Positions 1 to 64,000 of a DNA stretch of 64,000 nt are shown one piece after another. Position 1 is the first letter of the stretch; the number at the start of each line of letters is the position of its first letter. The translations under genes and the position numbers were made by a program. This stretch comes from Yuukianura sp. NJ FZ-2021 (taxonomy: Eukaryota): the NCBI GenBank assembly GCA_046563655.1, contig CM102288.1, positions 1,922,001-1,986,000 on the forward strand, written 5' to 3'. The notes under the pieces were generated by a model. It was not told the DNA's origin, did not search any database, and worked only from the letters and a program-made list of their open reading frames with translations.

Positions 1-2
1 TC

Positions 3-380
3 CCATTGGACCAATTGTCAACTAACAAGCGACTAATTGCGCATGGATACACAGTCATGTCAGCAATTACAAGTTTAGTAGAGAATTTGGATGACACGGA
101 AGTTCTCGCGGAAATGTTAGTCAATGTTGGTCGGAGTCATTCTAAACGAAATCTGAAAAGTGGCGACTTTCAAGTAATCAATTCAAAAAGAAAATGCGGC
201 AAAAATTAAAATTTACTTTACTTTGCTTCTGTTTAGAACTTGGGCGTATCGCTGCTTGAATTCTTTGCTAAAGCTCTTGGAGACAAATGGACACCAGAAG
301 CAGAAGCAGCTTGGAAAAAAGTTTTGACGGTCCTTGTTGAGAAAGTATCCGAAGGACTTGTCGCGGGAGCCACTGAGTAA
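3..380 (+). CDS. Globin, 3' part (exons <3-173 and 237-380); 5' end lies outside the window
   Basis: E-helix RLIAHGYTVM (distal His) and F-helix VGRSH (proximal His). GT-AG intron at 174-236. Exon 2 reads NLGVSLLEFFAKALGDKWTPEAEAAWKKVL (globin G/H helices), with TAA at 378-380. Confidence 0.85.
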
Positions 381-570
381 TGAAGCAATTAGCCAATCAC
401 AGTCCAGAACGTCCAAGGTTCATACTGCCGAAATCGTCACAGAATCGTTGCAGCAACCTTTGTGTTTAGTCTTTACTGAAATATTAATTGGTCAAAATCT
501 GTTAAAAATTTTACTCTTTAGCTTGACCTATGTGTTTAATTAAGACCTACCTTAAAACGAAAGTTGTCCA

Positions 571-2592
571 TTACGTGGGAATGGCTGTTTGATTAGTGTC
601 ATCCGTTTCTGAAGTGTCGTGTCGCAGTTGATGATAAGATGTCCACACTCCGTCGCCCGAAAAATGAAACTCTTTTTCTAAATTGTACAAAACGAGATGC
701 AAAAAGTTCGGATGATTTTTGATTTCTGCGGTATTTTCAGTCAGGACTTCTTGCACAGCTTCCTTGACGTTGTCCAGAGGATACAACATAATTGGAATTG
801 CTATGCTCAGCTGATTTCGAGTAAACGATTTTTGCAGAAACTGGAGCACTTCCTTGGCATAAACTGTAGGAATATGAAGCCAATGTGGATGAACCGACAG
901 GGCTTCTCTGACTTCAGCCTTGGGAAGATCCAAACTTTTAGCTATGAGATGGACAAGGTCACCCCCTTTGTTTCTCAGGTCACCTTTCTTGACATAATTA
1001 GAAAACTTCTCTTGATCCAATGATAATACGTGAAGCGATACTCCAGTGACGTCCAGGGCAGAGAAGTAGTCTAAACGTTCTTTCACTTTTTGAAAGTAGT
1101 ACAAAATGCGGCAAAATCTGGGATGAGATTTGAGAGACAAGAGGGCTGGCGTTTCGTCGACGATTTTGAGCCGTGCAGCGACTGTTTCGGCTGATAGGGT
1201 AAAAATTTCTGGACATTTTGCTAAAGCTTCGTCCGTTATTCCATGCTCTTTAAACATTTGTTTCATGCGACACAGCGTGTCGGCTTTGACTAGCATGATC
1301 TTTGGTCTACGAATTCCAAGCTGCTGGATTGGAATTCCGCCGAGAGTTTGCACGGTGTTGAGAATCGCTTTGAAGTTTTCTGGATCTCCTTGCAGTAGAG
1401 TGCCGTTTCTCATAATCTGGAAAAACGAAACTCAAATTGAAAAAATACAAATGGAAATGTTAGTTGAGTTTGACCTTTTGCGGCGTGAAGTTGAGATCGG
1501 TACGAAGGATTTTGATACTCGCAGTGATCCACTCGTAACATCGATGCTTGATTCGAGGGTTTTGGGAAATCAGTCTTCTGCACTCTTTCACCTCTGTTCC
1601 TAACTTGGACGCGAGGAAGTGTTCCAGGATTAGTATTCGGAGGGACATCAGGCTCAACTAAAAAAAACAATCAAAGAATGCTGGATGCTAGCAATATTCT
1701 AATTACTAATGTCATGTACTTGTACCTCATTGGGATCCTGTGGAAGAGCTGATAGAATGTTGGATCGAATTTGACTCGGAAGTTCCAGTAAATTGAAATA
1801 CCGTTCAATGACACCTTCATTTTCTGGAATAAGTCCAGATTTCCGTATAACTCCTAAGCTTTTGCGTGAAATTGATGGGTAACTGGATTTTCAAAATAAG
1901 TGAATCCCATTTATACTCAACTTGCAGTGTCTTGTGTACTTCAGGTTAGTTGACAATCAATTGATTCCTTACGTGGCGAGCAAGAATGGACGAATTGACG
2001 TAAATCCAGTTTCCTTCATGATCCGGATGTAGTTTTCGAGGGCACCCGAACGCAGTGTTAATAAATCCGGGCATTCTTGTAATGCGCCTATTGGAAACCC
2101 GTATTTCTGTTTAAAACGAAAATCAATTAGTAATTGAATTAGGATTTTGCGAGAAAGTTAGAAGAAATGGAAACTTACGACGAGAACATCCCTTGTTCTT
2201 GCCATTTGTGCCTCATTGAGATTTGCTATGGCAGACTTTTTCAGCAGGACGCGATTGACTGATGCTTCTGGGAAATCTGTAAATTAATCAGCAAAGTTTC
2301 GTTTAGACGGTTGTCGTTAAGAAATACACCGATAATTGTTCGTAAAAGACATACCAAATGTCTTTTCCATGCTTTCTTTCCATGTCTTGGTCTTAACGTT
2401 GGCGTTAGAGTGATATGCGGATCCTGTCGTAGTTGATTTATTGGGTGCTGTTGAATTTAGAGAATTAGTGTCCAAAATTTGATCTTGACCTCTGACCCCG
2501 ACTTCATAAACTCGTAGTACTTCACAATGTGCAAGTCCTCTGTAATCAATCATGGCACGTATCGCCTTTCTCAAAGACTTCCTCAGAATCAT
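571..2592 (-). CDS. MTERF-family mitochondrial transcription termination factor-like protein, multi-exon
   Basis: ATG at 2592 starts a basic, presequence-like N-terminus (MILRKSLRKAIRAM). Several short exons precede a long terminal exon with mTERF-like repeats (LAKCPEIFTLSAETVAARL, IRRPKIML). Exon borders are approximate. Confidence 0.6.
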
Positions 2593-3079
2593 CACTTCAT
2601 TAAAACAAAATACGTTAATTAACTAATCAATTAAAATGGTTCCGTTTCGGTAGTAAAAATAAGAAAGAAATTTGTCTTACCAATTTAATATTGTGGGATT
2701 TGAACTTTTCCCGCGTCAAAATCAAAACATTTCAAACTCATAGAAAAAGTAAACCTCAATATTATGGTCATAATGCATTATAGTTAATTAAAGTTAATTA
2801 ATTAACAATTAATTAGTTGCGTAGGAATTTCAATAACTTGGATTTAATATATTTAAATTAATTTTCCCCTGTGTTAATCTTATTACTTTTGCCCAGCCCT
2901 GATGTGGAGAACGGGAGCTGTGGAGTAGCTTTTAGTACGGCCAAATTGTTGACATTGTAAAATAAAAGTTTAGTCACATTTTCTAATTAAAAATTGCAAA
3001 CTTTTCTGATAAAGTTAATTAATTTTTCGTTTCTGATTGACTAATTTACACTTAGAACAAGTAATTAGCGTAGAGCTCC

Positions 3080-3481
3080 ATGGCCGGAAGTCGTCTTGAA
3101 CGAATTGGGACCATTTTTTCAAGGTAACATTTAGTTAAACATTTAAAACCCACAGTTAAGTAAAATGAAGTGTAGACTGAACAAAAACGATGGTTGCTTC
3201 ATTTCAGGGCTACTGGACTTCTCCGGAGCGAAGTCGTCAGGTACGACGATCGACCAATTTGGTATGACGTGTACAGAGTGTTTCCACCAACGTTAGAGCC
3301 GATGTTCGCTCGGGAGCCAGTTCTGCCACCAGGAGTTCCTCAACAAATCCCAGAGATCTTTTACGAAGAAGACAAGGAAAGGGCGTTGGCATCTTCCTCA
3401 AAACCTACGACTACCACGAAACATCTTACGAAAGAAGATATACTACGATTCCAGCAGCCGAAGCAACTCGAGACCAAGTAA
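3080..3481 (+). CDS. mRpS23: Mitochondrial ribosomal protein S23 (exons 3080-3123, 3208-3481)
   Basis: The spliced product MAGSRLERIGTIFSR/ATGLLRS...RPIWYDVYRVFPP...IPEIFYEED matches the MRPS23 signature. Confidence 0.9.
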
Positions 3482-3769
3482 AGAAGTACATTAATCTAAA
3501 TTATCACGAATGTGAAGATTTTAGAGCATCAGATTTTTTAGTGGTAGAAGTAGAATTTAAATAGAAGTAGATCTGGAGATGAAGTCAACTGAGTACTTGT
3601 AAAGGGGTGTACGACCCCATTTTACTTGTCATTTAAATGACTAAATCGTACAAGCCGACAGCGAATTTAAGTTAATCTAAACATTAGGAGTACTGTACTG
3701 TGTTTAATGCGCGTAAACGAGAAACCGGAATAATAGAAACTCTGCTGGGATTTCTTTCCTCTGGACAAT

Positions 3770-6199
3770 TCAACTTCCAAGTTGGTTTTCTTTTTCTGGA
3801 AGAGAAATGTCGTAGTCGTCAAAGTCGTTGAGTCTGCTCGGCAGTTCCGGTGGGGGGAAGGACTTTGTGAGGACGTAAACTGCTGCTTCGTAAGTAGACA
3901 TCATGATGGCCGTATTCGGGATTTGCCTTATAAGCTAAACATTCAAAACATTTTAAATATAGTCCACAAATCCAATTTCATTTTGATGTCAGCGTGTAAA
4001 TTTTTGTCTTACTTGAGTTGCAAGGCCGCGATACAGTCCTCGGTATCCCTCTTCCTTTCCGACGAGGCAAAGAGTCTGAATGAGGTGTCTGTACTTGTGA
4101 CCTTCTTCACGCAGCCTTGTCCTCGCGACTTCTGCAAATTGACACAAGAATTTAATTAACAATTGACCATGATGTTTGCTTTTGCTTCTCAACACTTGAG
4201 GCTTCACTTACCATGAGGATAGGCAACGCAAGATGCAATCGTTTTTGAAAAGGCCCCAGCAGCCATAAATTGTAAAAAGTCTTTCGAAGTTTTCTCTTGT
4301 GTGAGAGGGTCGTTGTCATCGAGAGCGTTATTGGCTGCATTCCATTCTTGCAACTTCTTCTTCACGGCTTCGTATATAACAAAATGGACGACAGTCTCTG
4401 AGATACCCATGTACGACGCAGAAATTCCTTTGTAGAAACCTAGGATTCCGCCTTGGGCGTAAATGCGACGAATAGTCTCTTTCGTTCCGACGGCTCCACC
4501 CTCCAATTGAAGTCGTGTCTTCACGAACCAAATTGGATTGGTCGCTGTGCTAGCCACGAATCCTGGAAAAAATCAAACAAAACATGAGCCACATGCGCCA
4601 AAATGAGATACATGAGCCAAAATGAGCTAAATGAGCAATATCAGCAGCTCATTCCTGTCTCATGATCTGTTTTTAGTCCATTTCAGTACTGCTAACCTGC
4701 TGTGCCGGCTGAGCAAATGTGAACGACTGGGGAGTCGGGAGGTAACATTTCATTAAATTGTCGCTTGGCCGTGGAATAAGCGGAGAAGTAAATTGCTCTC
4801 GACGGTGCGACTCCGACCAAATTCATGCCAAGTCCAGAGAACAAGGCCCTTGGCCCCTCCTTCTCAATGATCGTCCTGAAACCAAAACAAAATTGCATGT
4901 TAAGCTATTTTTGTCCAGAAGTCAACCCCCGCATCTTCTGTAACTGTAAATAGCCATAGTAGGAGTGTATAAATAGAAAAGTTCGACGAATCCTCTCTTG
5001 GGTCACTTCAGAATCAATGGATAACAAAAATTGTGGAAAATTTCCAAGTTGGTTAAGTCCACTAAAAGTTAGTTCAAATAAGCAGAAATTTCTGGTTTAG
5101 GAAGTTTTTTAAAAACAAGTTGTTTGTCATGTTTCAAGTAAAACTGAATGATAACCTCGCGCACCTACTTTTTCCATCGAAATCTGGAATTAATCAGAAA
5201 AGTGTCTCTTCATGCACAAGTTATGAACAGAACAGCATCTCTGTTTTTCAGCCTCATGACTCAAGTTACACGAAGATGAATGATTACAAGACATGAAATT
5301 AACGGAAGCAAACTGGAAAATTATGAAAAATATCCAGTAAAATCCAGAATTACAGTTGCAAAACTTATCTCTTAAGCGAGGCAAACTCATAATCTAAATT
5401 GCTCTAGTTTAATTTTCTTATTTTCTCCTCCTGGACAAATCATGGTTTCACACGAATACGAAACGACATTTTTCTTTTCAGTAATAAAACGCGTGGACGT
5501 TTTCAGACTAAAAAATGAATCATTGAATTTGATTAAGCCAATTTTGCTTTATGAGAACCAAATTAGCATAATGGGATCCATATCCATTTGATCTTGGAAA
5601 AACTATGACGAAAAACGTAAATTTTAATGGAACGAAGAAATGAGTGACTATAACCATTCCACTGCACCGACCACTACGAAACCAGATGACCTTGAAATGT
5701 AGCCAAGAATAAAAGGAAGCCAGGGTTGTTGCTGTTATGTTTTCGGAAATTGAATTTTTCAATGTAAAACTCACCGAAGACATTGGATGAGCCCGATTTT
5801 ATTTGCTGAAGGTTGTTGAATCATTGGATTCCCATGATGAGGAACTGCCAGTATTTGTGCTGACCTGCCACAAGAGGCGCATGTAGAAAAAGGACGACTA
5901 GATGGCGGATTCTTTCCGGAGGTATAAAGTTTAGAGGACGTCGAAGGTGACGATGACAAAGGTGCGCCTTTGCCAAAAGCTGGATTGGATGACTGGAGTC
6001 GTGTTTTGACAACTTCCAGGGGACATGTCAATACTGCTCCGTTCGTTCCAGCGATTCTAATGAACACAAAAGAAAACATCATTGATTTACCCAAATAGTC
6101 AACAAAGAGACTAGAATTGATTAATGAGTTGAATTATTTAGGTGTGCTAGGTAGTTACCCTCCAGCAACAAGATGAATGATAGTGTCCCGTTGAGACAT
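3770..6199 (-). CDS. SLC25A36: Mitochondrial pyrimidine nucleotide carrier (SLC25A33/SLC25A36, Rim2), multi-exon
   Basis: Starts [14 protein letters not shown]. Three carrier motifs: [22 protein letters not shown] and [11 protein letters not shown]. Also [10 protein letters not shown] and [13 protein letters not shown] at 3770-3772. Confidence 0.9.
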
Positions 6200-7091
6200 T
6201 TTAGTTTCTGGACTTTAAAAATACTTTCCAGGCTATGAGCCAATGACGGTAACAACGTTAGCGAAAATGGAAACGAAAATTTCCAAAGAAATTCGCAATT
6301 CTGTATCCAACAGGGGGTGACTTGAAGTGCCTGATGAAAATTCCTTGAGATCTTGCTCTATGCAGTCCAGTAATCGGGAACAAAAAAAAAACGGAGAATT
6401 TGCACGTAGGCAAGGAAAAAGTCTCGAATGTCTCTTATTGCGTAGTCGATCTCTTGAAGTGTTGTGTAAAATTTACAATCTGTGCCAAATGTTAGGATTG
6501 GCTAACGGCATGCTCCGAGCAAATTCTTTTTCATGTGACCTTCCAGTTGTCCAGCGTACTGACCTTCCTGGTACCGACAATGACGACAATATTTCCTGGA
6601 TATGTTGCACTAACTTTGTTTTAGTTAATTCCTAGGCCGTATTTGAAGGTTGAGTAGATTAGACAACGGTCCGTTAGAATAGAACCCAAGAATGTTAATG
6701 TTGGAAAGTTTACACGTTCACCGTGAACGGTTTACGTCGTATCCACGTTGGTAAATAATATTGCAAATTTACGCGAGTGCTAATTTGGGAGCAAAGTCCA
6801 CAAATTTCGTTCACGTTTCGCGAAGGTGATTGACGGCTGGTGTATTTTTAATTGTTGTGCACTTCGGCTACTTACGTAAATTGTTAATTTAATGGTAATG
6901 TAATCCAGTCTGTGAGTGTGAATACTACAAGGAGTTGGTCACAAAAATAAGCCTAAGCATTTAGTTTCTGTTATTGAAGTCGGTTGGCCATGGGCTAGGT
7001 AATGTAAGCTCCGGTTTCTCTACACAATTATCTTAATCTTGGTATTGAAGTTAAGTGGAGAAGATGTAAATAAGCAATTAACTTAACATTC

Positions 7092-7473
7092 TGTAACGCC
7101 CTCCGACGCTAGAACAACTGAAAACAATCCTCACCAGACTCTCTCCGAGCCCACAGGCTCCCAGACCCAAATAACCTCCAGAAATCACCACTGCAAAACC
7201 ATCGACGAATAATAAATATAGGTATATATTTATTGAGTCGATGAATAATATACACTGAAACAACTGCTAAATACTGATCATAACTACTGATCGCTCCAAC
7301 TCACTCAATAGCCAATCCAAGACTAAACTCTATCTACACAAATCTCCTCTCTCTCCTCAACCACACCGCCTCTCAAATCTCCCGCAACTCATCTCTGCTA
7401 AATCTCAATAGCAAAATAATATATACAATAACCTAAACAATAACTGAATAACCTAATGCGCAGACGCCCAACA
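7092..7473 (-). repeat. 3' LTR (382 bp)
   Basis: Minus strand reads TGTTGGGCGTCTG...GGGCGTTACA. No differences from 13014-13395 seen by eye. Confidence 0.95.
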
Positions 7474-7484
7474 CATTCCCCTCC
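7474..7484 (-). promoter_or_regulatory. Polypurine tract (PPT)
   Basis: GGAGGGGAA followed by TG, immediately 5' of the 3' LTR on the minus strand. Confidence 0.85.
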
Positions 7485-7525
7485 AGATGGTGGGTGTCGA
7501 GCCTGACGACCCTGGCCGACATCCA

Positions 7526-9400
7526 TCAGCGACGAACTCGGAAGGCGGCTGCAGCATCCGCACCTCTCTGCTCCCTGCGCTCACGGCGACGAACTTGACG
7601 CTCATCATAGTCTCCACGACGAGCGATGTTGATCCTTGCATTGTCTTTCTTCCTCCTCCACTGGTACCTGGCGATGGCCTCAGCACGAGTATATCCATGA
7701 CGACGATACCAACACTGAACCCACGAATGACGAGACGAACCGCAATGTCCACAACGGTCTGGATTTGGTACATGTCTGGGCTGTGGAATGTCAACTTCAA
7801 CGACTACCCTCCCAGGCACTGCTACAACTTCCGGTACTTCCTCCAACTGGTCCAAATCCTCCTGTGGTACGGAAACCTCGAGCACGTCATCCTCAGTATC
7901 TTCATCGTCAGTCTCTTCTACTATGTCACACTCCACATCCGTCATGTCACTATCTGCCTCTGCATCATCCACTGGTTTGTCCTCTTCCATGGGCTCATCG
8001 GAGACGTCTGACAAAATCGAAGTATCCGAAATGACGGATAACTTATCGTCTTCCTCCACTGGCACACTTTCACTAATATTTACACTGGAACTTGCAGTAG
8101 GCACAACGGTATTTTGAACCTGGCTCTGCACTGTAGGGACAATCATAGGGACATCCCAATCATCGTAGTCCACTGGCACTAAAGTAGCACTTGAACTGAC
8201 GGAAGCCGATGAATCGACTCCCATTTGACCCACATTTACAGTCTGACTTTCAGCTGTAATTTTTAGTAACTTATAAAGATGATCACTGCTAAGATCCACT
8301 TTTCCAAGGATCTTAGTCAATTCTGATGAATCAACTGGTAACTTCATGGCAATATTGACACATAACTCGTCGATAATCACATCACTTGGTTGACGATCAC
8401 AAGAACGAGCTACTTGTGATCTCCACTCAAAAATCTTCAAAAGTACAGCCGAATTTACACCACCCTGAGCAAACCGCTGAACAAGTTCAAATGACGTAGG
8501 GTGTTGTTTGATTTTATACATCTTTTTACACATCACATTGCACTTGTCCACTGCACTTTTCCACTTATCACTATACTGAACGAATGGGTACTTAACTCTA
8601 AGTACTCTCCACACTCGCAAAAGTAGATGAGTATCGCTTCGAGCGTACTCTAGCATATCCGAATGCATTCTTGTAAGGGGCCGAATACGAAAATCACTCA
8701 ACTGACAATCCTTCGGAACTGACACTTCCGAACCAAGATAAAAATGCACTAATTTGTCGAATCCAATTGGTTGACCACCACAAAACTCTTGATGTACCAC
8801 TTGAACGTCAATCATTCCAACCATGAAAACTTGAAATTGAATCTGTAGAGCAAGTAGATCATTGTCACTTCCATGAAAAACTTTCAGATACTCACTGTCA
8901 TGGAAAAACTCTTTGAGTTGATCACACTGATGCACCAACTCGAAAGTATCGATGAGATAATCACCTCCACAAACTGATATTTGTAAAAGTGAGATATATC
9001 GGTCGATATATCCCTTATCAAAACTCATCTCGATATCCACCGCCATCACATCACATTCACGAAGATGCTTCAGCATTCGTCTAAATCCACGTTCACTGTC
9101 CACTATAACAAAGCCAATGTCCTTACGACGATCCTCGTACCACTTTCCCTTAGCTTCAGTATGTTTAGTCTTCATAAACTCATCTAACTTCCAGGAATCA
9201 ACATCTTCCACAAATGGATGAACACTATGAGGAAACACTGGCACCGAATTACGAAGCCTAGCATGACGAAGATAAACTGGGTCAGATTCCTGTGGTCGCT
9301 CTTTAGCTTGCCCATACTTACGCAGACACAAATTTCTTTTCTGTAGGAAGCTTAGGACCCTCTCCTTAGCACTACTCACTTCAAGAATCGATCCAGGCAT
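7526..9400 (-). CDS. Element ORF in the env position: RRP6/EXOSC10-like DEDDy 3'-5' exonuclease, HRDC, acidic linker, CCHC zinc knuckle and Arg-rich tail (624 aa from the first ATG)
   Basis: ExoI AVDIE, LLQIS...DYLIDT, ExoII KVFHGSDND, QLSDFRIRPL and ExoIII MLEYARSDTHLLL parallel RRP6 (AVDLE, LMQIS, KVFHGADSD, QLADWRIRPL, YARDDTHYLL). HRDC-like IFEWRSQVARSCD...IAMKLP. CGHCGSSRHSWVQC at 7712-7753. No introns. Confidence 0.9.
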   Translation of the reverse strand: MPGSILEVSSAKERVLSFLQKRNLCLRKYGQAKERPQESDPVYLRHARLRNSVPVFPHSVHPFVEDVDSWKLDEFMKTKHTEAKGKWYEDRRKDIGFVIVDSERGFRRMLKHLRECDVMAVDIEMSFDKGYIDRYISLLQISVCGGDYLIDTFELVHQCDQLKEFFHDSEYLKVFHGSDNDLLALQIQFQVFMVGMIDVQVVHQEFCGGQPIGFDKLVHFYLGSEVSVPKDCQLSDFRIRPLTRMHSDMLEYARSDTHLLLRVWRVLRVKYPFVQYSDKWKSAVDKCNVMCKKMYKIKQHPTSFELVQRFAQGGVNSAVLLKIFEWRSQVARSCDRQPSDVIIDELCVNIAMKLPVDSSELTKILGKVDLSSDHLYKLLKITAESQTVNVGQMGVDSSASVSSSATLVPVDYDDWDVPMIVPTVQSQVQNTVVPTASSSVNISESVPVEEDDKLSVISDTSILSDVSDEPMEEDKPVDDAEADSDMTDVECDIVEETDDEDTEDDVLEVSVPQEDLDQLEEVPEVVAVPGRVVVEVDIPQPRHVPNPDRCGHCGSSRHSWVQCWYRRHGYTRAEAIARYQWRRKKDNARINIARRGDYDERQVRRRERREQRGADAAAAFRVRR

Positions 9401-9477
9401 GTTGAGAATGACGGAAGCCAAACACTTATGACTCCCAATTGACACTTCACTAACAAGTATACACTGATGATTGAAGT

Positions 9478-10908
9478 TTAAGTAGTACTCACTTTGTTTG
9501 TTCGATAACCAGCTAAAGTCCGGTAGTTAACACGTTGTATGTTTCTTGTTGTTCGCCTCACCGGTAGAGTGTCTGGGTCTGGCGATTCCTCTGACACGAC
9601 AGACACCAACGGTACTTTGAACTGCGACTTGCGAACTGTATATGGCTTAAGCTCAGACGCGTGACGCTTACCAAAATACGTTCTTTCCGGTAACCTAACC
9701 AATTTGAATGTCACTGGTGTCAAAATTTCCCTAATTTGAAATGGACCAACGAACCGATGTGACAATTTTTGCATAATTCCTTTGGCTTTATCCGACTGAA
9801 CATGACTCTTAGCTAACACAAAATCACCAACTTGAAACGTAGGTTCAATGTGACGCTGATCATAGTACTTTTTACTTGCATCATGAGCTTTTTGGATGTT
9901 TTGACGCACAAAACTAACAATGTCACTTAACTCTTTAGGAATGCTTGCTAAATCCACTGTTTCTGAATTAATTACACTTTGATCACTTTGTAAACTCCTG
10001 TCTATGGGTAATGGTATCTCACGTCCTAAATTCAATAATGAAGGTGTCACTTTAGTTGAACTATGCACTGTAGTTCTGAGCGCTAAAGCGAACTTTTGAA
10101 GGTGTATATCCCAACTTCTATGGTTTGCACCTACATAGGCCTGTAACATTGGTTTCAAATCACGATTAACTCTTTCAACTGAGTTGGCCTGAGCATGATA
10201 TGGACTGATGCACACATGATTGATTTTCCAGTCTTTGGTCATTTTAGCCATTGTTTTAGAGATGAACTGACTTCCATTGTCTGACACTATAGTTTTCACT
10301 GTTCCATATCTGCAGAATATCTCATCCACTAGCACTTTCACTACTTTATTCGCTGTTGCTTTTCGAATTGGAAAAAGTTCTACCCACTTGGAGAGGTCAT
10401 CTTCAACGACGAACAAATATTCATTTCCATTTGAACTACGGGGTAAAGGACCTAAGAAGTCCACATAAATCTTCTCAAAAACTTGGGTAGCAGGCTTTGC
10501 TCCCTGAAGTAACCCGAATGGTTTATGATTAACACTTTTCACTACTTGACAAACTGGGCATGAACGCACATATTCACTAATGTCCTTGTTCATATTATGC
10601 CAGAAAAATCTCTTTTTAATTTTCACTTTTGTTGCTTTGATCCCTAGATGAGCCGCTTCTGGAACATCATGTAGATTTTGCAAAATTTTAGGGATTAAGA
10701 CCTTTGGAACCACTGTCACTAGTAACTCACTTTGTTGAGTTTGAGATACGCTGCGAGCTGCGCCATTTGAGGCTAGGACAACGTTCTCTAGAGAAATGTC
10801 AGAAGCTTGGGGCCCCGTTTCTGCATCTCTCTCTTCTTCGGGATATCCGCAGACTCCCACAGTGGTGCGAAAGCCAAAGTCTTTGACTCTCTTTTTGCAC
10901 CAAACCAA
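9478..10908 (-). CDS. Gypsy-type integrase ORF (no ATG before the zinc finger)
   Basis: HHCC (LHDVPEAAHLG...CPVC), DDE (YVDFLGP, VSDNGSQF, SVERVNR), GPY/F motif FVGPFQI and a basic tail. No YxDD or RNase H motifs. Confidence 0.95.
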   Translation of the reverse strand: MVWCKKRVKDFGFRTTVGVCGYPEEERDAETGPQASDISLENVVLASNGAARSVSQTQQSELLVTVVPKVLIPKILQNLHDVPEAAHLGIKATKVKIKKRFFWHNMNKDISEYVRSCPVCQVVKSVNHKPFGLLQGAKPATQVFEKIYVDFLGPLPRSSNGNEYLFVVEDDLSKWVELFPIRKATANKVVKVLVDEIFCRYGTVKTIVSDNGSQFISKTMAKMTKDWKINHVCISPYHAQANSVERVNRDLKPMLQAYVGANHRSWDIHLQKFALALRTTVHSSTKVTPSLLNLGREIPLPIDRSLQSDQSVINSETVDLASIPKELSDIVSFVRQNIQKAHDASKKYYDQRHIEPTFQVGDFVLAKSHVQSDKAKGIMQKLSHRFVGPFQIREILTPVTFKLVRLPERTYFGKRHASELKPYTVRKSQFKVPLVSVVSEESPDPDTLPVRRTTRNIQRVNYRTLAGYRTNKVSTT

Positions 10909-11297
10909 AACTGCTTTGACTTTAATCGAAGCACAATGTCGTTCTGAGCAATGTAGTCAGAACCCAAAACACACGGAACAGGAAGAGATTCTGCCACGAA
11001 GAACCTAAACCTAACTGTTCTCTCACCAATTTTTATGTACACAAATGTGAAACCACTTAAACGTAGCTCCTGATTGTTCATTGTCGTTGTAGACTTATTT
11101 TCTAATGGCACTACAACTGAATTTAATTTTTTACACAAATTTCTTTCAATTAGTGACTGTGAACATCCCGTATCAAAAATAGCCAAGAACTTTGACTGGT
11201 ACGCGGTCACACTCACAAATGGTATGGTTTCGTCCGAGATTTGAATTAATGTTGGGTGAATGATGGACGACTCGTCATTCCCCTCCTTTAGTTTAAC
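10788..11297 (-). CDS. Retropepsin aspartic protease, in the -1 frame relative to gag
   Basis: AIFDTGCSQSLI active-site motif and VLGSDYI. The frame is open from the slippery site at 11297 to TAG at 10788. Confidence 0.9.
   Translation of the reverse strand, partial: VKLKEGNDESSIIHPTLIQISDETIPFVSVTAYQSKFLAIFDTGCSQSLIERNLCKKLNSVVVPLENKSTTTMNNQELRLSGFTFVYIKIGERTVRFRFFVAESLPVPCVLGSDYIAQNDIVLRLKSKQFWFGAKRESKTLAFAPLWESADIPKKREMQKRGPKLLTFL
11228..11297 (-). promoter_or_regulatory. Probable -1 ribosomal frameshift signal (G_UUA_AAC plus a pseudoknot)
   Basis: Heptamer GTTAAAC at 11297-11291 directly before the gag TAA. After a 7-nt spacer there is a stem GGGGAATGA/TCATTCACCC, whose loop TCGTCC is complementary to the downstream GGACGA. 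Confidence 0.75.
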
Positions 11298-12808
11298 TTT
11301 TCTTTCAAATTTGTAGAAGTAGAAGGCCCTTGAGCCTGGTTCACATCTTCACTTTGAGCCACAGCTTTTTTAGCCGCCTCACTGAATGATCCTAGGGCCG
11401 CACCCATGTTCGTAGGACACTGAAACTGTCGATGACCGTAACCACTACATTTGTAGCACTGTACGTCTTCTGGATTCACTGGCTGCGAATTACCATTCCC
11501 ACGACCATTACCACGACCACTGGAACTACCACCACGATTTCCACGATAACCACCTCTACCACGCTGCACTGACTGATTTTGATTTTGAACAGAACTGTCT
11601 GAAACAGAAGGTCTCTGATTTTGACCTTGACTTTGACCTTGATTCTGAACATCACCATGATTTGGGGGGAAGCCAGTGAACTGACTCCCATTAGTTGTCT
11701 GAACCGAGCTTTGCTCCTGGTTTTGATTATGGTAGCCACCTCTGCCACGATAATTTGAGCCACGGTAACCACCACTGTAATTTCCTCTTCCTCTGTAGTA
11801 ATTTCCATTATTTCCGTTATTTTTGTGGTTAGCACTAGAACTAGCACCATCACTTCCACTTTTTTCATTTTCTGAATTTTTAGATTCAACTTTCACAATT
11901 GGTGGCAACTTTGGGTATTTTTCACGATTAATTCGATCTTCGGCACTTAAATTAGCGTGAGCAACACGACACGCTTCAAACAATGACTCAACTGTAGGAA
12001 AACTGCCAGTACCTAGAGCTGTACGAAGTCTTGGGTATAGGGCCAGTTTTGCCCTCATAACAGCCTCAGCTGTTGTTTCATGTGGGTACACTAATTTAGC
12101 ACTGCGCACCATATCGTAGATGAAATGTTCAGTTGGTTCATGTAACTGTTGCCTTCGGGTGTGCAAGAGTCTAGTCCGCTCTGCCACATCCATCCAATTG
12201 TCGTACCGATCAATAAATGCATCTTTAAACTCATCCCACGTTGTCACTGTATTTAGAATATGCTCAAACCATGGCTGAGACTCACTTGGCAACACTGTTT
12301 TAACTAAGTACAAAAATTGCTGCTCTGAATGTCCTTGTGCTGTGTAGTACCTTTCTACATCAGCAAGGTATCCTGCCGCTGACATCTTCCTGGTGTCGAA
12401 TTTTGGAACTGGTAATTTTGATGACAACGAGGTAAACTTCACGTTCTTTAAGGCAGCAATCAGCGCCTCTGTCTGACTTTCACTTTCACTCACAGTGGAG
12501 GCCGCAGTAGCGACTCCCGTGGACACTCTGGACACTATTTTGTCTTCCACGCCTTTCATGGCTTTTGCTACCGCAGCAGCAACTATCTTGTCCACGTCAT
12601 CTTTACTGTATGTTGCCATTGTCGATGCACCCGCAGGAACTGACACTATAGCACTAGATGTAGGAGTTGGAGATACACTCGGAGAAGTTTTGCTTCTCAA
12701 GAACGGTCCTTCCGCGTCAGGAGATAGTCCCTCTACTTCCACGCCGAATGCGACTGATTTGTCGATTTTTAACTTGGAAAGTTCACTAGGAACTTTCTTT
12801 TCACTCAT
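11288..12808 (-). CDS. Gag (506 aa from ATG 12808)
   Basis: Retrotransposon capsid-like region (WFEH...TWDEFKDAFIDRY...RRQQLHEP), RG/N/Q-rich region and zinc knuckle CYKCSGYGHRQFQC at 11417-11458. Confidence 0.9.
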   Translation of the reverse strand: MSEKKVPSELSKLKIDKSVAFGVEVEGLSPDAEGPFLRSKTSPSVSPTPTSSAIVSVPAGASTMATYSKDDVDKIVAAAVAKAMKGVEDKIVSRVSTGVATAASTVSESESQTEALIAALKNVKFTSLSSKLPVPKFDTRKMSAAGYLADVERYYTAQGHSEQQFLYLVKTVLPSESQPWFEHILNTVTTWDEFKDAFIDRYDNWMDVAERTRLLHTRRQQLHEPTEHFIYDMVRSAKLVYPHETTAEAVMRAKLALYPRLRTALGTGSFPTVESLFEACRVAHANLSAEDRINREKYPKLPPIVKVESKNSENEKSGSDGASSSANHKNNGNNGNYYRGRGNYSGGYRGSNYRGRGGYHNQNQEQSSVQTTNGSQFTGFPPNHGDVQNQGQSQGQNQRPSVSDSSVQNQNQSVQRGRGGYRGNRGGSSSGRGNGRGNGNSQPVNPEDVQCYKCSGYGHRQFQCPTNMGAALGSFSEAAKKAVAQSEDVNQAQGPSTSTNLKEKLN

Positions 12809-13001
12809 GAATGAACTTTGACACAACGGAGGCCACTGTTAGTGACTCCCAGAATGAATAAATTGGCGAAAGCCGCTGTTAGCGACTCTCTTAGGTGATT
12901 TTTTAGTATACACACTTTTTTAGGCACAATTTTACACAATTTTTCTTACTTTTATCTTGTTTGACCTCTGGTGACCTCCAGGTCACTGGATCTGGACACA
13001 A

Positions 13002-13011
13002 ACGGTCGCCA
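13002..13011 (-). promoter_or_regulatory. Primer binding site, tRNA-Arg type
   Basis: TGGCGACCGT starts 2 nt after the 5' LTR end. It resembles the tRNA-Arg PBS of insect 412/mdg1-type elements (recalled, not aligned to this species' tRNAs). Confidence 0.75.
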
Positions 13012-13013
13012 TG

Positions 13014-13395
13014 TGTAACGCCCTCCGACGCTAGAACAACTGAAAACAATCCTCACCAGACTCTCTCCGAGCCCACAGGCTCCCAGACCCAAATAACCTC
13101 CAGAAATCACCACTGCAAAACCATCGACGAATAATAAATATAGGTATATATTTATTGAGTCGATGAATAATATACACTGAAACAACTGCTAAATACTGAT
13201 CATAACTACTGATCGCTCCAACTCACTCAATAGCCAATCCAAGACTAAACTCTATCTACACAAATCTCCTCTCTCTCCTCAACCACACCGCCTCTCAAAT
13301 CTCCCGCAACTCATCTCTGCTAAATCTCAATAGCAAAATAATATATACAATAACCTAAACAATAACTGAATAACCTAATGCGCAGACGCCCAACA
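13014..13395 (-). repeat. 5' LTR (382 bp)
   Basis: Direct repeat of 7092-7473, followed on the minus strand by the PBS. Confidence 0.95.
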
Positions 13396-15360
13396 ATTCA
13401 AGACATGAATGAGAACGAAGACCGACAAACCACTCGAACTTTAGAAGTAAACTGAACTCGCCTTGCCAATGTACTCGTATTGTCGTATTGTAACACACGG
13501 CACAGCATAGCATACCGAGGACTACTAGGCACTCCACCCGGCATAGGTTTTTGCTGCAGTGAGAAAGATAGCACGCTAATTTTCAATACTGTTTAGCAAC
13601 TAAGTTATCTACATAAAACTTATTTACTTATTTAATTTGCCTGGATGATTATTTGCACTCAAGAAATTATTATTAGTTTTTTTTTCATAATGTAGATTAT
13701 TTTCATAATGTAGTTTATTTTTTTCAACGTGCAGTTGTTGATTTTATTTTTGTCGCGTCACCTATGTTAGGTTGAAGTGAATCAAACGCAGACATAAATT
13801 AAATTGCACTTATTTTTGTGGTTGTAATACACACAAAAATTTCACCTCAATATTATGCGTCATGAAAGTTGGAATTTTGCATGTGTTTTGCATCAAAAGT
13901 CAAAACTTCAAACTTTTCTAGCGTTTTGAAGTTTGGAATTGAAATTGACTCTGCTAACTTCACATGACAAACTCCGATTGCCTGATGGAGTACACTACCC
14001 AGGGGGAGTATGGTAAATACCACCCACCAATTCTCGACAACAACAAAAACAACGCAATTTTGTCCAATCCTTTTAGCTTTGGTTTAAGCATTGGATTCAG
14101 AGGTGTCCCGTTATAGCATATGAAACTGTGTATCCTTGGGGAGACTTGCATACTTTCCATGTTTTCACTTTTCAATCACTGGGAACTGGGACACAAGACG
14201 ACGATAGCAACGCGTAAGAAAACTGAATGCTCTTCTGCCTGAAGGACTTTGTAATATAAATTGGTAAACCGCAAATGCTAATAATAGGTGTTAATCAACT
14301 GCGGTTGAGCTGGAGTACGGCAGACGGCAGAGTTGCTGGCCAACGGTAGGGTCCCATTGCCGTTATCGGTTTTGTTAAAAACGTTTGGCTGACTTGACAG
14401 ACTGCATCAACAGATCTCAGGTAGTTTATACCTTATGCGATATGTTTATGTACACATAACCTCGCCTGGTTTTTGCATGTTTACATTCCATCTGATTCTA
14501 ACAAGCTATTATCAGTGCTATGGTTGTACCCGAACGCTTTTACCTCTTGCGCGATCTCTGCCTCCACACTGAAATTCTATGCTAATGGTAGCACCAAAAT
14601 AATATATTCCTCTGAATTGCGTAACACAAGGCGTTATTTTATTTTTTGGCAGGACATTCAGTTGCTGTTTCTGGGTGAAGGAGAATCTGGTTCGAGAAGG
14701 AAGAATTTCTAAAGAAGTGGGTTCCCTGGCTGGCAGAAAGCTTCTGTCATTCGTCTCTAATACCGTCGACACGACTATCTTCTGGTCCAGTGTACACAAG
14801 GCGGAAGGCAGATATTGTTTTGCGAGCGAGGAGAGGAGAACTGAAAGTCGTGTGGATTTGCGAAATGTTGGGTGGGACTCGACCCACTTCAACTTCAGGT
14901 TCAACGATCAAAGGCAACCAGGACGGATCTGTGCCAAGGAAAAGGGAGCCCTTCGGAGGTTTCAGTTTCGAGTCTGAATCTCTACCAGATTTCAGTGAAT
15001 TTGAAGAGAACAGCTCTGAATCAGCCAAGGGTGGAGCAGAAAAAGCGTAAACTTGTGTGCACAAACATTTTCCGTGTTGATTGTGTTACTAACTAAGCTA
15101 ATTGGAACTTGTTTTTGTTTTTGCTGCCTTAACACTACTTTCTGTAGTTGGAACCTAACGTCGACGGGCAGCTAAACGTCAACGCAGTGTGCAGCTAAAT
15201 AGTTTTATAACGAAAGTATATTGTCGAAGTTCTTAAGTTGTTTTGCCAAATTACACATTCGCTATTTGATTTCGTGTGGAACTACTAACAAGAAACCAAA
15301 AGAGTGAACCAAGTGCCAAAAATTGGAGATTCAATTACTAAACAAAAGTCTGAATTTGAA

Positions 15361-16888
15361 ATGTCCAGAAGGCCTGCAGATGGGAGAATGGCTCCTCAAA
15401 CAGTTATAGAAACAGTGACCATCTCCAGGCCTATAAAAGTAAGTCAAAACTTTCTATTCAGCATCCATTCATTCTGCGTTTCCGCAATTTTTTTTTGTCT
15501 GTGTTCTTCTTACAGCGCGAATCGAAGTCTCTTCCACGAATATCGATTTCTGATTTGCAAAGATTTCCTATCCGTTTATGATTTATGATGACCTGAGACC
15601 TCATTTGAAATCCAATGGATCCAGAAACTTCCGTACTCCTTGTGTTCCATTTTCTGAGATCATTTCCTTGTCTTTCATTTCTCACAAGTAGTATTTCAAT
15701 TCAAAATGGGATTCAATTGTGGGTCAAAGGTTAACTGTAACAATAATTAGCAGAAAAAAAATGCAATTCCTAGGCTAATCTTATTTAACAAATTTATTAA
15801 TTTTGATTTTCAGGTGATTGCCTTCCTGTGCGGCCTATTCGCGTGTTTTCTACTTGTAATGGCCCTAGCATCTTCGGAGTGGGTCATATCCGACAACTAT
15901 AAACAAGGTAAATTAAAAAAAAAAGAAACTAACCAAACAGTTTACGTCTTGTGTCCACTAAAGTTTATGTAATTGGTGACTTAATTCGTTTGTTTTTGAA
16001 GGACTCTTCATGTATTGTGTAACGAATAATACGAACGTGAACGACACACAACCCGTCCCGTTTGTGGCAATTGAGGACACTAAAGGTGCTGAGCCGGGGT
16101 GTCGTGGGATTGACCTTGCACAACAAGGTTACTGGAAATTGACAGCGAACAATTGCTAAGTTGTGTATGTATGTATGGAAATCGCTAATATAATAAATAT
16201 TTTTTTCAGCTTACACCCTGATCTGCGGTGGGTTCTGTGTGTCAGCCCTGTTGATCAGCATATTTGCAACACTTCTTACGGTTCTAGGCCTGCGATGTCG
16301 AGATGCTAATAAAAAGTACCAGTACTACCGTATAGGAACCATAGTTATGACGGTTGCATGTAAGTTGCCAATTACTTGACTATGATTAATTAACAATTGC
16401 TTTTCAAAAATTAAGTTTTGTGTATTAATGTTTCAGTGGTTGGTGCTTTGGTGGGTCTTGTAGTGTATCCAATCTGTTTTACCTCAGTTGTTTCGAGTAG
16501 TAAGTCAATTGCAATTCTAATTTTTCGGTTTCCTGAATTGAAATTTTGTCTTTTCTGGCCAATTTTCAGCTTTGCGCCGAGAGTATGAATTTGGATGGGC
16601 AATGGGGGTTGGATGGGGAGGTAATTGAATTAGTAGTGCAAACATTCTTGAATCATCACTTTTAGTTGAAAAGCTACCTAAGTTTTTTCGTTTAATAGCT
16701 GCCATTTTCCTGTTTGGTGGAATCATTCTTCTGCTCTGTGATAGAGAAACTGAAGAGATCTACTACAAGGTGAATAGTTTTTGAAAAAAGCATTCTGTGC
16801 AATTTTATGAACAGCATCCGAATTAAAAATTTTACTTTTCCAGGAACGCACAATCGTCCAGTATGCTGATGCAGATGATAAAAATTGA
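15361..16888 (+). CDS. TMEM47: TMEM47-like tetraspan protein (PMP22/claudin superfamily), multi-exon
   Basis: Spliced product MAPQTVIETVTISRPIK/VIAFLCGLFACFLLVMALASSEWV...QGLFMYC...YEFGWAMGVGWG...LLLCDRETEEIYYKE. The start may be 15361 or 15388. Confidence 0.75.
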
Positions 16889-17180
16889 AGTCTCCAGTAT
16901 GAATGAATTGACGTGTGGATGAAACAAGTGCAGATTGAACAATTACCAAAGAATATGTTTAGAGTGGGACATGAATTACTCCTTATACAAACCTGTTAAG
17001 TTCAAGTGCAATAAAATCCGAAAAATATACTTGCTGACACTTTATTTCATAATTTTGATTCTATATCCATGTATACTACATTGCTGTTTCACTATTTTTT
17101 TTTTTCATTTTTAAACAATTTGAAATTCAATTTCTTTGCAGAGCGGATTCATTTCCATATCCATAACCAAGCTCCATATT

Positions 17181-20100
17181 TTAGTGTGAGTTGTCCAAGA
17201 AGGAAGTTGGGGACTTCGGAGGTGGCAGTCTTCGTCGTGATGCTGGACTGAGATACACTTCACGCTCCGGGGAAGTCTTCACCACTCCTGGAACTGGTGG
17301 TTTGATACTCAGAGTTCCAGCGTAATTTCGAAATCTGTAAGAAAACAATATTTTGAACATCTTAGAATTTAAACTTTTAATGACGACTATCTTTTTCTAG
17401 AGAACAAGGAAAATTTCAGGAAATTTTCAGAAAATACCTCAACGGGACTTCCGAATTTGAAACTTCGTCAAAGACGCCTTGAAGCATGAACGCTAAGGGC
17501 CAAGATATCCATGACGCCCTGGAAAAAGAACATGAACAAGTACAAAAGTACTGATCGAATACTTATACTTCCAAAAATAAGTACTGCTGGAGTTAATCAC
17601 ACACCGATCTGTAGTTTTTTAGAATTTGCTATGTAAAAGTATTAATTTTTGTTATGTGGTTTTACAGCGGTGTAGTAGGTTGTTGCGGTACTGTCAGAGT
17701 GTCATTCTCTTTCTTGGGCGACGTTGTCGCCTTTTTTGATGTCGCTGCCAACTGGTTTCCCTGTGGTGGTCGTGCTTTTACGATTTTCGGGTTGTAAATT
17801 TTTGGATCCGAAACCATCCGAACAAAAAACGAACGTTTCTCTCGCAGCGTCTTTTGATTCTTTTCCTTCACAAGTTCTGTAACGCGTTCCTTGGATTCTT
17901 CTTCATCCTAAAAAATATTTAGCAAGAAAATTTCCAATTTTCTTTGTAACAATTCTTGGATTTCTCTTCATAATTTTAAAATTTGAGCAGGTCATGCTGA
18001 TTTGTACTGGCAGCATTGCTGGAACAACATGCGAGTTTTTGCAAGATGGACGACGGAAGCCAAAATAAAAGTTGCAAATCAAAGTAAAACTGAACCCATG
18101 CATTTAATAAATAGTTGAGAAATAATAAGCTAAAGTAAAAGTGAAATTATTCTGAATTGTTTGAATCTCCTTCGTCTAGTTCAGGAAGCACCGACGGTGG
18201 ACTCATCGGTGGAATCAAACTTCCACTGCGACTACGACTAGCTTGAGAAAAGTCATCAACAAAAGCAGAAACTGGGAACAACGATCCACTGCGACTGCGC
18301 GGAACAATAATTTCTGCATCTCCCAAGTCAATTGAAGCACGACCAGTGATGTCATTGAGTAAAGCCGTTTCTCGTGCAAGCGTAAAGCGACGTCCGCCCA
18401 AGTCTTTGTAAATTTCTGTAACTTCTTTGCTGGCTCGTCGACCCCATCCAGCCGCTGGAGGTGGCATTTCAATTACCTGAGTTTGGCCAACCTCTTCTCC
18501 ATGCAGTTCCATTACTTCTTCGGCGGTGTCACGAATGACATTCCAGGCATACTCTAGTCAAATGTAAGCAAAAATTAGGTTTTGACCTTTGACCTCTTTT
18601 ACAGATTCTCAGTTTGACCTTTGACCTCTTACAGATTCTCAGTTTGACCTTTGACCTCTTACAGATTCTCAGCTTGAGATGACTTACCCATGTCGGAATC
18701 CTGCGCAGCCTCTCTGCAAACACAGAATCGAATGACGTATTTGTCGTTGAGGGATGCTGGAACCATGTGAATTTTTCCAGAAGCGTTGATTGTCGAAAGA
18801 AGTTTTTGGTTGAGTGTATTTGATCCTTTGAGTCGGAAACACACCAGACCAAGCTGAAATCGAAGTCAACGCTTAGATTAGATTATTACTGAAAAATGTG
18901 GATTTTTCGAAATTTTTTGAAATTTTGAAAAGTTTACCTGGACTTTGTTCATGACTTCAAAGCGATTGTCGGAGCGTACAAGAGATTCAAAAACCTTGGC
19001 GAGGCGACAGTGTTCCCGAATGTATTTCCGGAGTCCTTCGACACCGTAAGTTCTAATGACAAACCACAGTTTGAGAGCTCTGAAGCGACGACTCAGAGGT
19101 ATTCCCCAATGCTATAAATACAAAATTCAAATTTTAAGAGCAATTTTTAAATTTTGAAGACAATTAACTTTGGAATGTAATTTACCCTGTAATCGATGGA
19201 TTTTTCAGAGTAGCAGTGCTGCAAGTAAAGTGGATCCACAACCAGGGCCTGCGTCAATTTGAACCGATCACTTACCCTGTCAATACCAAAACATAAAATT
19301 TCGATAAACGTTTTCAAAAAAGTGGAAAATTGTTGAAAAATTGGAAATTTTGATTTTCTCTGCTTACCACATGCAGGAACAGTCAAAGTTCGTCAGAAGC
19401 CATTTGTTCGTGTTTGTATTGAGAGAACTTGCATACTGCCAAAAACGAAAGCCAAGTTCAGAAAACCTCAGACCTTGGCGTTGCCGTTTTTAAATTTAAA
19501 TGATTTTTAAAAATCTCAACTTACCTGAATTCCATTGAAGAGATGACGATTCTCGGGACAGATCATGGACGACCCTGCATACGCCTATGAAAAATTCAAA
19601 AAGAATTGGATTAAACCAGCATTACTTTAAGTCAGGTGGCTTGATGTTCATGTTCAACAACTTCAGCACGGAATTCGTACGCTGTTTTTTTCAGCGAATC
19701 TAGCACTTACAGCATCCACATGAAGCCAAACGTCGTACTCCTTGCAGACTGGTCCGATCGCTTCTAAATTGTCAGCGGAACAGCACGAAGTCGTTCCAAC
19801 TGTCGTCGACACAAAGAATGGAATCAAACCATTTCGAACGTCTTCTTCCATAGCCTGAAGGCCAAAAAGTCAAAACTTCTACAAATTCGAAAAAAAAGTG
19901 CCCAAATTAATGTTTTTAAAAATTTCGATCTTACAAATCTGAGAGTCTCTCCCTGAAGTGAAAAGTTTTCATCGGGTTCCAAAATCCGGAGTTTGACGAA
20001 AGCAATCATGGCTCCTTTTTCGAGACAAGAATGTGCTTCTTTGGAGCAGTAAGCCATCAACTGCGACAAAAGTATTCCTTCATCGGCATTCGGATTCTTC

Positions 20101-20924
20101 TTTTTCAGTTTTTTTATTGCTTGTGCTCTGGCGGCCAGTAGAGCAACCAAAACACATTCACTGGCACTCCCCTGAAATCCAAAGGTCAAGAGGTCACAAC
20201 GTGATCTTAATTTTTAAAAACCAAAAGTAAACCAAAACTTGCCTGAATGACTCCGCCTCCTTTGCCATTTTCTGTATCAGACAAAAACTGTTCCGGAAGG
20301 CCCATCATTTTGGCAAACCAGTCCAACACGATCGTTTCAAGCTCGGTACAAGCAGGGCCAGCAGCCTAAAAATCAACCAATCAAAGACGTTTACTTTTGG
20401 TGACCTTTGACCTTTGACCCGAGAAGTTTTAAAATTACCCAAGAGAATCCTATACATCCAATGGCATCTCCCAAAATGTCCGCCAGAATTGATGGATATG
20501 AGTTTCCTGACGGGAAGTATGCATGGAAGCGTGGATGCTGCCAATGTGTCATCTAGACGAACAAAAAAAAATTTTGGATTGGTTAGTTCATTTTGAAATT
20601 TATAGTTTCTTAGTGTCAAATTGACACTAAGAAACTAAAAATTTCAAAATTGACACTGTCAATTGAAGCATTGTATTTGTACGGAAAGTTTCTTTCTGAA
20701 GTTCTCGAAAGTTTTCAACTTACCCCAATCATAATTTTATCTTCAACATCTTTCATAATTTCATCAAAATTTTCTGAATTTTCAGGAGCAGTATTTGGAA
20801 TAAGTTGTTTCAAGTATCCAGGCTCAATAGAGGGCGTTACTCTCCGTTTCTCGATGGTCTCCAAGTAATCTGCCACGAAGTCTATCATTTCCTTTCCTCT
20901 TCGTCTGAATTCATTGGAATCCAT
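17181..20924 (-). CDS. Tdc2: Tyrosine decarboxylase (PLP-dependent, group II), multi-exon
   Basis: Starts [20 protein letters not shown]. Contains [26 protein letters not shown] and [16 protein letters not shown]. The C-terminal [19 protein letters not shown] and SWISWPLAF are typical of Tdc2. Confidence 0.88.
18581..18672. repeat. 30-bp tandem repeat x3 in a Tdc2 intron
   Basis: Unit TTTGACCTTTGACCTCTTACAGATTCTCAG. Confidence 0.9.
20590..20650. repeat. Near-perfect palindrome (30-bp arms, 1 mismatch, 1-nt spacer) in the first Tdc2 coding intron
   Basis: ATTTTGAAATTTATAGTTTCTTAGTGTCAA-A-TTGACACTAAGAAACTAAAAATTTCAAAAT. Confidence 0.9.
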
Positions 20925-22984
20925 TTTGGTAAGTAAAACTGAAAAATGCACTTTTGGGACAAAAATTTCTAAAGTTTTTTGAAATTTCAGAAATCCAAAA
21001 TCCGGACAGACACTTTTTGTGAAACTGAAGTGAAGGTTTAGTGTTGGAGTGATTGAAAAGCGTTGAAGAGTGAACTTGAAGCGGAGGCGGAAGGGAGGAA
21101 ATATCCGGGAAAACCACAAAAGGACTGGAAACTTTCCTTGGAATTCCGTCCGACTCAGGGTGCGGTCCGTCGTGGGAATGAGTTGACGCTGACGCTGGAA
21201 AGTTGGAACTGGAACTGAAAAATGTTCTGGAAGGAGCGCTTTCTTTTGAAATTGGAACTTGTGGAGTTGAGTTCAAGTGGGTTATGAGAGCCTGGATATT
21301 CTTCTGAAGATGAGCTGTATAGTTTCTATTGTTTGGTTGATGATATTTGCGTGCAAGTATTTGTTCTCTTCCTGATCGGAATGGAGAATGAGAATTCCAA
21401 TTGAAAATGAATGGACTGGAACTATTTTGCCCGGGTTTGCTGAAATTTCTCTGTGAAATGAAAATTTCACCGGCCGAGAGATGAAGAAGACGTTGAGATG
21501 CGGCTGGAATTTAGGGTTACTGCTTTTGACGCCTCTCAATTATCTGCCCACATTCCACAGAGATCCTCACTTCAGAAGCGTCAGAACAGAAGCAGCAGGG
21601 TCTAAAACTGTTCAAATGAAAAAGAAAGTGAGGAGTGAAAGTTAAAAAAGCAAAAAAAAAGTGATGGAGGGTAGTGAAAGTTGAAAAAAAAGTCTAAGCA
21701 AATAGGCCAACGTTATAAAAAAAAATGAACTTTATGGAATTTTTTTTTTTTGCATTTTTTTTTTAAATAAAAATTAGAAACTGTTGTTTCGTTTGAAATT
21801 TGTTGATTGGAAATACTGTATACGTTTGAACATTGGATTTCTGCAAAAATGTTGAAGGATTAGATTCATCACTTTTTTTAATGACGAATTTTGACGTTTC
21901 AAAGGTCGCAATTCATACCATGGCAGAGACTAAACTTTTTTTTTGAAATCTCAAATTTCAATTTACTATGTTATTCATATGTAGAATGGTGTCCAAAAAA
22001 TATCAAATACTAAAATCCACATCGTGTTTGTAGCGATGCCGCTGCAATGAAAAGCGACCGCTTCGACGCTGCAGGCTGACCTCTGAATGCACCGAAAACG
22101 AAGAAGTCTGCGCGAAAACTTTCACTTTTCACTTCAGCCCTCTAGGTTCACTTTTCAAAAGTTTTCTCAAATAAAAAGTGACATTGAACAGGAAAAACAA
22201 GACTTTTCTTTCATTACGAACTTTCTATAAAAGTGAGGAACTTTTTTAGTTAGTTTTTTTGTGACTTTTTAAAATTAAAATACTTTCTTCAGTTACATAG
22301 CTTATTTCGCGAGGTCACTTTCACTAACTATGCTTTCCGAGGGTGAGATTCACATATGTCAACGTTCTTGAAGGTCACACGAAAGTCACCGGATGACTTT
22401 CATTTTAAATTTTCAGATTTTTTCAAATCTTTTGAACAATGAAACTTCTATTTTGTACTTTTCAGTTTATGAAAAAGTTGTTCATAGTCCCCAGAGTATA
22501 ACATTTTTCAAGGATTTTTATTCATTCTTCTCTTTCAATTTGAGTTTGGAATCTTTTGTAAAATAGTGGAAGGAGGTCAGAGGTCAAGGGGTGATTGGAG
22601 TTGATGTTCTTTGAGTTCTTCCCTTCGCCCATGTATTTAGTACATGTGGGTGCTTGTCCTTTGGACATGATTTGTGACCCTGTGTCTCTCCAATGATGGA
22701 TGTGAATTTCCTATTGTTAGAGTAAAGATGTCCTCGTGTTGTTTGTAGGTGGATTCACCTCATCATCCTCATCCTTCTCAATTGCAGACTCCCAGGGAGC
22801 CCTTAAGTCCCTCCAACAGATCCCTTTGTTCTCAGCAGTCCTAATCACAAGTATTTCCTAGCAGATCCTTAGCCTTCCTTGTTCTTCCAAGTCCCAGGAC
22901 CCTTGACTTGCACCCCACGAATTGAGGAGGAGGAGGGGGGGGGGTACTTGAATTGGTGAAGGGGGGGGTACTTGAAAATTGCGA

Positions 22985-26236
<3,252 letters not shown>

Positions 26237-29200
26237 CTTCAGGAACTCTACCAAAATTCTCAAAAGATCACTTGACCTTTGACCTCAAATCACTTTCACC
26301 TCACTTCAACTTTACTTAATTGTATCAAAAATTTAAAAACTTCCAAAATTTTGAAGTTGTTGGCCGCTCTGAGTCGATTGTTGGTGTGAATTGAAATTGA
26401 TACTTCCCAGGCGTCAAGCCGTCTCTCTATTTCAAGTTCCCCGCGAGATGGGTGCCTCCAGGGAGGTCCAACCAAGGTACACACTTAGCACCTAACATTC
26501 AAACTTACATAGGTTAACTTGTGTGATACTTGCAGCATCCGTGTAACTTACTTCACAGATTCACACATTTACATGAGAGTCACCCAAGGGAGGATTTCAC
26601 CCCAAGCTCCGCCCCTTTTCAAAAGTTTACATAGGCCAAGGGCGGGTTTCTCCCTCCAAATTAGCCCGCCCTTCACTCTTTCTCCCTAATTCAAGCGGGT
26701 GAAAGTTAGTTTCAGCTTAATTTTTCATGTTAGGTTATGTTAGGCTATGGCTAAGCGTGAGAGCTCTGCCTTGTCATGTGTCCACTCACTTTGGCTTGTC
26801 CAACACCCAGCGAAAGACCAAATAAGGAGCCGACAGACAGAGATTTATGGGCCCATAGGCAGAGACACATAGAGCTTCGAATCTTCCTTGCTCATTAACA
26901 CCTTGAAACTTCTCAGAAGATGAAATCCCTTTAAGAGTAGAGGAGTTTTGAATCTGAGGTTAACTTTTTAAAGATCTCAGAGATTCAGAATGAATCAGAG
27001 AGGAAGTGTTGTGGTGGACGGGTGGGGTCCCTGTGGTGACCGACCGAACAAATTCCGAACCCACCGCAGCGGCACGCACTCCTGGTCGCTGCAGTTCCTG
27101 CTCAAGTCAAAGAATTTCATGTTGAAAACAATAGACTTTCAAAGAAACTGAGGAATTTGAAAAAATTAGACAATGGGTGAAGCTAAAACGCTTGACTTTA
27201 ACAATGAAATTTTGAGAGAAGCGGATATGAGCGAAACGCATGCGCGTGAGAAAGTCCCGAAAGCTGGAATTCCTGGAAGGGCTCCAGAGGTCAGAATTCC
27301 AGCTGGAGAAGATGTCCAGGGGTCATTGTGACCTCAAACGTTTAGGTTTGTCTATTGTTAGGTGTTGTAAGGGAGATTTGTTAGTTTGATTGTTGTGGAG
27401 GGAAGATGAAAGACGGCGGTCGGTGTGGTCCCTTTGGTTGTGTTATGTCCATTGAGGAATGGAAATGAAGGGAACAAAGACAGAATCTCCATAGAGGCTC
27501 GATTATTATTGAAGGGCCCCCCTTTTGACTCTTGCCGACTGTTGACACTTGGCTCAGCCCCCCTTCCAGGCCTTAGGTTGGGCCCTTAAGGTCCACGAGA
27601 CTGACTTTTAGTCCGGTAGGTCCATTGATACTTTCAGGCTTTCAGGGAACGCTTAACAACAATCAACGCCTAATTACTGTACATATCAAATTTTAACAAA
27701 AACCCAAAAAGTACTACAAAAGGTAACGAAAAACACAAAATAGTGCCAAAAAATCAAAATTTGAACAGTTTCGTTTTCCTTTTCATTTTTATTATAAAAA
27801 TTTCTTCAATTTTGAAAAAAAAATTAAAACCTGAGAAGAACCTAACCTAACCTGACAAGAATCTAATGAAACTTTGATATATTTTTTAAACACAAAAAAA
27901 ATAAGCCAGTGGATGAATCCGAAATTTTTGAAAAACCAGAAACTATTTAGCACAAATTTTTTGTCAGTTTCATTTTTTGTGCTAAGTTGCGTACCAAAAA
28001 GTCCGTGTAGAGCGTTAAGGTATTAAGTTTTTAATTGATCCTGAAACCGTGAGTTTTGTTAAGTGCCAAGGAGTGCGGAGAGTGTTGATTGGATTAGTTG
28101 CGTCCAATTTGTAGAGTGATGGACTTGATATTCGTGCCCTTCAAGGGTCCTAGTCGTCTAAGGAGCCGTGACTTTATGCATTTTGGACCACAAAAATTCA
28201 ATCTACACGCAAAATTATCCACGCACAAAACTCAAAAACATAAATTTTGTGTATCATCTTCCATTTCTTTTTTAAATTCCTCACATTGGGCTTCTTTTAC
28301 TTCAAATCCACTCGAAATTAATCGTTCCAATTTCTTTGTAAAATTGAGCAAATTTGATAGTTACTCATCTTCTATAGTTCACTGCGGCATAAAATTTCTA
28401 CGTCGTAAATTTTAAGTTTTAGCGGGTGTACGACGACGGACCATTTAGCAGCAGTTTCTGACTCGTTTTTGGCATATGATGTGTCAAAGGCTTTTAAGTT
28501 TTTTGTTAGTAGCGGGAGAATTGAATTTATCATGTCGTGAATTCGTAGGAAAAAGACAAGATTTGTTCCGGATTAAGAAAGGGAAGTTTCTTCCCTGATT
28601 TATGCCTCCTTCCAACAATCACTCCAACAAACAACAAGAAATTCTAACGTCAATCCCAAACCATTGTGTAAGCAGAAAAAAATTTAGTAGGGTTACCGAA
28701 TAAGTCACTTTTTCAACTTTACCCCCCACCCCCACTTTTTTACAAACCAAAAGTCATCTACACCTTTAAAAGTATACAAAGTTTGGCAAAAACTTCAAAA
28801 CGGGAGAAAATATTTGTACTTATTCCATCATACACGCCGGTAAAAAAAAACAAATTTTTGGTATTAAATAAATCCAGCGAATTGTAAAGTTACACGCTTT
28901 CTTCACCGACTTCCTAACATTCTTGTTTCAATTTTGTTCTGTTTTTTTTTTTTTGTTGTTTTTTTTTTTGGAATTTCAAATTTTGAATTTGCTTTATTTT
29001 CAAGTTGAAATAATGAAAGAAAATTCAAAAGTTGAAAATTTCAACTCTTCGGAGACTTCTGACTCGAAAACATTTCAATATTTTTTAACAACACGATTTT
29101 TCAGTTGAAAATAAGAAAAGTTGTGTTTTAGAAAGTTTGCGTTAGGTTTATTAATTTTCGTTCTTTAGTGTTTCTGAATCTAAAAAAATTTCGTAACGAT

Positions 29201-32200
29201 TGGTGAAGCTTATTTATTTGAGGGCCCTTTAGAGACTTAAGGGCTCCCATTTTCACAAACGTTGCCAAAAAATGGACGTCCTTATAAAGTTTTTTTTTCT
29301 CTGGGAACTTTTGAACTATACTTTAAGTCCTAACAGTTTCCACTGACGTGGAATGGTTCCAAGGGCCCCCTTAATTTCCATCCATAGCTTTTTTAGATCC
29401 CTTCTGGAAGACAAAGGGCTCCACTGGGATAGGGAGTCCAGGGAGAGCCTTTTCCTGGTTTTGGAGAAAAGAATCCGGGTAGCCCTGATTCGTTGCGCCT
29501 GTCTCAGCGATCGTTCCTTTGCCAAAAATAGGGGGGACTTCAGTATACGTTCCAAGGGCTCGCGACATCTGGAGTCTCCACACTCCCTAAACGTTTAATT
29601 GGAACCGTGTCCAGTTTAGTCATGCTCAATTCTTAAGTACCCTCCTAGGTTCCCTTGGCCAATGAAATACGAATCATTCTCACCATTTGCATCATTGGGC
29701 CATTTTCTATTCCATCTAAGGGCCGCGGGTACCCTTAGCTATCCTAAATTTAACAATAGGTCAAACTCTCCGAATAAGCAATGAGCAAAATGTTCATGCT
29801 TCTGGTTCAGGGAGCGTTTTAGTTAAATCGCTACCATCGTTCTCCCCACCCTCCACGCTCATTTTGAGTTTTCAAGGGGAGGGGGCCCTTTGCTCATTTT
29901 TTTTCGAAAATTGAGCGAAGCTGATGAGACCTGGTTAGGAACCGAGAAGAAGTGGCTTGAAATTTACCGTTTTCTTGATTCGGATTTAGCCAGCATCTAG
30001 AATCAATTGGATTAGGCTAAAGTTTAGAACAAATTAACAAGCTTGCAGTAGCGATTAACTGCGCTTGTTCAAACTCAATGAAACAGAAGCTCACAAAATT
30101 TCAAAAGACGAAAGAAAGTCCAATTGAATTTGAAATTTCGAAACAAAAAAGGCTTTTGAAAAGTAATGAAGCAAATTGAGGAAGCCAATGAAGCAATTCT
30201 CTCCAACTTCAATCAAAAGTCAAGTCACTCTCTTCAATTTCAATTTGAAGTTACACTGTGAATTTGAATCACACCTTGTAATTTTCAAAGTGTAAAAATG
30301 CGCAGACGCAGATGAAGTAACGCTTTGTACCCCTGGTGGTACCAAACCCGTTTTTCAAGCTCAATTGACCTCTGACCTCTCTGGCTACCGCTCTAAGGCA
30401 TCCTAACATTACTCAAAACTGAAACAAAATCACTTTGTAACTTTTTTGAAAAATTTATTTGTAACGGTAACACTTTCATACCTACCGCAGAGACACTTTT
30501 TCTTCCTGAACTCCGCCTCCAAAACACTTAGCACAGCACTTGAGGCTTTTATAAAAAAAAAAAAAAGGCAAATGAAGACAGGAAAAAATGAAAAAAAAAT
30601 TATGAAATAAGGGCTCGTGCCAACCGTCTCATTAGGAACGGGAAGCTCAGAAATTAAGGTGAAAGTGGGCGTGGTGGCTTTTGTCTTGGTTTGTATTGTT
30701 TTTTCTGTTGTAAACAATTTCCTGGTGCCAGAGTGTCTGAAGGATCCAGACGAGAGCCCTTAAGGGCACCCCCACCTCCCCTCTCTTACTTGAACATTTT
30801 TATTGTCTTTTTTTGAATTCTTTTAGTAAGTTGAGGTTGCAGGTGCCTCGGTATGCAATCAACTGAAGATGAAGTTCAATCATAAAATTATGAACTAAAG
30901 TTATGCTGCACTTAAAGGAAATGGCAATCTGCAAAAAAATTACTACTTGCAATTCTTGTTTTGCAAAAGACCTCAAGCAGCGTTTTTTGTGAAGATACGA
31001 TACAATAGTTTGCAAAATTGGAAGGGAGAGCTTTATGTTTTCAAATGTTTTATGAACGTTGGAAATAGCTTTTTGGTGATTGTTGCTTAATAATAAGAAG
31101 GAGGACTTAAGTACCCACCCCTTGGTTGCAATGTAACAAAAGAAACTAAAAATGCATCCACCACAACCGCCAGTATGAAGCTGGAGTTAGTTGATTCTTG
31201 ACCTGCATTTGCCCTCGGACGGACTCAAAGACTCCGCCGGGTGGCTCTGCGGGGAGCCGTCAAATTCAATCTTTTCACTTTTTTAAGAAAAAAAGAGAAG
31301 CTTTTCAAATTTTAATATTAAGAAAAATAAATTCAAAAAAATATGTAGAATCAAAAATTCAAAAATTTCAAAAAAATAATCTTAAAATTCTCGTCAAAAT
31401 CAACCTTAACAAGATATCGAACCTGGAAAAAACAGATACTCCGAAAATACTAAAAACTAAAAAAGTTTTTCTTTGAATGCCGTTAAAGTCTGACAAAAAA
31501 TTAAATTTAGCTAGATTGTGAAAAATTCATGTAATTTTCCAAAGATTTTCGTTGGCCAAGTAATTTGTATCTAAAATTTTGAAACGGTTTGAGAAGGTCA
31601 AGGTCATCCAACTATGAAGTACCCCCTCGTTGAAGCTCGTTCAAGTACCCCCTATCCTCTTATTTAGATTAGGTTTGGTGGAATTTGTCATTTTTGAAGG
31701 GGGCCCTTGGGAGTTAGACAGAGACTGATATTTTTCGCATGCTTGAAGATGTATTGAAGAAGAAGATGTAGCAGGTTCGTGGTCCATAAAAGATTGAAGA
31801 TGAAGATGATGGTCCAAATGGATGTTCGGCTCCAAATTCCCTTCCTGTCCATTTGATCTTGGACGTTTTAAGGCCACCCAAGACGGATAAGATCAGCACA
31901 TCTTGGCATCTTTTCAACCTTAAGTGAGCAGAAACATCTCCTCTTTCTCTTGCATCATCTCCTTCAGTTAGGCTATTCAAGCCATGCTTAAGTTCTATGT
32001 ATCTGTATCACAGAGTTTCGGGAATTCTGAAATTTCGAAACCTTTGGTATTTTGATCTTTTATTTTGAGATTCTCTAGTGTCTTTGATATGGAGACTTCA
32101 AAAAAGAAAGTCGAGTGTAATATGGGGTCGTTGCCACTAGAAGAACAAAAAGGCATCTCTCATCTTCTTGCTCCTCATCCTTGGTCTTCTGCTTCTCTCT

Positions 32201-32589
32201 CTAGGATTCTTCATCTTGATTAGGTTAAGTTAACCTAACATTTAACAGATGAATTACTAAAAATTAAATTCTGTCAAGAGTCAAGGATGAGAGCACTAAC
32301 CTAACTTTTAACTAACCTAAGTTAATAACATTTTAAACATTAAACATGTTATTTCTTTGATTTTCTATCGTTACACTTTAAGTTGCCTAAGTTCTCTTTT
32401 CCTAAAAGTAGAATTAGTTAATAGTATTGCTCTCTGTGTGTCTGTGTGTCCTTCTGTCCGGTTCTCGGGTGCCACCGAATATGTCTTTTCTGGAGTAAAT
32501 CGCCTTGAGCCACGTTCCAGTTTCCCGGGATTTTTTAAAAAGTCGAGTTTTTTAAGTTGTTACCCCCCGACTTTTCTTCTCTGCCCGCA

Positions 32590-35500
32590 TCAAGTGCCTG
32601 TGGAAAGTGGAAATGGGGTGCTGGAGACAATGAGTTCTTCGATGCCGAATTTGGGACAGTGGAGGTATCCGTATTCAAAGAGAAGTGAAATTCCCAAGAA
32701 GACAAAGTACAGAAGAAACATTACTAGGCCGAGCCCCTTGTTCATTTTCCAACGGAAGAGCATGATGGACAGCACCACGAAGACAAGCATCCCTGAAATA
32801 TTTTAAAAACAAGCGTTTTCAGAAATCTGATTTTTAGGATTTAGAAATTTCATTTTTGAGACGTACCGAAAAGGATTGCGACTGAGCAGAGCATGCCCTT
32901 AGCCTGGAAACAAAATTCAAAAATTAAGTTATTGTCGAATTTTGCCTGAATTTGTGTTATCCTGAACTATAAATTCTGAACTTAATTAATCAAAATTTAG
33001 TTAAATTAGATCAATTAAGTAAAATTTGACTAATTTGCGAACCTGGACTTTGATAGCGTGACCTTCCCAGAGAGTGTATAAGAGCCACGGAAGTGGAAGC
33101 CCCACGCACACCTAAAAATTTTCAAAGAATCAAAAAACTTTTCATGTCAGTTTAATATCCTGACTTCAGTGTCATCCCAGAACAATTTTATTAACCAACC
33201 GTCCATTCATGAAACGTCAGAGGTCAAAAGGTCAATCCAAAAATCAATGTTTAAGTTACAAGAACTTACATCGAAGATGTTTGAGCCTATGGAACTAGAA
33301 ACAGCCATGTCCCCGAGGCCTTTCCGTGCCACAATTACGGAAGTGATCAGATCCGGAATTGACGTTCCTGTAACAAGTTTTAGTGAAAAGAAAGAAAAAG
33401 AGAAAGGAAATGATTAAAATGAATCATCTTTCATCGATTGTTCAAGGATTGCAATTTGCAATCCATCATAAAATTGATCCAAAAATTTTCCCTAGAGTCA
33501 ATTTGTTTCGCAAAAAACGAAACAAAGCCAAAACTCGCGAACAAACTTTTTTTTTTGCAAAGGACACACGCGAATCCATTTGCCCCCGAAATTTTCTACG
33601 CCTCCTCAATTTTCCAAGTAAAAGTCAATCAACAAAGGTGAAACGAAATACTACGCCCAGTTACTCGATAAAGTCTACAAACACTAGTACTTTTAGTACT
33701 GCCTTAGTACTAGTTATAGTATTAAAGGAACAAAGGAAAACCTAACCGCATAGTTTTTGTTAGGATGAAAGATGAGAAACTCACCCGCTGCCAAGAACGT
33801 CAGGCCCATGATCTATAAGTTCCCGCAAAAACACAGAAAAGAAAGAAAATACCCGGGTTAGATCCATATAACAAAGTTTTTGCAAAGAATATAATTTACT
33901 CTAACCCCAAAAAACGAATAAACCAAAACCAGAGAAAAAATTTTTTGATCATTAGTGGGAAAAGCATTAGAGTCAACAGAAAACGGAGCTGGAAGGTTTT
34001 TCTGAACATCAGCAGAGAGCAGCGTCCTTGCCAACAAATTTGGCCTTGAAGGGAAAGTCAATTGGAGAAAGCAAACTTTCCCTCGTTTTTTTTTTCAAAA
34101 ATTTTCTACCCGCCGGAAACTTGGAATTGCCTGCCTTTTCCCCTCCCCGCTGCTACTTCGCTATCGCTGCTGCTGCTGCTACTCTAGTAGCTCCGTTCAT
34201 TCCGAAACTTTTACCATCGATTTTGAGTATACTCGCTTTCCAGAAATCCAGAAATACTACACCACCAAGCACCTAACATAACGCAGTGAAAGTTGTATTC
34301 ATGCCGTTCTTATCTTGTTAGCCTAACGTTGGTTCGGTAGAGTCCAAGGTTTGTTGACTTTAATTCTCTTTAACAGGTTGGGCAATACCACGTGTATTTT
34401 AGATTTTGCAAAGAAAGTGTCTTTTCATTTCAGGGTATCGTAGTCATACAGGGTGGGCCTTTAATCTCCTTACCCTCTTTCTTTTCTTCTCACTATTGTC
34501 ATAAGAAACTCATGTGAGAGTTTCTCTTTCTTTCACTTGGGTACGGAGATTAAAGGCCCACCCTGTAAAAATACAGCCGAATTTTTCAAATTTTGCGTAC
34601 GAATTGGTAGAAATTTTTCGGATTGGTATTAAAATTGATACCAATTTTTGTTCTTTTCGTTTTTCTGTCAACAATGGAGGTAGTACCCACCTTGTTAAAG
34701 AAAATTTTTTCGTTGTCAAGGAACCTTGGGTGGAGTTAGAGTTGAGTCGATGAGAGCCGGAAAAGCATTTTGTCTGGAGCGACAGGGTTTGAAAGGCTTT
34801 TTAGAAATGGAATAAAATGACGGTAGAAGATTCATTGATTGTAGGAGAAAAGTGCTGGACTAAGGATAGACTATTGTTAGATAGGAGTTGCATAATTTGA
34901 GTCAAGAGGGAATCGATTTCTCTATTGCTCCACTTCCACTAGTACTTTCTCTCCTTTCACCAGTTAGAAACAGATCCCTGGTGATGGTAAGCTAGATATC
35001 AGAGTCCTGCCAGGGAAAGGCTTTGCTGATGGAAGCCTCATTCTGGAAGGCCTAAGCTCCCCTCTTTCAAGTTACGTTTTGGTTTTCTGTTTCAGAATTC
35101 TCTAGTATAAGACTAAGATGCTAGCTGTGTCTAAGAAAGTTTTGGTAGAGAGAGAAAGAGTTGACATACTTCTGGGGGAATGGAGAAAGTTTCGCCAGTA
35201 CGATCCGCCCACCAGACCATAAAGTAGCTGAAGATGGCTGTAAGGAGAAGAAAAGAGAGAAAACGGAAATTAGACGACGGGACGATTTTAGACTTTTTAG
35301 AAAGAAAACAATTCTTTGGAAGCATCACAAAAGAGCGCTGGGATTTTAAAAAAGTGAAAAGAGGAGAGAAAGTTCTTAATTCCTAACAAAAGAAAATGTT
35401 TGGCTAAAGAGAGGCGGAGCTCAGAACAATGTTTTTGGCCAAAAATGGCTAAATGCCAAACAACTCAAGCGTTGTACATGCTATTTTTTTGAAAAGAAAA

Positions 35501-38500
35501 AAAAATGCGGGAACCTTGAAAGTACTTCGCAGGAAATCGCTCGAGCGTTTACCATTTGCCAAAAAAAAACAAGATTTTTATCTCGATGATGCACTTAAAC
35601 TGTCTACCAAGCACAAAACATAGAAAAACGTTTTCAAAATTTGAATTTTTTAAACATTTTAGCTATGGAGGGATCTTGCTGGCAAAATGACTTTAACTTT
35701 TCATGCGTTAAAAAACGTTTCGCGAATTAAAAACCGTAGTTTTCGCTAATTAAAAACTAAATCAAAAATTTAAAAAAAAAATACGGCCAAAAACTGGTTT
35801 TTAATTCGCCAAACGTTTTTTTAAAACGCGAAAAGTAATAATTTTGTATATAATTTTATTTACAAAAGTATACATTTTTTTTTATATAATTTTAAATATT
35901 TTTTATATAATTTCAAAATTATATCATTTTATATAGAAAAGTATAATTTCTGAAAAGTACTTTTCAAAAATTATATACTTTGTGGAAAAATTACATAAGT
36001 ATATAATTTTTGCGAAAAGTATATAATTTTGCCACCAAGATCCCTCCATATTTAGCAGTTTTCCAAAATTCTAAAAACTCCTAGAATTTTCAGTTTTATG
36101 TAAAAAAAATGTTAAGTTAATTTTTGCTTTACCAATCCATAGTATGGATCCAAGGAACCCCCAGATGAAAAACCTCTTCCCCCGGGGGGTTCGCGTGTCA
36201 GGTAACGTCATGTACAGGAAAATCATAATTGGGAAGAGCAGTACATAGGATACTTGTTTCTTCCAGCCTTTTGGCCAAGAGATGTCCAGTGGCTCGTGAC
36301 CTTCGACCTGCGCTTCTTCCAGCGCCGCTAACTCTTCAGCCGTCGGAGCATCTCCATTGACCCCACGCTCTTCAATGTCAACTGTCGTCAGGGTTCCATC
36401 GGCTGGTTGGACCGATTGAGGATAATGTGAAGGTGGAACATTAGGTTTCGCCTGATTGTTTCCACTAACGGTAGTGGAAGTATCAGCCTTGGCAGCATCC
36501 AGAAGTGCTTTGAGACTAGCAATAGCATGGAGTTGAGTAGCCTTTTCGTCAACTCTGCCCTCATGCAGTGGATCAATTGACTGGATCATTAATTGGAGCA
36601 GACCGTGACGGAATTTGGTGCCAGAGTGGAGTAGGGGAATGGAATTGCGACGACCACTGGCGCTGATTGGTGGGCGGAGAGCACTTCCACCACCATCAGA
36701 TCCACCACTTACAGTTTGCACTGACGCTACACTGCTCGACCCACCGTCACCACTCTTCTGTCAATCAAAAAATACATCAACCATTGTAACATTAGTGCCA
36801 ATCAATTCATAAAATTCGGACACTCCCCTTGACATTTCCTTGGAATCTAAATTATTCCTCCCCAAAAGCGTTACAATCAATTTCTCCAATGGACAACTTA
36901 GAAAACTTTACTTTCTCCTAAAAAACAACTTTTTCGGTGCAAAAAACTGTTTTCTCCACTTTGTTTTTTCACTTTTTAATGAAAAATCAACAATTCCTTT
37001 TTAAGTTCTGACCAATCCACTTTAAGAGGAAATGAAATTTTGGAAAATTTGAAATTTTTAATCTAATTTTGTACTTTTAAAGATCAAAATTTTGAACTCA
37101 CTGAAACCATAAGATGATCAGTAGAAGAGACGCGCGTAACCCGGTTTTTGTAAAGTGCCTTTTTGATCTCTCTTTCGACAACTTGATTATACTTCATGAA
37201 GGAAACGTAGGCAGCGTAGATGAGAAGTAACGTCAGAGCCTCATACCAATGAATTTTGCTAAAAACAAAAAAAAATTGCGTTTTAGCAATGCAGAACCGG
37301 AAAACGATTTCCTAAAATAAAACTAAAGCGATTTCCATAAAAATACGCAACAAAATGATTAGGTTTGACCAACCTGTCATAGAAGAAGGCTATGAGCGTG
37401 AGGAGGGCAACGGAATAGAAGGAGCAATCACGAAACAGTGGCCACCAGGTCACTATATACACAAAAATGAAATAAAATAAGTTAATATTATAAATTAATC
37501 AATTAATATAATAAATTGGAGACGCTTACAGTGAAGAATCGTCTTGGAGAACAGAGCACACATTCCAATCACGAACAAAATATTAAATACGGCACTGCCT
37601 ATGGTAGAAATGGACAAGAAAAAAGCGGGTAACTTGGACAATCCAATATCAAATCAATTATTTAGTCAGCATTAATTAAATGACGGACTCCGCCTTTGTG
37701 GGTCTCAAAATTGCAAAAGTCCAGAATAATCAAAAAGTGTCACAGTTTCAGTTTGATATTAGGCTAACAAAATGTGTAACCTAGCATTAAGTTAACCTAA
37801 CTTAAAAATATTAATCAAATAACCTAATATTAAGCTAACCTTACCAACAATAGTTCCAATTCCCACGTCATCATGTGAAATGAAAACTCCTATGACGCTT
37901 GTAAAAAGTTCGGGAGCTGAACCACCAGCTACAATTCACAAAAAATATAACTTTTGTTAAAAAATGCAACAAAAGCTACCGCCAATTTTCTGAAAATATA
38001 AGGTTTGAACAGCATTTTGGAAACTGGGTTCCTTTCCTTGTCTAAAAAAGCGTTTTCAAAATTAAACAAGCGTAACGTAGAAAGAAATGAAGAAATTCAG
38101 TGTTGGCTTTTCCCCGTTATTATTAATTTATAACTACGTAAAATATAAAAGGCAAAGTCTAACGATATTCATAATCATTTCGCAAAATATTTTCCAACTC
38201 ATGGGAAAAATTTACCTGCCATAAATGTAGCACCGGCAACATCATCCTGAAAAAAAAAATTATTGAGTGGAGTGTAAATTCAACTAGATTTAAAAAAAAA
38301 ACTGCACATTTAAAATCTTTTAAAACGTCTCAAATATATTAGTATTAGATAAAATTACATAAAAATGTATTATTATGTAATAAATTATTCCCATACCTGG
38401 ATTCCCAATTTTTCAATAATGACATCCAGAGATGGAACAAAGAATTCATCACAGACGATGGCCAGAGCCACAAACATGTAGCTCACCCCAAGAATGTACA

Positions 38501-38738
38501 GTATGACCCACCCTTGTCGCCTCTCCTCAACCGTAAACAAATCAGGCGGAAACAGTTGTCCTGACTTGTTAGTATCTGCTGGACGTGGATGTTGACTTGC
38601 AGTAGTATGAGGTACACCCAGCACTCCAGAGTCCAGGATCACAAGGCTTGGAAGGACCACAAACAGTAACAGTTTCTGCCAGCGGACTCTGTAGGCTGCC
38701 CTTCTCGCCCGCACCATTTTCCTTACACTGCACTCCAT
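32590..38738 (-). CDS. Nckx30C: K+-dependent Na+/Ca2+ exchanger (SLC24/NCKX, Nckx30C-like), multi-exon
   Basis: [19 protein letters not shown]...[14 protein letters not shown]. Alpha-1 repeat [17 protein letters not shown]. Alpha-2 repeat [41 protein letters not shown]. Confidence 0.88.
34449..34565. mobile_element. 117-bp Tc1/mariner-type MITE in an NCKX intron
   Basis: 27-bp TIRs CAGGGTGGGCCTTTAATCTCC(T/G)TACCC match at 26 of 27 positions. TA flanks both sides (34447-34448, 34566-34567). Confidence 0.8.
35664..36050. mobile_element. 387-bp MITE-like insertion in an NCKX intron
   Basis: 25-bp TIRs TATGGAGGGATCTTG(C/G)TGGCAAAAT match at 24 of 25 positions. Flanking direct repeat TTTAGC at 35658-35663 and 36051-36056. 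The interior is AT-rich with TATATAATTTT subrepeats. Confidence 0.8.
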
Positions 38739-39195
38739 TGCTACTCCTTCCAGCACCTCACCACCACTATGTTAATCTAGCACTGGACACTATGAAGTAC
38801 TTGACCAGAGAGAAAGTGGAGACATGAGGAGTGACCGTCGTCACTTGAGAGACTGGAAGAAGGTGGGCAACTGAGCCCGTGGGCTGCCTTCCAGGATCTA
38901 TCGTAAGTCTCTGGAATGAAGTGACGACGATCCGTTTCTGTTGTGCCCCGCAGTCCGTCTCCAGGAAACGACAGAGGACAGAGACCCTAGAGTGCTTTTA
39001 CTTCAAGTGAAAGCGAACAAAAAGATGAGGAGAGCTCATCGTACGGGTTGGTTCGCTCAAGGAACGGTTCCTGCACGACCTTGTACGGTGCTACGTGAAC
39101 CGAAACATTTAGGGTACCGGTATATACAGACATTTACCAACGGTACTATTATGAACGGATGCTTAAGAACGGTACCGGCATTTTCAGACAATCTG

Positions 39196-39357
39196 ACGGT
39201 ACTGGTATTGACAAATACTTGAACGGTGCTGGCAACAAAGACACAAAAACGGCACTGGTATCGACAAATACTTGAACGATACTGGTAACGACAGAAACAA
39301 AAACGGTATTTGTATCGACAAACACTTTTACGGTACCGGTATCGACAGATACTTTTG
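39196..39357. repeat. Degenerate ~27-bp minisatellite, about 6 copies, upstream of the NCKX CDS
   Basis: Units resemble ACGGTACTGGTATCGACAAATACTTGA. Confidence 0.75.
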
Positions 39358-40194
39358 GACCACATTAGTCTGGACGTAAATAACTTAACAAAACACAACA
39401 CAAAGAGTCTATAAGCAACCGAAGAGAAGAATATGGTCGGTAGAGATGCGGACTACTCTAGGTTATGTTCAGCGGCCGTCCAAGAATGTCCGGTTACTGT
39501 ATTTTATAGAGGTAAAAGCGCAGCGCAGAGCTCTAGCACCACGACGCACGGCATTTTCACATTTAGAAAGTCCGAATAATACTTGAAAGCCTTTCCCCAG
39601 GGAATCCTAAATGCTCAAATGCTCTTGAGAAAAACACGGGGGCAGAGACATTCGGAAAATAAAGAAAAAACACAAAAATGAAAAAGTTTAGACAAAGTCG
39701 TTCACAGAACTTTCCTATTTTTCTCCCCTTTCTCCTTGTATGATGACGACTCCTCACTTTTTTCCAAGAAAATCCTAATTTCTTAGAAGAACAAAAGGAG
39801 AAAAGCAGAAAATGGAAATTTGTCCAACTGAGAGACAGACAAATGAAATATTTCCTCATAATCCCATTACCCCCATTTGCTCTCTTCGAATTGACGTAAT
39901 GCGACTTTTGTTATGTTATTTCCTTGAATTTCCATTTCAATTTGAATATCTCTTTCTACTAAATAATTTTTAGCACTCAAATGTTATTATTAGAAAAGAG
40001 TTTGAGCACAGCAGAGGCCAAAAGACAAACTCAATTCAATTAGTATTCTAAAAAAACGTTAATTTAAAAACTTTTTTGCAGAACGAATCTCACAAAGATT
40101 TCGTTAAAATGATCATTTTCCAGGCATGACTTCCCGAAATTCCGTTTCGTGTAAAAACGCCTTTTCAAATTCACTTTTCATGATCACGAAGCTC

Positions 40195-42060
40195 TTAACA
40201 CGCAGATGAATTGTTGACCCACATTTTGTGACCAAGTTGGACTTGCGTTGGGGGTTGCGGAGCAGGTTGGCGTTTCTGTGACTGAGCTGGAACAAATAAT
40301 AAAAAGAAGGCGTTGCATTACACAACAAACTTGGAACTTTTACGTCAAACTGAACTCGAAAGTTCAGTTATGATTGGTCTCTCTGGAAATTACAGAGTAA
40401 TCATTTTTACGAACCTATTTTGGATGGGTATGTTTTCGTAAAACCCGTAAACTGTTCTGGTTTTGGAAGATTTTCGATTGGGGTAAACAGATGACGGAAT
40501 CGTGCTTCTAGATCTACTCCTGCAATAAAAAAAAAAGAAAATTATGAATTATGATACTACAAATGTTTACTTACTGTATCGATTTTTAATAAAAACAGAA
40601 CTCACCAGTCGCCGCAGGCGGCGGTGCGGGTGAATTTGACGCAACTACGTTTCGAATGGAAGAATTTCGAGTTGGTGGAGGGGGTGGGCCCAAATTCTAC
40701 ACAAATGAAACAGTTAAAACCGAATTCCAAAAGACATGCATATTTTGTTTTTCTTACTCCATTGACAGTGACAGGTTGGGCCATTCCTCGATGGGGCGGT
40801 GGAGGAGGAGGAAGACTCGTGTTGTTAGACGAAATAGGCGGAGGTGGAATATTGCTGACCGGTGGAGGGGGAGGAGGCGGTGGGAAACTGTTATTTACTA
40901 CAAGTGGGGGCGGTGGAGGTGGATGTGCTGGTGGGACTTTGTTTGGTGGAGGCGGAGGGCGTGCTGAAGGTGGTCGCATTGGAGCATTTCGCGGTGGCCT
41001 TTGGGATCCATTTTGCTGTGAATTAAAAAAAAACAAGTTTGGTAAAACAAACTACCCGGGTTATTAGCTGGAATTCAGGGTGATAAAAAGAAAATCTTTT
41101 CAAGCGGCAAAATAGAAGACTTACAAAGTTTCTAGGCGGTGGTGGAGGCTGTGGAGTCATGTTTTTAGCAGCGGCTCTTCCCATTGTTCTGTACTCAATT
41201 GGAACACCGCGTGTCTGCGTTGGGGAACTACTGCGTGTAAGTCTCATGCTTTGTGCTCGATTTACTCCTGGTGGTGGTGATGGTGATTCTTCGTCGTCTG
41301 CTACTGGGTACTGTGGCATCACTAGACTAGACAGTTTTGGTGGGGGATTAGGCCGTGGTCCTTTTGAATGCAGTGCTGGTGGTTTCGGAGCAACTGAAGG
41401 TTTTCCTATTGACAACTTTCGTTCTTGCGGGGGTGGCTCATCTGGGACTTGCTAATAGAAAAAGAAAGAAACATTTTTTTGAAGCTCTGCTTCTTTTTGT
41501 TAAGATTTTTTTTTAGGAAAGGCTTGATTCTATACCTGTGATACTGGCGGTTTCTGGGACGCTGGTGGTGGTTCCGGCGGGCCAGACTTCTGGGGTGACT
41601 GTGGGCCAGATTTCTGCGGAGACTGTGGCCCAGATCTCTGTGGTGACTGATGCGTTGGGGTTCGTGCGCCACCAACCGGCTTCAGTTTCGGCATTCCACC
41701 GGCGAAAAGTCCAGCAAGCCCTGGTGGGGCCGTCAAACCTTGACTTCTCGGACCATTAGTCCCACTCCCAGCTGATCGAGTTTCCGGAGATGCTGGTGCT
41801 TGTTTACTGGCTTCTATTATATCAAAACCAACAATCAAAGTAAACATCAAAATTGAAGTTTAAAAACATGAAAGTATCGTCTTACGAACAACTGGAGCAC
41901 TTCTGTCATTCACTTGTGTCTTCTTAAGTGCCTTTCCTTGCCGAATCGACTCCAGGAGTAAGCCTCTACCGTCTCCAGCGCTGCTGGAACTAGACTTCGT
42001 CGCTGCTGGTGGAGCCAGTGGCTTCATGCTTGGTGGAGGAGGAGGTGGTGGTGGAGACAT
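40195..42060 (-). CDS. Vrp1: WASP-interacting protein (WIP/verprolin), multi-exon
   Basis: Starts MSPPPPPPPP. WH2 domain GRGLLLESIRQGKALKKTQVNDRSAP, GLFAGGMPKLKPVG, polyproline tracts and a C-terminal WASP-binding motif DLEARFRHLFTPIENLPKPEQF...KTYPSK. Confidence 0.88.
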
Positions 42061-44048
42061 TTTCCAAAAGAAAAGAAATAAAAACCAAAGAATCCAAAAG
42101 AAAAAGTCGAGCAACTCAATCTTGAGACGTTGCTTGAAGAGACTTCCTTAGCAGTCGAGCGACGTTGGCCGACTAAACGACCTCCTGCAAAAGAACAAAC
42201 AAGAACAACGATTTTAAAACATAGGACAAAAATGAAATATTATACCTTGACCTAAAAAAAATTTACCTTAGAATATTAGTAAAAGATACCTTAGCAGGAG
42301 ATTTCTATTTTTGTCGCTACTGGGATGACATTGTTTAAATGCATCATCTGGCGAACACTTTGTCTATACGAATCCCGACAAAAAATTGTCAGGGTCTAGT
42401 TACACGTTTTACTCGTGCTATCCGGTTTGTCTATGTACAAGGTTCTAAAATTTACGTTGTCTTAGAATTGAAATACATACTACTTTTTGTGCTGAACTTA
42501 TTTTGCACCCACGAGCTGCCTTATTAAAATGTTATGATTCATGGCCAAACGTCAGCAGTGTGCTTTTAATTAAATTATCAGCAGGTTATTAACTTACCTT
42601 CCCTGACTGAGATTCCAGTAACTGGAAGGGCAGAGAAATGGACGGAGAGAAACCTCCGTATAGGCGGTAGATAAGGCCTCGATGGAGGTGTTAGGTGTGA
42701 AAATGTTCGTCACTAATTAGTTATCACTTTTCAAGAGTGAATTGTCTAAACATAGTAGCGGAGGGGAAAGGACAGAGGGCTGATATGATATGTTATGGGT
42801 GCCATGATGACTCGGGCGTAGTACTTTTTATGTAAAGCAGAAGGGGAAGTGGGTGGTCACCGGACGTCGTCGTCAGATGCTTCAATTACCAATTAAAAGA
42901 GACTAATCAACTTAAAACAATGAGAGGAGACGATGAGCGAATTGATAAATCACACATTGCCCACTTCACTCATCGAAACTTTCAAGGCACTTCAGTTCAA
43001 GGAATTCGTTGAAGTAAGGAAACAGCAGAGTAACTGTAAACACATGTACGACTGATAAGGAATGCTGGGAATTTCAAGGGAATGTGCCAATTTTAGACGC
43101 TCAATTTGAATTTTAGAGCCAAATTTTTAGGTTAAAAATAGATTGAGATTCTAGCTTATTGGCGCTAAATTCGAATTTAAAGTTGGAACAAAGGATTGTG
43201 AATTTGAAATTCCCGGTGTTACAAGTGGTTTCACGTTACACATTAATAAATTAGTTACAGAACGGTAATTGATTAGTTACAAGTTAACTAATAATTTCAT
43301 TAATTATTCAGATGCTCACATGAATTTTTTGGTTACAAGAGGGAGTTTCGCGTGAACTTCTTGCAACATTTTAATGCATAACTAGGCACCACGAGAAAAG
43401 CGAACGACGCGTGTTGGCGTATTGATACCATTTAGTTACACTTCATTAACTATTTAGTTAATTAATTGTCACAGTTAATTACCATTTGCAATGCCTAGAG
43501 TCCTAACTGTATTGGTTTATCCGTAAAGATCAATGGTGGTAATAATGCCCAGCTAAAGTAAAGTGGGTGAAACTTGTTTATAAAAAATATGGAAATTATT
43601 TGCGAACTTTTTTTTCCATTCATTTTATTTAAATTCTTTCCAAGTTCATCTTCATTCATTCCAAAGGGAAGTCGTGCATTCTTAATTAAATTATCGAGGA
43701 ATCAGCTGACATAACGGTTTCTCTCCCGGTAATCCTGTGTACTTTGGGCTTGGACGAAATCTTATCTCAGAATTACAACGGCTCAGGTGAGTAAACGGCC
43801 TTGAAACGATCCCAAGGTGAGATTACTGATCAGTTGCAAAAAATTGTAACGCTAACGGTTGTTCTTGTTATCCAACGCACTTTACTAACCAACGTGTTAT
43901 TTCTTTAGGATGTCCAGCTCCAGAAGATGAATTTGAGAAACTGGTAAAGACAGCACCACCGAAAAACATTAGCCATTCATGTTCTGGATTCTGGAACGGG
44001 ACCATTTGAGAATCTAAAACGACGCAAACGTGACCATTTGAGACAATT

Positions 44049-45028
44049 ATGACGACGACGTCAGTAGCGGACGATTCTCTGTCATTGTCGCTCTCTGGTG
44101 CATCTGATGACCTTGAAGAGAGTTCTTGTGGCCGAGAGGAAATCAGTGCTGATTATACTTTCAATATTCTTCTCGTCGGTGACAGCGGTGTAGGCAAAAC
44201 GGATTTGATTGGTCGTCTCGGGGAAGAAGAATTTAAGACTAAGTTTCATGCAACAATTGGTAAGAAAGAATGTACACATAGCAAAGCAAAAGTTAATTAA
44301 GTTCAATTAACTAAAAGTTTACTCTTTTTAGGCATGAACATGGAAACTAGGACACTTGAAGTAGACGGAAGACTTGCTAGACTACAAATCTGGTACGAGC
44401 AATCCTAGATTAATCAGGACTTCCTCGTGATTTATGAAATTTTACAAAATAATGTTGCTTCTTCAGGGATCCTTCAGGGTCAGACCGATTTCGTTCTGTG
44501 ATTAAAAAGTACTTCCACAATGCCGAGGGTATTATGTTCGTTTACGACATTTCATACAAAAAGTCATTCCAAAGTATTCAAAACTGGATGGACGAGATCC
44601 AGACATTTCTTCGTAAGAACCTCAACTTTACCCAGAAACGTCCAGTTTCCATTATTTGACCCGCATGTTCTTGTCTGAACAGCTCCTGAGGTCAAGCGAG
44701 TTTTAGTTGGCAATAAATCAGACATTCCAGTAGAGGAAGGGCGGAGAGTTACATTTGAAGAAGCACAAGCAGTAGCTACCTCCCATGGAATCAAGTAAGT
44801 AATTGACAAAGTATCTCCTGCTGAACCACAATAAGTCACTCCTCATAGCATGCAAACACTTCATCATTGTCAATTTCCTGAAAAATTCTTAGGTTTTTCG
44901 AGACTTCTACCATTTCTGGCCAAAATGTTCGCAGAGCCTTTCTCACCTTGTGTCAAGAAATGAAAGAATGCAGGCCCACTTTACGCGTGGCCCAATCACC
45001 ACCCACTTCTCCTGTCACAGCCACTTGA
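44049..45028 (+). CDS. Atypical Rab-family small GTPase, 5 exons
   Basis: G1 GDSGVGKT, G2 ATIG, RLQIW/DPSGSDRFRSV, G4 GNKSD and G5 FFETS. Start codon uncertain. Confidence 0.8.
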
Positions 45029-45698
45029 CCTTTCAGTGACATCTCCACGCAACAAGAACGTTCCAAGAATTGTCAAGTCTAACCTGGCTTGTCACTAATT
45101 TGTGCCTTATGATTTAGTTTTAATTATTGACTTCATCTCACATAACTGAAAAATGCCATTTGTAAATTGATGGACGTATCCTCCAAATTCCGCTTCAAGG
45201 GATACTATTTACGTGTTTATTTTAAATCAAGACGCCTGTGCACAATCGTTTTAATAAATTAATGTAACGCATTTAAGTGGAGGCTTAAATTTAAGTTAAT
45301 CGATTAGCGCTACGACGAGAAGCCTTGGATGCCCATAGGTTCTATCGGTGGTGCACAAGTCTGAATTTTGGTGGCATTTTAGATAGGGTAATAAGGTAGC
45401 CTTCCGTTATAACGCGTTATAAACAAAAAATGTTTGTTTTGGCTGTGCGGGGAGATTACGTTATAAGTTGTAAGTCAAAGCTAAAATTGAAATTCGCAGT
45501 TACGTTAATTCCGTGTCAATTAACGATATCAACTTCGTTTGGATTCAAGTTAGTTGACGGTAACGAAGGATTGTGTTAATCGATTTCACGATTCAGAATC
45601 TTAGTGTTCTGCAGAAACGTAAGCCATGCCAATACTAATTACGTTGTATTTTTTTACCTGTCAGTTCTTTTTTTGATTAGTTTTTGATGTTTTTTCAG

Positions 45699-46951
45699 CA
45701 GTACCCAACGTTTGACCAGGAGGATTATGGAGGCAAATCTAGTCAGTGTTTTACAATGGCAGAAACCGATCAAGTCAGCAGTGGCGTTCGTGTCACTCAA
45801 TATCATTTTTTGGTAAGAAGTTAAAACCATTGTTAATTATTTGTTTTCTCATGATTGATTCTTAATTTGTTCTTATATTGGTGAAGGATGCTCAATGGCC
45901 AACGACCTCTCTTCGTCTTGTCTCTGTGTTTTCTCATCGCTGTTCTTCGATCTTGTAATTACAAATTAAGTTCAGTAAATGTTAGAAGTTGACCTTAATC
46001 GTTTGAACATTTTCAGGTTGGAAGCGAGTCCGTGGAGTCGTTTTGGTTGATCCTCCTGACCATGAGTCATGGACACCGCTGGAGACGTATGATATGAAGT
46101 ACACTATCATTGAACTCTCCAAGTCAGCCTTGAGGCAGTATCTCCACCTTCGCTCAAGAAGTCATGTCGCGGTAATAGCAAACGATTTAATGCGTCGTAA
46201 CAGATTCTAAAATCGTTTCTAATTCCAGTTTTGTCTGATTCTCGGCAGTTTTCCATAGTTTCTTGCTGTCTCTTCCTCGGTATCGGAAAATTGGGGACGT
46301 TCATTCACCTCCGAACGATCATTTTCCTACTGGCAAATGGAGCTTTTTGTGTGGGGCCTTTGATGAAGATGATTCAAACTGCAAAGGAAATTCCGGACGG
46401 TATTGAAAAATAATTTGTAGCTTTGCACAATTAACAGCACGTCCACACCTACTTTAGTAGTTTTTGTTTGTGTAAACTAATTAATCGTATAGAGTGTTCA
46501 TTTGCTTGAAATCATCCTATGATTTTTATGATTTACACTTTATTATTTATTTCACAAGATTTTAATACAGGAAGATAGAAAATAGAAGAATGCAAGTGCG
46601 TATTTGAAGAGACCATGAGAACAATTACTTTTTACGTATAAATTGATTTGGCACGTAAAGGATTTGTGGCTGAAGTGATTGATAATTTTTCGTTTTGAAT
46701 TAACAGAATTGGTTCCAGATATTGATACTCCTGGAAGTCCAACTCTATGGTCACCAACAGACTCGTCCGAAGAACATTCACGTCAATCTGCTCCAGACTC
46801 TCTAACAGCCTTCACCGTGGACCGGATGCGAGGTCACGATGAAGAGTCCGATGATGAATTTCATTTTGAATTTCATGCAAAACACTTTGACTCTTCTCGC
46901 TCCTCTACTTCTTCTGCAACGTCCACTTCTTTTGAGCTGGTCAACATTTGA
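45699..46951 (+). CDS. FAM134/RETREG-like ER-phagy receptor (reticulon homology domain and C-terminal LIR); 5' end uncertain
   Basis: VLQWQKPIKSAVAFVSLNIIFW and QFSIVSCCLFLGIGKLGTFI...CVGPL resemble the two FAM134 hairpins. The acidic, Ser-rich tail ends in SFELVNI, similar to the FAM134 LIR DDFELL. Confidence 0.65.
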
Positions 46952-47136
46952 CCTCTCCCTATCTTTGTCTCAAATTGTCAGTCCACCCAAATTGTTTGTA
47001 ATACAACGTAAACGTATAGATTCCGAAGACCTTGAGTTACCAATATAGAGTTCACCACTTTCTTACAACTTTGAAACCCCTGTGTCCAATAAAGGATCTC
47101 TTCCATGTCAACGTTTAACAAACGACACACCAACGT

Positions 47137-50100
47137 TTACCAAACGACACACTTCTTCCTCGGATTCATTCGGCTTTTGGCGGGGCAACTAAAGGCTTCC
47201 GAGAATTCTCTGGAGTTGGACAGGGGGCCAAGGACTCTGATTGGTCCTGGAGAGTGAACGGCAGATCGGATCTTGTTGAGCACATCTTCAGGTCGCATGG
47301 AACCACACCAAATCTGTGCGTAGTTGAGGAAGAACAGTTGTTCATGACTGAGCCACTCCAAACCTAGGTCAAGAGGTCAAAACAGTGGACATCAACATCG
47401 TTAAGGTCGAGTCAACATTTATCAAAGGTCAACTGGTACCTGGTAACAGCGGTTCCTTGTCATTTTTAGCCTCCCATTTCTTGAAAGCCTAAAACGAATT
47501 CAAAACGATTTTGTTTTATTTTAGCTAATTTGAAATGGCGCGCGATTCAAAGAAATTTGTTACTCTGAAAGCCTGCTTGAGTCCGCCATTGTCAGCAATA
47601 TTTTCTCCCTGGGTCATCTGTCCATTGAGACGTAAGCCAGACACTTCGTAGGCATTGTACTGCTCAATAATGCACTGAGCATGGTTACGGAAGGCTGAAA
47701 ATGTCAAGGTCAATGTTTATCAACTTCAGCGGTAATTTTGATTTGCTTAATTTTAGGTTACCCGCCACCGTTTCGTTGTTCCACCACTCGTCCAGATTTC
47801 CTTCACTGTCAAACTGCCGCCCTACAAAATTTGAAAAGTTGAACACTCAATTCAGTGATTAATTACAAAAGTTATGACACGATTAGCAGATATGCATGCA
47901 TTTTCGGAAGTTGACATGTCACCTTTGTCATCGAAGCCATGTGTAATCTCATGTCCAATGACAACTCCAATGCCACCGTAGTTCAGCGATTTTGGAAAAT
48001 CTTTGGAGTAGAACAACGGTTGCAGAATTCCAGCGGGAAAAACGATATCGTTCTTGTTTGGATCGTAAAATGCATTTACAACGGCTGGCTCCGCTGCAAC
48101 CAAAACAGGATCCGAGTAAGGCTAATTTTTTGGAATTTCGAAAAAATCCAGTTAGTTTTTGTTTGTTTTTTAAAATACAGTTACCATTCCATTTCTCTTT
48201 GTCAACAGGCTTGCCCAGTTTGGCCAAGTTTTGGGCAGCTCGCCATTGAGCCAGTCTCAAAATGTTTCCAAGGAACTCTCCGCGAGCAATCGTCAACTTT
48301 AGGAAGCAAAACGAAAAAGGATGTCAGCAGGATTTGACCTTTGACCTCTGCAAATACTAATTTCTTGGTTACGTACATTTACATGTTCAGTACTCAGTTC
48401 TTCCGGCTTGGTCAAGTATTCTGGATAGCCAATTCTCTCGCGCATTCTCGTGGCCTTTTCCCTGGCGACTTCCTTTGTCCTATCGTCCATCCAGGGATTC
48501 TCTTCCAGAAGTTCCACAAAGGCCTCTCGAATGCTTCCGATCATCTCTTCAGCAGTTTCCTTCAAAATCAATTAAAAGTTGTCAGCAATTATCGTTAACG
48601 ACACAGTAATTTAACAATTTAAGTCTAGATTAATCAAAAACTCATTACTTTTGCTAAGTTGTCGAAGCTGTTCTGGATAAAAAGTGCTCCAAGGGCCATT
48701 CCAAGCTTCTTGTTCGTCAAATCCACACATTGGTTCCAGCGACTCCGCTCCACACTCACGCCCATCAAAACTCTCCGGAACTCCATTTTCTTCTCCTGGA
48801 ACTTGTCGACAAGCTGGAATTCAACAAGCAGCCAACAACGCTTAAGTTGAAGTTTACAAAGTTTTCAAAATTTCCAAATTTTTCAAAAGTTGTTTTTCAG
48901 AAATATGATTTTTTTTTAACTTTTAGATGAAATGCTTACGTGAGACGTAATTTCCATGAGGATTCTCCAGATGACGTAGTTCTGGATAGTTCTCTTGGGC
49001 GTGTGAGTTAGAATAGAGGCCATTGTTTTTAGGTAAGGCAGAGCATAACTAACAATTTCTTCTCCTGCAGTGAGCCTCGTGTCCAGTACAGTCTCCAAGT
49101 ATTCTTTCCAGTTAAAAAGAGGAATTTCAGCCTGGAGGGAGGCCAGGGTATGCTTGTGGTAAATGGCAGAAGTCTCTTGTCTCTCCAGCAGGGAAGCCTA
49201 TTCAAGTAATTGAAGCATTAATTGATTAATTGAAAACTTAATTGATTGTTTCCTAGATATGCTGGACTGACGTTAGCAAGCTGAGTTTCTAGTTTGAGGA
49301 CAAGGGCCAAGTCCTTGGCGGCAAAGGCAGGAGACGCTCCCAGCAGAAGTGCGAGGTCATGAATGTACTTTTCGTAGGCTACAAGCTCTTTGGAAGTGTT
49401 GAGGAAATAGTCTCTACTTGGAAGTCCGAGTTGCATTTGATCAACCTGGAAAAAGGTCAACAGGTCATCAGGTCAACATGAAATGGACATTGAGTGAAAA
49501 ACAACCTGGATGATATTGTTGGAGGAGTTCTTGTCGTCGGGACCAATCCAAAGCTCCAGAATGACGCCCATGTTCAGTTGAGAGCGGACTCTTCCTGGAA
49601 TTTCGTAATTTCAAGTGAAATTTTAGAATTTTAGAAAAAAAAAATTCGGAATTTTAGAAATTTTTTTCTTTGATGTTTTTGGATCTTTGTGTTACCGAGA
49701 AGCACTTCTGTGGAAATATTTGAGCTCCAGTTGCCCTGTGTGACGGGCCACCCTCCAAGGTCCCTTAGAAGCTTCGCTAAGGGCTCCTCCCCTTCAGCTC
49801 GAATTCCACCTTCAATTAATTGTAAATTGTACAACTAATTCAATTAATTTCACAACTATTTCAGAATCTTACTAATATTGATACAAGATGCGTAAAAATC
49901 TTTGGCTTTCTTTGTAGCTTCCGAGTCCGCCGGGCCGTAAGGCTCCTCAAGCAGACCTATGAAGACAAAAAACTGAGGATTCCACTGACTTCCGAATGTC
50001 CTTCACCTTTGACCTGACTTTTGAGAATGACCTTTGACCTTACCTTTGAGAATGACCTGGATATGTTCTGAGAGTACTTCAAAAGTAGAAATGGATGCTC

Positions 50101-50475
50101 TGTCTTCCGGAATGACATGCTCTCTATTCCAGTTGCCACAAGCAAACTGGAAAAAGTCGTCGCATGGATCAGCGCTCAGATCCATCGCATCCAGCAAAGA
50201 GGCTGCTGTTCGAACACAAGCGGAACTCAGGCACACATTTCTCCGCACTGAAAGTGACAGTAAAAAAAATTTAGCTATGTTTGACCAAACTAATTAGTTG
50301 ACCTTTGACCTTGACACTTACACCAGAGCTCATTCCCCAGAAATCCAATGGATATGAGCAGCAGAAGACAAGCTGGAAAGAGGAAGAGCGTTGCAAGTTT
50401 CCAATGGAAAGGACGCTTCGCCCTCACCACCGAGGCAGTTCGTACTGTCAATGTCTTTCCGATGTCACTCATCAT
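47137..50475 (-). CDS. Nep1: Neprilysin (M13 metallopeptidase), type II membrane protein, multi-exon
   Basis: N-terminal TM segment, [19 protein letters not shown], zinc motif [23 protein letters not shown] and C-terminal [10 protein letters not shown]. Confidence 0.9.
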
Positions 50476-51681
50476 CTCAGGCCAGAGATAAAAAATCCAA
50501 AAGGGTCAAAGGTCAAGATGAGATCAAGAAAAGATCAGATACTAGAAACATGTTGTTGACTTGACCGAGTCCAAACTACAACTGACGCAGAAGAGGCTGA
50601 CGTTGGAAGATTTTGAACAGTCCGGAAGGCAGTGTAACCGTAAATTTTTGAGGAAGTTTGTTGGTAAGTGGAAGTCGCTGATTAAAGTATAATTGAATTA
50701 AGTTTAAATCCGTCTTCTTGTTTATTCAAATTGAAATTGATTTCTAAAAGAGAGTCGTCCCAGGACCAAAAGCTCTCGAAGAAAGTCCAAGTGAAAGTGA
50801 CTTTTCTCCAGCAAAACTAGTTTTTGGCGGCTCATTTTCTCAGATCTCGTCCAACGGAGAAAGTACATCATGAATTCGGTGTACTCAAACTCTCGTTACC
50901 CTCCAGGAATCGGAAAAAGTCGGATTTCATGAAAATTTTAAACCAAGAACGGAGAAAGTCAAATCCAATCTCACGGTGCGGTGGTTTTAAGATGGTCCAC
51001 GAGTAACGGCTTATGACTTTTCACAGAGGTCGATTTCATAATGTTCAAATTACGCCGTGCGCAGCATAAACATAATGTGATTTTGAAATTCCCGAGATGA
51101 AATGATAAGTTGAAGGTCAAAGCAGGTCAAAAGCCAAAAGGTCAAAAGTTTTCGGACTGTTTTCAGAATAAGAAGCGAGGGCAGATTTGGCAAAAAAAAA
51201 ACGTCTTTCCGACGAAATGTTTCGAACAACTTTCGAACTAATGTCGAAAAAAAAAGCAGTGAAAGTTAACTTTCTCTGCAATTTAGCTACGTTAGCTTTG
51301 AAAAATTAAATCCCAAATGTTTTAGAGCGTATTGTTTCAAAAAAAATTCTACTTCAAGTTATGCCGGGGAAGGCCGTGTCCTGTCACTTCTTTTTCGCTG
51401 ATTTTTGGTATCCATGGTTACCTAACATGAACCTCTTGTCATTTTTCTGGAACAGCAGTGCAGCACCTTACATAACCTAACGGTATTTTTTGCATGTAGG
51501 TTTTGGTTGTGCTTGGAATTCGGGGAATTTCGGAGAGAATCTCATCTGTTCTGTTGTGTCTTCTTGGCTCTTGCCTCATCAACATCTTCTTCCTCTTCCT
51601 CTTCTCCTCTTCAACAACAAAACAATCATAATCTCATTCAATTAATTTACAACTTCAATTAAACAGCCCAGTGTCCACCCA

Positions 51682-54118
51682 ATGGACAGGAATGGAGCCA
51701 GCCAACCACATAAGGTAACCCTGGATACTAAATTCTTTTGAATCTTACAGTTTTAAGGCTTCCTAAATCACAGAACAGAAGGCAGCGAATGTAGGTCAAT
51801 CAATATCAAACTTCAAGGGAGCCTTCATACGCCCTTCTTTACTGAACATCGTCGTCTCTTATGTTTATTCTAGTGATGATTTAGAATTGATGAATTCCTA
51901 AGTTGATAATTTGGTTTATGTTTTGTCAATTAGTCGACCAAGGGTCACACACTTACGCGTTCGTTGGCGGTGGTCGGAGATGATGACGGGATGTCGCAGA
52001 AGGAAGGCTCTTCAGAATCAGCTGATCAGGATGACCTCTTGCCCTTTATCAAGGAAACACTCAACAAAAACGTCAAGGACAGGAACCTCATACTCCGGAC
52101 GGAAGCGGAGTTGCTCCAGTTCATAAACTCACAAAGGTAACTCGAAAATTCGTATATGAAACGATTCTGGCAACTATTAATCGTTTGCTTGTTTCGTTCC
52201 AGCCAAATGCTTCCTTTACCAGGGCCTTACTCTTCTTACCAGCGTCTCCTCATTCATCGAGTAGCTGCCTACTTCCAACTTGAGCATAACATTGACAATT
52301 CAGGATCTGGAATCATCATCTCCCGGGGAGAAAAGCCGTTAGCGGAAGGTCACCGCGTCAAGTTCAGGGATCTCATCCTCACCAACCTCAGTCACGAGAG
52401 TCACGAGGAAAATCAAAAGAAGCAACGAAAACACAATTCGCGCAATCAGGTCAGTGATGGATACTTCCGAAGTACCCAGCAGCAAGTATCTCCGAAGTTT
52501 GAAAGATGAAAATGGCTAACCTTTGATTCTTTTTGCAGACCCCACCTCAATGGAGCTTAGCACCTCAGCAGAGAATACTCAAAGTGGCTTCGTTCGACGA
52601 AGGACGAGCCCAGCCACAGCCGCATGTGGCCAAAGCCTTTTCTTTTGGTGGTTACCCCAGACATCACAATTCTAACGCCCTCCACAAACCTCCCAATACT
52701 CTCAGTAAGCAGTCTTAAGATTAAAAAATGCTGCCAGTATTGTATGTTAAATGTCAATGTTTGTGTTTAGGTGCTGAAGCAAGTCTGTCTCCAGCCAGCT
52801 CAGGATACAAGTCAACTTCTTTTCCTTCCATGGAATTGAGGACGCCTTCACCTGCGGGGTATTTTCCTGCTAGGCACTTTTCAAATTTTGTAATATAGCG
52901 GAACCCACTTTTTGAAATTTCAAGGTCACAAATTGTAACTTAAAAACTTTTTCCTTTCTTATTTCGAGCACTATCAACGCTGACTCAACTTTTTTCATAA
53001 TTTTGGAACTGTAGAATATTTCATTGCTAACTTTCCGCTAAAACTTCTCAGGGAATTTCAACTTTTGACGCTACAATTTTGTTTTTGTTTTTTTCAGGCC
53101 TTACTTCCCCTCGGCAGACGAAATTAGCGCTGGAGGCCCACCACCCGCCCCACCGCAGTCCCACCTCCCTCCAACTCCAATCACTCCCACCAACAACCCA
53201 TCTAGTCAAGGGCAGGAACTCGTTCTTTGGGCAGTCTCGGATCTTAAAAGCGTTCCACCGGGAGCCCTTCTAATTGACCCTGCAGTAAAATTTTAACTCT
53301 AAATTCAAAATTCAATTTCATTTTTCGAAAAGTCGCACCTTTCTGTTCTGAAACTTTGGAATTTTACAGACGCTGTCTCCACTTCGGTACGCTGGTCAAG
53401 AGGAAGCCATGTCAACCTACCAACCTACTATGCAAGCTCCCCAAGCTTATTACCCCCCACCGCCCCCACCAATCCCACATCCACATACGTACAACTACTA
53501 CGAGCATGTTGGAGACATTAGTCACTGGTTAGCCGGAATTAGTCTCAACCCACAACAGCAACAGCATCAGTTCAATCAGTATTACACCCATTCCCAACCA
53601 CACGCGCACACGCAGTAAGGAGTTTGGATTTCACAGAATCACAAATTGTCATAACTCCAAATTTTAATTTTAATTTTAGGCCACATCCTACGTTCTGCTA
53701 TCCCCAACCGTATAGCTACTACCCCCAACCAGCTCGACTCCAGCACGGTGCCAGCGGTGTGACCGGACCGCCGCTGCGATTCTATCTTCCGCAAGCCACC
53801 ATGGCCACCAATCCACCGTTCCTCCTACCAACTCCACCGCCTGCACAACAGTTCTCACCCAAAGGTTATACTCCTCAGGAATATGTCCAGGCTCAGGCAA
53901 CAACACAAAGTAAATACTTGGCACTATGCAGCTAGTAATTCCCGTCTAAAAATTACTAGTGACTTGATATTTTCTTTTGTCCAGGTCTCCCACTTCAGCA
54001 GCCATACCAACAACGATGGTCCTACCATAGTCAATCAAGTGTAGAAGGGAACTCGAGGAGTCAATTTCAACAAGGACAAGGAATAAGACAACCAAAGCAC
54101 AACAATCGACAAAACTGA
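51682..54118 (+). CDS. R3H-domain RNA-binding protein (ARPP21/R3HDM/encore-like), multi-exon
   Basis: DLLPFIKETLNKNVKDRNLIL and the R3H motif SSYQRLLIHRVAAYFQLEHNID, followed by a P/Q-rich C-terminus. Confidence 0.8.
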
Positions 54119-55282
54119 AAAGCAATAACCAGTACTTCCTTCACTTCCTTCTCCACAGTTGGAATCATCACAACAATTTAGGAAAAGCGATTCCTTCTTT
54201 TTAGCCTATTTATTAGTCACTCTATTAATGACGGAAACGGATTAACGATTACCCTAAGAAATAAAATTTTAAAAGTCAACGTTAGGTAATTAGTCATCAG
54301 TACCTATATTTCTCCGGTTTCGATTTTTCGGTACTAATTCAGTACCTGTACTAAATTTAGTACCTCCACTCCAGCCTGAAGGTACTAAATTTCTTACAGG
54401 TACTTAAGCATTCGAGTACTAAAGTTAGTACCTGAGGCATTCAATTACATTCATGCTAAATACTAGCTAATCATAATTAGTAATTGAATTTTTAATTAAT
54501 CCTTAGCAGGTGGTTGTTCAATTCAAATATATGCGAAGTTCCAAGTCACGTGAAATTTTATTGCTTCCCATGCTTTCTCTACGGAGTATTTTTGTATTTA
54601 CGGACCATCCTGTACACAGATATGAGCAAACGTTTCAGAGGTGTGAAAAAACGAATCTTGCCAAACGTTATTGAAGCTGTTAGTAATTCGACAAGGGCGA
54701 AATATGTTGAGAATATTGAAAAAATTTATACTAAATTAGTTAAGTTTTAACGTAATTGTTAGTGTTAATTGATGCCCTTACATGTTAAGTAGTTGTGTGG
54801 TTATGTGGAGCCGTTGGGCAGAAATTGATCTTGGAAGCGTCAAAAAGGCCGACAGAGGCAGCACATCATCGTCTCTTCATCATCATCTTCTCCTGTTCAT
54901 CACATCTTCTTGCTCTTCCCTTTGTCGTCTTCTGTCTCCTCGAAAATCAATCGGTCAATTAATTTAGTACTCGCAGTTTACAGTTAGTAAGTGGGACTCA
55001 AGGGACGACTGCACTCTCTTTATTCCTTTTGACAATTTCCCATATTTAGTAAGTACTCATCCATTATCTGTCGTTTTTTAGGCGTATGATTCACTTGCTA
55101 AATTGCATGGATAAGAAGGATAGTATTTAGGAAACGTTTAAGTTGTAATCAGCTGTGTGGTTTCGGTTTCACGTTAACATTACTACAGCATGCGTGTGGT
55201 TTTACAGTGGAATCGGTGTATGAGAGATTGATATTTTTAGAATTGGGTAATTGAACTTTGTTTAAACTATTTTAGGTTAGCC

Positions 55283-55990
55283 ATGGCAGATTTCGAGGAA
55301 GGAGACTTCGAGGGAGCCCACTCCGGTGCTTCAGAGACATTTCCGATGCAATGTTCTGCCCTTCGCAAAAACGGACACGTTATGATTAAGAATCGCCCTT
55401 GCAAGATTGTTGAAATGTCTACTTCGAAGACGGGTATATTTACGTCTCAGTTCAGTACATCGCTGGATGTACGATAGTTTGCTAAGGTTTCATTGTTATT
55501 TATCCTTTAGGAAAGCACGGACACGCCAAGGTCCACTTGGTTGGTATCGATATTTTCACTGGCAAGAAGTGTGAGGATATTTGTCCTTCGACTCATAACA
55601 TGGATGTGCCTAATGTGAAGCGCGAGGACTATCTCTTGATGGACATCATAGATGGGTAAGTACTTTCGAAACAATTAGCAATCCTTATGTCCTTTCAATG
55701 TACTTTTTATCTCTGCCATTACAGCTATTTGTCCTTGATGCATGACGGTACAAAGGACATCCGTGAGGATTTGAAATGCCCAGAGGGAGACGTTGGTGAA
55801 CAGGTAAACAACTGAAGCAATAGCCAACCTATTTAATCTCAATTGAAATCGTTCTAATACGTTTCTCTTTTGGTTACTTTAGCTTAAGGCGGAATTTGAC
55901 GCTGGAAAAGATATCCTTTGCACTGTTTTGAAGGCTTGTGGTGAAGAGGCAGTCATTGCCATCAAGCCCAACACTGCCTTGGATAAATAA
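55283..55990 (+). CDS. eIF5A: Eukaryotic translation factor 5A, 4 coding exons
   Basis: [15 protein letters not shown], hypusine loop STSKTG/KHGHAK and [13 protein letters not shown] at 55988-55990. Confidence 0.97.
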
Positions 55991-56631
55991 GTTTTCCTTT
56001 CTTTTGAGATGTTTATACTGAGCCAGAATAAACTACAACAAAAATTTAAAGCTCTTCTTCAGGAGAGAGTTCAATCATTGGATGAGACAAGGACCCTTAA
56101 AAGCCTACACTACTCTTCAACACTCCAAAAACCACGTTAAAAACATAATAAGTCTCCCTTAATTTCTTATTATATTAAACTAAATAACACTTTTCTCTAA
56201 ATAACTAAAATTACCAAGAGTCTATGACTGGAGAAATATTTCAAGAAAGGGGAAACTGAAAATGCTCAAAATAAAAACGATTTTCGTGGGCTACAGTCTG
56301 GCTGAGCAAAGTTAAAGTTTTTTTTCCTGTTTTTAGCTTAAAAATTAAAAACTTCATGAATATAAAGTGTTAATTATTAAATTTATTATGTTAAGTGTCT
56401 GAATTTATTCCGAAGAGTTAGATAAACTTCCCTGGCTGTTAAAAATCCATGTTGACACGTGGAATAAGATTATTTTTGAGGCTTTGTTTTTGTTAACGGG
56501 GTAAAGAGTAGAAAAGAGTCATTTCCTATCAATCGTTTTTTTTTCCTTCATGTAAGTGGGAAATGGATTCAGCGATTTTGTTTTTCATTTCCTTCAGTTT
56601 TTGTTTGTTTTAACCTTGAATTTGAATCTTC

Positions 56632-57820
<1,189 letters not shown>

Positions 57821-58829
57821 CTTGATCCTTGATTTGAATTACTCTGTCGATTAACCTTAATCAATTGGCTAGTTCTTAACAACCAGTTAACAAACTAATC
57901 TGTACACAATACTGGCAGTATTATACTGCTAAAGAGGTTAGCTGTTACAAAATGGGCCAACTAAAAACGAAGAGAAAAGACAATGACCAATTACTGATTT
58001 CCTATACCCTAATCAATATATTGATAGCACTTGATACAACCAGAGTAAAAATACAGTTACGAGCCTCCCAAGAGGTGACCTCAAGGTCACTTTCAATTAG
58101 TAATTGAGTGTCTCTGTTATTTGAATACGCCCTGGGATGATGACAGGCAGGCTGAAGTGAGAAAGTGCCTCTTCCGCCAACGTTGCCGTCTCTTCACTCT
58201 CACTTTTACCAATGGAATTTCCCTTCTGACGTCAACACTCACTCATCCTTCTTTTTGCAAATTTAAATTAACCCGCCTTTTCCAGTAGTGTCCAGAACAC
58301 TAATTACTCACTCTAGAAGTTCGTAATTACTCGAAATAATGAATTACTTTTAGACAAATTCTCTACTGAAAGATGTGAAAGGAGTCCAACTTTCTTTGGA
58401 ATTTTTTCGCCCTATGGCAAATTACACGCCTTGTTTTTCAAAAACCAAGCTTTCTTTCTCTTTTTAGCCTCGGGGGGTTTAACTTCAGAAATTTTTTTTT
58501 TTTTTTGAACTTTCGGGATCAAGCGAGGTCAAGTTTAGGCTGAAGAGGTCAAGCAATTCTAATGTAAGGTTGGTTTATTTCGTAAGGTTTAAGATCGTTG
58601 AGCCTAAACTACTTGAACTACTAAGGAAGTAATTACAGGTAATTACTTTTTTTTAGTAAGGGTGTGGTAATTCATTTGTAAAAACTAAAGTTACTAGAGG
58701 AGTCTTGCAATCGTAGAAGTGAAAGTAAGGTGAATAAATAAGAGTTTTCAACAACATAGAAAGTAATTAAGAGTAATTGCGGTGAAGTAATTGCGAAGTA
58801 GTTGAGTAATTTTTGGTGAAAGTTGATTT

Positions 58830-60007
58830 CTAAACGGACATGAGCCAATCCATGACGTTTGACTTTCTCATTGGCTTTTCTACGCAAGACTGATCTGCTT
58901 CGTACATCTTGACCTTGTCGAGTCCAAGTACTTGCAGGGTGTGCCTGGCTTGTTGCATGACTTCAAGCGACGGATGCCTTGACCGGGTCAACAACCAGAT
59001 TGTTTCTGCAATAAAGTAATTCAATTTGTATTTCGAGTAATTCAATTTGTATTTCAAGTATTTCAAGTAATTTACCTTCTGCCTTTGACATCATGTTGAC
59101 ATTGCACATGTACTCGATTGAGAAATTTTCGTAGTCAGTGGCCAGCACTCGGTACTTTTTCTTGATCCCTAAAATAAAAGCGTCATCAAAAGTTAAAATG
59201 TTTTTAAAATTGTTAAAATTTTTAAAACTAAGTTAAAATAATTAAAATTTTGAAAAATTTTGAGTGTTTTACAGGGCATGGCTGGAACTGCATAAGTAAA
59301 GAGTGACGGATCATGAACTGGATTTGGTAGATTCACTGTTGAGAAAAACGTATTTGGTGAATTCGTCCTGAAATCAAAAGTTGAAAATCATCATTTTTTT
59401 TAGAAATCGACAAAATAATCATTTTTGTTGTGGTTTGCTTTAAAAAGTAGTAAAACTTGATTTAGTTTTGAAACTGCACTTTTTAACAATAGGTGCGTGA
59501 GGAGTGTCAATTTTCTCACGTCGATTTAATGACACTTAATTAAAGTTTCACTTTTTCTTAGAAAAAAACAAACTTACAGGCGCGTTACGTAGTCCATTCT
59601 CATTTTTAACTTGTTTACATTAGACACATCTCGCTAAACAAAAAATAGACAATACAATTAAAGTTTAAATCAATAATTAACAAATTACTAATTAAAATGT
59701 GCCACTTACATAATAAAATGACGACCAACATTTTCCTGGAAGTTCGCTCACTGTTGGCGTCTTTTCCATTTGCCACCATCGTCCAAGATACTAACAAACA
59801 ACATTAAATTTTCAACTTTCAACTGTTTCAACTTTTAACTGTAAATTAATATTAATTAACTTTTTTTTTAACTTTTAAACTTACTTTGTCAATTTGGAAT
59901 CCAAGCAATGGCGGATATCTGTTGCAAAGGTTAGACTCTTTAGCGGTGACCCCAGCCAGAAGCAGTAGCACTGCGCCTGCGCAAATCCAACCTGCTACGA
60001 CCTTCAT
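58830..60007 (-). CDS. Secreted lipocalin (apolipoprotein D-like), multi-exon
   Basis: Signal peptide MKVVAGWICAGAVLLLLAG, SCR1 YLGRWWQM, SCR2 VLATDYENF and SCR3 WLLTR. Confidence 0.8.
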
Positions 60008-60463
60008 CTTCACGGTTTGAACAAGAACTGTGAGACGAATTTGCAGAGTGATTTCTCACCTCAAAATCATCTTACTTTCCACTTGACTCCACTTTGACCT
60101 CCTTCAAACCTGATTCCTTTACACTTGACCTCAAAAACAGTTTTTACCAATCCTCCCTTAAAACTCTCACTTTCCATTTTTTTCAATAAACAAAAGGAAA
60201 CTAATTTGACAATTCCGTGTTTTCACGTCCGCAATGAGCGGAAGCTCATGAACACGCTTTTTCGTGTACCTTTGAAACCAACTTTTTAATGTAATTCCCC
60301 TCTCGAATTATTGTCTAGAAGCCGTTTTCTCTTGTTACTAAACATAAAAATAAGTAATTTTACATATTTGTAATATAAAATATAAAAATTTAACTATAAA
60401 AATATAATTATTTAACAATAACTATTACCTATTTGCCATTTTGTATTGCCAAGTAAGCCACGC

Positions 60464-60647
60464 TTCCGATCAGGATCAGCTCCGATCAAATTCTGATCAG
60501 TTCCGATCAACTTCTGATCAGTTCCGATCAAGTTCTGATTCTCTACGATCGTATTCTGATCGGATCCGCTCAAGTTCTGATCAATGAAGATTAAGCTATG
60601 TTCTTATTAAGTTCTGATCCCTTCCGATCAGTGATCAGTTCCGATCA
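60464..60647. repeat. Degenerate 10-11-bp GATCA-containing repeat array just 3' of the LRR gene
   Basis: Repeated TTC(C/T)GATCA(G/A) units. Confidence 0.75.
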
Positions 60648-63600
60648 TCGTCTCATAGGAGTCTCGTCGTACTGAACAAAGTATGGAAGGGAAGCGTAAA
60701 GTTGTTGTTGTTGAGCGAGATGCAGGGCTTGCATGTTGATCGGTTGCAGAGAGGCCATGTTTCCTTGTGGTTGATGGTAAAGCGAATGATGTGAGCGTAC
60801 TGTCGCGGCAGCTCCAGTATGCGGATACGGTGATTTGCAAGTACATTTCCCCTGGGGGTGATGATGATGCTGATGATGCGGCATTTGCTTGTGACCTTGA
60901 CCTGCCATGACATGCATACTTTCTGGACCTCCCGACCCTCTGCGCAGACAACACACCAGCGTTAATACGAAAATCACGAGAAGGCTAACCACTCCTCCGA
61001 CGATTCCTAGGATTAGGTTGTCCATTGCATTGGTGTCCATCGACGACGAAATTTTTGGCGTCGTCGACGGCGGTTGTTTCTGTTGCGTCGTTGAGGCAGT
61101 TGGAGTTGTCTGTGGCAGTGACCAAATTATGTCATCAGTTGTTGTTGGTGTAGTTTGGGTGGGATAAGTTATATAAGTCTCAGTAGTTTTCGATCGCTGC
61201 GCAGGCGTCGTTGAACTGACGCTGGAAGTCGATGAACAAAGTAATAAGTGTGGCTGGATTTGGCTTATAGGCGTTCCTTGTAGCGCTGGAGGAGAAGCAC
61301 ATGTCGCTGAAGAGTCAATTCCTTGGAGGTATTTAATTAAATGGATTGCATTGCAGTCACAGTGTGGATTGATTCCCAGAATTCTTATATTTTGGCTCAG
61401 AATTGGTGGTGATATGGTCAGAATCTGTGAATCTGAGATGTCAATCAGCACATTAGAAGACGCCGGAACTGGAACAAGTATCGGTGGCAGTGCTGTTAAA
61501 GAAGTGTTTGTCATCAATATTTGCACATTTGGAGAACTCAGTCCCGCCAGCGCTCCAGTCGAAACGCTGCGAATCGCTTTTCCCCTAAGGGCAATGAATC
61601 CCAGCCTTGGAGACAATGCTGGATGAATTTGATCCAAAATCTGATGATCTTTCACTTCAAAATCAATTTTTTCCAAAAAGTGCAAATTTGCTAAGATTCC
61701 CTTAATGTCAATGTATCCCAGTTTAGGCGTGTCCCGGATTTGAAGTTCCGTTAACAACGGTAAGTTGAGTGCTCCTTTTTCTAGTCTCGTCAACTCCCGA
61801 ACGCTGTTTAGTATTAAGCGATTCAGCGACGCTGGAAACGGTGTTCCCCGAAGCGATTCCAGTCTACTTCCGGATAAATCCAGCGAAGTTAGAGTTAGAG
61901 GCAGATCTTGCGGTGGATTTTTTAGTGGATTTCCAGCCAAATTCAGCAAATTCAGCAGCGTTGTCCGCTTGAAAGCTGTTTTCGGTACTTCCGAGACAAA
62001 ATTTCCTTGTAAATCCAGTTTTCTCAAAAACGGAATTTCAATTGTCGGTAAATTAGATACATTCGTGTAGGCCATATTCAAAGTCCGAGTTGTTTTGGGT
62101 TCATTGAGCAGCGTCATTTGGGCTGCAGGAGACAACGGATTGTAAGAAATGTCGAGATGCTTGACATTTACCAGCACATTTGAATTTGGCGGAACAGTTG
62201 AAATGGAATTATTGGCTAAAGACAGTTTTTCTAAAAAGAAAATTTGTGGTTGAAGTGCAACTGTTGGAAATTCATGCAAAACGTTATTGCTCAAGTCAAT
62301 TTCAATCAATCGCAGTACAGTTGTGCGTGCAAAAAGTTGCGGCGGAAGAGATGACAAGTAGTTACTGGCCAACTTGAGCTCAAGTCGAAACAACCCGCGA
62401 AATAAATTTTCATCCAGTTCTTCTATCTTGTTTTCCGATAAATCCAGGATTTGCAGTTGAGATGAATTTGAAAACGGTTCGATCGGAAGAGTTTCAATTG
62501 CATTAGAATTTAGTTTGAGAGAGCGCAGACGCGGGAAATTTGAAAACGAAACTTCATGAATATGGCGTAACATGTTACGTGCAAGTGAAAGTGAAGTTAG
62601 GGTATCCGGTGGAAGTGACTCCATAGGGAAGAAGGTTAACTGATTTCCAGAAATGTCCAGTGAAGATACTGCGGAGATATTTCCAAATGCTTGTGGGAAT
62701 ACATACGTTATTTTGTTATTTGCGAGTGACAGGAATTTCAGGGCCGGAAAAGATCCCAAAAGGCCGCGGAACGAACTGAGTCCGTTTCCCGCCAGCATCA
62801 GCGATTTCAAATTTTCAGCGTTTTGTAAAAACAGCGATTCTTGGAGATTGGTCAATTGGTTTTTGCTTAAATCCAGCATGCGCAGTGATGGAAGTCCACT
62901 TAAAGGCTGAATTGCGCCGATTTCGTTTGAAGACAGATTCAACCATGTCAGAGCTTCCAAATCTTGGATTTGGCTGAAATCTGAAATTTTGTTGCCAGAG
63001 AGGTCAAGGTGGGTCAAATGCTTGAGTTGCTGAAAAGCATTGAGTTCTAACTTTGATACTTCGTTGTTCTGGATATGAAGACGAGTCAGTTGCGGTAAAA
63101 GTAGAAAATTATGGGACAAGATACTGCCAATATGATTGTGTGATACATCCAGAGTATGCAAAAGTGGAAGATGTAGACGCGGAATGGACGTGAGATTGTT
63201 TCGACTTGTGTTGAGGTCAAGCAGTGACCCTGGCCAGTGCAGTTCTTCGAGCGACTCAAGTTGATTTCCATGCAAATTCAGATTTTGTAGTTGCACTAAA
63301 TGTTTAAGCGATTCTGGAGGAATGTGTCGAATGAGGTTATTGGCTATGCTGAGTCCAGTTAGATTTGTAGTAGGAATTCCTTGAATTGCTGTGATTCGGT
63401 TGAAATCAAGATGGAGTCGCTTGAGGCCTAAAATAGAATGGAGTGAGTCCATTGGAAACAGAAGGAGGTTGGTATCGGACAAATCCAACGTTCGGAGATT
63501 CACGAGTCCATGAAACAATTTTTTCGGTATCTGAAAGTACAAAACGAACAACAATTTTAGTTGAAAAATTAGTTGAAAAGGGTTTTAGCAAAATTTCAAA

Positions 63601-64000
63601 GAATTTTGACGGTTTGACGTACAATGCGCAGTTGATTGACAGAGAGGTCAAGCGTTTCTAAGTTTCTGAGATGCATGAAAGCATTTTCAGGAATTGACGT
63701 CAAACGGTTCCTGCTGAGGTACAAACTAGTGAGACTGCGCAGAGGTGCAAAATCGTCTGCACTGACATTGTAAATCAAGTTGGCTGACAATTGAAGTCTT
63801 TTCAATCGAGGGAATTGACCTAACGAATTTCTTGGAATTTCACGTAAAAAATTGTTGTCTAGTGCCAGTTCTTCTAGAGAGGTCAATCCTAGATATTGAA
63901 AAATTTAGTATGAACTTTAAAAATTTTAGAATTTTTTTTTTTCAAAATGCACCCAAATTGAAATTTTGAATTTGATTTACCTGTAAAAGCGTCTGAATTG
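60645..64000 (-). CDS. Large leucine-rich-repeat type I membrane protein (chaoptin/artichoke-like); 5' part lies outside the window
   Basis: More than 20 LxxLxLxxN repeats, LRRCT NPHCDC...CASP, a Thr-rich stalk, TM segment LILGIVGGVVSLLVIFVLTLVCCL and a short cytoplasmic tail. Confidence 0.85.

Follow-up and report, generated by a model that had tools for sequence, protein, structure and literature searches.

A young LTR retrotransposon without reverse transcriptase, likely an internal-deletion derivative of an exonuclease-bearing Ty3/gypsy-type lineage

In the 64-kb stretch of DNA analysed here (the window), positions 7092 to 13395 are occupied by a minus-strand LTR retrotransposon with open gag, protease (PR) and integrase (IN) frames and a 624-aa ORF3. 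The element has no reverse transcriptase (RT), is young, and its ends are structurally intact. We consider it likely to be the recent insertion of a Ty3/gypsy-type element that had undergone internal deletion, and to belong to a small deletion lineage that depends on a helper and was active recently. A deletion derivative borrowing RT from complete relatives is a familiar kind of element, a parasite of a parasite, and this is most likely what we are dealing with; its extra exonuclease gene is, on sequence comparison, an inherited feature of the lineage. Non-autonomous LTR elements are usually encountered long after gene loss. Here the first step of non-autonomy appears to have been caught, in a deletion derivative whose gag, PR, IN and ORF3 frames are still open. 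Coordinates are collected in Table 1.

Table 1. Features of the element and of its surroundings (window positions).
Feature	Position	Strand	Basis or remark
Host GT-AG intron containing the whole element	6876..14116	+	X2 contig joins 6846-6875 to 14117
TSD ATTC, left	7088..7091	.	same 4 bases beyond other LTR; empty-site contig
3' LTR (element orientation), 382 bp, TG...CA	7092..7473	-	identity to 13014-13395
Polypurine tract (PPT) GGAGGGGAA	7476..7484	-	2 nt (CA) from 3' LTR; function suggested by position
ORF3, 624 aa: Rrp6-like DEDDy 3'-5' exonuclease, HRDC, acidic linker, CCHC knuckle, basic tail	7526..9400	-	Pfam and alignment
Integrase open frame, 492 codons, no stop, -1 relative to PR	9478..10956	-	ORF list, Pfam and homology
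Deletion-junction interval (RT and RNase H missing)	10730..10884	-	most likely point near 10860-10870
Protease frame, DTG active site, -1 relative to gag	10788..11348	-	ORF list, Pfam and homology
gag, 506 aa from first Met, CCHC knuckle	11288..12808	-	ORF list and Pfam
Slippery heptamer A AAT TTG, gag frame, within gag/PR overlap	11306..11312	-	use for frameshifting predicted
PBS-like run TGGCGACCGTTTGTGTCC (TGG...)	12994..13011	-	2 nt (TG on + strand) from 5' LTR
5' LTR (element orientation)	13014..13395	-	identity to 7092-7473
TSD ATTC, right	13396..13399	.	read from sequence

The two LTRs, with TG...CA ends, match at 382 of 382 bases (100%, by direct comparison and also by blastn). ATTC is present on both sides, and PBS and PPT each lie 2 nt from an LTR, so that the sequence-only reading was right in calling the LTRs identical and the TSD, PBS and PPT intact. 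No tRNA gene was found in the window. The ends are those of Ty3/gypsy elements (Metaviridae), with direct TG...CA LTRs, a short TSD, a PBS at the 5' LTR and a PPT at the 3' LTR, and so are the proteins, with an H2C2 finger, an rve core, a Tf2-type SH3, a CCHC gag and an aspartic protease. The pol order PR-RT-RH-IN is not found in this copy, where RT and RNase H (RH) are absent. As the relatives do have it, the copy is a deletion derivative of the family rather than a complete member.

Pfam detected no RVT or RNase H domain in the 4 ORFs of the element. When the pols of 6 relatives were aligned to it with tblastn, the five that include a protease matched only in their PR and IN parts, leaving 578 to 684 residues of RT-RH without counterpart, and the sixth (P0024, which has no protease part) matched in IN and in a short piece of the exonuclease. 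The initial observation that Gag, PR and IN are kept and RT and RNase H are gone is thus confirmed. Only ∼40-160 nt of unmatched DNA lie between the PR and IN matching parts: PR homology stops at 10884, and firm IN homology starts from about 10719. As the protein alignment is ambiguous around the junction, the breakpoint is given as an interval. Since the relatives encode PR-RT-RH-IN in one frame, this copy is missing ∼580-680 pol residues, and its IN is out of frame.

The gag product is 29-36% identical to those of three related loci (L002, L005 and L007), and its zf-CCHC match scored 18.7 bits, just under the 20.8 cut-off. In these same three loci, pol is also at -1 relative to gag. The PR frame gave a gag-asp_proteas match of 28.9 bits, and its stop lies 96 nt beyond the end of PR homology. 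In the IN frame, Pfam reported Integrase_H2C2 (73.2 bits), rve (56.4 bits) and, just under its 30-bit cut-off, SH3_Tf2-1 (29.0 bits); apart from this SH3 and the gag knuckle, the gag, PR and IN domains all passed their cut-offs. The IN part is 50-54% identical to complete pols. By tblastn, IN matches fall in frame +1 and PR matches in frame +2. This means that PR and IN do not share one frame, but that IN is at -1 relative to PR. The proposal that the copy supplies integrase is not supported, because this frame change cuts the IN frame off from the protease.

What the complete form looks like could be read from the relatives. All of the best nine integrase matches (P0015-P0023) have RVT_1, RNase H and IN, and the order PR-RT-RH-IN was found in the 4 that were scanned (P0015, P0016, P0020 and P0022). 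Among the 8 closest metagenome loci examined (L001-L007 and L016), L002, L005 and L007 consist of gag, then a full pol (PR-RT-RH-IN), then an exonuclease ORF; in L001 the exonuclease ORF follows RH-IN, in L003 and L004 it is present with no pol directly upstream, and L006 and L016 are too short for gene order to be judged. The LTR-to-LTR spacing is 7995 nt in L002, versus 5922 nt in our element. Since complete relatives hold gag, PR-RT-RH-IN and the exonuclease in a single element, the copy is a plain internal-deletion derivative.

ORF3 starts at its own ATG, about 75 nt beyond the stop codon of the IN frame. The earlier reading had noted a nuclease; a DEDDy domain is indeed in the element, but in a separate third ORF. 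DNA_pol_A_exo1 (PF01612) scored 87.7 bits (1e-24; cut-off 23.6), and HRDC was borderline (22.7 bits, cut-off 23.8). The start Met aligns with those of 11 relatives, residues D122, D181, Y252 and D256 are invariant, and E124 is present in at least 90% of the alignment rows. The motifs DIE, NDL and YARSD line up with the catalytic motifs of EXOSC10 (ExoI DxE, ExoII D, ExoIII YxxxD), and a CCHC knuckle is found at residue 550. In the library, 12 proteins match ORF3 at E ≤ 1e-30, the best being stand-alone proteins of about 530-620 aa with the same start Met. The knuckle was seen in 15 of 73 short-N proteins, and among 93 long-N proteins in just 1. A tree of 80 rows separates 36 (the window and the short-N type) from 44 cellular Rrp6-type rows, with an SH-aLRT of 100 for the split. 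Named short-N members came from six of the 30 clusters looked up and are all from springtails (five Orchesella dallaii, one Allacma fusca). Judged from these alignments and this tree, ORF3 groups with retroelement-type proteins, separate from cellular Rrp6. That the nuclease was gained or specially kept by this copy is not supported, given that relatives and tree point to an old ORF3 of the lineage.

The best solved-structure matches of ORF3 are EXOSC10 and Rrp6, with which the exonuclease and HRDC parts align (5e-21), together with the DEDDy residues and a conserved stretch ahead of the exonuclease domain. Unlike these proteins, ORF3 has an acidic linker, a CCHC knuckle and a basic tail in place of PMC2NT and the exosome-binding tail, and its identity to them is only about 25-31%. 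An assignment as Rrp6/EXOSC10 orthologue was rejected on the missing PMC2NT (PF08066), the borderline HRDC and the separate tree group. A closer parallel is offered by Juno and Vesta, LTR retrotransposons of bdelloid rotifers which, by the description given in the paper, likewise carry a DEDDy exonuclease as third ORF after pol (Rodriguez, Kenefick and Arkhipova 2017, PMC5408684). Their ORF3s are described there as RNase D/Rrp6-like, more similar among themselves than to cellular homologues, and of unknown function; some ORF3s of this type have a Cys/His zinc motif, and the catalytic set is reported as DEED. As far as this description goes, our element differs in having the full DEDD set with an HRDC-like part, a CCHC knuckle and a basic tail, in its springtail named relatives (integrase identity to rotifer pols is only 33-36%), and in the loss of RT-RH from the copy. 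Exonuclease-bearing LTR retrotransposons, described before from bdelloid rotifers, would thereby gain a lineage in which every named member is a springtail protein. For the ORF3 of this lineage, the architecture can be defined as a core like that of Rrp6, with HRDC and a CCHC knuckle.

The junction was then looked for in public runs, of which X1, X2 and X3 are from one sample and may be the data from which the window was assembled, and X5 is from another organism and another study. An X2 contig of 828 nt (10143-10970) bridges the junction with 0 differences to the window, and an X1 contig of 428 nt (10499-10926) bridges it with 2 differences and 0 gaps, at a depth of 66 for a flank of ∼40, although depth is not a copy number here, as these data are contigs only. 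Past the last PR residue the two contigs continue for 42-86 nt, and on the IN side for hundreds of nt. The same PR-IN junction thus exists as two sequence variants in one sample; should the sample be a pool, X1 might carry a second allele of one and the same insertion, and with 2 differences in 428 nt the chance of zero LTR differences is roughly 0.17 (our own estimate). X5 carries the same 2 differences, and an X5 contig of 1133 nt (9759-10891) runs collinear with the window at 28 differences (∼2.5%), reaching just 7 nt past the last certain PR residue. The junction is therefore probably shared by a second organism at about 2.5% divergence. Since the LTRs are identical here, a copy with about 2.5% divergence must stem from another insertion. 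A candidate complete relative was also found: another, diverged X5 contig (827 nt) tracks the window from 11130 to 10867, then departs from it for 560 nt, and an X3 contig has the same small indels (depth 438, flank ∼200). Finally, an X2 contig joins 7087 directly to 13396; this empty-site allele indicates that the insertion is recent. The expectation had been several copies sharing the junction at different TSDs; the public-run contigs show the junction in two variants of one sample and probably in a second organism, with one insertion site among them, no second flank or TSD, and no RT-bearing copy with these LTRs.

We propose that the ancestor was a ∼8 kb Ty3/gypsy-type element with gag, a pol reached by a -1 frameshift and reading PR-RT-RH-IN without further frame change, and an ORF3 exonuclease. 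A deletion of roughly 1.8-2 kb would have taken out RT and RNase H, fusing the end of the protease out of frame to the RNase H-integrase linker. Because the deletion spared the two LTRs, PBS, PPT and 5' leader, the RNA of the copy could be packaged and reverse-transcribed in trans, presumably by the Gag-Pol of complete relatives. Its own RNA would yield Gag, Gag-PR (via the slippery AAATTTG) and perhaps ORF3, and is unlikely to give integrase. The deleted form would then be a small non-autonomous lineage, not a one-off, with an insertion still segregating with the empty allele. The ORF3 nuclease, an ancestral accessory gene of the lineage, would most likely work at the 3' ends of RNA, recruited to the particle or its RNA through the knuckle and basic tail. 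LARD, TRIM, BARE-2, Dasheng and helper-dependent retroviruses are non-autonomous or defective genomes mobilised in trans, which can form lineages of their own. Like them, our element has intact LTRs, PBS and PPT without an RT of its own, and its copying would need a complete relative. Most named non-autonomous LTR families retain almost no coding sequence, or gag alone, whereas gag, PR, IN and ORF3 are still open here, as expected of a very young deletion derivative. A LARD/TRIM-type non-coding element was rejected, as four long open frames lie between the LTRs.

Alternatively, the copy could be a one-off, defective since a template switch in the inserting round or a deletion after insertion, whose RT-less form was never recopied. 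Such deletions are common among retroelement copies, an out-of-frame junction is the outcome of a random deletion, and a single insertion site was seen, blastn of the element against the window giving no further copy. We nevertheless regard this as unlikely, given the second junction variant in the same sample (2 differences, 0 gaps, depth above flank), and given that X5 shares both differences and has a collinear contig (28 differences in 1133 nt). An assembly artefact, in which a collapse or mis-join dropped RT-RH from a complete element, deserves hardly any weight: repeats collapse easily and the best-matching runs may be the window's own data, but contigs assembled separately in two runs span it, gap-free and with 0-2 differences from the window, across the junction, so that the collapse considered at the outset did not take place.

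The sequence-only reading had favoured a helper-dependent or bipartite system. Its first half is consistent with our results, in that the shared junction makes it probable that the deleted form is copied in trans, with RT from another source, and the empty allele shows the insertion to be recent; its second half is not supported, since relatives carry everything in one element. For a cooperative two-component system, an RT-less lineage would be under selection to supply Gag, PR, IN and the nuclease to a partner supplying RT, with IN made through a second -1 frameshift. The IN frame is open over 492 codons, 10 of the 12 listed IN differences between family contigs and the window are synonymous, and a formally slippery G GGC CCC stands at 10815 in the PR/IN overlap, and the 90 nt after it give a somewhat better fold than shuffled versions (z -2.0; equalled in 4 of 200 shuffles). 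Yet an open IN frame is expected of any young copy, and the synonymous bias would equally arise from recombination and from autonomous copies having diverged from one another; nor are the variant contigs linked to the junction. As for the heptamer, one of such form occurs by chance in about 1/5 of overlaps of equal length (our own estimate), the predicted hairpin begins about 20 nt downstream of it, and C-rich heptamers are poor frameshift sites. All functions are, moreover, in one element in the complete relatives. It is thus quite improbable that the RT-less form is a selected second part, making IN via G GGC CCC and a nuclease, and spreading with an RT-bearing partner, with nuclease action on RNA 3' ends benefiting both. 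If it were so, the nuclease would, for instance, help to process the primer or the genome, or counter host RNA surveillance.

Compared with these alternatives, an internal-deletion derivative copied in trans remains our preferred reading. The open frames, the empty allele, the site in an intron, antisense to an expressed host gene, and the probable sister copies make this element a case for measuring how quickly defective elements spread at their helper's cost. The intron was delimited with an X2 contig, in which the 30 letters ahead of 14117 equal 6846-6875 of the window, with GT at 6876 and AG at 14115-14116.

The element is 6304 bp long (7092-13395, minus strand). The sequence-only reading had given it identical LTRs, a target duplication and intact ends, and all of these were found again (see the table). 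A tRNA scan aimed at naming the primer found no tRNA gene in the window; TGGCGACC resembles tRNA-Arg-primed insect elements. Searching the window with the element (blastn) gave no further copy. The length of the 5′ leader varies among copies of the family, as contigs of X1 and X5, two of the public sequencing runs described below, skip 104 nt (12848-12953) between the primer-binding site (PBS) and gag.

Features of the LTR element, in window coordinates
Feature	Position	Strand	Description
LTRs	7092-7473 and 13014-13395	-	382 bp each, identical at 382/382 positions, TG...CA
Target duplication	7088-7091 and 13396-13399		ATTC, 4 bp, flanking both LTRs
Primer-binding site	12994-13011	-	TGGCGACCGTTTGTGTCC, assigned by position; CA between 5′ LTR and PBS
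Sequence ahead of 3′ LTR			GGAGGGGAA then TG, directly ahead of the 3′ LTR in element orientation
gag	12808-11288	-	CCHC knuckle
Protease (PR) frame	11348-10788	-	Pfam gag-asp_proteas
Slippery heptamer		-	A AAT TTG, canonical; within the gag/PR overlap, read in the gag frame
Integrase (IN) frame	10956-9478	-	Pfam Integrase_H2C2, rve, SH3_Tf2-1
ORF3	9400-7526	-	Pfam DNA_pol_A_exo1 (1e-24), HRDC borderline

The minus strand carries four long open frames arranged head to tail, each at −1 relative to the preceding one. The fold 3′ of AAATTTG is not unusual (z 0.22). A second frameshift, into the integrase, is formally possible at G GGC CCC (10815), where the downstream fold has a z of −2.0, yet the hairpin begins ∼20 nt off; by our own estimate, a heptamer of this kind is expected by chance in about 1 overlap in 5.

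No RVT or RNase H family was detected by Pfam in the four frames, in agreement with the initial description of an element missing both. When longer proteins were searched with the integrase frame, 248 matched. The nine best matches (P0015-P0023, 48-54% identical) all contain RVT_1, RNase H and integrase, and in the 4 that were scanned for domain order (P0015, P0016, P0020 and P0022) a single protein reads PR-RT-RH-IN. Five protease-containing relatives were placed on the element by tblastn, together with P0024, a springtail protein that lacks the protease part and fuses RNase H and integrase to a fragment of the exonuclease. The protease part of the five relatives matches until window 10884-10899, in frame +2, and the integrase part matches firmly from ∼10719, in frame +1, while the 578-684 residues in between have no counterpart in the element. 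P0024 matches in the integrase and in a short exonuclease piece. With only 40-160 nt separating PR from IN, the element has no room for RT. The two domains, which share one frame in the relatives, occupy separate frames here, and the protease frame meets a stop at 10788, so that the integrase is cut off from PR. By these alignments, the absence of RT-RH is a deletion out of a standard gypsy pol. Its breakpoint is ambiguous between ∼10790 and 10884 in the protein alignment with six complete pols; a diverged contig of 827 nt from X5, our candidate helper, tracks the window, apart from small indels, between 11130 and 10867, where it departs and continues with 560 nt unlike the window. The RNase H-integrase linker, where the deletion ends, is a poorly conserved region. 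In one related metagenome locus this linker carries a 63-nt tandem duplication (L001:262-387, 90% identity).

Two other readings of the missing RT were weighed. A PR-IN-RT order, Copia-like or Gmr1-like, which we took to be a conceivable layout for the element, is ruled out, because the closest relatives have the order PR-RT-RH-IN and because in them, as in the window's element, the place after IN is occupied by ORF3. The second reading, proposed from the sequence alone, is that of a bipartite pair, and it is not supported by the comparison with complete relatives. Metagenome contigs were scanned with a 5-row alignment, which retained 215 relatives out of 450 candidates, and the eight closest loci were annotated. 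Three of them (L002, L005 and L007) hold in one element gag, a full pol of ∼1200 residues at −1, and the exonuclease ORF; L001 begins within pol and continues with RH-IN and the exonuclease ORF, and two contigs (L006 and L016) are too short for gene order. The terminal repeats of L002 are 7995 nt apart, versus 5922 nt in the window's element, and the 2073 nt by which they differ agree with the loss of RT-RH. As the full elements hold every function themselves, the copy in the window is a very young deletion derivative, and not one half of a designed pair. In the remaining two loci, L003 and L004, the exonuclease ORF is shorter and has no pol directly upstream. Their exonuclease relatives (L003:9519-10637 and L004:6059-7192) are 373-378 aa long and have no knuckle, and an ORF of 376-377 aa without Pfam match is found ∼1 kb downstream of each. 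These loci may belong to another element type, or be a domesticated gene.

Five public runs contain the stretch, and contigs from four of them were aligned to 7474-16500: X1, X2 and X3, which come from one sample, and X5, which comes from another organism and study. The PR-IN junction is bridged by an X2 contig of 828 nt (10143-10970) without any difference, and by an X1 contig of 428 nt (10499-10926) that differs at 2 positions (10703 and 10768) and has no gap. This makes an assembly collapse, the artefact that could have produced the junction, very unlikely. Both variants share the frame break. The X1 contig has a depth of 66, versus ∼40 in the flank, contig depth being no measure of copy number. 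The two differences seen in X1 recur in X5. From this run, a contig of 1133 nt (9759-10891) runs collinear with the window, with 28 differences, and covers the entire possible breakpoint interval, its margin on the protease side being only 7 nt. X5 also has the flank, ∼1-4% different from the window. Since the window's LTRs are identical, a copy ∼2.5% different from it cannot be the same insertion, and the RT-less form has most likely inserted more than once. One X2 contig corresponds to the empty site: 7087 is joined directly to 13396, with a single ATTC retained, which means that the insertion is polymorphic or heterozygous in that sample. An X3 contig that shares the indels of the candidate helper has a depth of 438, versus ∼200 in the flank. 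In total, X1 contributed 193 aligned contigs and X3 427, and they span every identity class, even below 90%, a pattern suggestive of a low-copy family whose members have diverged. At 10484-10784, the low X3 depth (36.8) has no evidential value, as it reflects a gap in contig cover.

ORF3 (624 aa) is an Rrp6-like DEDDy exonuclease ORF. Of the 3193 proteins that a full HMMER search with it matched at E≤1e-3, only 12 reached E≤1e-30. The best matches are stand-alone proteins, ∼530-620 residues long, with a first Met that lines up with MPGSIL of ORF3. A 12-row alignment shows the DEDDy set, with D122, D181, Y252 and D256 unchanged throughout and E124 kept in at least 90% of the rows; an acidic linker follows, then a CCHC knuckle with a basic tail. 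The nearest solved proteins are EXOSC10 and Rrp6 (5e-21), aligned across the exonuclease and HRDC parts, and Pfam found no PMC2NT domain in ORF3. Among 166 matches, 15 of the 73 whose N-terminus is short have the C-terminal knuckle, versus 1 of the 93 with a long one, this single protein (P0143) being a springtail integrase-exonuclease gene model. The window, the 75 best matches with at least 230 matched residues (shorter ones were omitted) and 4 named cellular proteins, 80 rows altogether, were placed in a maximum likelihood tree. This unrooted, quick-search tree separates 36 rows, the window and the short N-terminus type, from 44 of the cellular Rrp6 type (SH-aLRT 100). Among 30 clusters looked up, six short N-terminus clusters have an organism name, all springtails (five Orchesella dallaii, one Allacma fusca); the only other named member is a nematode EXOSC10 homologue, in the cellular group. 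This separate grouping, together with an identity of only 25-31% to cellular Rrp6, rules out that a host Rrp6 gene was captured recently. The exonuclease ORF is an old part of the element's lineage. With regard to ORF3 splicing, no GT..AG joint lies within the element among the 15 of 23 joints listed.

LTR elements that depend on a helper are well known. In this case, the RNA would be packaged and reverse-transcribed by Gag-Pol from complete relatives, while Gag and Gag-PR would be made by the copy itself. To this extent the initial proposal of an element that borrows RT in trans and supplies its own proteins can be kept; the supply of integrase does not fit, its frame being disconnected from PR. 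ORF3 would be translated from a separate message or via reinitiation, and would most likely be an RNA 3′-end nuclease, with the knuckle and basic tail serving for its recruitment. DEDDy-exonuclease ORF3s are described for Juno and Vesta, LTR retrotransposons of bdelloids (PMC5408684, cited in PMC6338049); like the window's ORF3, they are nearer to one another than to cellular enzymes, and their role is given there as not known. A literature search in a limited collection returned no report of springtail LTR elements with an exonuclease ORF3, and no direct precedent for a coding, RT-less non-autonomous LTR lineage. Nuclease-bearing gypsy elements thus gain a further host group.

Among the best supported 40 of 860 differences, the 31 listed in ORFs were checked. 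Synonymous changes account for 10 of 12 in integrase, 5 of 8 in ORF3 and 6 of 11 in gag, which shows that the proteins of the family evolved under constraint. This excess is no proof that the RT-less lineage itself needs integrase, since the contigs carrying the variants have no link to the junction.

The element sits antisense to an expressed plus-strand gene, inside one of its GT-AG introns (6876-14116), which would measure 933 bp without it. An X2 contig splices the exon ending at 6875 (window 6846-6875) to the exon starting at 14117, and six more GT..AG joints of the host gene are found up to 16437, at a depth of ∼150. None of the runs is listed as RNA, but X2, labelled ‘DNA?’, has GT..AG joints in the flanking gene (14213-16437), as an RNA library would. 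Over the element, its depth is 6.6-11.9, versus 2.2-2.4 in the neighbouring intron; this excess could be due to transcription, intron read-through or multi-copy DNA. Going by the nearest named retroelement proteins, the host is probably a springtail. Two features elsewhere identify the window as animal DNA: a paired-box (PAX) exon on the minus strand at 25784-26284 (1.5e-45), and a leucine-rich-repeat gene, also on the minus strand, at 60645-63584, as an intron-free ORF of 979 aa with LRRCT.

What the first reader, a model, noticed from the sequence alone, without database searches (positions are those of the whole stretch)
7526..9400. LTR element carries a captured RRP6/EXOSC10-like exoribonuclease with intact catalytic motifs in the env position
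Seen: an intronless 624-aa ORF between the integrase and the PPT. All DEDDy residues are present (D-I-E at 9037-9029, HGSDND, YARSD at 8647-8633), followed by an HRDC-like domain; the RRP6 N-terminal PMC2NT domain is not recognisable. Known: exonuclease plus HRDC is the RNase D/RRP6 architecture, RRP6 acts in nuclear RNA surveillance, and other DEDDy nucleases (Nibbler/Mut-7) trim small RNAs. I recall DEDDy-type extra ORFs being reported in bdelloid rotifer LTR elements, so nuclease capture has precedent, but I know of no RRP6+HRDC version in an arthropod gypsy-type element. Inference: a retrocopied host surveillance enzyme kept by the element, acting as an anti-silencing factor, an exosome decoy, or a 3'-end trimming enzyme for the genome or primer. 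An intact frame despite strong divergence from RRP6 suggests purifying selection.
Basis: partly seen in the sequence, partly recalled or inferred. Interest (0 to 1): 0.93.

Follow-up and report, generated by a model that had tools for sequence, protein, structure and literature searches.

The report
Retrotransposon-borne RRP6-like exonuclease gene family
A young gypsy-type jumping gene carries, behind its integrase, an intact gene for an RNA-trimming enzyme related to the cell's RRP6, and this is one member of a large, old family of such genes rather than a fresh theft from the host.

Summary
Window 7526-9400 (minus strand) is a 624-aa ORF with a DEDDy 3'-5' exonuclease domain, an HRDC domain and no PMC2NT. 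It lies between the integrase and the PPT/3' LTR of a Ty3/gypsy element (7092-13395). The element has identical 382-bp LTRs and an ATTC target duplication.

- This copy has no reverse transcriptase or RNase H.
- The ORF ends in a CCHC zinc knuckle and a basic helix.
- The ORF is not a private capture.

About 47 of the 152 database proteins compared share its architecture and fall outside canonical RRP6/EXOSC10 in three trees. Forty of 48 rows keep all five catalytic residues. All three genomic contexts I could inspect put the gene just behind a gypsy integrase: this window, a complete metagenome element, and a springtail gene model. All 15 named family proteins come from the springtail Orchesella dallaii.

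DEDDy third ORFs in LTR elements are already published for bdelloid rotifers. I found no report of an RRP6+HRDC+knuckle form.

Best reading: an exosome-independent accessory 3'-5' exoribonuclease of the element. Its target is unknown, and expression could not be tested. I rate it a new variant of a known kind, of moderate to high interest.

The parts
7088..7091 (.). Target-site duplication ATTC, copy next to the 3' LTR
   Evidence: Alignment of both LTR flanks. The same four letters are the overlap of the empty-site joint.
7092..7473 (-). 3' LTR of the minus-strand element, 382 bp with TG..CA ends
   Evidence: 100% identical to 13014-13395.
7476..7484 (-). Polypurine tract GGAGGGGAA, 2 nt before the 3' LTR
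   Evidence: Read from the sequence. Its function is inferred from position.
7526..9400 (-). ORF3, 624 aa: RRP6-like exonuclease with HRDC, acidic linker, CCHC knuckle and basic helix
9116..9400 (-). ORF3 residues 1-95: N-terminal helices with the R-P-Q and H-P motifs shared with the RRP6 segment between PMC2NT and EXO; no PMC2NT
   Evidence: P36 is P in 85 of 102 canonical rows and H61/P62 in 87 and 94 of 102 canonical rows; RNase D has gaps there. pLDDT is high for residues 8-80. No Pfam family at E<=1.
8597..9109 (-). ORF3 residues 98-268: DEDDy exonuclease domain. D122/E124 map to 9037-9029, D181 to 8860-8858, Y252/D256 to 8647-8633
   Evidence: Pfam PF01612, E 9.5e-25. Catalytic columns checked.
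8303..8449 (-). ORF3 residues 318-366: HRDC domain; the model's helices continue to residue 393
   Evidence: Pfam PF00570, 22.8 bits against a 23.8 cutoff. Supported by PDB alignments and by the fold.
7763..8221 (-). ORF3 residues 394-546: acidic linker predicted to be disordered, not alignable among relatives
   Evidence: pLDDT below 50 for residues 394-546. This region of alignment A2 is gappy.
7712..7753 (-). ORF3 residues 550-563: C-x2-C-x4-H-x4-C zinc-knuckle pattern
   Evidence: C550, C553, H558 and C563 are invariant in the 7-sequence alignment. The pattern occurs in 16 of 35 family rows of 450 aa or more and in 0 of 95 canonical rows. Pfam zf-CCHC does not detect it in the window copy.
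7532..7687 (-). ORF3 residues 572-623: arginine-rich C-terminal helix
   Evidence: AlphaFold predicts a helix at 572-623 with pLDDT about 75-89.
9401..9477 (-). 77-nt spacer between the integrase stop and the ORF3 ATG. The ORF3 frame is open from 9526 and is -1 relative to integrase
   Evidence: I saw no X-XXY-YYZ slippery heptamer by eye.
9478..10956 (-). Integrase reading frame (H2C2 zinc finger, rve core, Tf2-1-type SH3)
   Evidence: Pfam. 48% identical to L001 pol residues 811-1213.
10720..10892 (-). Junction where RT and RNase H should lie (about 670 aa in the relative L001) and are missing
   Evidence: tblastn of L001 pol matches only pol 9-136 (window 11285-10893) and pol 811-1213 (window 10719-9505). 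No RVT or RNase H family in Pfam.
10788..11348 (-). Aspartyl protease reading frame
   Evidence: Pfam gag-asp_proteas and Asp_protease_2. 29% identical to L001 pol 9-136.
11288..12838 (-). gag reading frame (ATG at 12808) with a CCHC knuckle
   Evidence: 36% identical to L001 gag over 259 aa, E 2.5e-60.
12994..13011 (-). Primer-binding-site candidate starting TGGCGACCG, 2 nt after the 5' LTR
   Evidence: Read from the sequence. The matching tRNA was not identified; no tRNA gene lies in the window.
13014..13395 (-). 5' LTR
13396..13399 (.). Target-site duplication ATTC, copy next to the 5' LTR

Best explanation
ORF3 is the third gene of a Ty3/gypsy-type LTR retrotransposon lineage. It is not a host gene and not a recent capture. 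It descends from eukaryotic RRP6. It keeps the segment just before the nuclease domain, the DEDDy exonuclease domain and the HRDC domain. It has lost PMC2NT, the Rrp47/Mtr4 docking domain. Everything after the HRDC is replaced by an acidic disordered linker, a retroviral-type CCHC zinc knuckle and an arginine-rich helix.

Shown here: the architecture, the fold, the intact catalytic residues, the linkage to the element, the existence of a diverse family, and the recent insertion of this copy.

Inferred:
- The protein is an active 3'-5' exoribonuclease that works on its own, outside the exosome.
- It is brought to RNA by the HRDC and the nucleocapsid-like knuckle and basic tail.
- It is made from its own ATG on a subgenomic or spliced transcript.
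- It serves the element as an accessory factor acting on RNA 3' ends.

My best guess for the target is RNA associated with the element's own ribonucleoprotein. That could mean trimming or removing 3' tails or fragments that interfere with replication, or destroying host small-RNA precursors that pair with the element. I weigh those two about equally, and neither was tested.

The window copy itself lacks RT and RNase H. It can only have moved, or move again, with enzymes supplied by full-length relatives.
For: Identity and fold:
- Pfam exonuclease E 9.5e-25 plus HRDC.
- Best solved relatives are EXOSC10/RRP6 at E about 5e-21, against RNase D at 4.6e-9.
- AlphaFold model: mean pLDDT 76, residues 8-393 confident.
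- The 12 best Foldseek PDB matches are all RRP6 catalytic cores, E 6e-21 to 1e-17.

Part of the element:
- The ORF lies inside identical LTRs with a TSD, PBS and PPT.

Family:
- Of 152 database proteins compared (150 best representatives plus 2), 47 group with the window ORF outside a canonical RRP6 clade of 105. The branch is 100* in FastTree.
- IQ-TREE with LG+G4 places 44 family rows against 30 canonical rows on one branch, SH-aLRT 94.
- With the LG+C20 mixture model on 33 rows, the canonical rows are again one side of a branch (SH-aLRT 90). The window sits in a 9-row family clade at 98*.
- Among the first 75 proteins scanned with Pfam, 0 of 34 family rows carry PMC2NT against 22 of 41 canonical rows.
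- In that scan the exonuclease bit scores do not overlap: 44.5-113 for family rows, 134-180 for canonical rows.

Constraint:
- 40 of 48 family rows keep D-E-D-Y-D. Two more are fragments lacking those columns.
- The nuclease, HRDC and knuckle align across the family, while the linker does not.
- A C-terminal CCHC occurs in 16 of 35 family rows of 450 aa or more and in 0 of 95 canonical rows.

Linkage to the element elsewhere (3 of 3 contexts I could inspect):
- This window.
- Metagenome contig L001, which has gag, pol with PR-RT-RH-IN, then ORF3, then an LTR.
- Orchesella dallaii protein P0011. Its first 145 residues are 34% identical to the window integrase C-terminus (E 7e-23), directly ahead of the exonuclease.

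Recent activity:
- LTRs are identical at 382 of 382 positions.
- Contigs of three runs of one sample and of one run of a second study join 7087 to 13396 with the four TSD letters shared, as an empty site would.
- Many contigs 85-99% alike cover the element, including ORF3. One piece covers 8232-9450 with 84 differences and no gaps.

Weak hint of constraint among copies:
- One search printed only 40 of 777 variant sites. In ORF3, 5 of the 8 printed are synonymous. In the integrase frame, 9 of 12 are synonymous.
Against: - No RNA run holds the sequence, so expression, the transcript form and the start codon are untested.
- Six of the 46 family rows that cover the catalytic columns have substitutions there. 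One is L001's own ORF3, P0004, with G in place of the ExoI glutamate. Catalysis is therefore not kept in every copy. Some of these may simply be dead copies.
- Only 3 of the 48 family rows have a known genomic context. The other 45 could include host paralogues.
- With the mixture model and RNase D as outgroup, the family is an unresolved comb rather than a resolved clade. A single origin is not shown, and long-branch effects are possible.
- The window ORF's median identity to family rows (28.7%) is no higher than its median identity to canonical rows (28.6%) over the nuclease and HRDC region.
- Pfam does not recognise the window's knuckle, and its HRDC score is 1 bit below the cutoff.
- This copy lacks RT and RNase H. 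Its ORF3 may be intact only because the copy is young.
Confidence: 0.78

Rival explanations
1. Recent capture: this element picked up a retrocopy of its present host's EXOSC10 mRNA.
For: The ORF has no introns and is RRP6-like from the pre-nuclease segment to the HRDC.
Against: The highest identity to any of 105 canonical RRP6 rows is 33%. Canonical rows exclude the ORF in three trees. The same gene sits in the same place in L001 and in an Orchesella gene model, with divergence like that of gag. The host's own EXOSC10 could not be compared, because no genome is held.
Confidence: 0.03
2. Several independent captures: different gypsy lineages each acquired an RRP6 fragment, and fast evolution makes them cluster artificially.
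For: With the mixture model the family is an unresolved comb next to the long RNase D branch. Family rows have long branches, and the program flags odd composition for the window ORF. The bdelloid paper infers at least two acquisitions of DEDDy ORFs, by Juno and by Vesta (passage of PMC5408684).
Against: Family rows share the same N-terminal boundary. W70 is W in 40 of the 51 rows counted (three of which were later reassigned to canonical), against F, L or Y in canonical rows. The same acidic-linker-plus-knuckle tail occurs in 16 of 35 long rows. The LG+G4 and FastTree analyses place the family on one side of a branch.
Confidence: 0.15
3. Non-catalytic role: the protein acts as an RNA-binding adaptor or competitor, like the inactive DEDD relatives EXD1, Maelstrom or Egalitarian, and not as a nuclease.
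For: Six of 46 family rows have altered catalytic residues, including L001's ORF3. A knuckle and a basic helix would suffice for RNA binding. Egalitarian and EXD1 structures appear among the lower fold matches.
Against: The window copy and 39 other rows keep all five catalytic residues across about 28% median identity. That is hard to explain without selection on catalysis.
Confidence: 0.1
4. Passenger without function: ORF3 is a neutral hitch-hiker, and its open frame here reflects only the youth of this insertion.
For: The identical LTRs mean there has been little time for decay. This copy is already defective for RT and RNase H. The bdelloid study found no clear departure from neutrality within genomes (passage of PMC5408684).
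Against: Conservation follows the domains, and the catalytic residues persist across a family as divergent as gag.
Confidence: 0.06

Closest known systems
DEDDy-type exonuclease ORF3 of bdelloid rotifer LTR retrotransposons (Juno, Vesta) and Athena/Terminon elements (Rodriguez, Kenefick and Arkhipova 2017, PMC5408684; I read passages only)
   Same: An extra ORF downstream of pol in LTR retrotransposons encodes an RNase D-like DEDDy exonuclease. The TE-borne ORFs are more like each other than like cellular homologues. They have no TM or coiled-coil env features. A Cys-His-Cys motif is noted in some. Two family rows here (P0075, P0079) show the D-E-E-D change that the paper reports.
   Different: The named relatives here are from a springtail, not rotifers. 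Here there is an explicit RRP6-type pre-nuclease segment, an HRDC domain and a C-terminal CCHC knuckle with a basic helix. The paper's text never mentions HRDC (0 occurrences). Direct homology could not be tested, because the bdelloid sequences are not on hand.
RRP6 / EXOSC10, the nuclear exosome exonuclease
   Same: The segment before the nuclease domain, the DEDDy exonuclease domain and the HRDC domain. These give the best sequence and fold matches.
   Different: No PMC2NT. The C-terminal part is unrelated: acidic linker, knuckle and basic helix. The ORF falls outside the canonical clade. It is encoded inside a retrotransposon.
Bacterial RNase D (E. coli rnd, PDB 1yt3)
   Same: A DEDDy nuclease followed by an HRDC, in a stand-alone enzyme without an exosome.
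   Different: Weaker match: E 4.6e-9 by sequence and 6.7e-15 by fold. RNase D lacks the N-terminal RRP6-type segment; it has gaps at P36, H61 and P62. No second HRDC was detected in ORF3.
Kinetoplastid RNase D-type exonucleases with a CCHC zinc finger (T. brucei RNase D, PDB 7c42-7c45; their uridine-tail trimming role is recalled, not checked here)
   Same: A stand-alone DEDDy exonuclease combined with a CCHC finger. An Atlas cluster from Euglenozoa carries PF01612 in 100% of members and zf-CCHC in 61%. The T. brucei structures are fold matches at ranks 18-27.
   Different: They are cellular genes and are much shorter (381 aa in the Atlas cluster). The Atlas score is low (0.81), and it is a lead only.
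env genes of insect errantiviruses (third ORF of gypsy-like elements)
   Same: The same place in the element, between the integrase and the 3' LTR.
   Different: No env family, membrane or fusion features were found. The whole folded part is a nuclease.

Membership tests
RRP6/EXOSC10 | DEDDy 3'-5' exonuclease domain with all five catalytic residues | tested here: met
   PF01612, E 9.5e-25. D122, E124, D181, Y252 and D256 align with the catalytic columns.
RRP6/EXOSC10 | HRDC domain after the nuclease | tested here: met
   PF00570 at 22.8 bits, 1 bit under the cutoff. PDB alignments reach residue 368 for yeast Rrp6 (359 for human EXOSC10). The fold matches RRP6 cores that include the HRDC.
RRP6/EXOSC10 | N-terminal PMC2NT domain (Rrp47 binding) | tested here: not met
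   No PF08066 hit in the ORF or in residues 1-100 at E<=1. 0 of 34 family rows carry it, against 22 of 41 canonical rows.
RRP6/EXOSC10 | C-terminal exosome-associating region | tested here: inconclusive
   Sequence matches to RRP6 chains stop at about residue 370-383. What follows is a disordered acidic linker, a knuckle and a basic helix. That region is poorly conserved even among true RRP6 proteins, so its absence by sequence is not decisive.
RRP6/EXOSC10 | Placement inside the canonical RRP6 clade | tested here: not met
   Canonical rows form one side of a branch that excludes the ORF: 100*, 94, 90.
RNase D | DEDDy domain followed by two HRDC domains, with no eukaryote-type N-terminal segment | tested here: not met
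   Only one HRDC stretch was found. The N-terminal RRP6-type motifs are present, whereas RNase D has gaps there. The match is weaker than to RRP6.
Ty3/gypsy LTR retrotransposon | Direct LTRs with TG..CA ends, target-site duplication, PBS and PPT | tested here: met
   Identical 382-bp LTRs and an ATTC duplication. TGG-starting PBS candidate and a purine tract.
Ty3/gypsy LTR retrotransposon | gag, then pol in the order protease, RT, RNase H, integrase | tested here: not met
   In this copy gag, protease and integrase are present, but RT and RNase H are absent. The related element L001 has the full order PR-RT-RH-IN. The lineage therefore meets the feature, and this copy is a defective member.
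LTR retrotransposons with a DEDDy exonuclease ORF3 (bdelloid Juno/Vesta type) | Separate ORF downstream of pol encoding a DEDDy exonuclease | tested here: met
   and for L001.
LTR retrotransposons with a DEDDy exonuclease ORF3 (bdelloid Juno/Vesta type) | Sequence kinship with the Juno, Vesta or Athena exonuclease ORFs | not testable with these tools
   The bdelloid sequences (GenBank and Repbase entries named in PMC5408684) are in none of the collections I could query by name.
Retroviral or errantiviral env | Env glycoprotein family or membrane-fusion features in the third ORF | tested here: not met
   Pfam finds only the nuclease and HRDC. The confident part of the model is an RRP6-like fold and the rest is a disordered acidic linker. 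I ran no dedicated signal-peptide or TM predictor.

The most novel reading that the evidence does not exclude
A whole lineage of gypsy-type retrotransposons in soil arthropods carries, as a standard third gene, an exosome-independent RRP6 derivative fitted with a nucleocapsid-like zinc knuckle. On this reading the enzyme is a transposon-encoded counter-defence nuclease. It would destroy or over-trim the host's small-RNA precursors or tRNA fragments that target the element. That would be the first nuclease-type silencing suppressor known from an animal retrotransposon.
Probability: 0.15. Interest if true: 0.85.

Novelty: new variant of a known kind. Interest (0 to 1): 0.6.

Why it matters
Accessory genes show what a retroelement needs beyond gag and pol. 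A DEDDy nuclease as a third gene had been described only in bdelloid rotifers, with no known role.

Here the same idea appears in a different form, in elements whose only named relatives are springtail genes. This form has an RRP6-type core with HRDC, a nucleocapsid-like zinc knuckle and a basic tail. It belongs to a large, divergent family that mostly keeps its catalytic residues. At least one copy inserted so recently that the empty site still appears to be present in the sequenced sample and in a second study.

That makes the question testable: what does an RNA 3'-5' exonuclease do for a retrotransposon? The protein is small and folds confidently. It has clear catalytic residues to test, and natural active and inactive variants exist.

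It also warns annotators. Gene models named 'ribonuclease D', '3'-5' exonuclease domain-containing' or 'HRDC domain-containing' may be transposon genes. This applies to springtail genomes and to metagenome gene calls labelled 'ribonuclease D'.

Tried and rejected
- Whole genome of the window: none is held. I could therefore run no tBLASTn for further copies, no copy count, no comparison with the host's EXOSC10 and no dN/dS.
I then used the single protein P0004, which returned one contig, L001.
- Viral-contig scans. The window ORF gave only a 27-residue match in the acidic linker (L002), which I treat as spurious. P0032, P0058 and P0007 gave nothing.
- Search for longer fused forms (pol-exonuclease) with A2: none at E<=1e-10 among proteins of 1419-4050 aa. 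The tool itself calls this weak evidence.
- The 'near' search with A2 returned only the same three proteins as before.
- Earlier findings of this scan: nothing by place, by sequence or by words.
- Sequencing runs: no RNA holder is listed, so nothing can be said about expression.
- The genome search on L001's record to obtain an RNase D outgroup: the record is not held. I used the annotated E. coli K-12 rnd gene instead.
- The mixture-model tree of 75 rows did not finish in two attempts. I replaced it with LG+G4 on the same rows and the mixture model on 33 rows.
- tRNA and Rfam scans of the window found nothing, so the primer tRNA remains unidentified.
- The protein Atlas returned only canonical RRP6-type clusters, all with scores under 0.9.
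- Frameshift fusion of integrase and ORF3: the ORF3 frame is -1 and overlaps the integrase frame by 49 nt, but I saw no slippery heptamer. In L001 the two frames are separated by stop codons. I rejected this as the general mode of expression.
- Splice signals. A CAG preceded by a pyrimidine run lies 19 nt before the L001 ORF3 ATG. There is no equally clear acceptor in the window. This stays unresolved without RNA.
- Repbase and GyDB could not be consulted.
Full report
**1. What is in the sequence**

The window holds one LTR retrotransposon on the minus strand, at 7092-13395 (6304 bp).
- Its two LTRs (7092-7473 and 13014-13395) are identical at all 382 positions. They begin with TG and end with CA, and are flanked on both sides by ATTC.
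- Read 5' to 3' on the minus strand, the 5' LTR comes first. A primer-binding-site candidate starting TGGCGACCG follows, 2 nt after it.
- Next come a gag frame with a CCHC knuckle (12838-11288) and an aspartyl protease frame (11348-10788).
- An integrase frame follows, with an H2C2 finger, an rve core and a Tf2-1-type SH3 domain (10956-9478).
- After a 77-nt spacer comes the 624-aa ORF of the finding (9400-7526).
- A GGAGGGGAA purine tract and the 3' LTR close the element.

No other copy of the element, and no other match to its proteins, lies in the window.

**2. The ORF itself**
- Pfam finds DNA_pol_A_exo1 at E 9.5e-25 (residues 98-268). It finds HRDC at E 8.7e-5 (residues 318-366; 22.8 bits, one bit under the curated cutoff).
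- Against all solved structures the best sequence matches are human EXOSC10 and yeast and trypanosome RRP6, at E 5e-21 to 2e-19. The yeast matches cover query residues 57-368 and the human ones 111-359. E. coli RNase D follows at 4.6e-9.
- An AlphaFold model built on a 25-sequence family alignment is confident for residues 8-393. It is disordered for 394-546 and moderately confident for a knuckle and a long helix at 547-623.
- The 12 best Foldseek matches in the PDB are all RRP6 catalytic cores, at E 6e-21 to 1e-17. RNase D comes next at 6.7e-15. Nibbler, EXD1 and Egalitarian rank lower.
- PMC2NT is absent.
- The N-terminal 95 residues are not novel sequence. Their R-P-Q and H-P motifs are shared with the segment of canonical RRP6 that precedes the nuclease domain, while RNase D has gaps at those columns. 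This points to a eukaryotic RRP6 ancestor rather than a bacterial RNase D.
- After the HRDC the protein departs from RRP6. It has an acidic, disordered linker, a C-x2-C-x4-H-x4-C knuckle (residues 550-563) and an arginine-rich helix.

**3. This copy is defective and young**
- The metagenome element L001 has a pol of 1214 aa with protease, RT, RNase H and integrase.
- Only pol residues 9-136 (protease) and 811-1213 (integrase) find a counterpart in the window. Just 173 nt separate the two matches. RT and RNase H are therefore missing.
- The identical LTRs and the target duplication show that this structure, or its parent, was inserted by retrotransposition not long ago.
- Public-run contigs support this. 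Three runs of one sample and one run of another study each contain a contig joining 7087 to 13396. The join skips exactly the element plus one ATTC, with four letters fitting both sides, as an empty site would. The tool did not report whether other letters lie between the two sides.
- Many contigs 85-99% alike cover the element, which indicates further copies.
- One contig of the second study lies on the protease side down to about 10867 and then runs on as unlike sequence. This is what a full-length relative would do, but I could not see its letters.
- All runs are DNA. No RNA holder was listed.

**4. The gene is one of a family**
- An exhaustive profile-free search of 1.84 billion representatives gave 3214 hits at E<=1e-3. 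The best is P0001, at E 3.5e-69 and 37% identity.
- Many of the 150 best start at their own N-terminus in register with the query and are about 480-660 aa long. Many also carry a C-terminal CCHC knuckle.
- I built trees of the 150 best hits, two proteins, the window ORF and E. coli RNase D.
  - FastTree: 105 canonical RRP6 rows form a clade at 100*, and the other 48 rows, window included, lie outside it.
  - IQ-TREE with LG+G4 on 75 rows puts 44 family rows and 30 canonical rows on either side of one branch, SH-aLRT 94. I dropped four fragments under 330 aa and used 30 of the 105 canonical rows (every third row of 550 aa or more).
  - The LG+C20 mixture model on 33 rows keeps the canonical rows together (SH-aLRT 90). 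The window sits in a 9-row family clade (98*) that includes P0011. The family as a whole stays unresolved next to the long RNase D branch.
- In the Pfam scan of the first 75 proteins, 0 of 34 family rows carry PMC2NT, against 22 of 41 canonical rows.
- In the same scan the exonuclease scores do not overlap: 44.5-113 bits for family rows and 134-180 bits for canonical rows. The window scores 87.8.
- The family is very divergent. Median pairwise identity over nuclease plus HRDC is 28%, against 44% among canonical rows.
- The window ORF is on average no closer to family rows than to canonical ones: 28.7% against 28.6%.
- The grouping therefore rests on the trees and on shared architecture, not on raw similarity. 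Several independent origins remain possible.

**5. Constraint**
- Forty of 48 family rows have D-E-D-Y-D intact, and two are fragments lacking those columns.
- Six rows have substitutions:
  - two with the third acid as E, the same D-E-E-D change reported for bdelloid elements;
  - one D-E-D-Y-E;
  - one with S for the first D;
  - one degenerate;
  - P0004, the ORF3 of L001, with G for the ExoI glutamate (alignment).
- Canonical rows are intact in 104 of 105.
- Conservation follows the domains. The nuclease, HRDC and knuckle align, and the linker does not.
- One search printed only 40 of the 777 variant positions. Eight fall in ORF3, and five of those are synonymous. Twelve fall in the integrase frame, and nine are synonymous. 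This is a small, selected sample and no more than a hint.

**6. Linkage to retrotransposons elsewhere**

I could inspect three genomic contexts, and all three show a gypsy integrase directly upstream.
- The window.
- L001, an 8283-bp metagenome contig with gag (858-2384), pol (2360-6004), ORF3 (6108-7760) and LTR repeats at 1-162 and 7996-8157.
- Orchesella dallaii protein CAL8079250.1 (P0011). Its first 145 residues are 34% identical to the C-terminal part of the window integrase (E 7e-23) and are followed by the exonuclease.

Between the window element and L001 the identities are as follows:

| Gene | Identity |
|---|---|
| gag | 36% |
| protease | 29% |
| integrase | 48% |
| ORF3 | 29-35%, depending on the alignment |

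The third gene has thus diverged in step with the rest of the element.

I looked up 30 family proteins by name.
- Eight have species-named cluster members, 15 proteins in all, and all come from Orchesella dallaii. One identical protein is listed under three accessions three numbers apart on a single contig.
- Four further clusters carry only the generic label 'ribonuclease D'.
- The rest come from metagenomes or run assemblies without names.
- The host of the window was not identified. The sequencing runs are coded, and I did not try to decode them.

**7. How it most likely works**

Shown: the architecture, the fold, the intact active-site residues, membership of the element and of a family, and recent insertion.

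Inferred from established knowledge of RRP6 and RNase D:
- The protein is likely a metal-dependent, distributive 3'-5' exoribonuclease whose HRDC helps to hold RNA substrates.
- It lacks PMC2NT, and nothing after the HRDC resembles RRP6. It should therefore act apart from the exosome, which weakens the 'exosome decoy' idea.
- The retroviral-type knuckle and basic helix resemble a nucleocapsid module. They suggest delivery to RNA, possibly the element's own ribonucleoprotein.
- ORF3 has its own ATG. In L001 it is separated from pol by stop codons, and no slippery site is visible in the window. A subgenomic or spliced mRNA is therefore the likeliest route of expression.

The target is open. I consider two possibilities about equally likely, at about one third each:
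- processing of RNA 3' ends within the replication complex;
- destruction or over-trimming of host small-RNA precursors or tRNA fragments that pair with the element.

The remainder goes to a non-catalytic RNA-binding role or no role at all.

**8. Comparison with what is known**
- Rodriguez, Kenefick and Arkhipova (2017, PMC5408684; passages read) describe RNase D-like DEDDy ORF3s in the bdelloid LTR families Juno and Vesta and in Athena elements.
  - They note that these ORFs resemble each other more than cellular homologues.
  - They state that such exonucleases had not been reported in retrotransposons before.
  - They leave the function open.
- A 2026 survey of env-carrying gypsy elements across metazoans, Collembola included, has no occurrence of 'exonuclease' (PMC13524379).
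- The RNase H-like superfamily classification mentions PF01612 only for cellular groups (PMC3985635, three passages).
- Six full-text searches completed; a seventh failed on term syntax. Apart from the bdelloid paper, none listed a report of an RRP6+HRDC third ORF in arthropod elements.
- Subscription journals, Repbase and GyDB were not searchable, so an existing database entry cannot be excluded.

**9. Verdict**
The gene is an old, diversified retrotransposon gene, not a fresh capture.
- The copy in the window is a young, RT-less derivative.
- The general phenomenon, a DEDDy nuclease as third ORF, is known.
- The RRP6-type form with HRDC, knuckle and basic tail appears to be undescribed. So do its breadth, its link to springtail-type genomes and its evident recent activity.
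- I rate it a new variant of a known kind, with interest 0.6.

Noticed in passing
window 10720-10892 and the whole element 7092-13395: The element has no RT or RNase H, yet it has identical LTRs, a target duplication and what appears to be a surviving empty-site allele in public runs. It looks like a non-autonomous derivative that was mobilised recently by enzymes supplied in trans, while keeping gag, protease, integrase and ORF3 open.
   Followed up: partly
window 9492-9487 and 9379-9374 (minus strand): Two perfect GTGAGT donor-like hexamers bracket the ORF3 start. One lies 8 nt before the integrase stop (AAA|GTGAGT) and one at ORF3 codons 8-9 (GAA|GTGAGT). With no RNA data, I cannot say whether either is used.
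   Followed up: no
L001 6108-7760 (protein P0004): The ORF3 of the otherwise complete metagenome element has glycine in place of the ExoI glutamate (D-x-G). This copy is probably catalytically impaired even though its frame is open.
   Followed up: partly
proteins P0075 and P0079: Two family members have D-E-E-Y-D, the same DEDD-to-DEED change that the bdelloid paper reports for its transposon exonucleases.
   Followed up: no
Orchesella dallaii proteins CAL8113214, 217, 220, 223, 226 (cluster of P0062): Identical or near-identical exonuclease proteins are listed at every third accession on one 5.4-Mb contig. This would fit a tandem array of three-gene units (gag, pol, ORF3). I did not inspect the DNA.
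   Followed up: no
protein P0155 (Orchesella dallaii, 1386 aa): A cluster mate of P0017 has the exonuclease and HRDC at its N-terminus, followed by about 1000 further residues with no Pfam family at E<=1. It is either a gene-model fusion or an extended form.
   Followed up: no
protein Atlas cluster, rank 17: A Euglenozoan cluster of 381-aa proteins combines PF01612 with zf-CCHC (61% of members). This is an independent cellular example of an exonuclease-plus-knuckle architecture.
   Followed up: no
window 60645-63584 (minus), 5771-6133 (minus), 571-1413 (minus): Host-type genes flank the element. There is a 979-aa leucine-rich-repeat protein with an LRRCT domain and an exon with a mitochondrial-carrier repeat. 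There is also a 280-aa ORF with no Pfam family. The element's nearest end (7092) lies about 1 kb from the carrier exon.
   Followed up: partly
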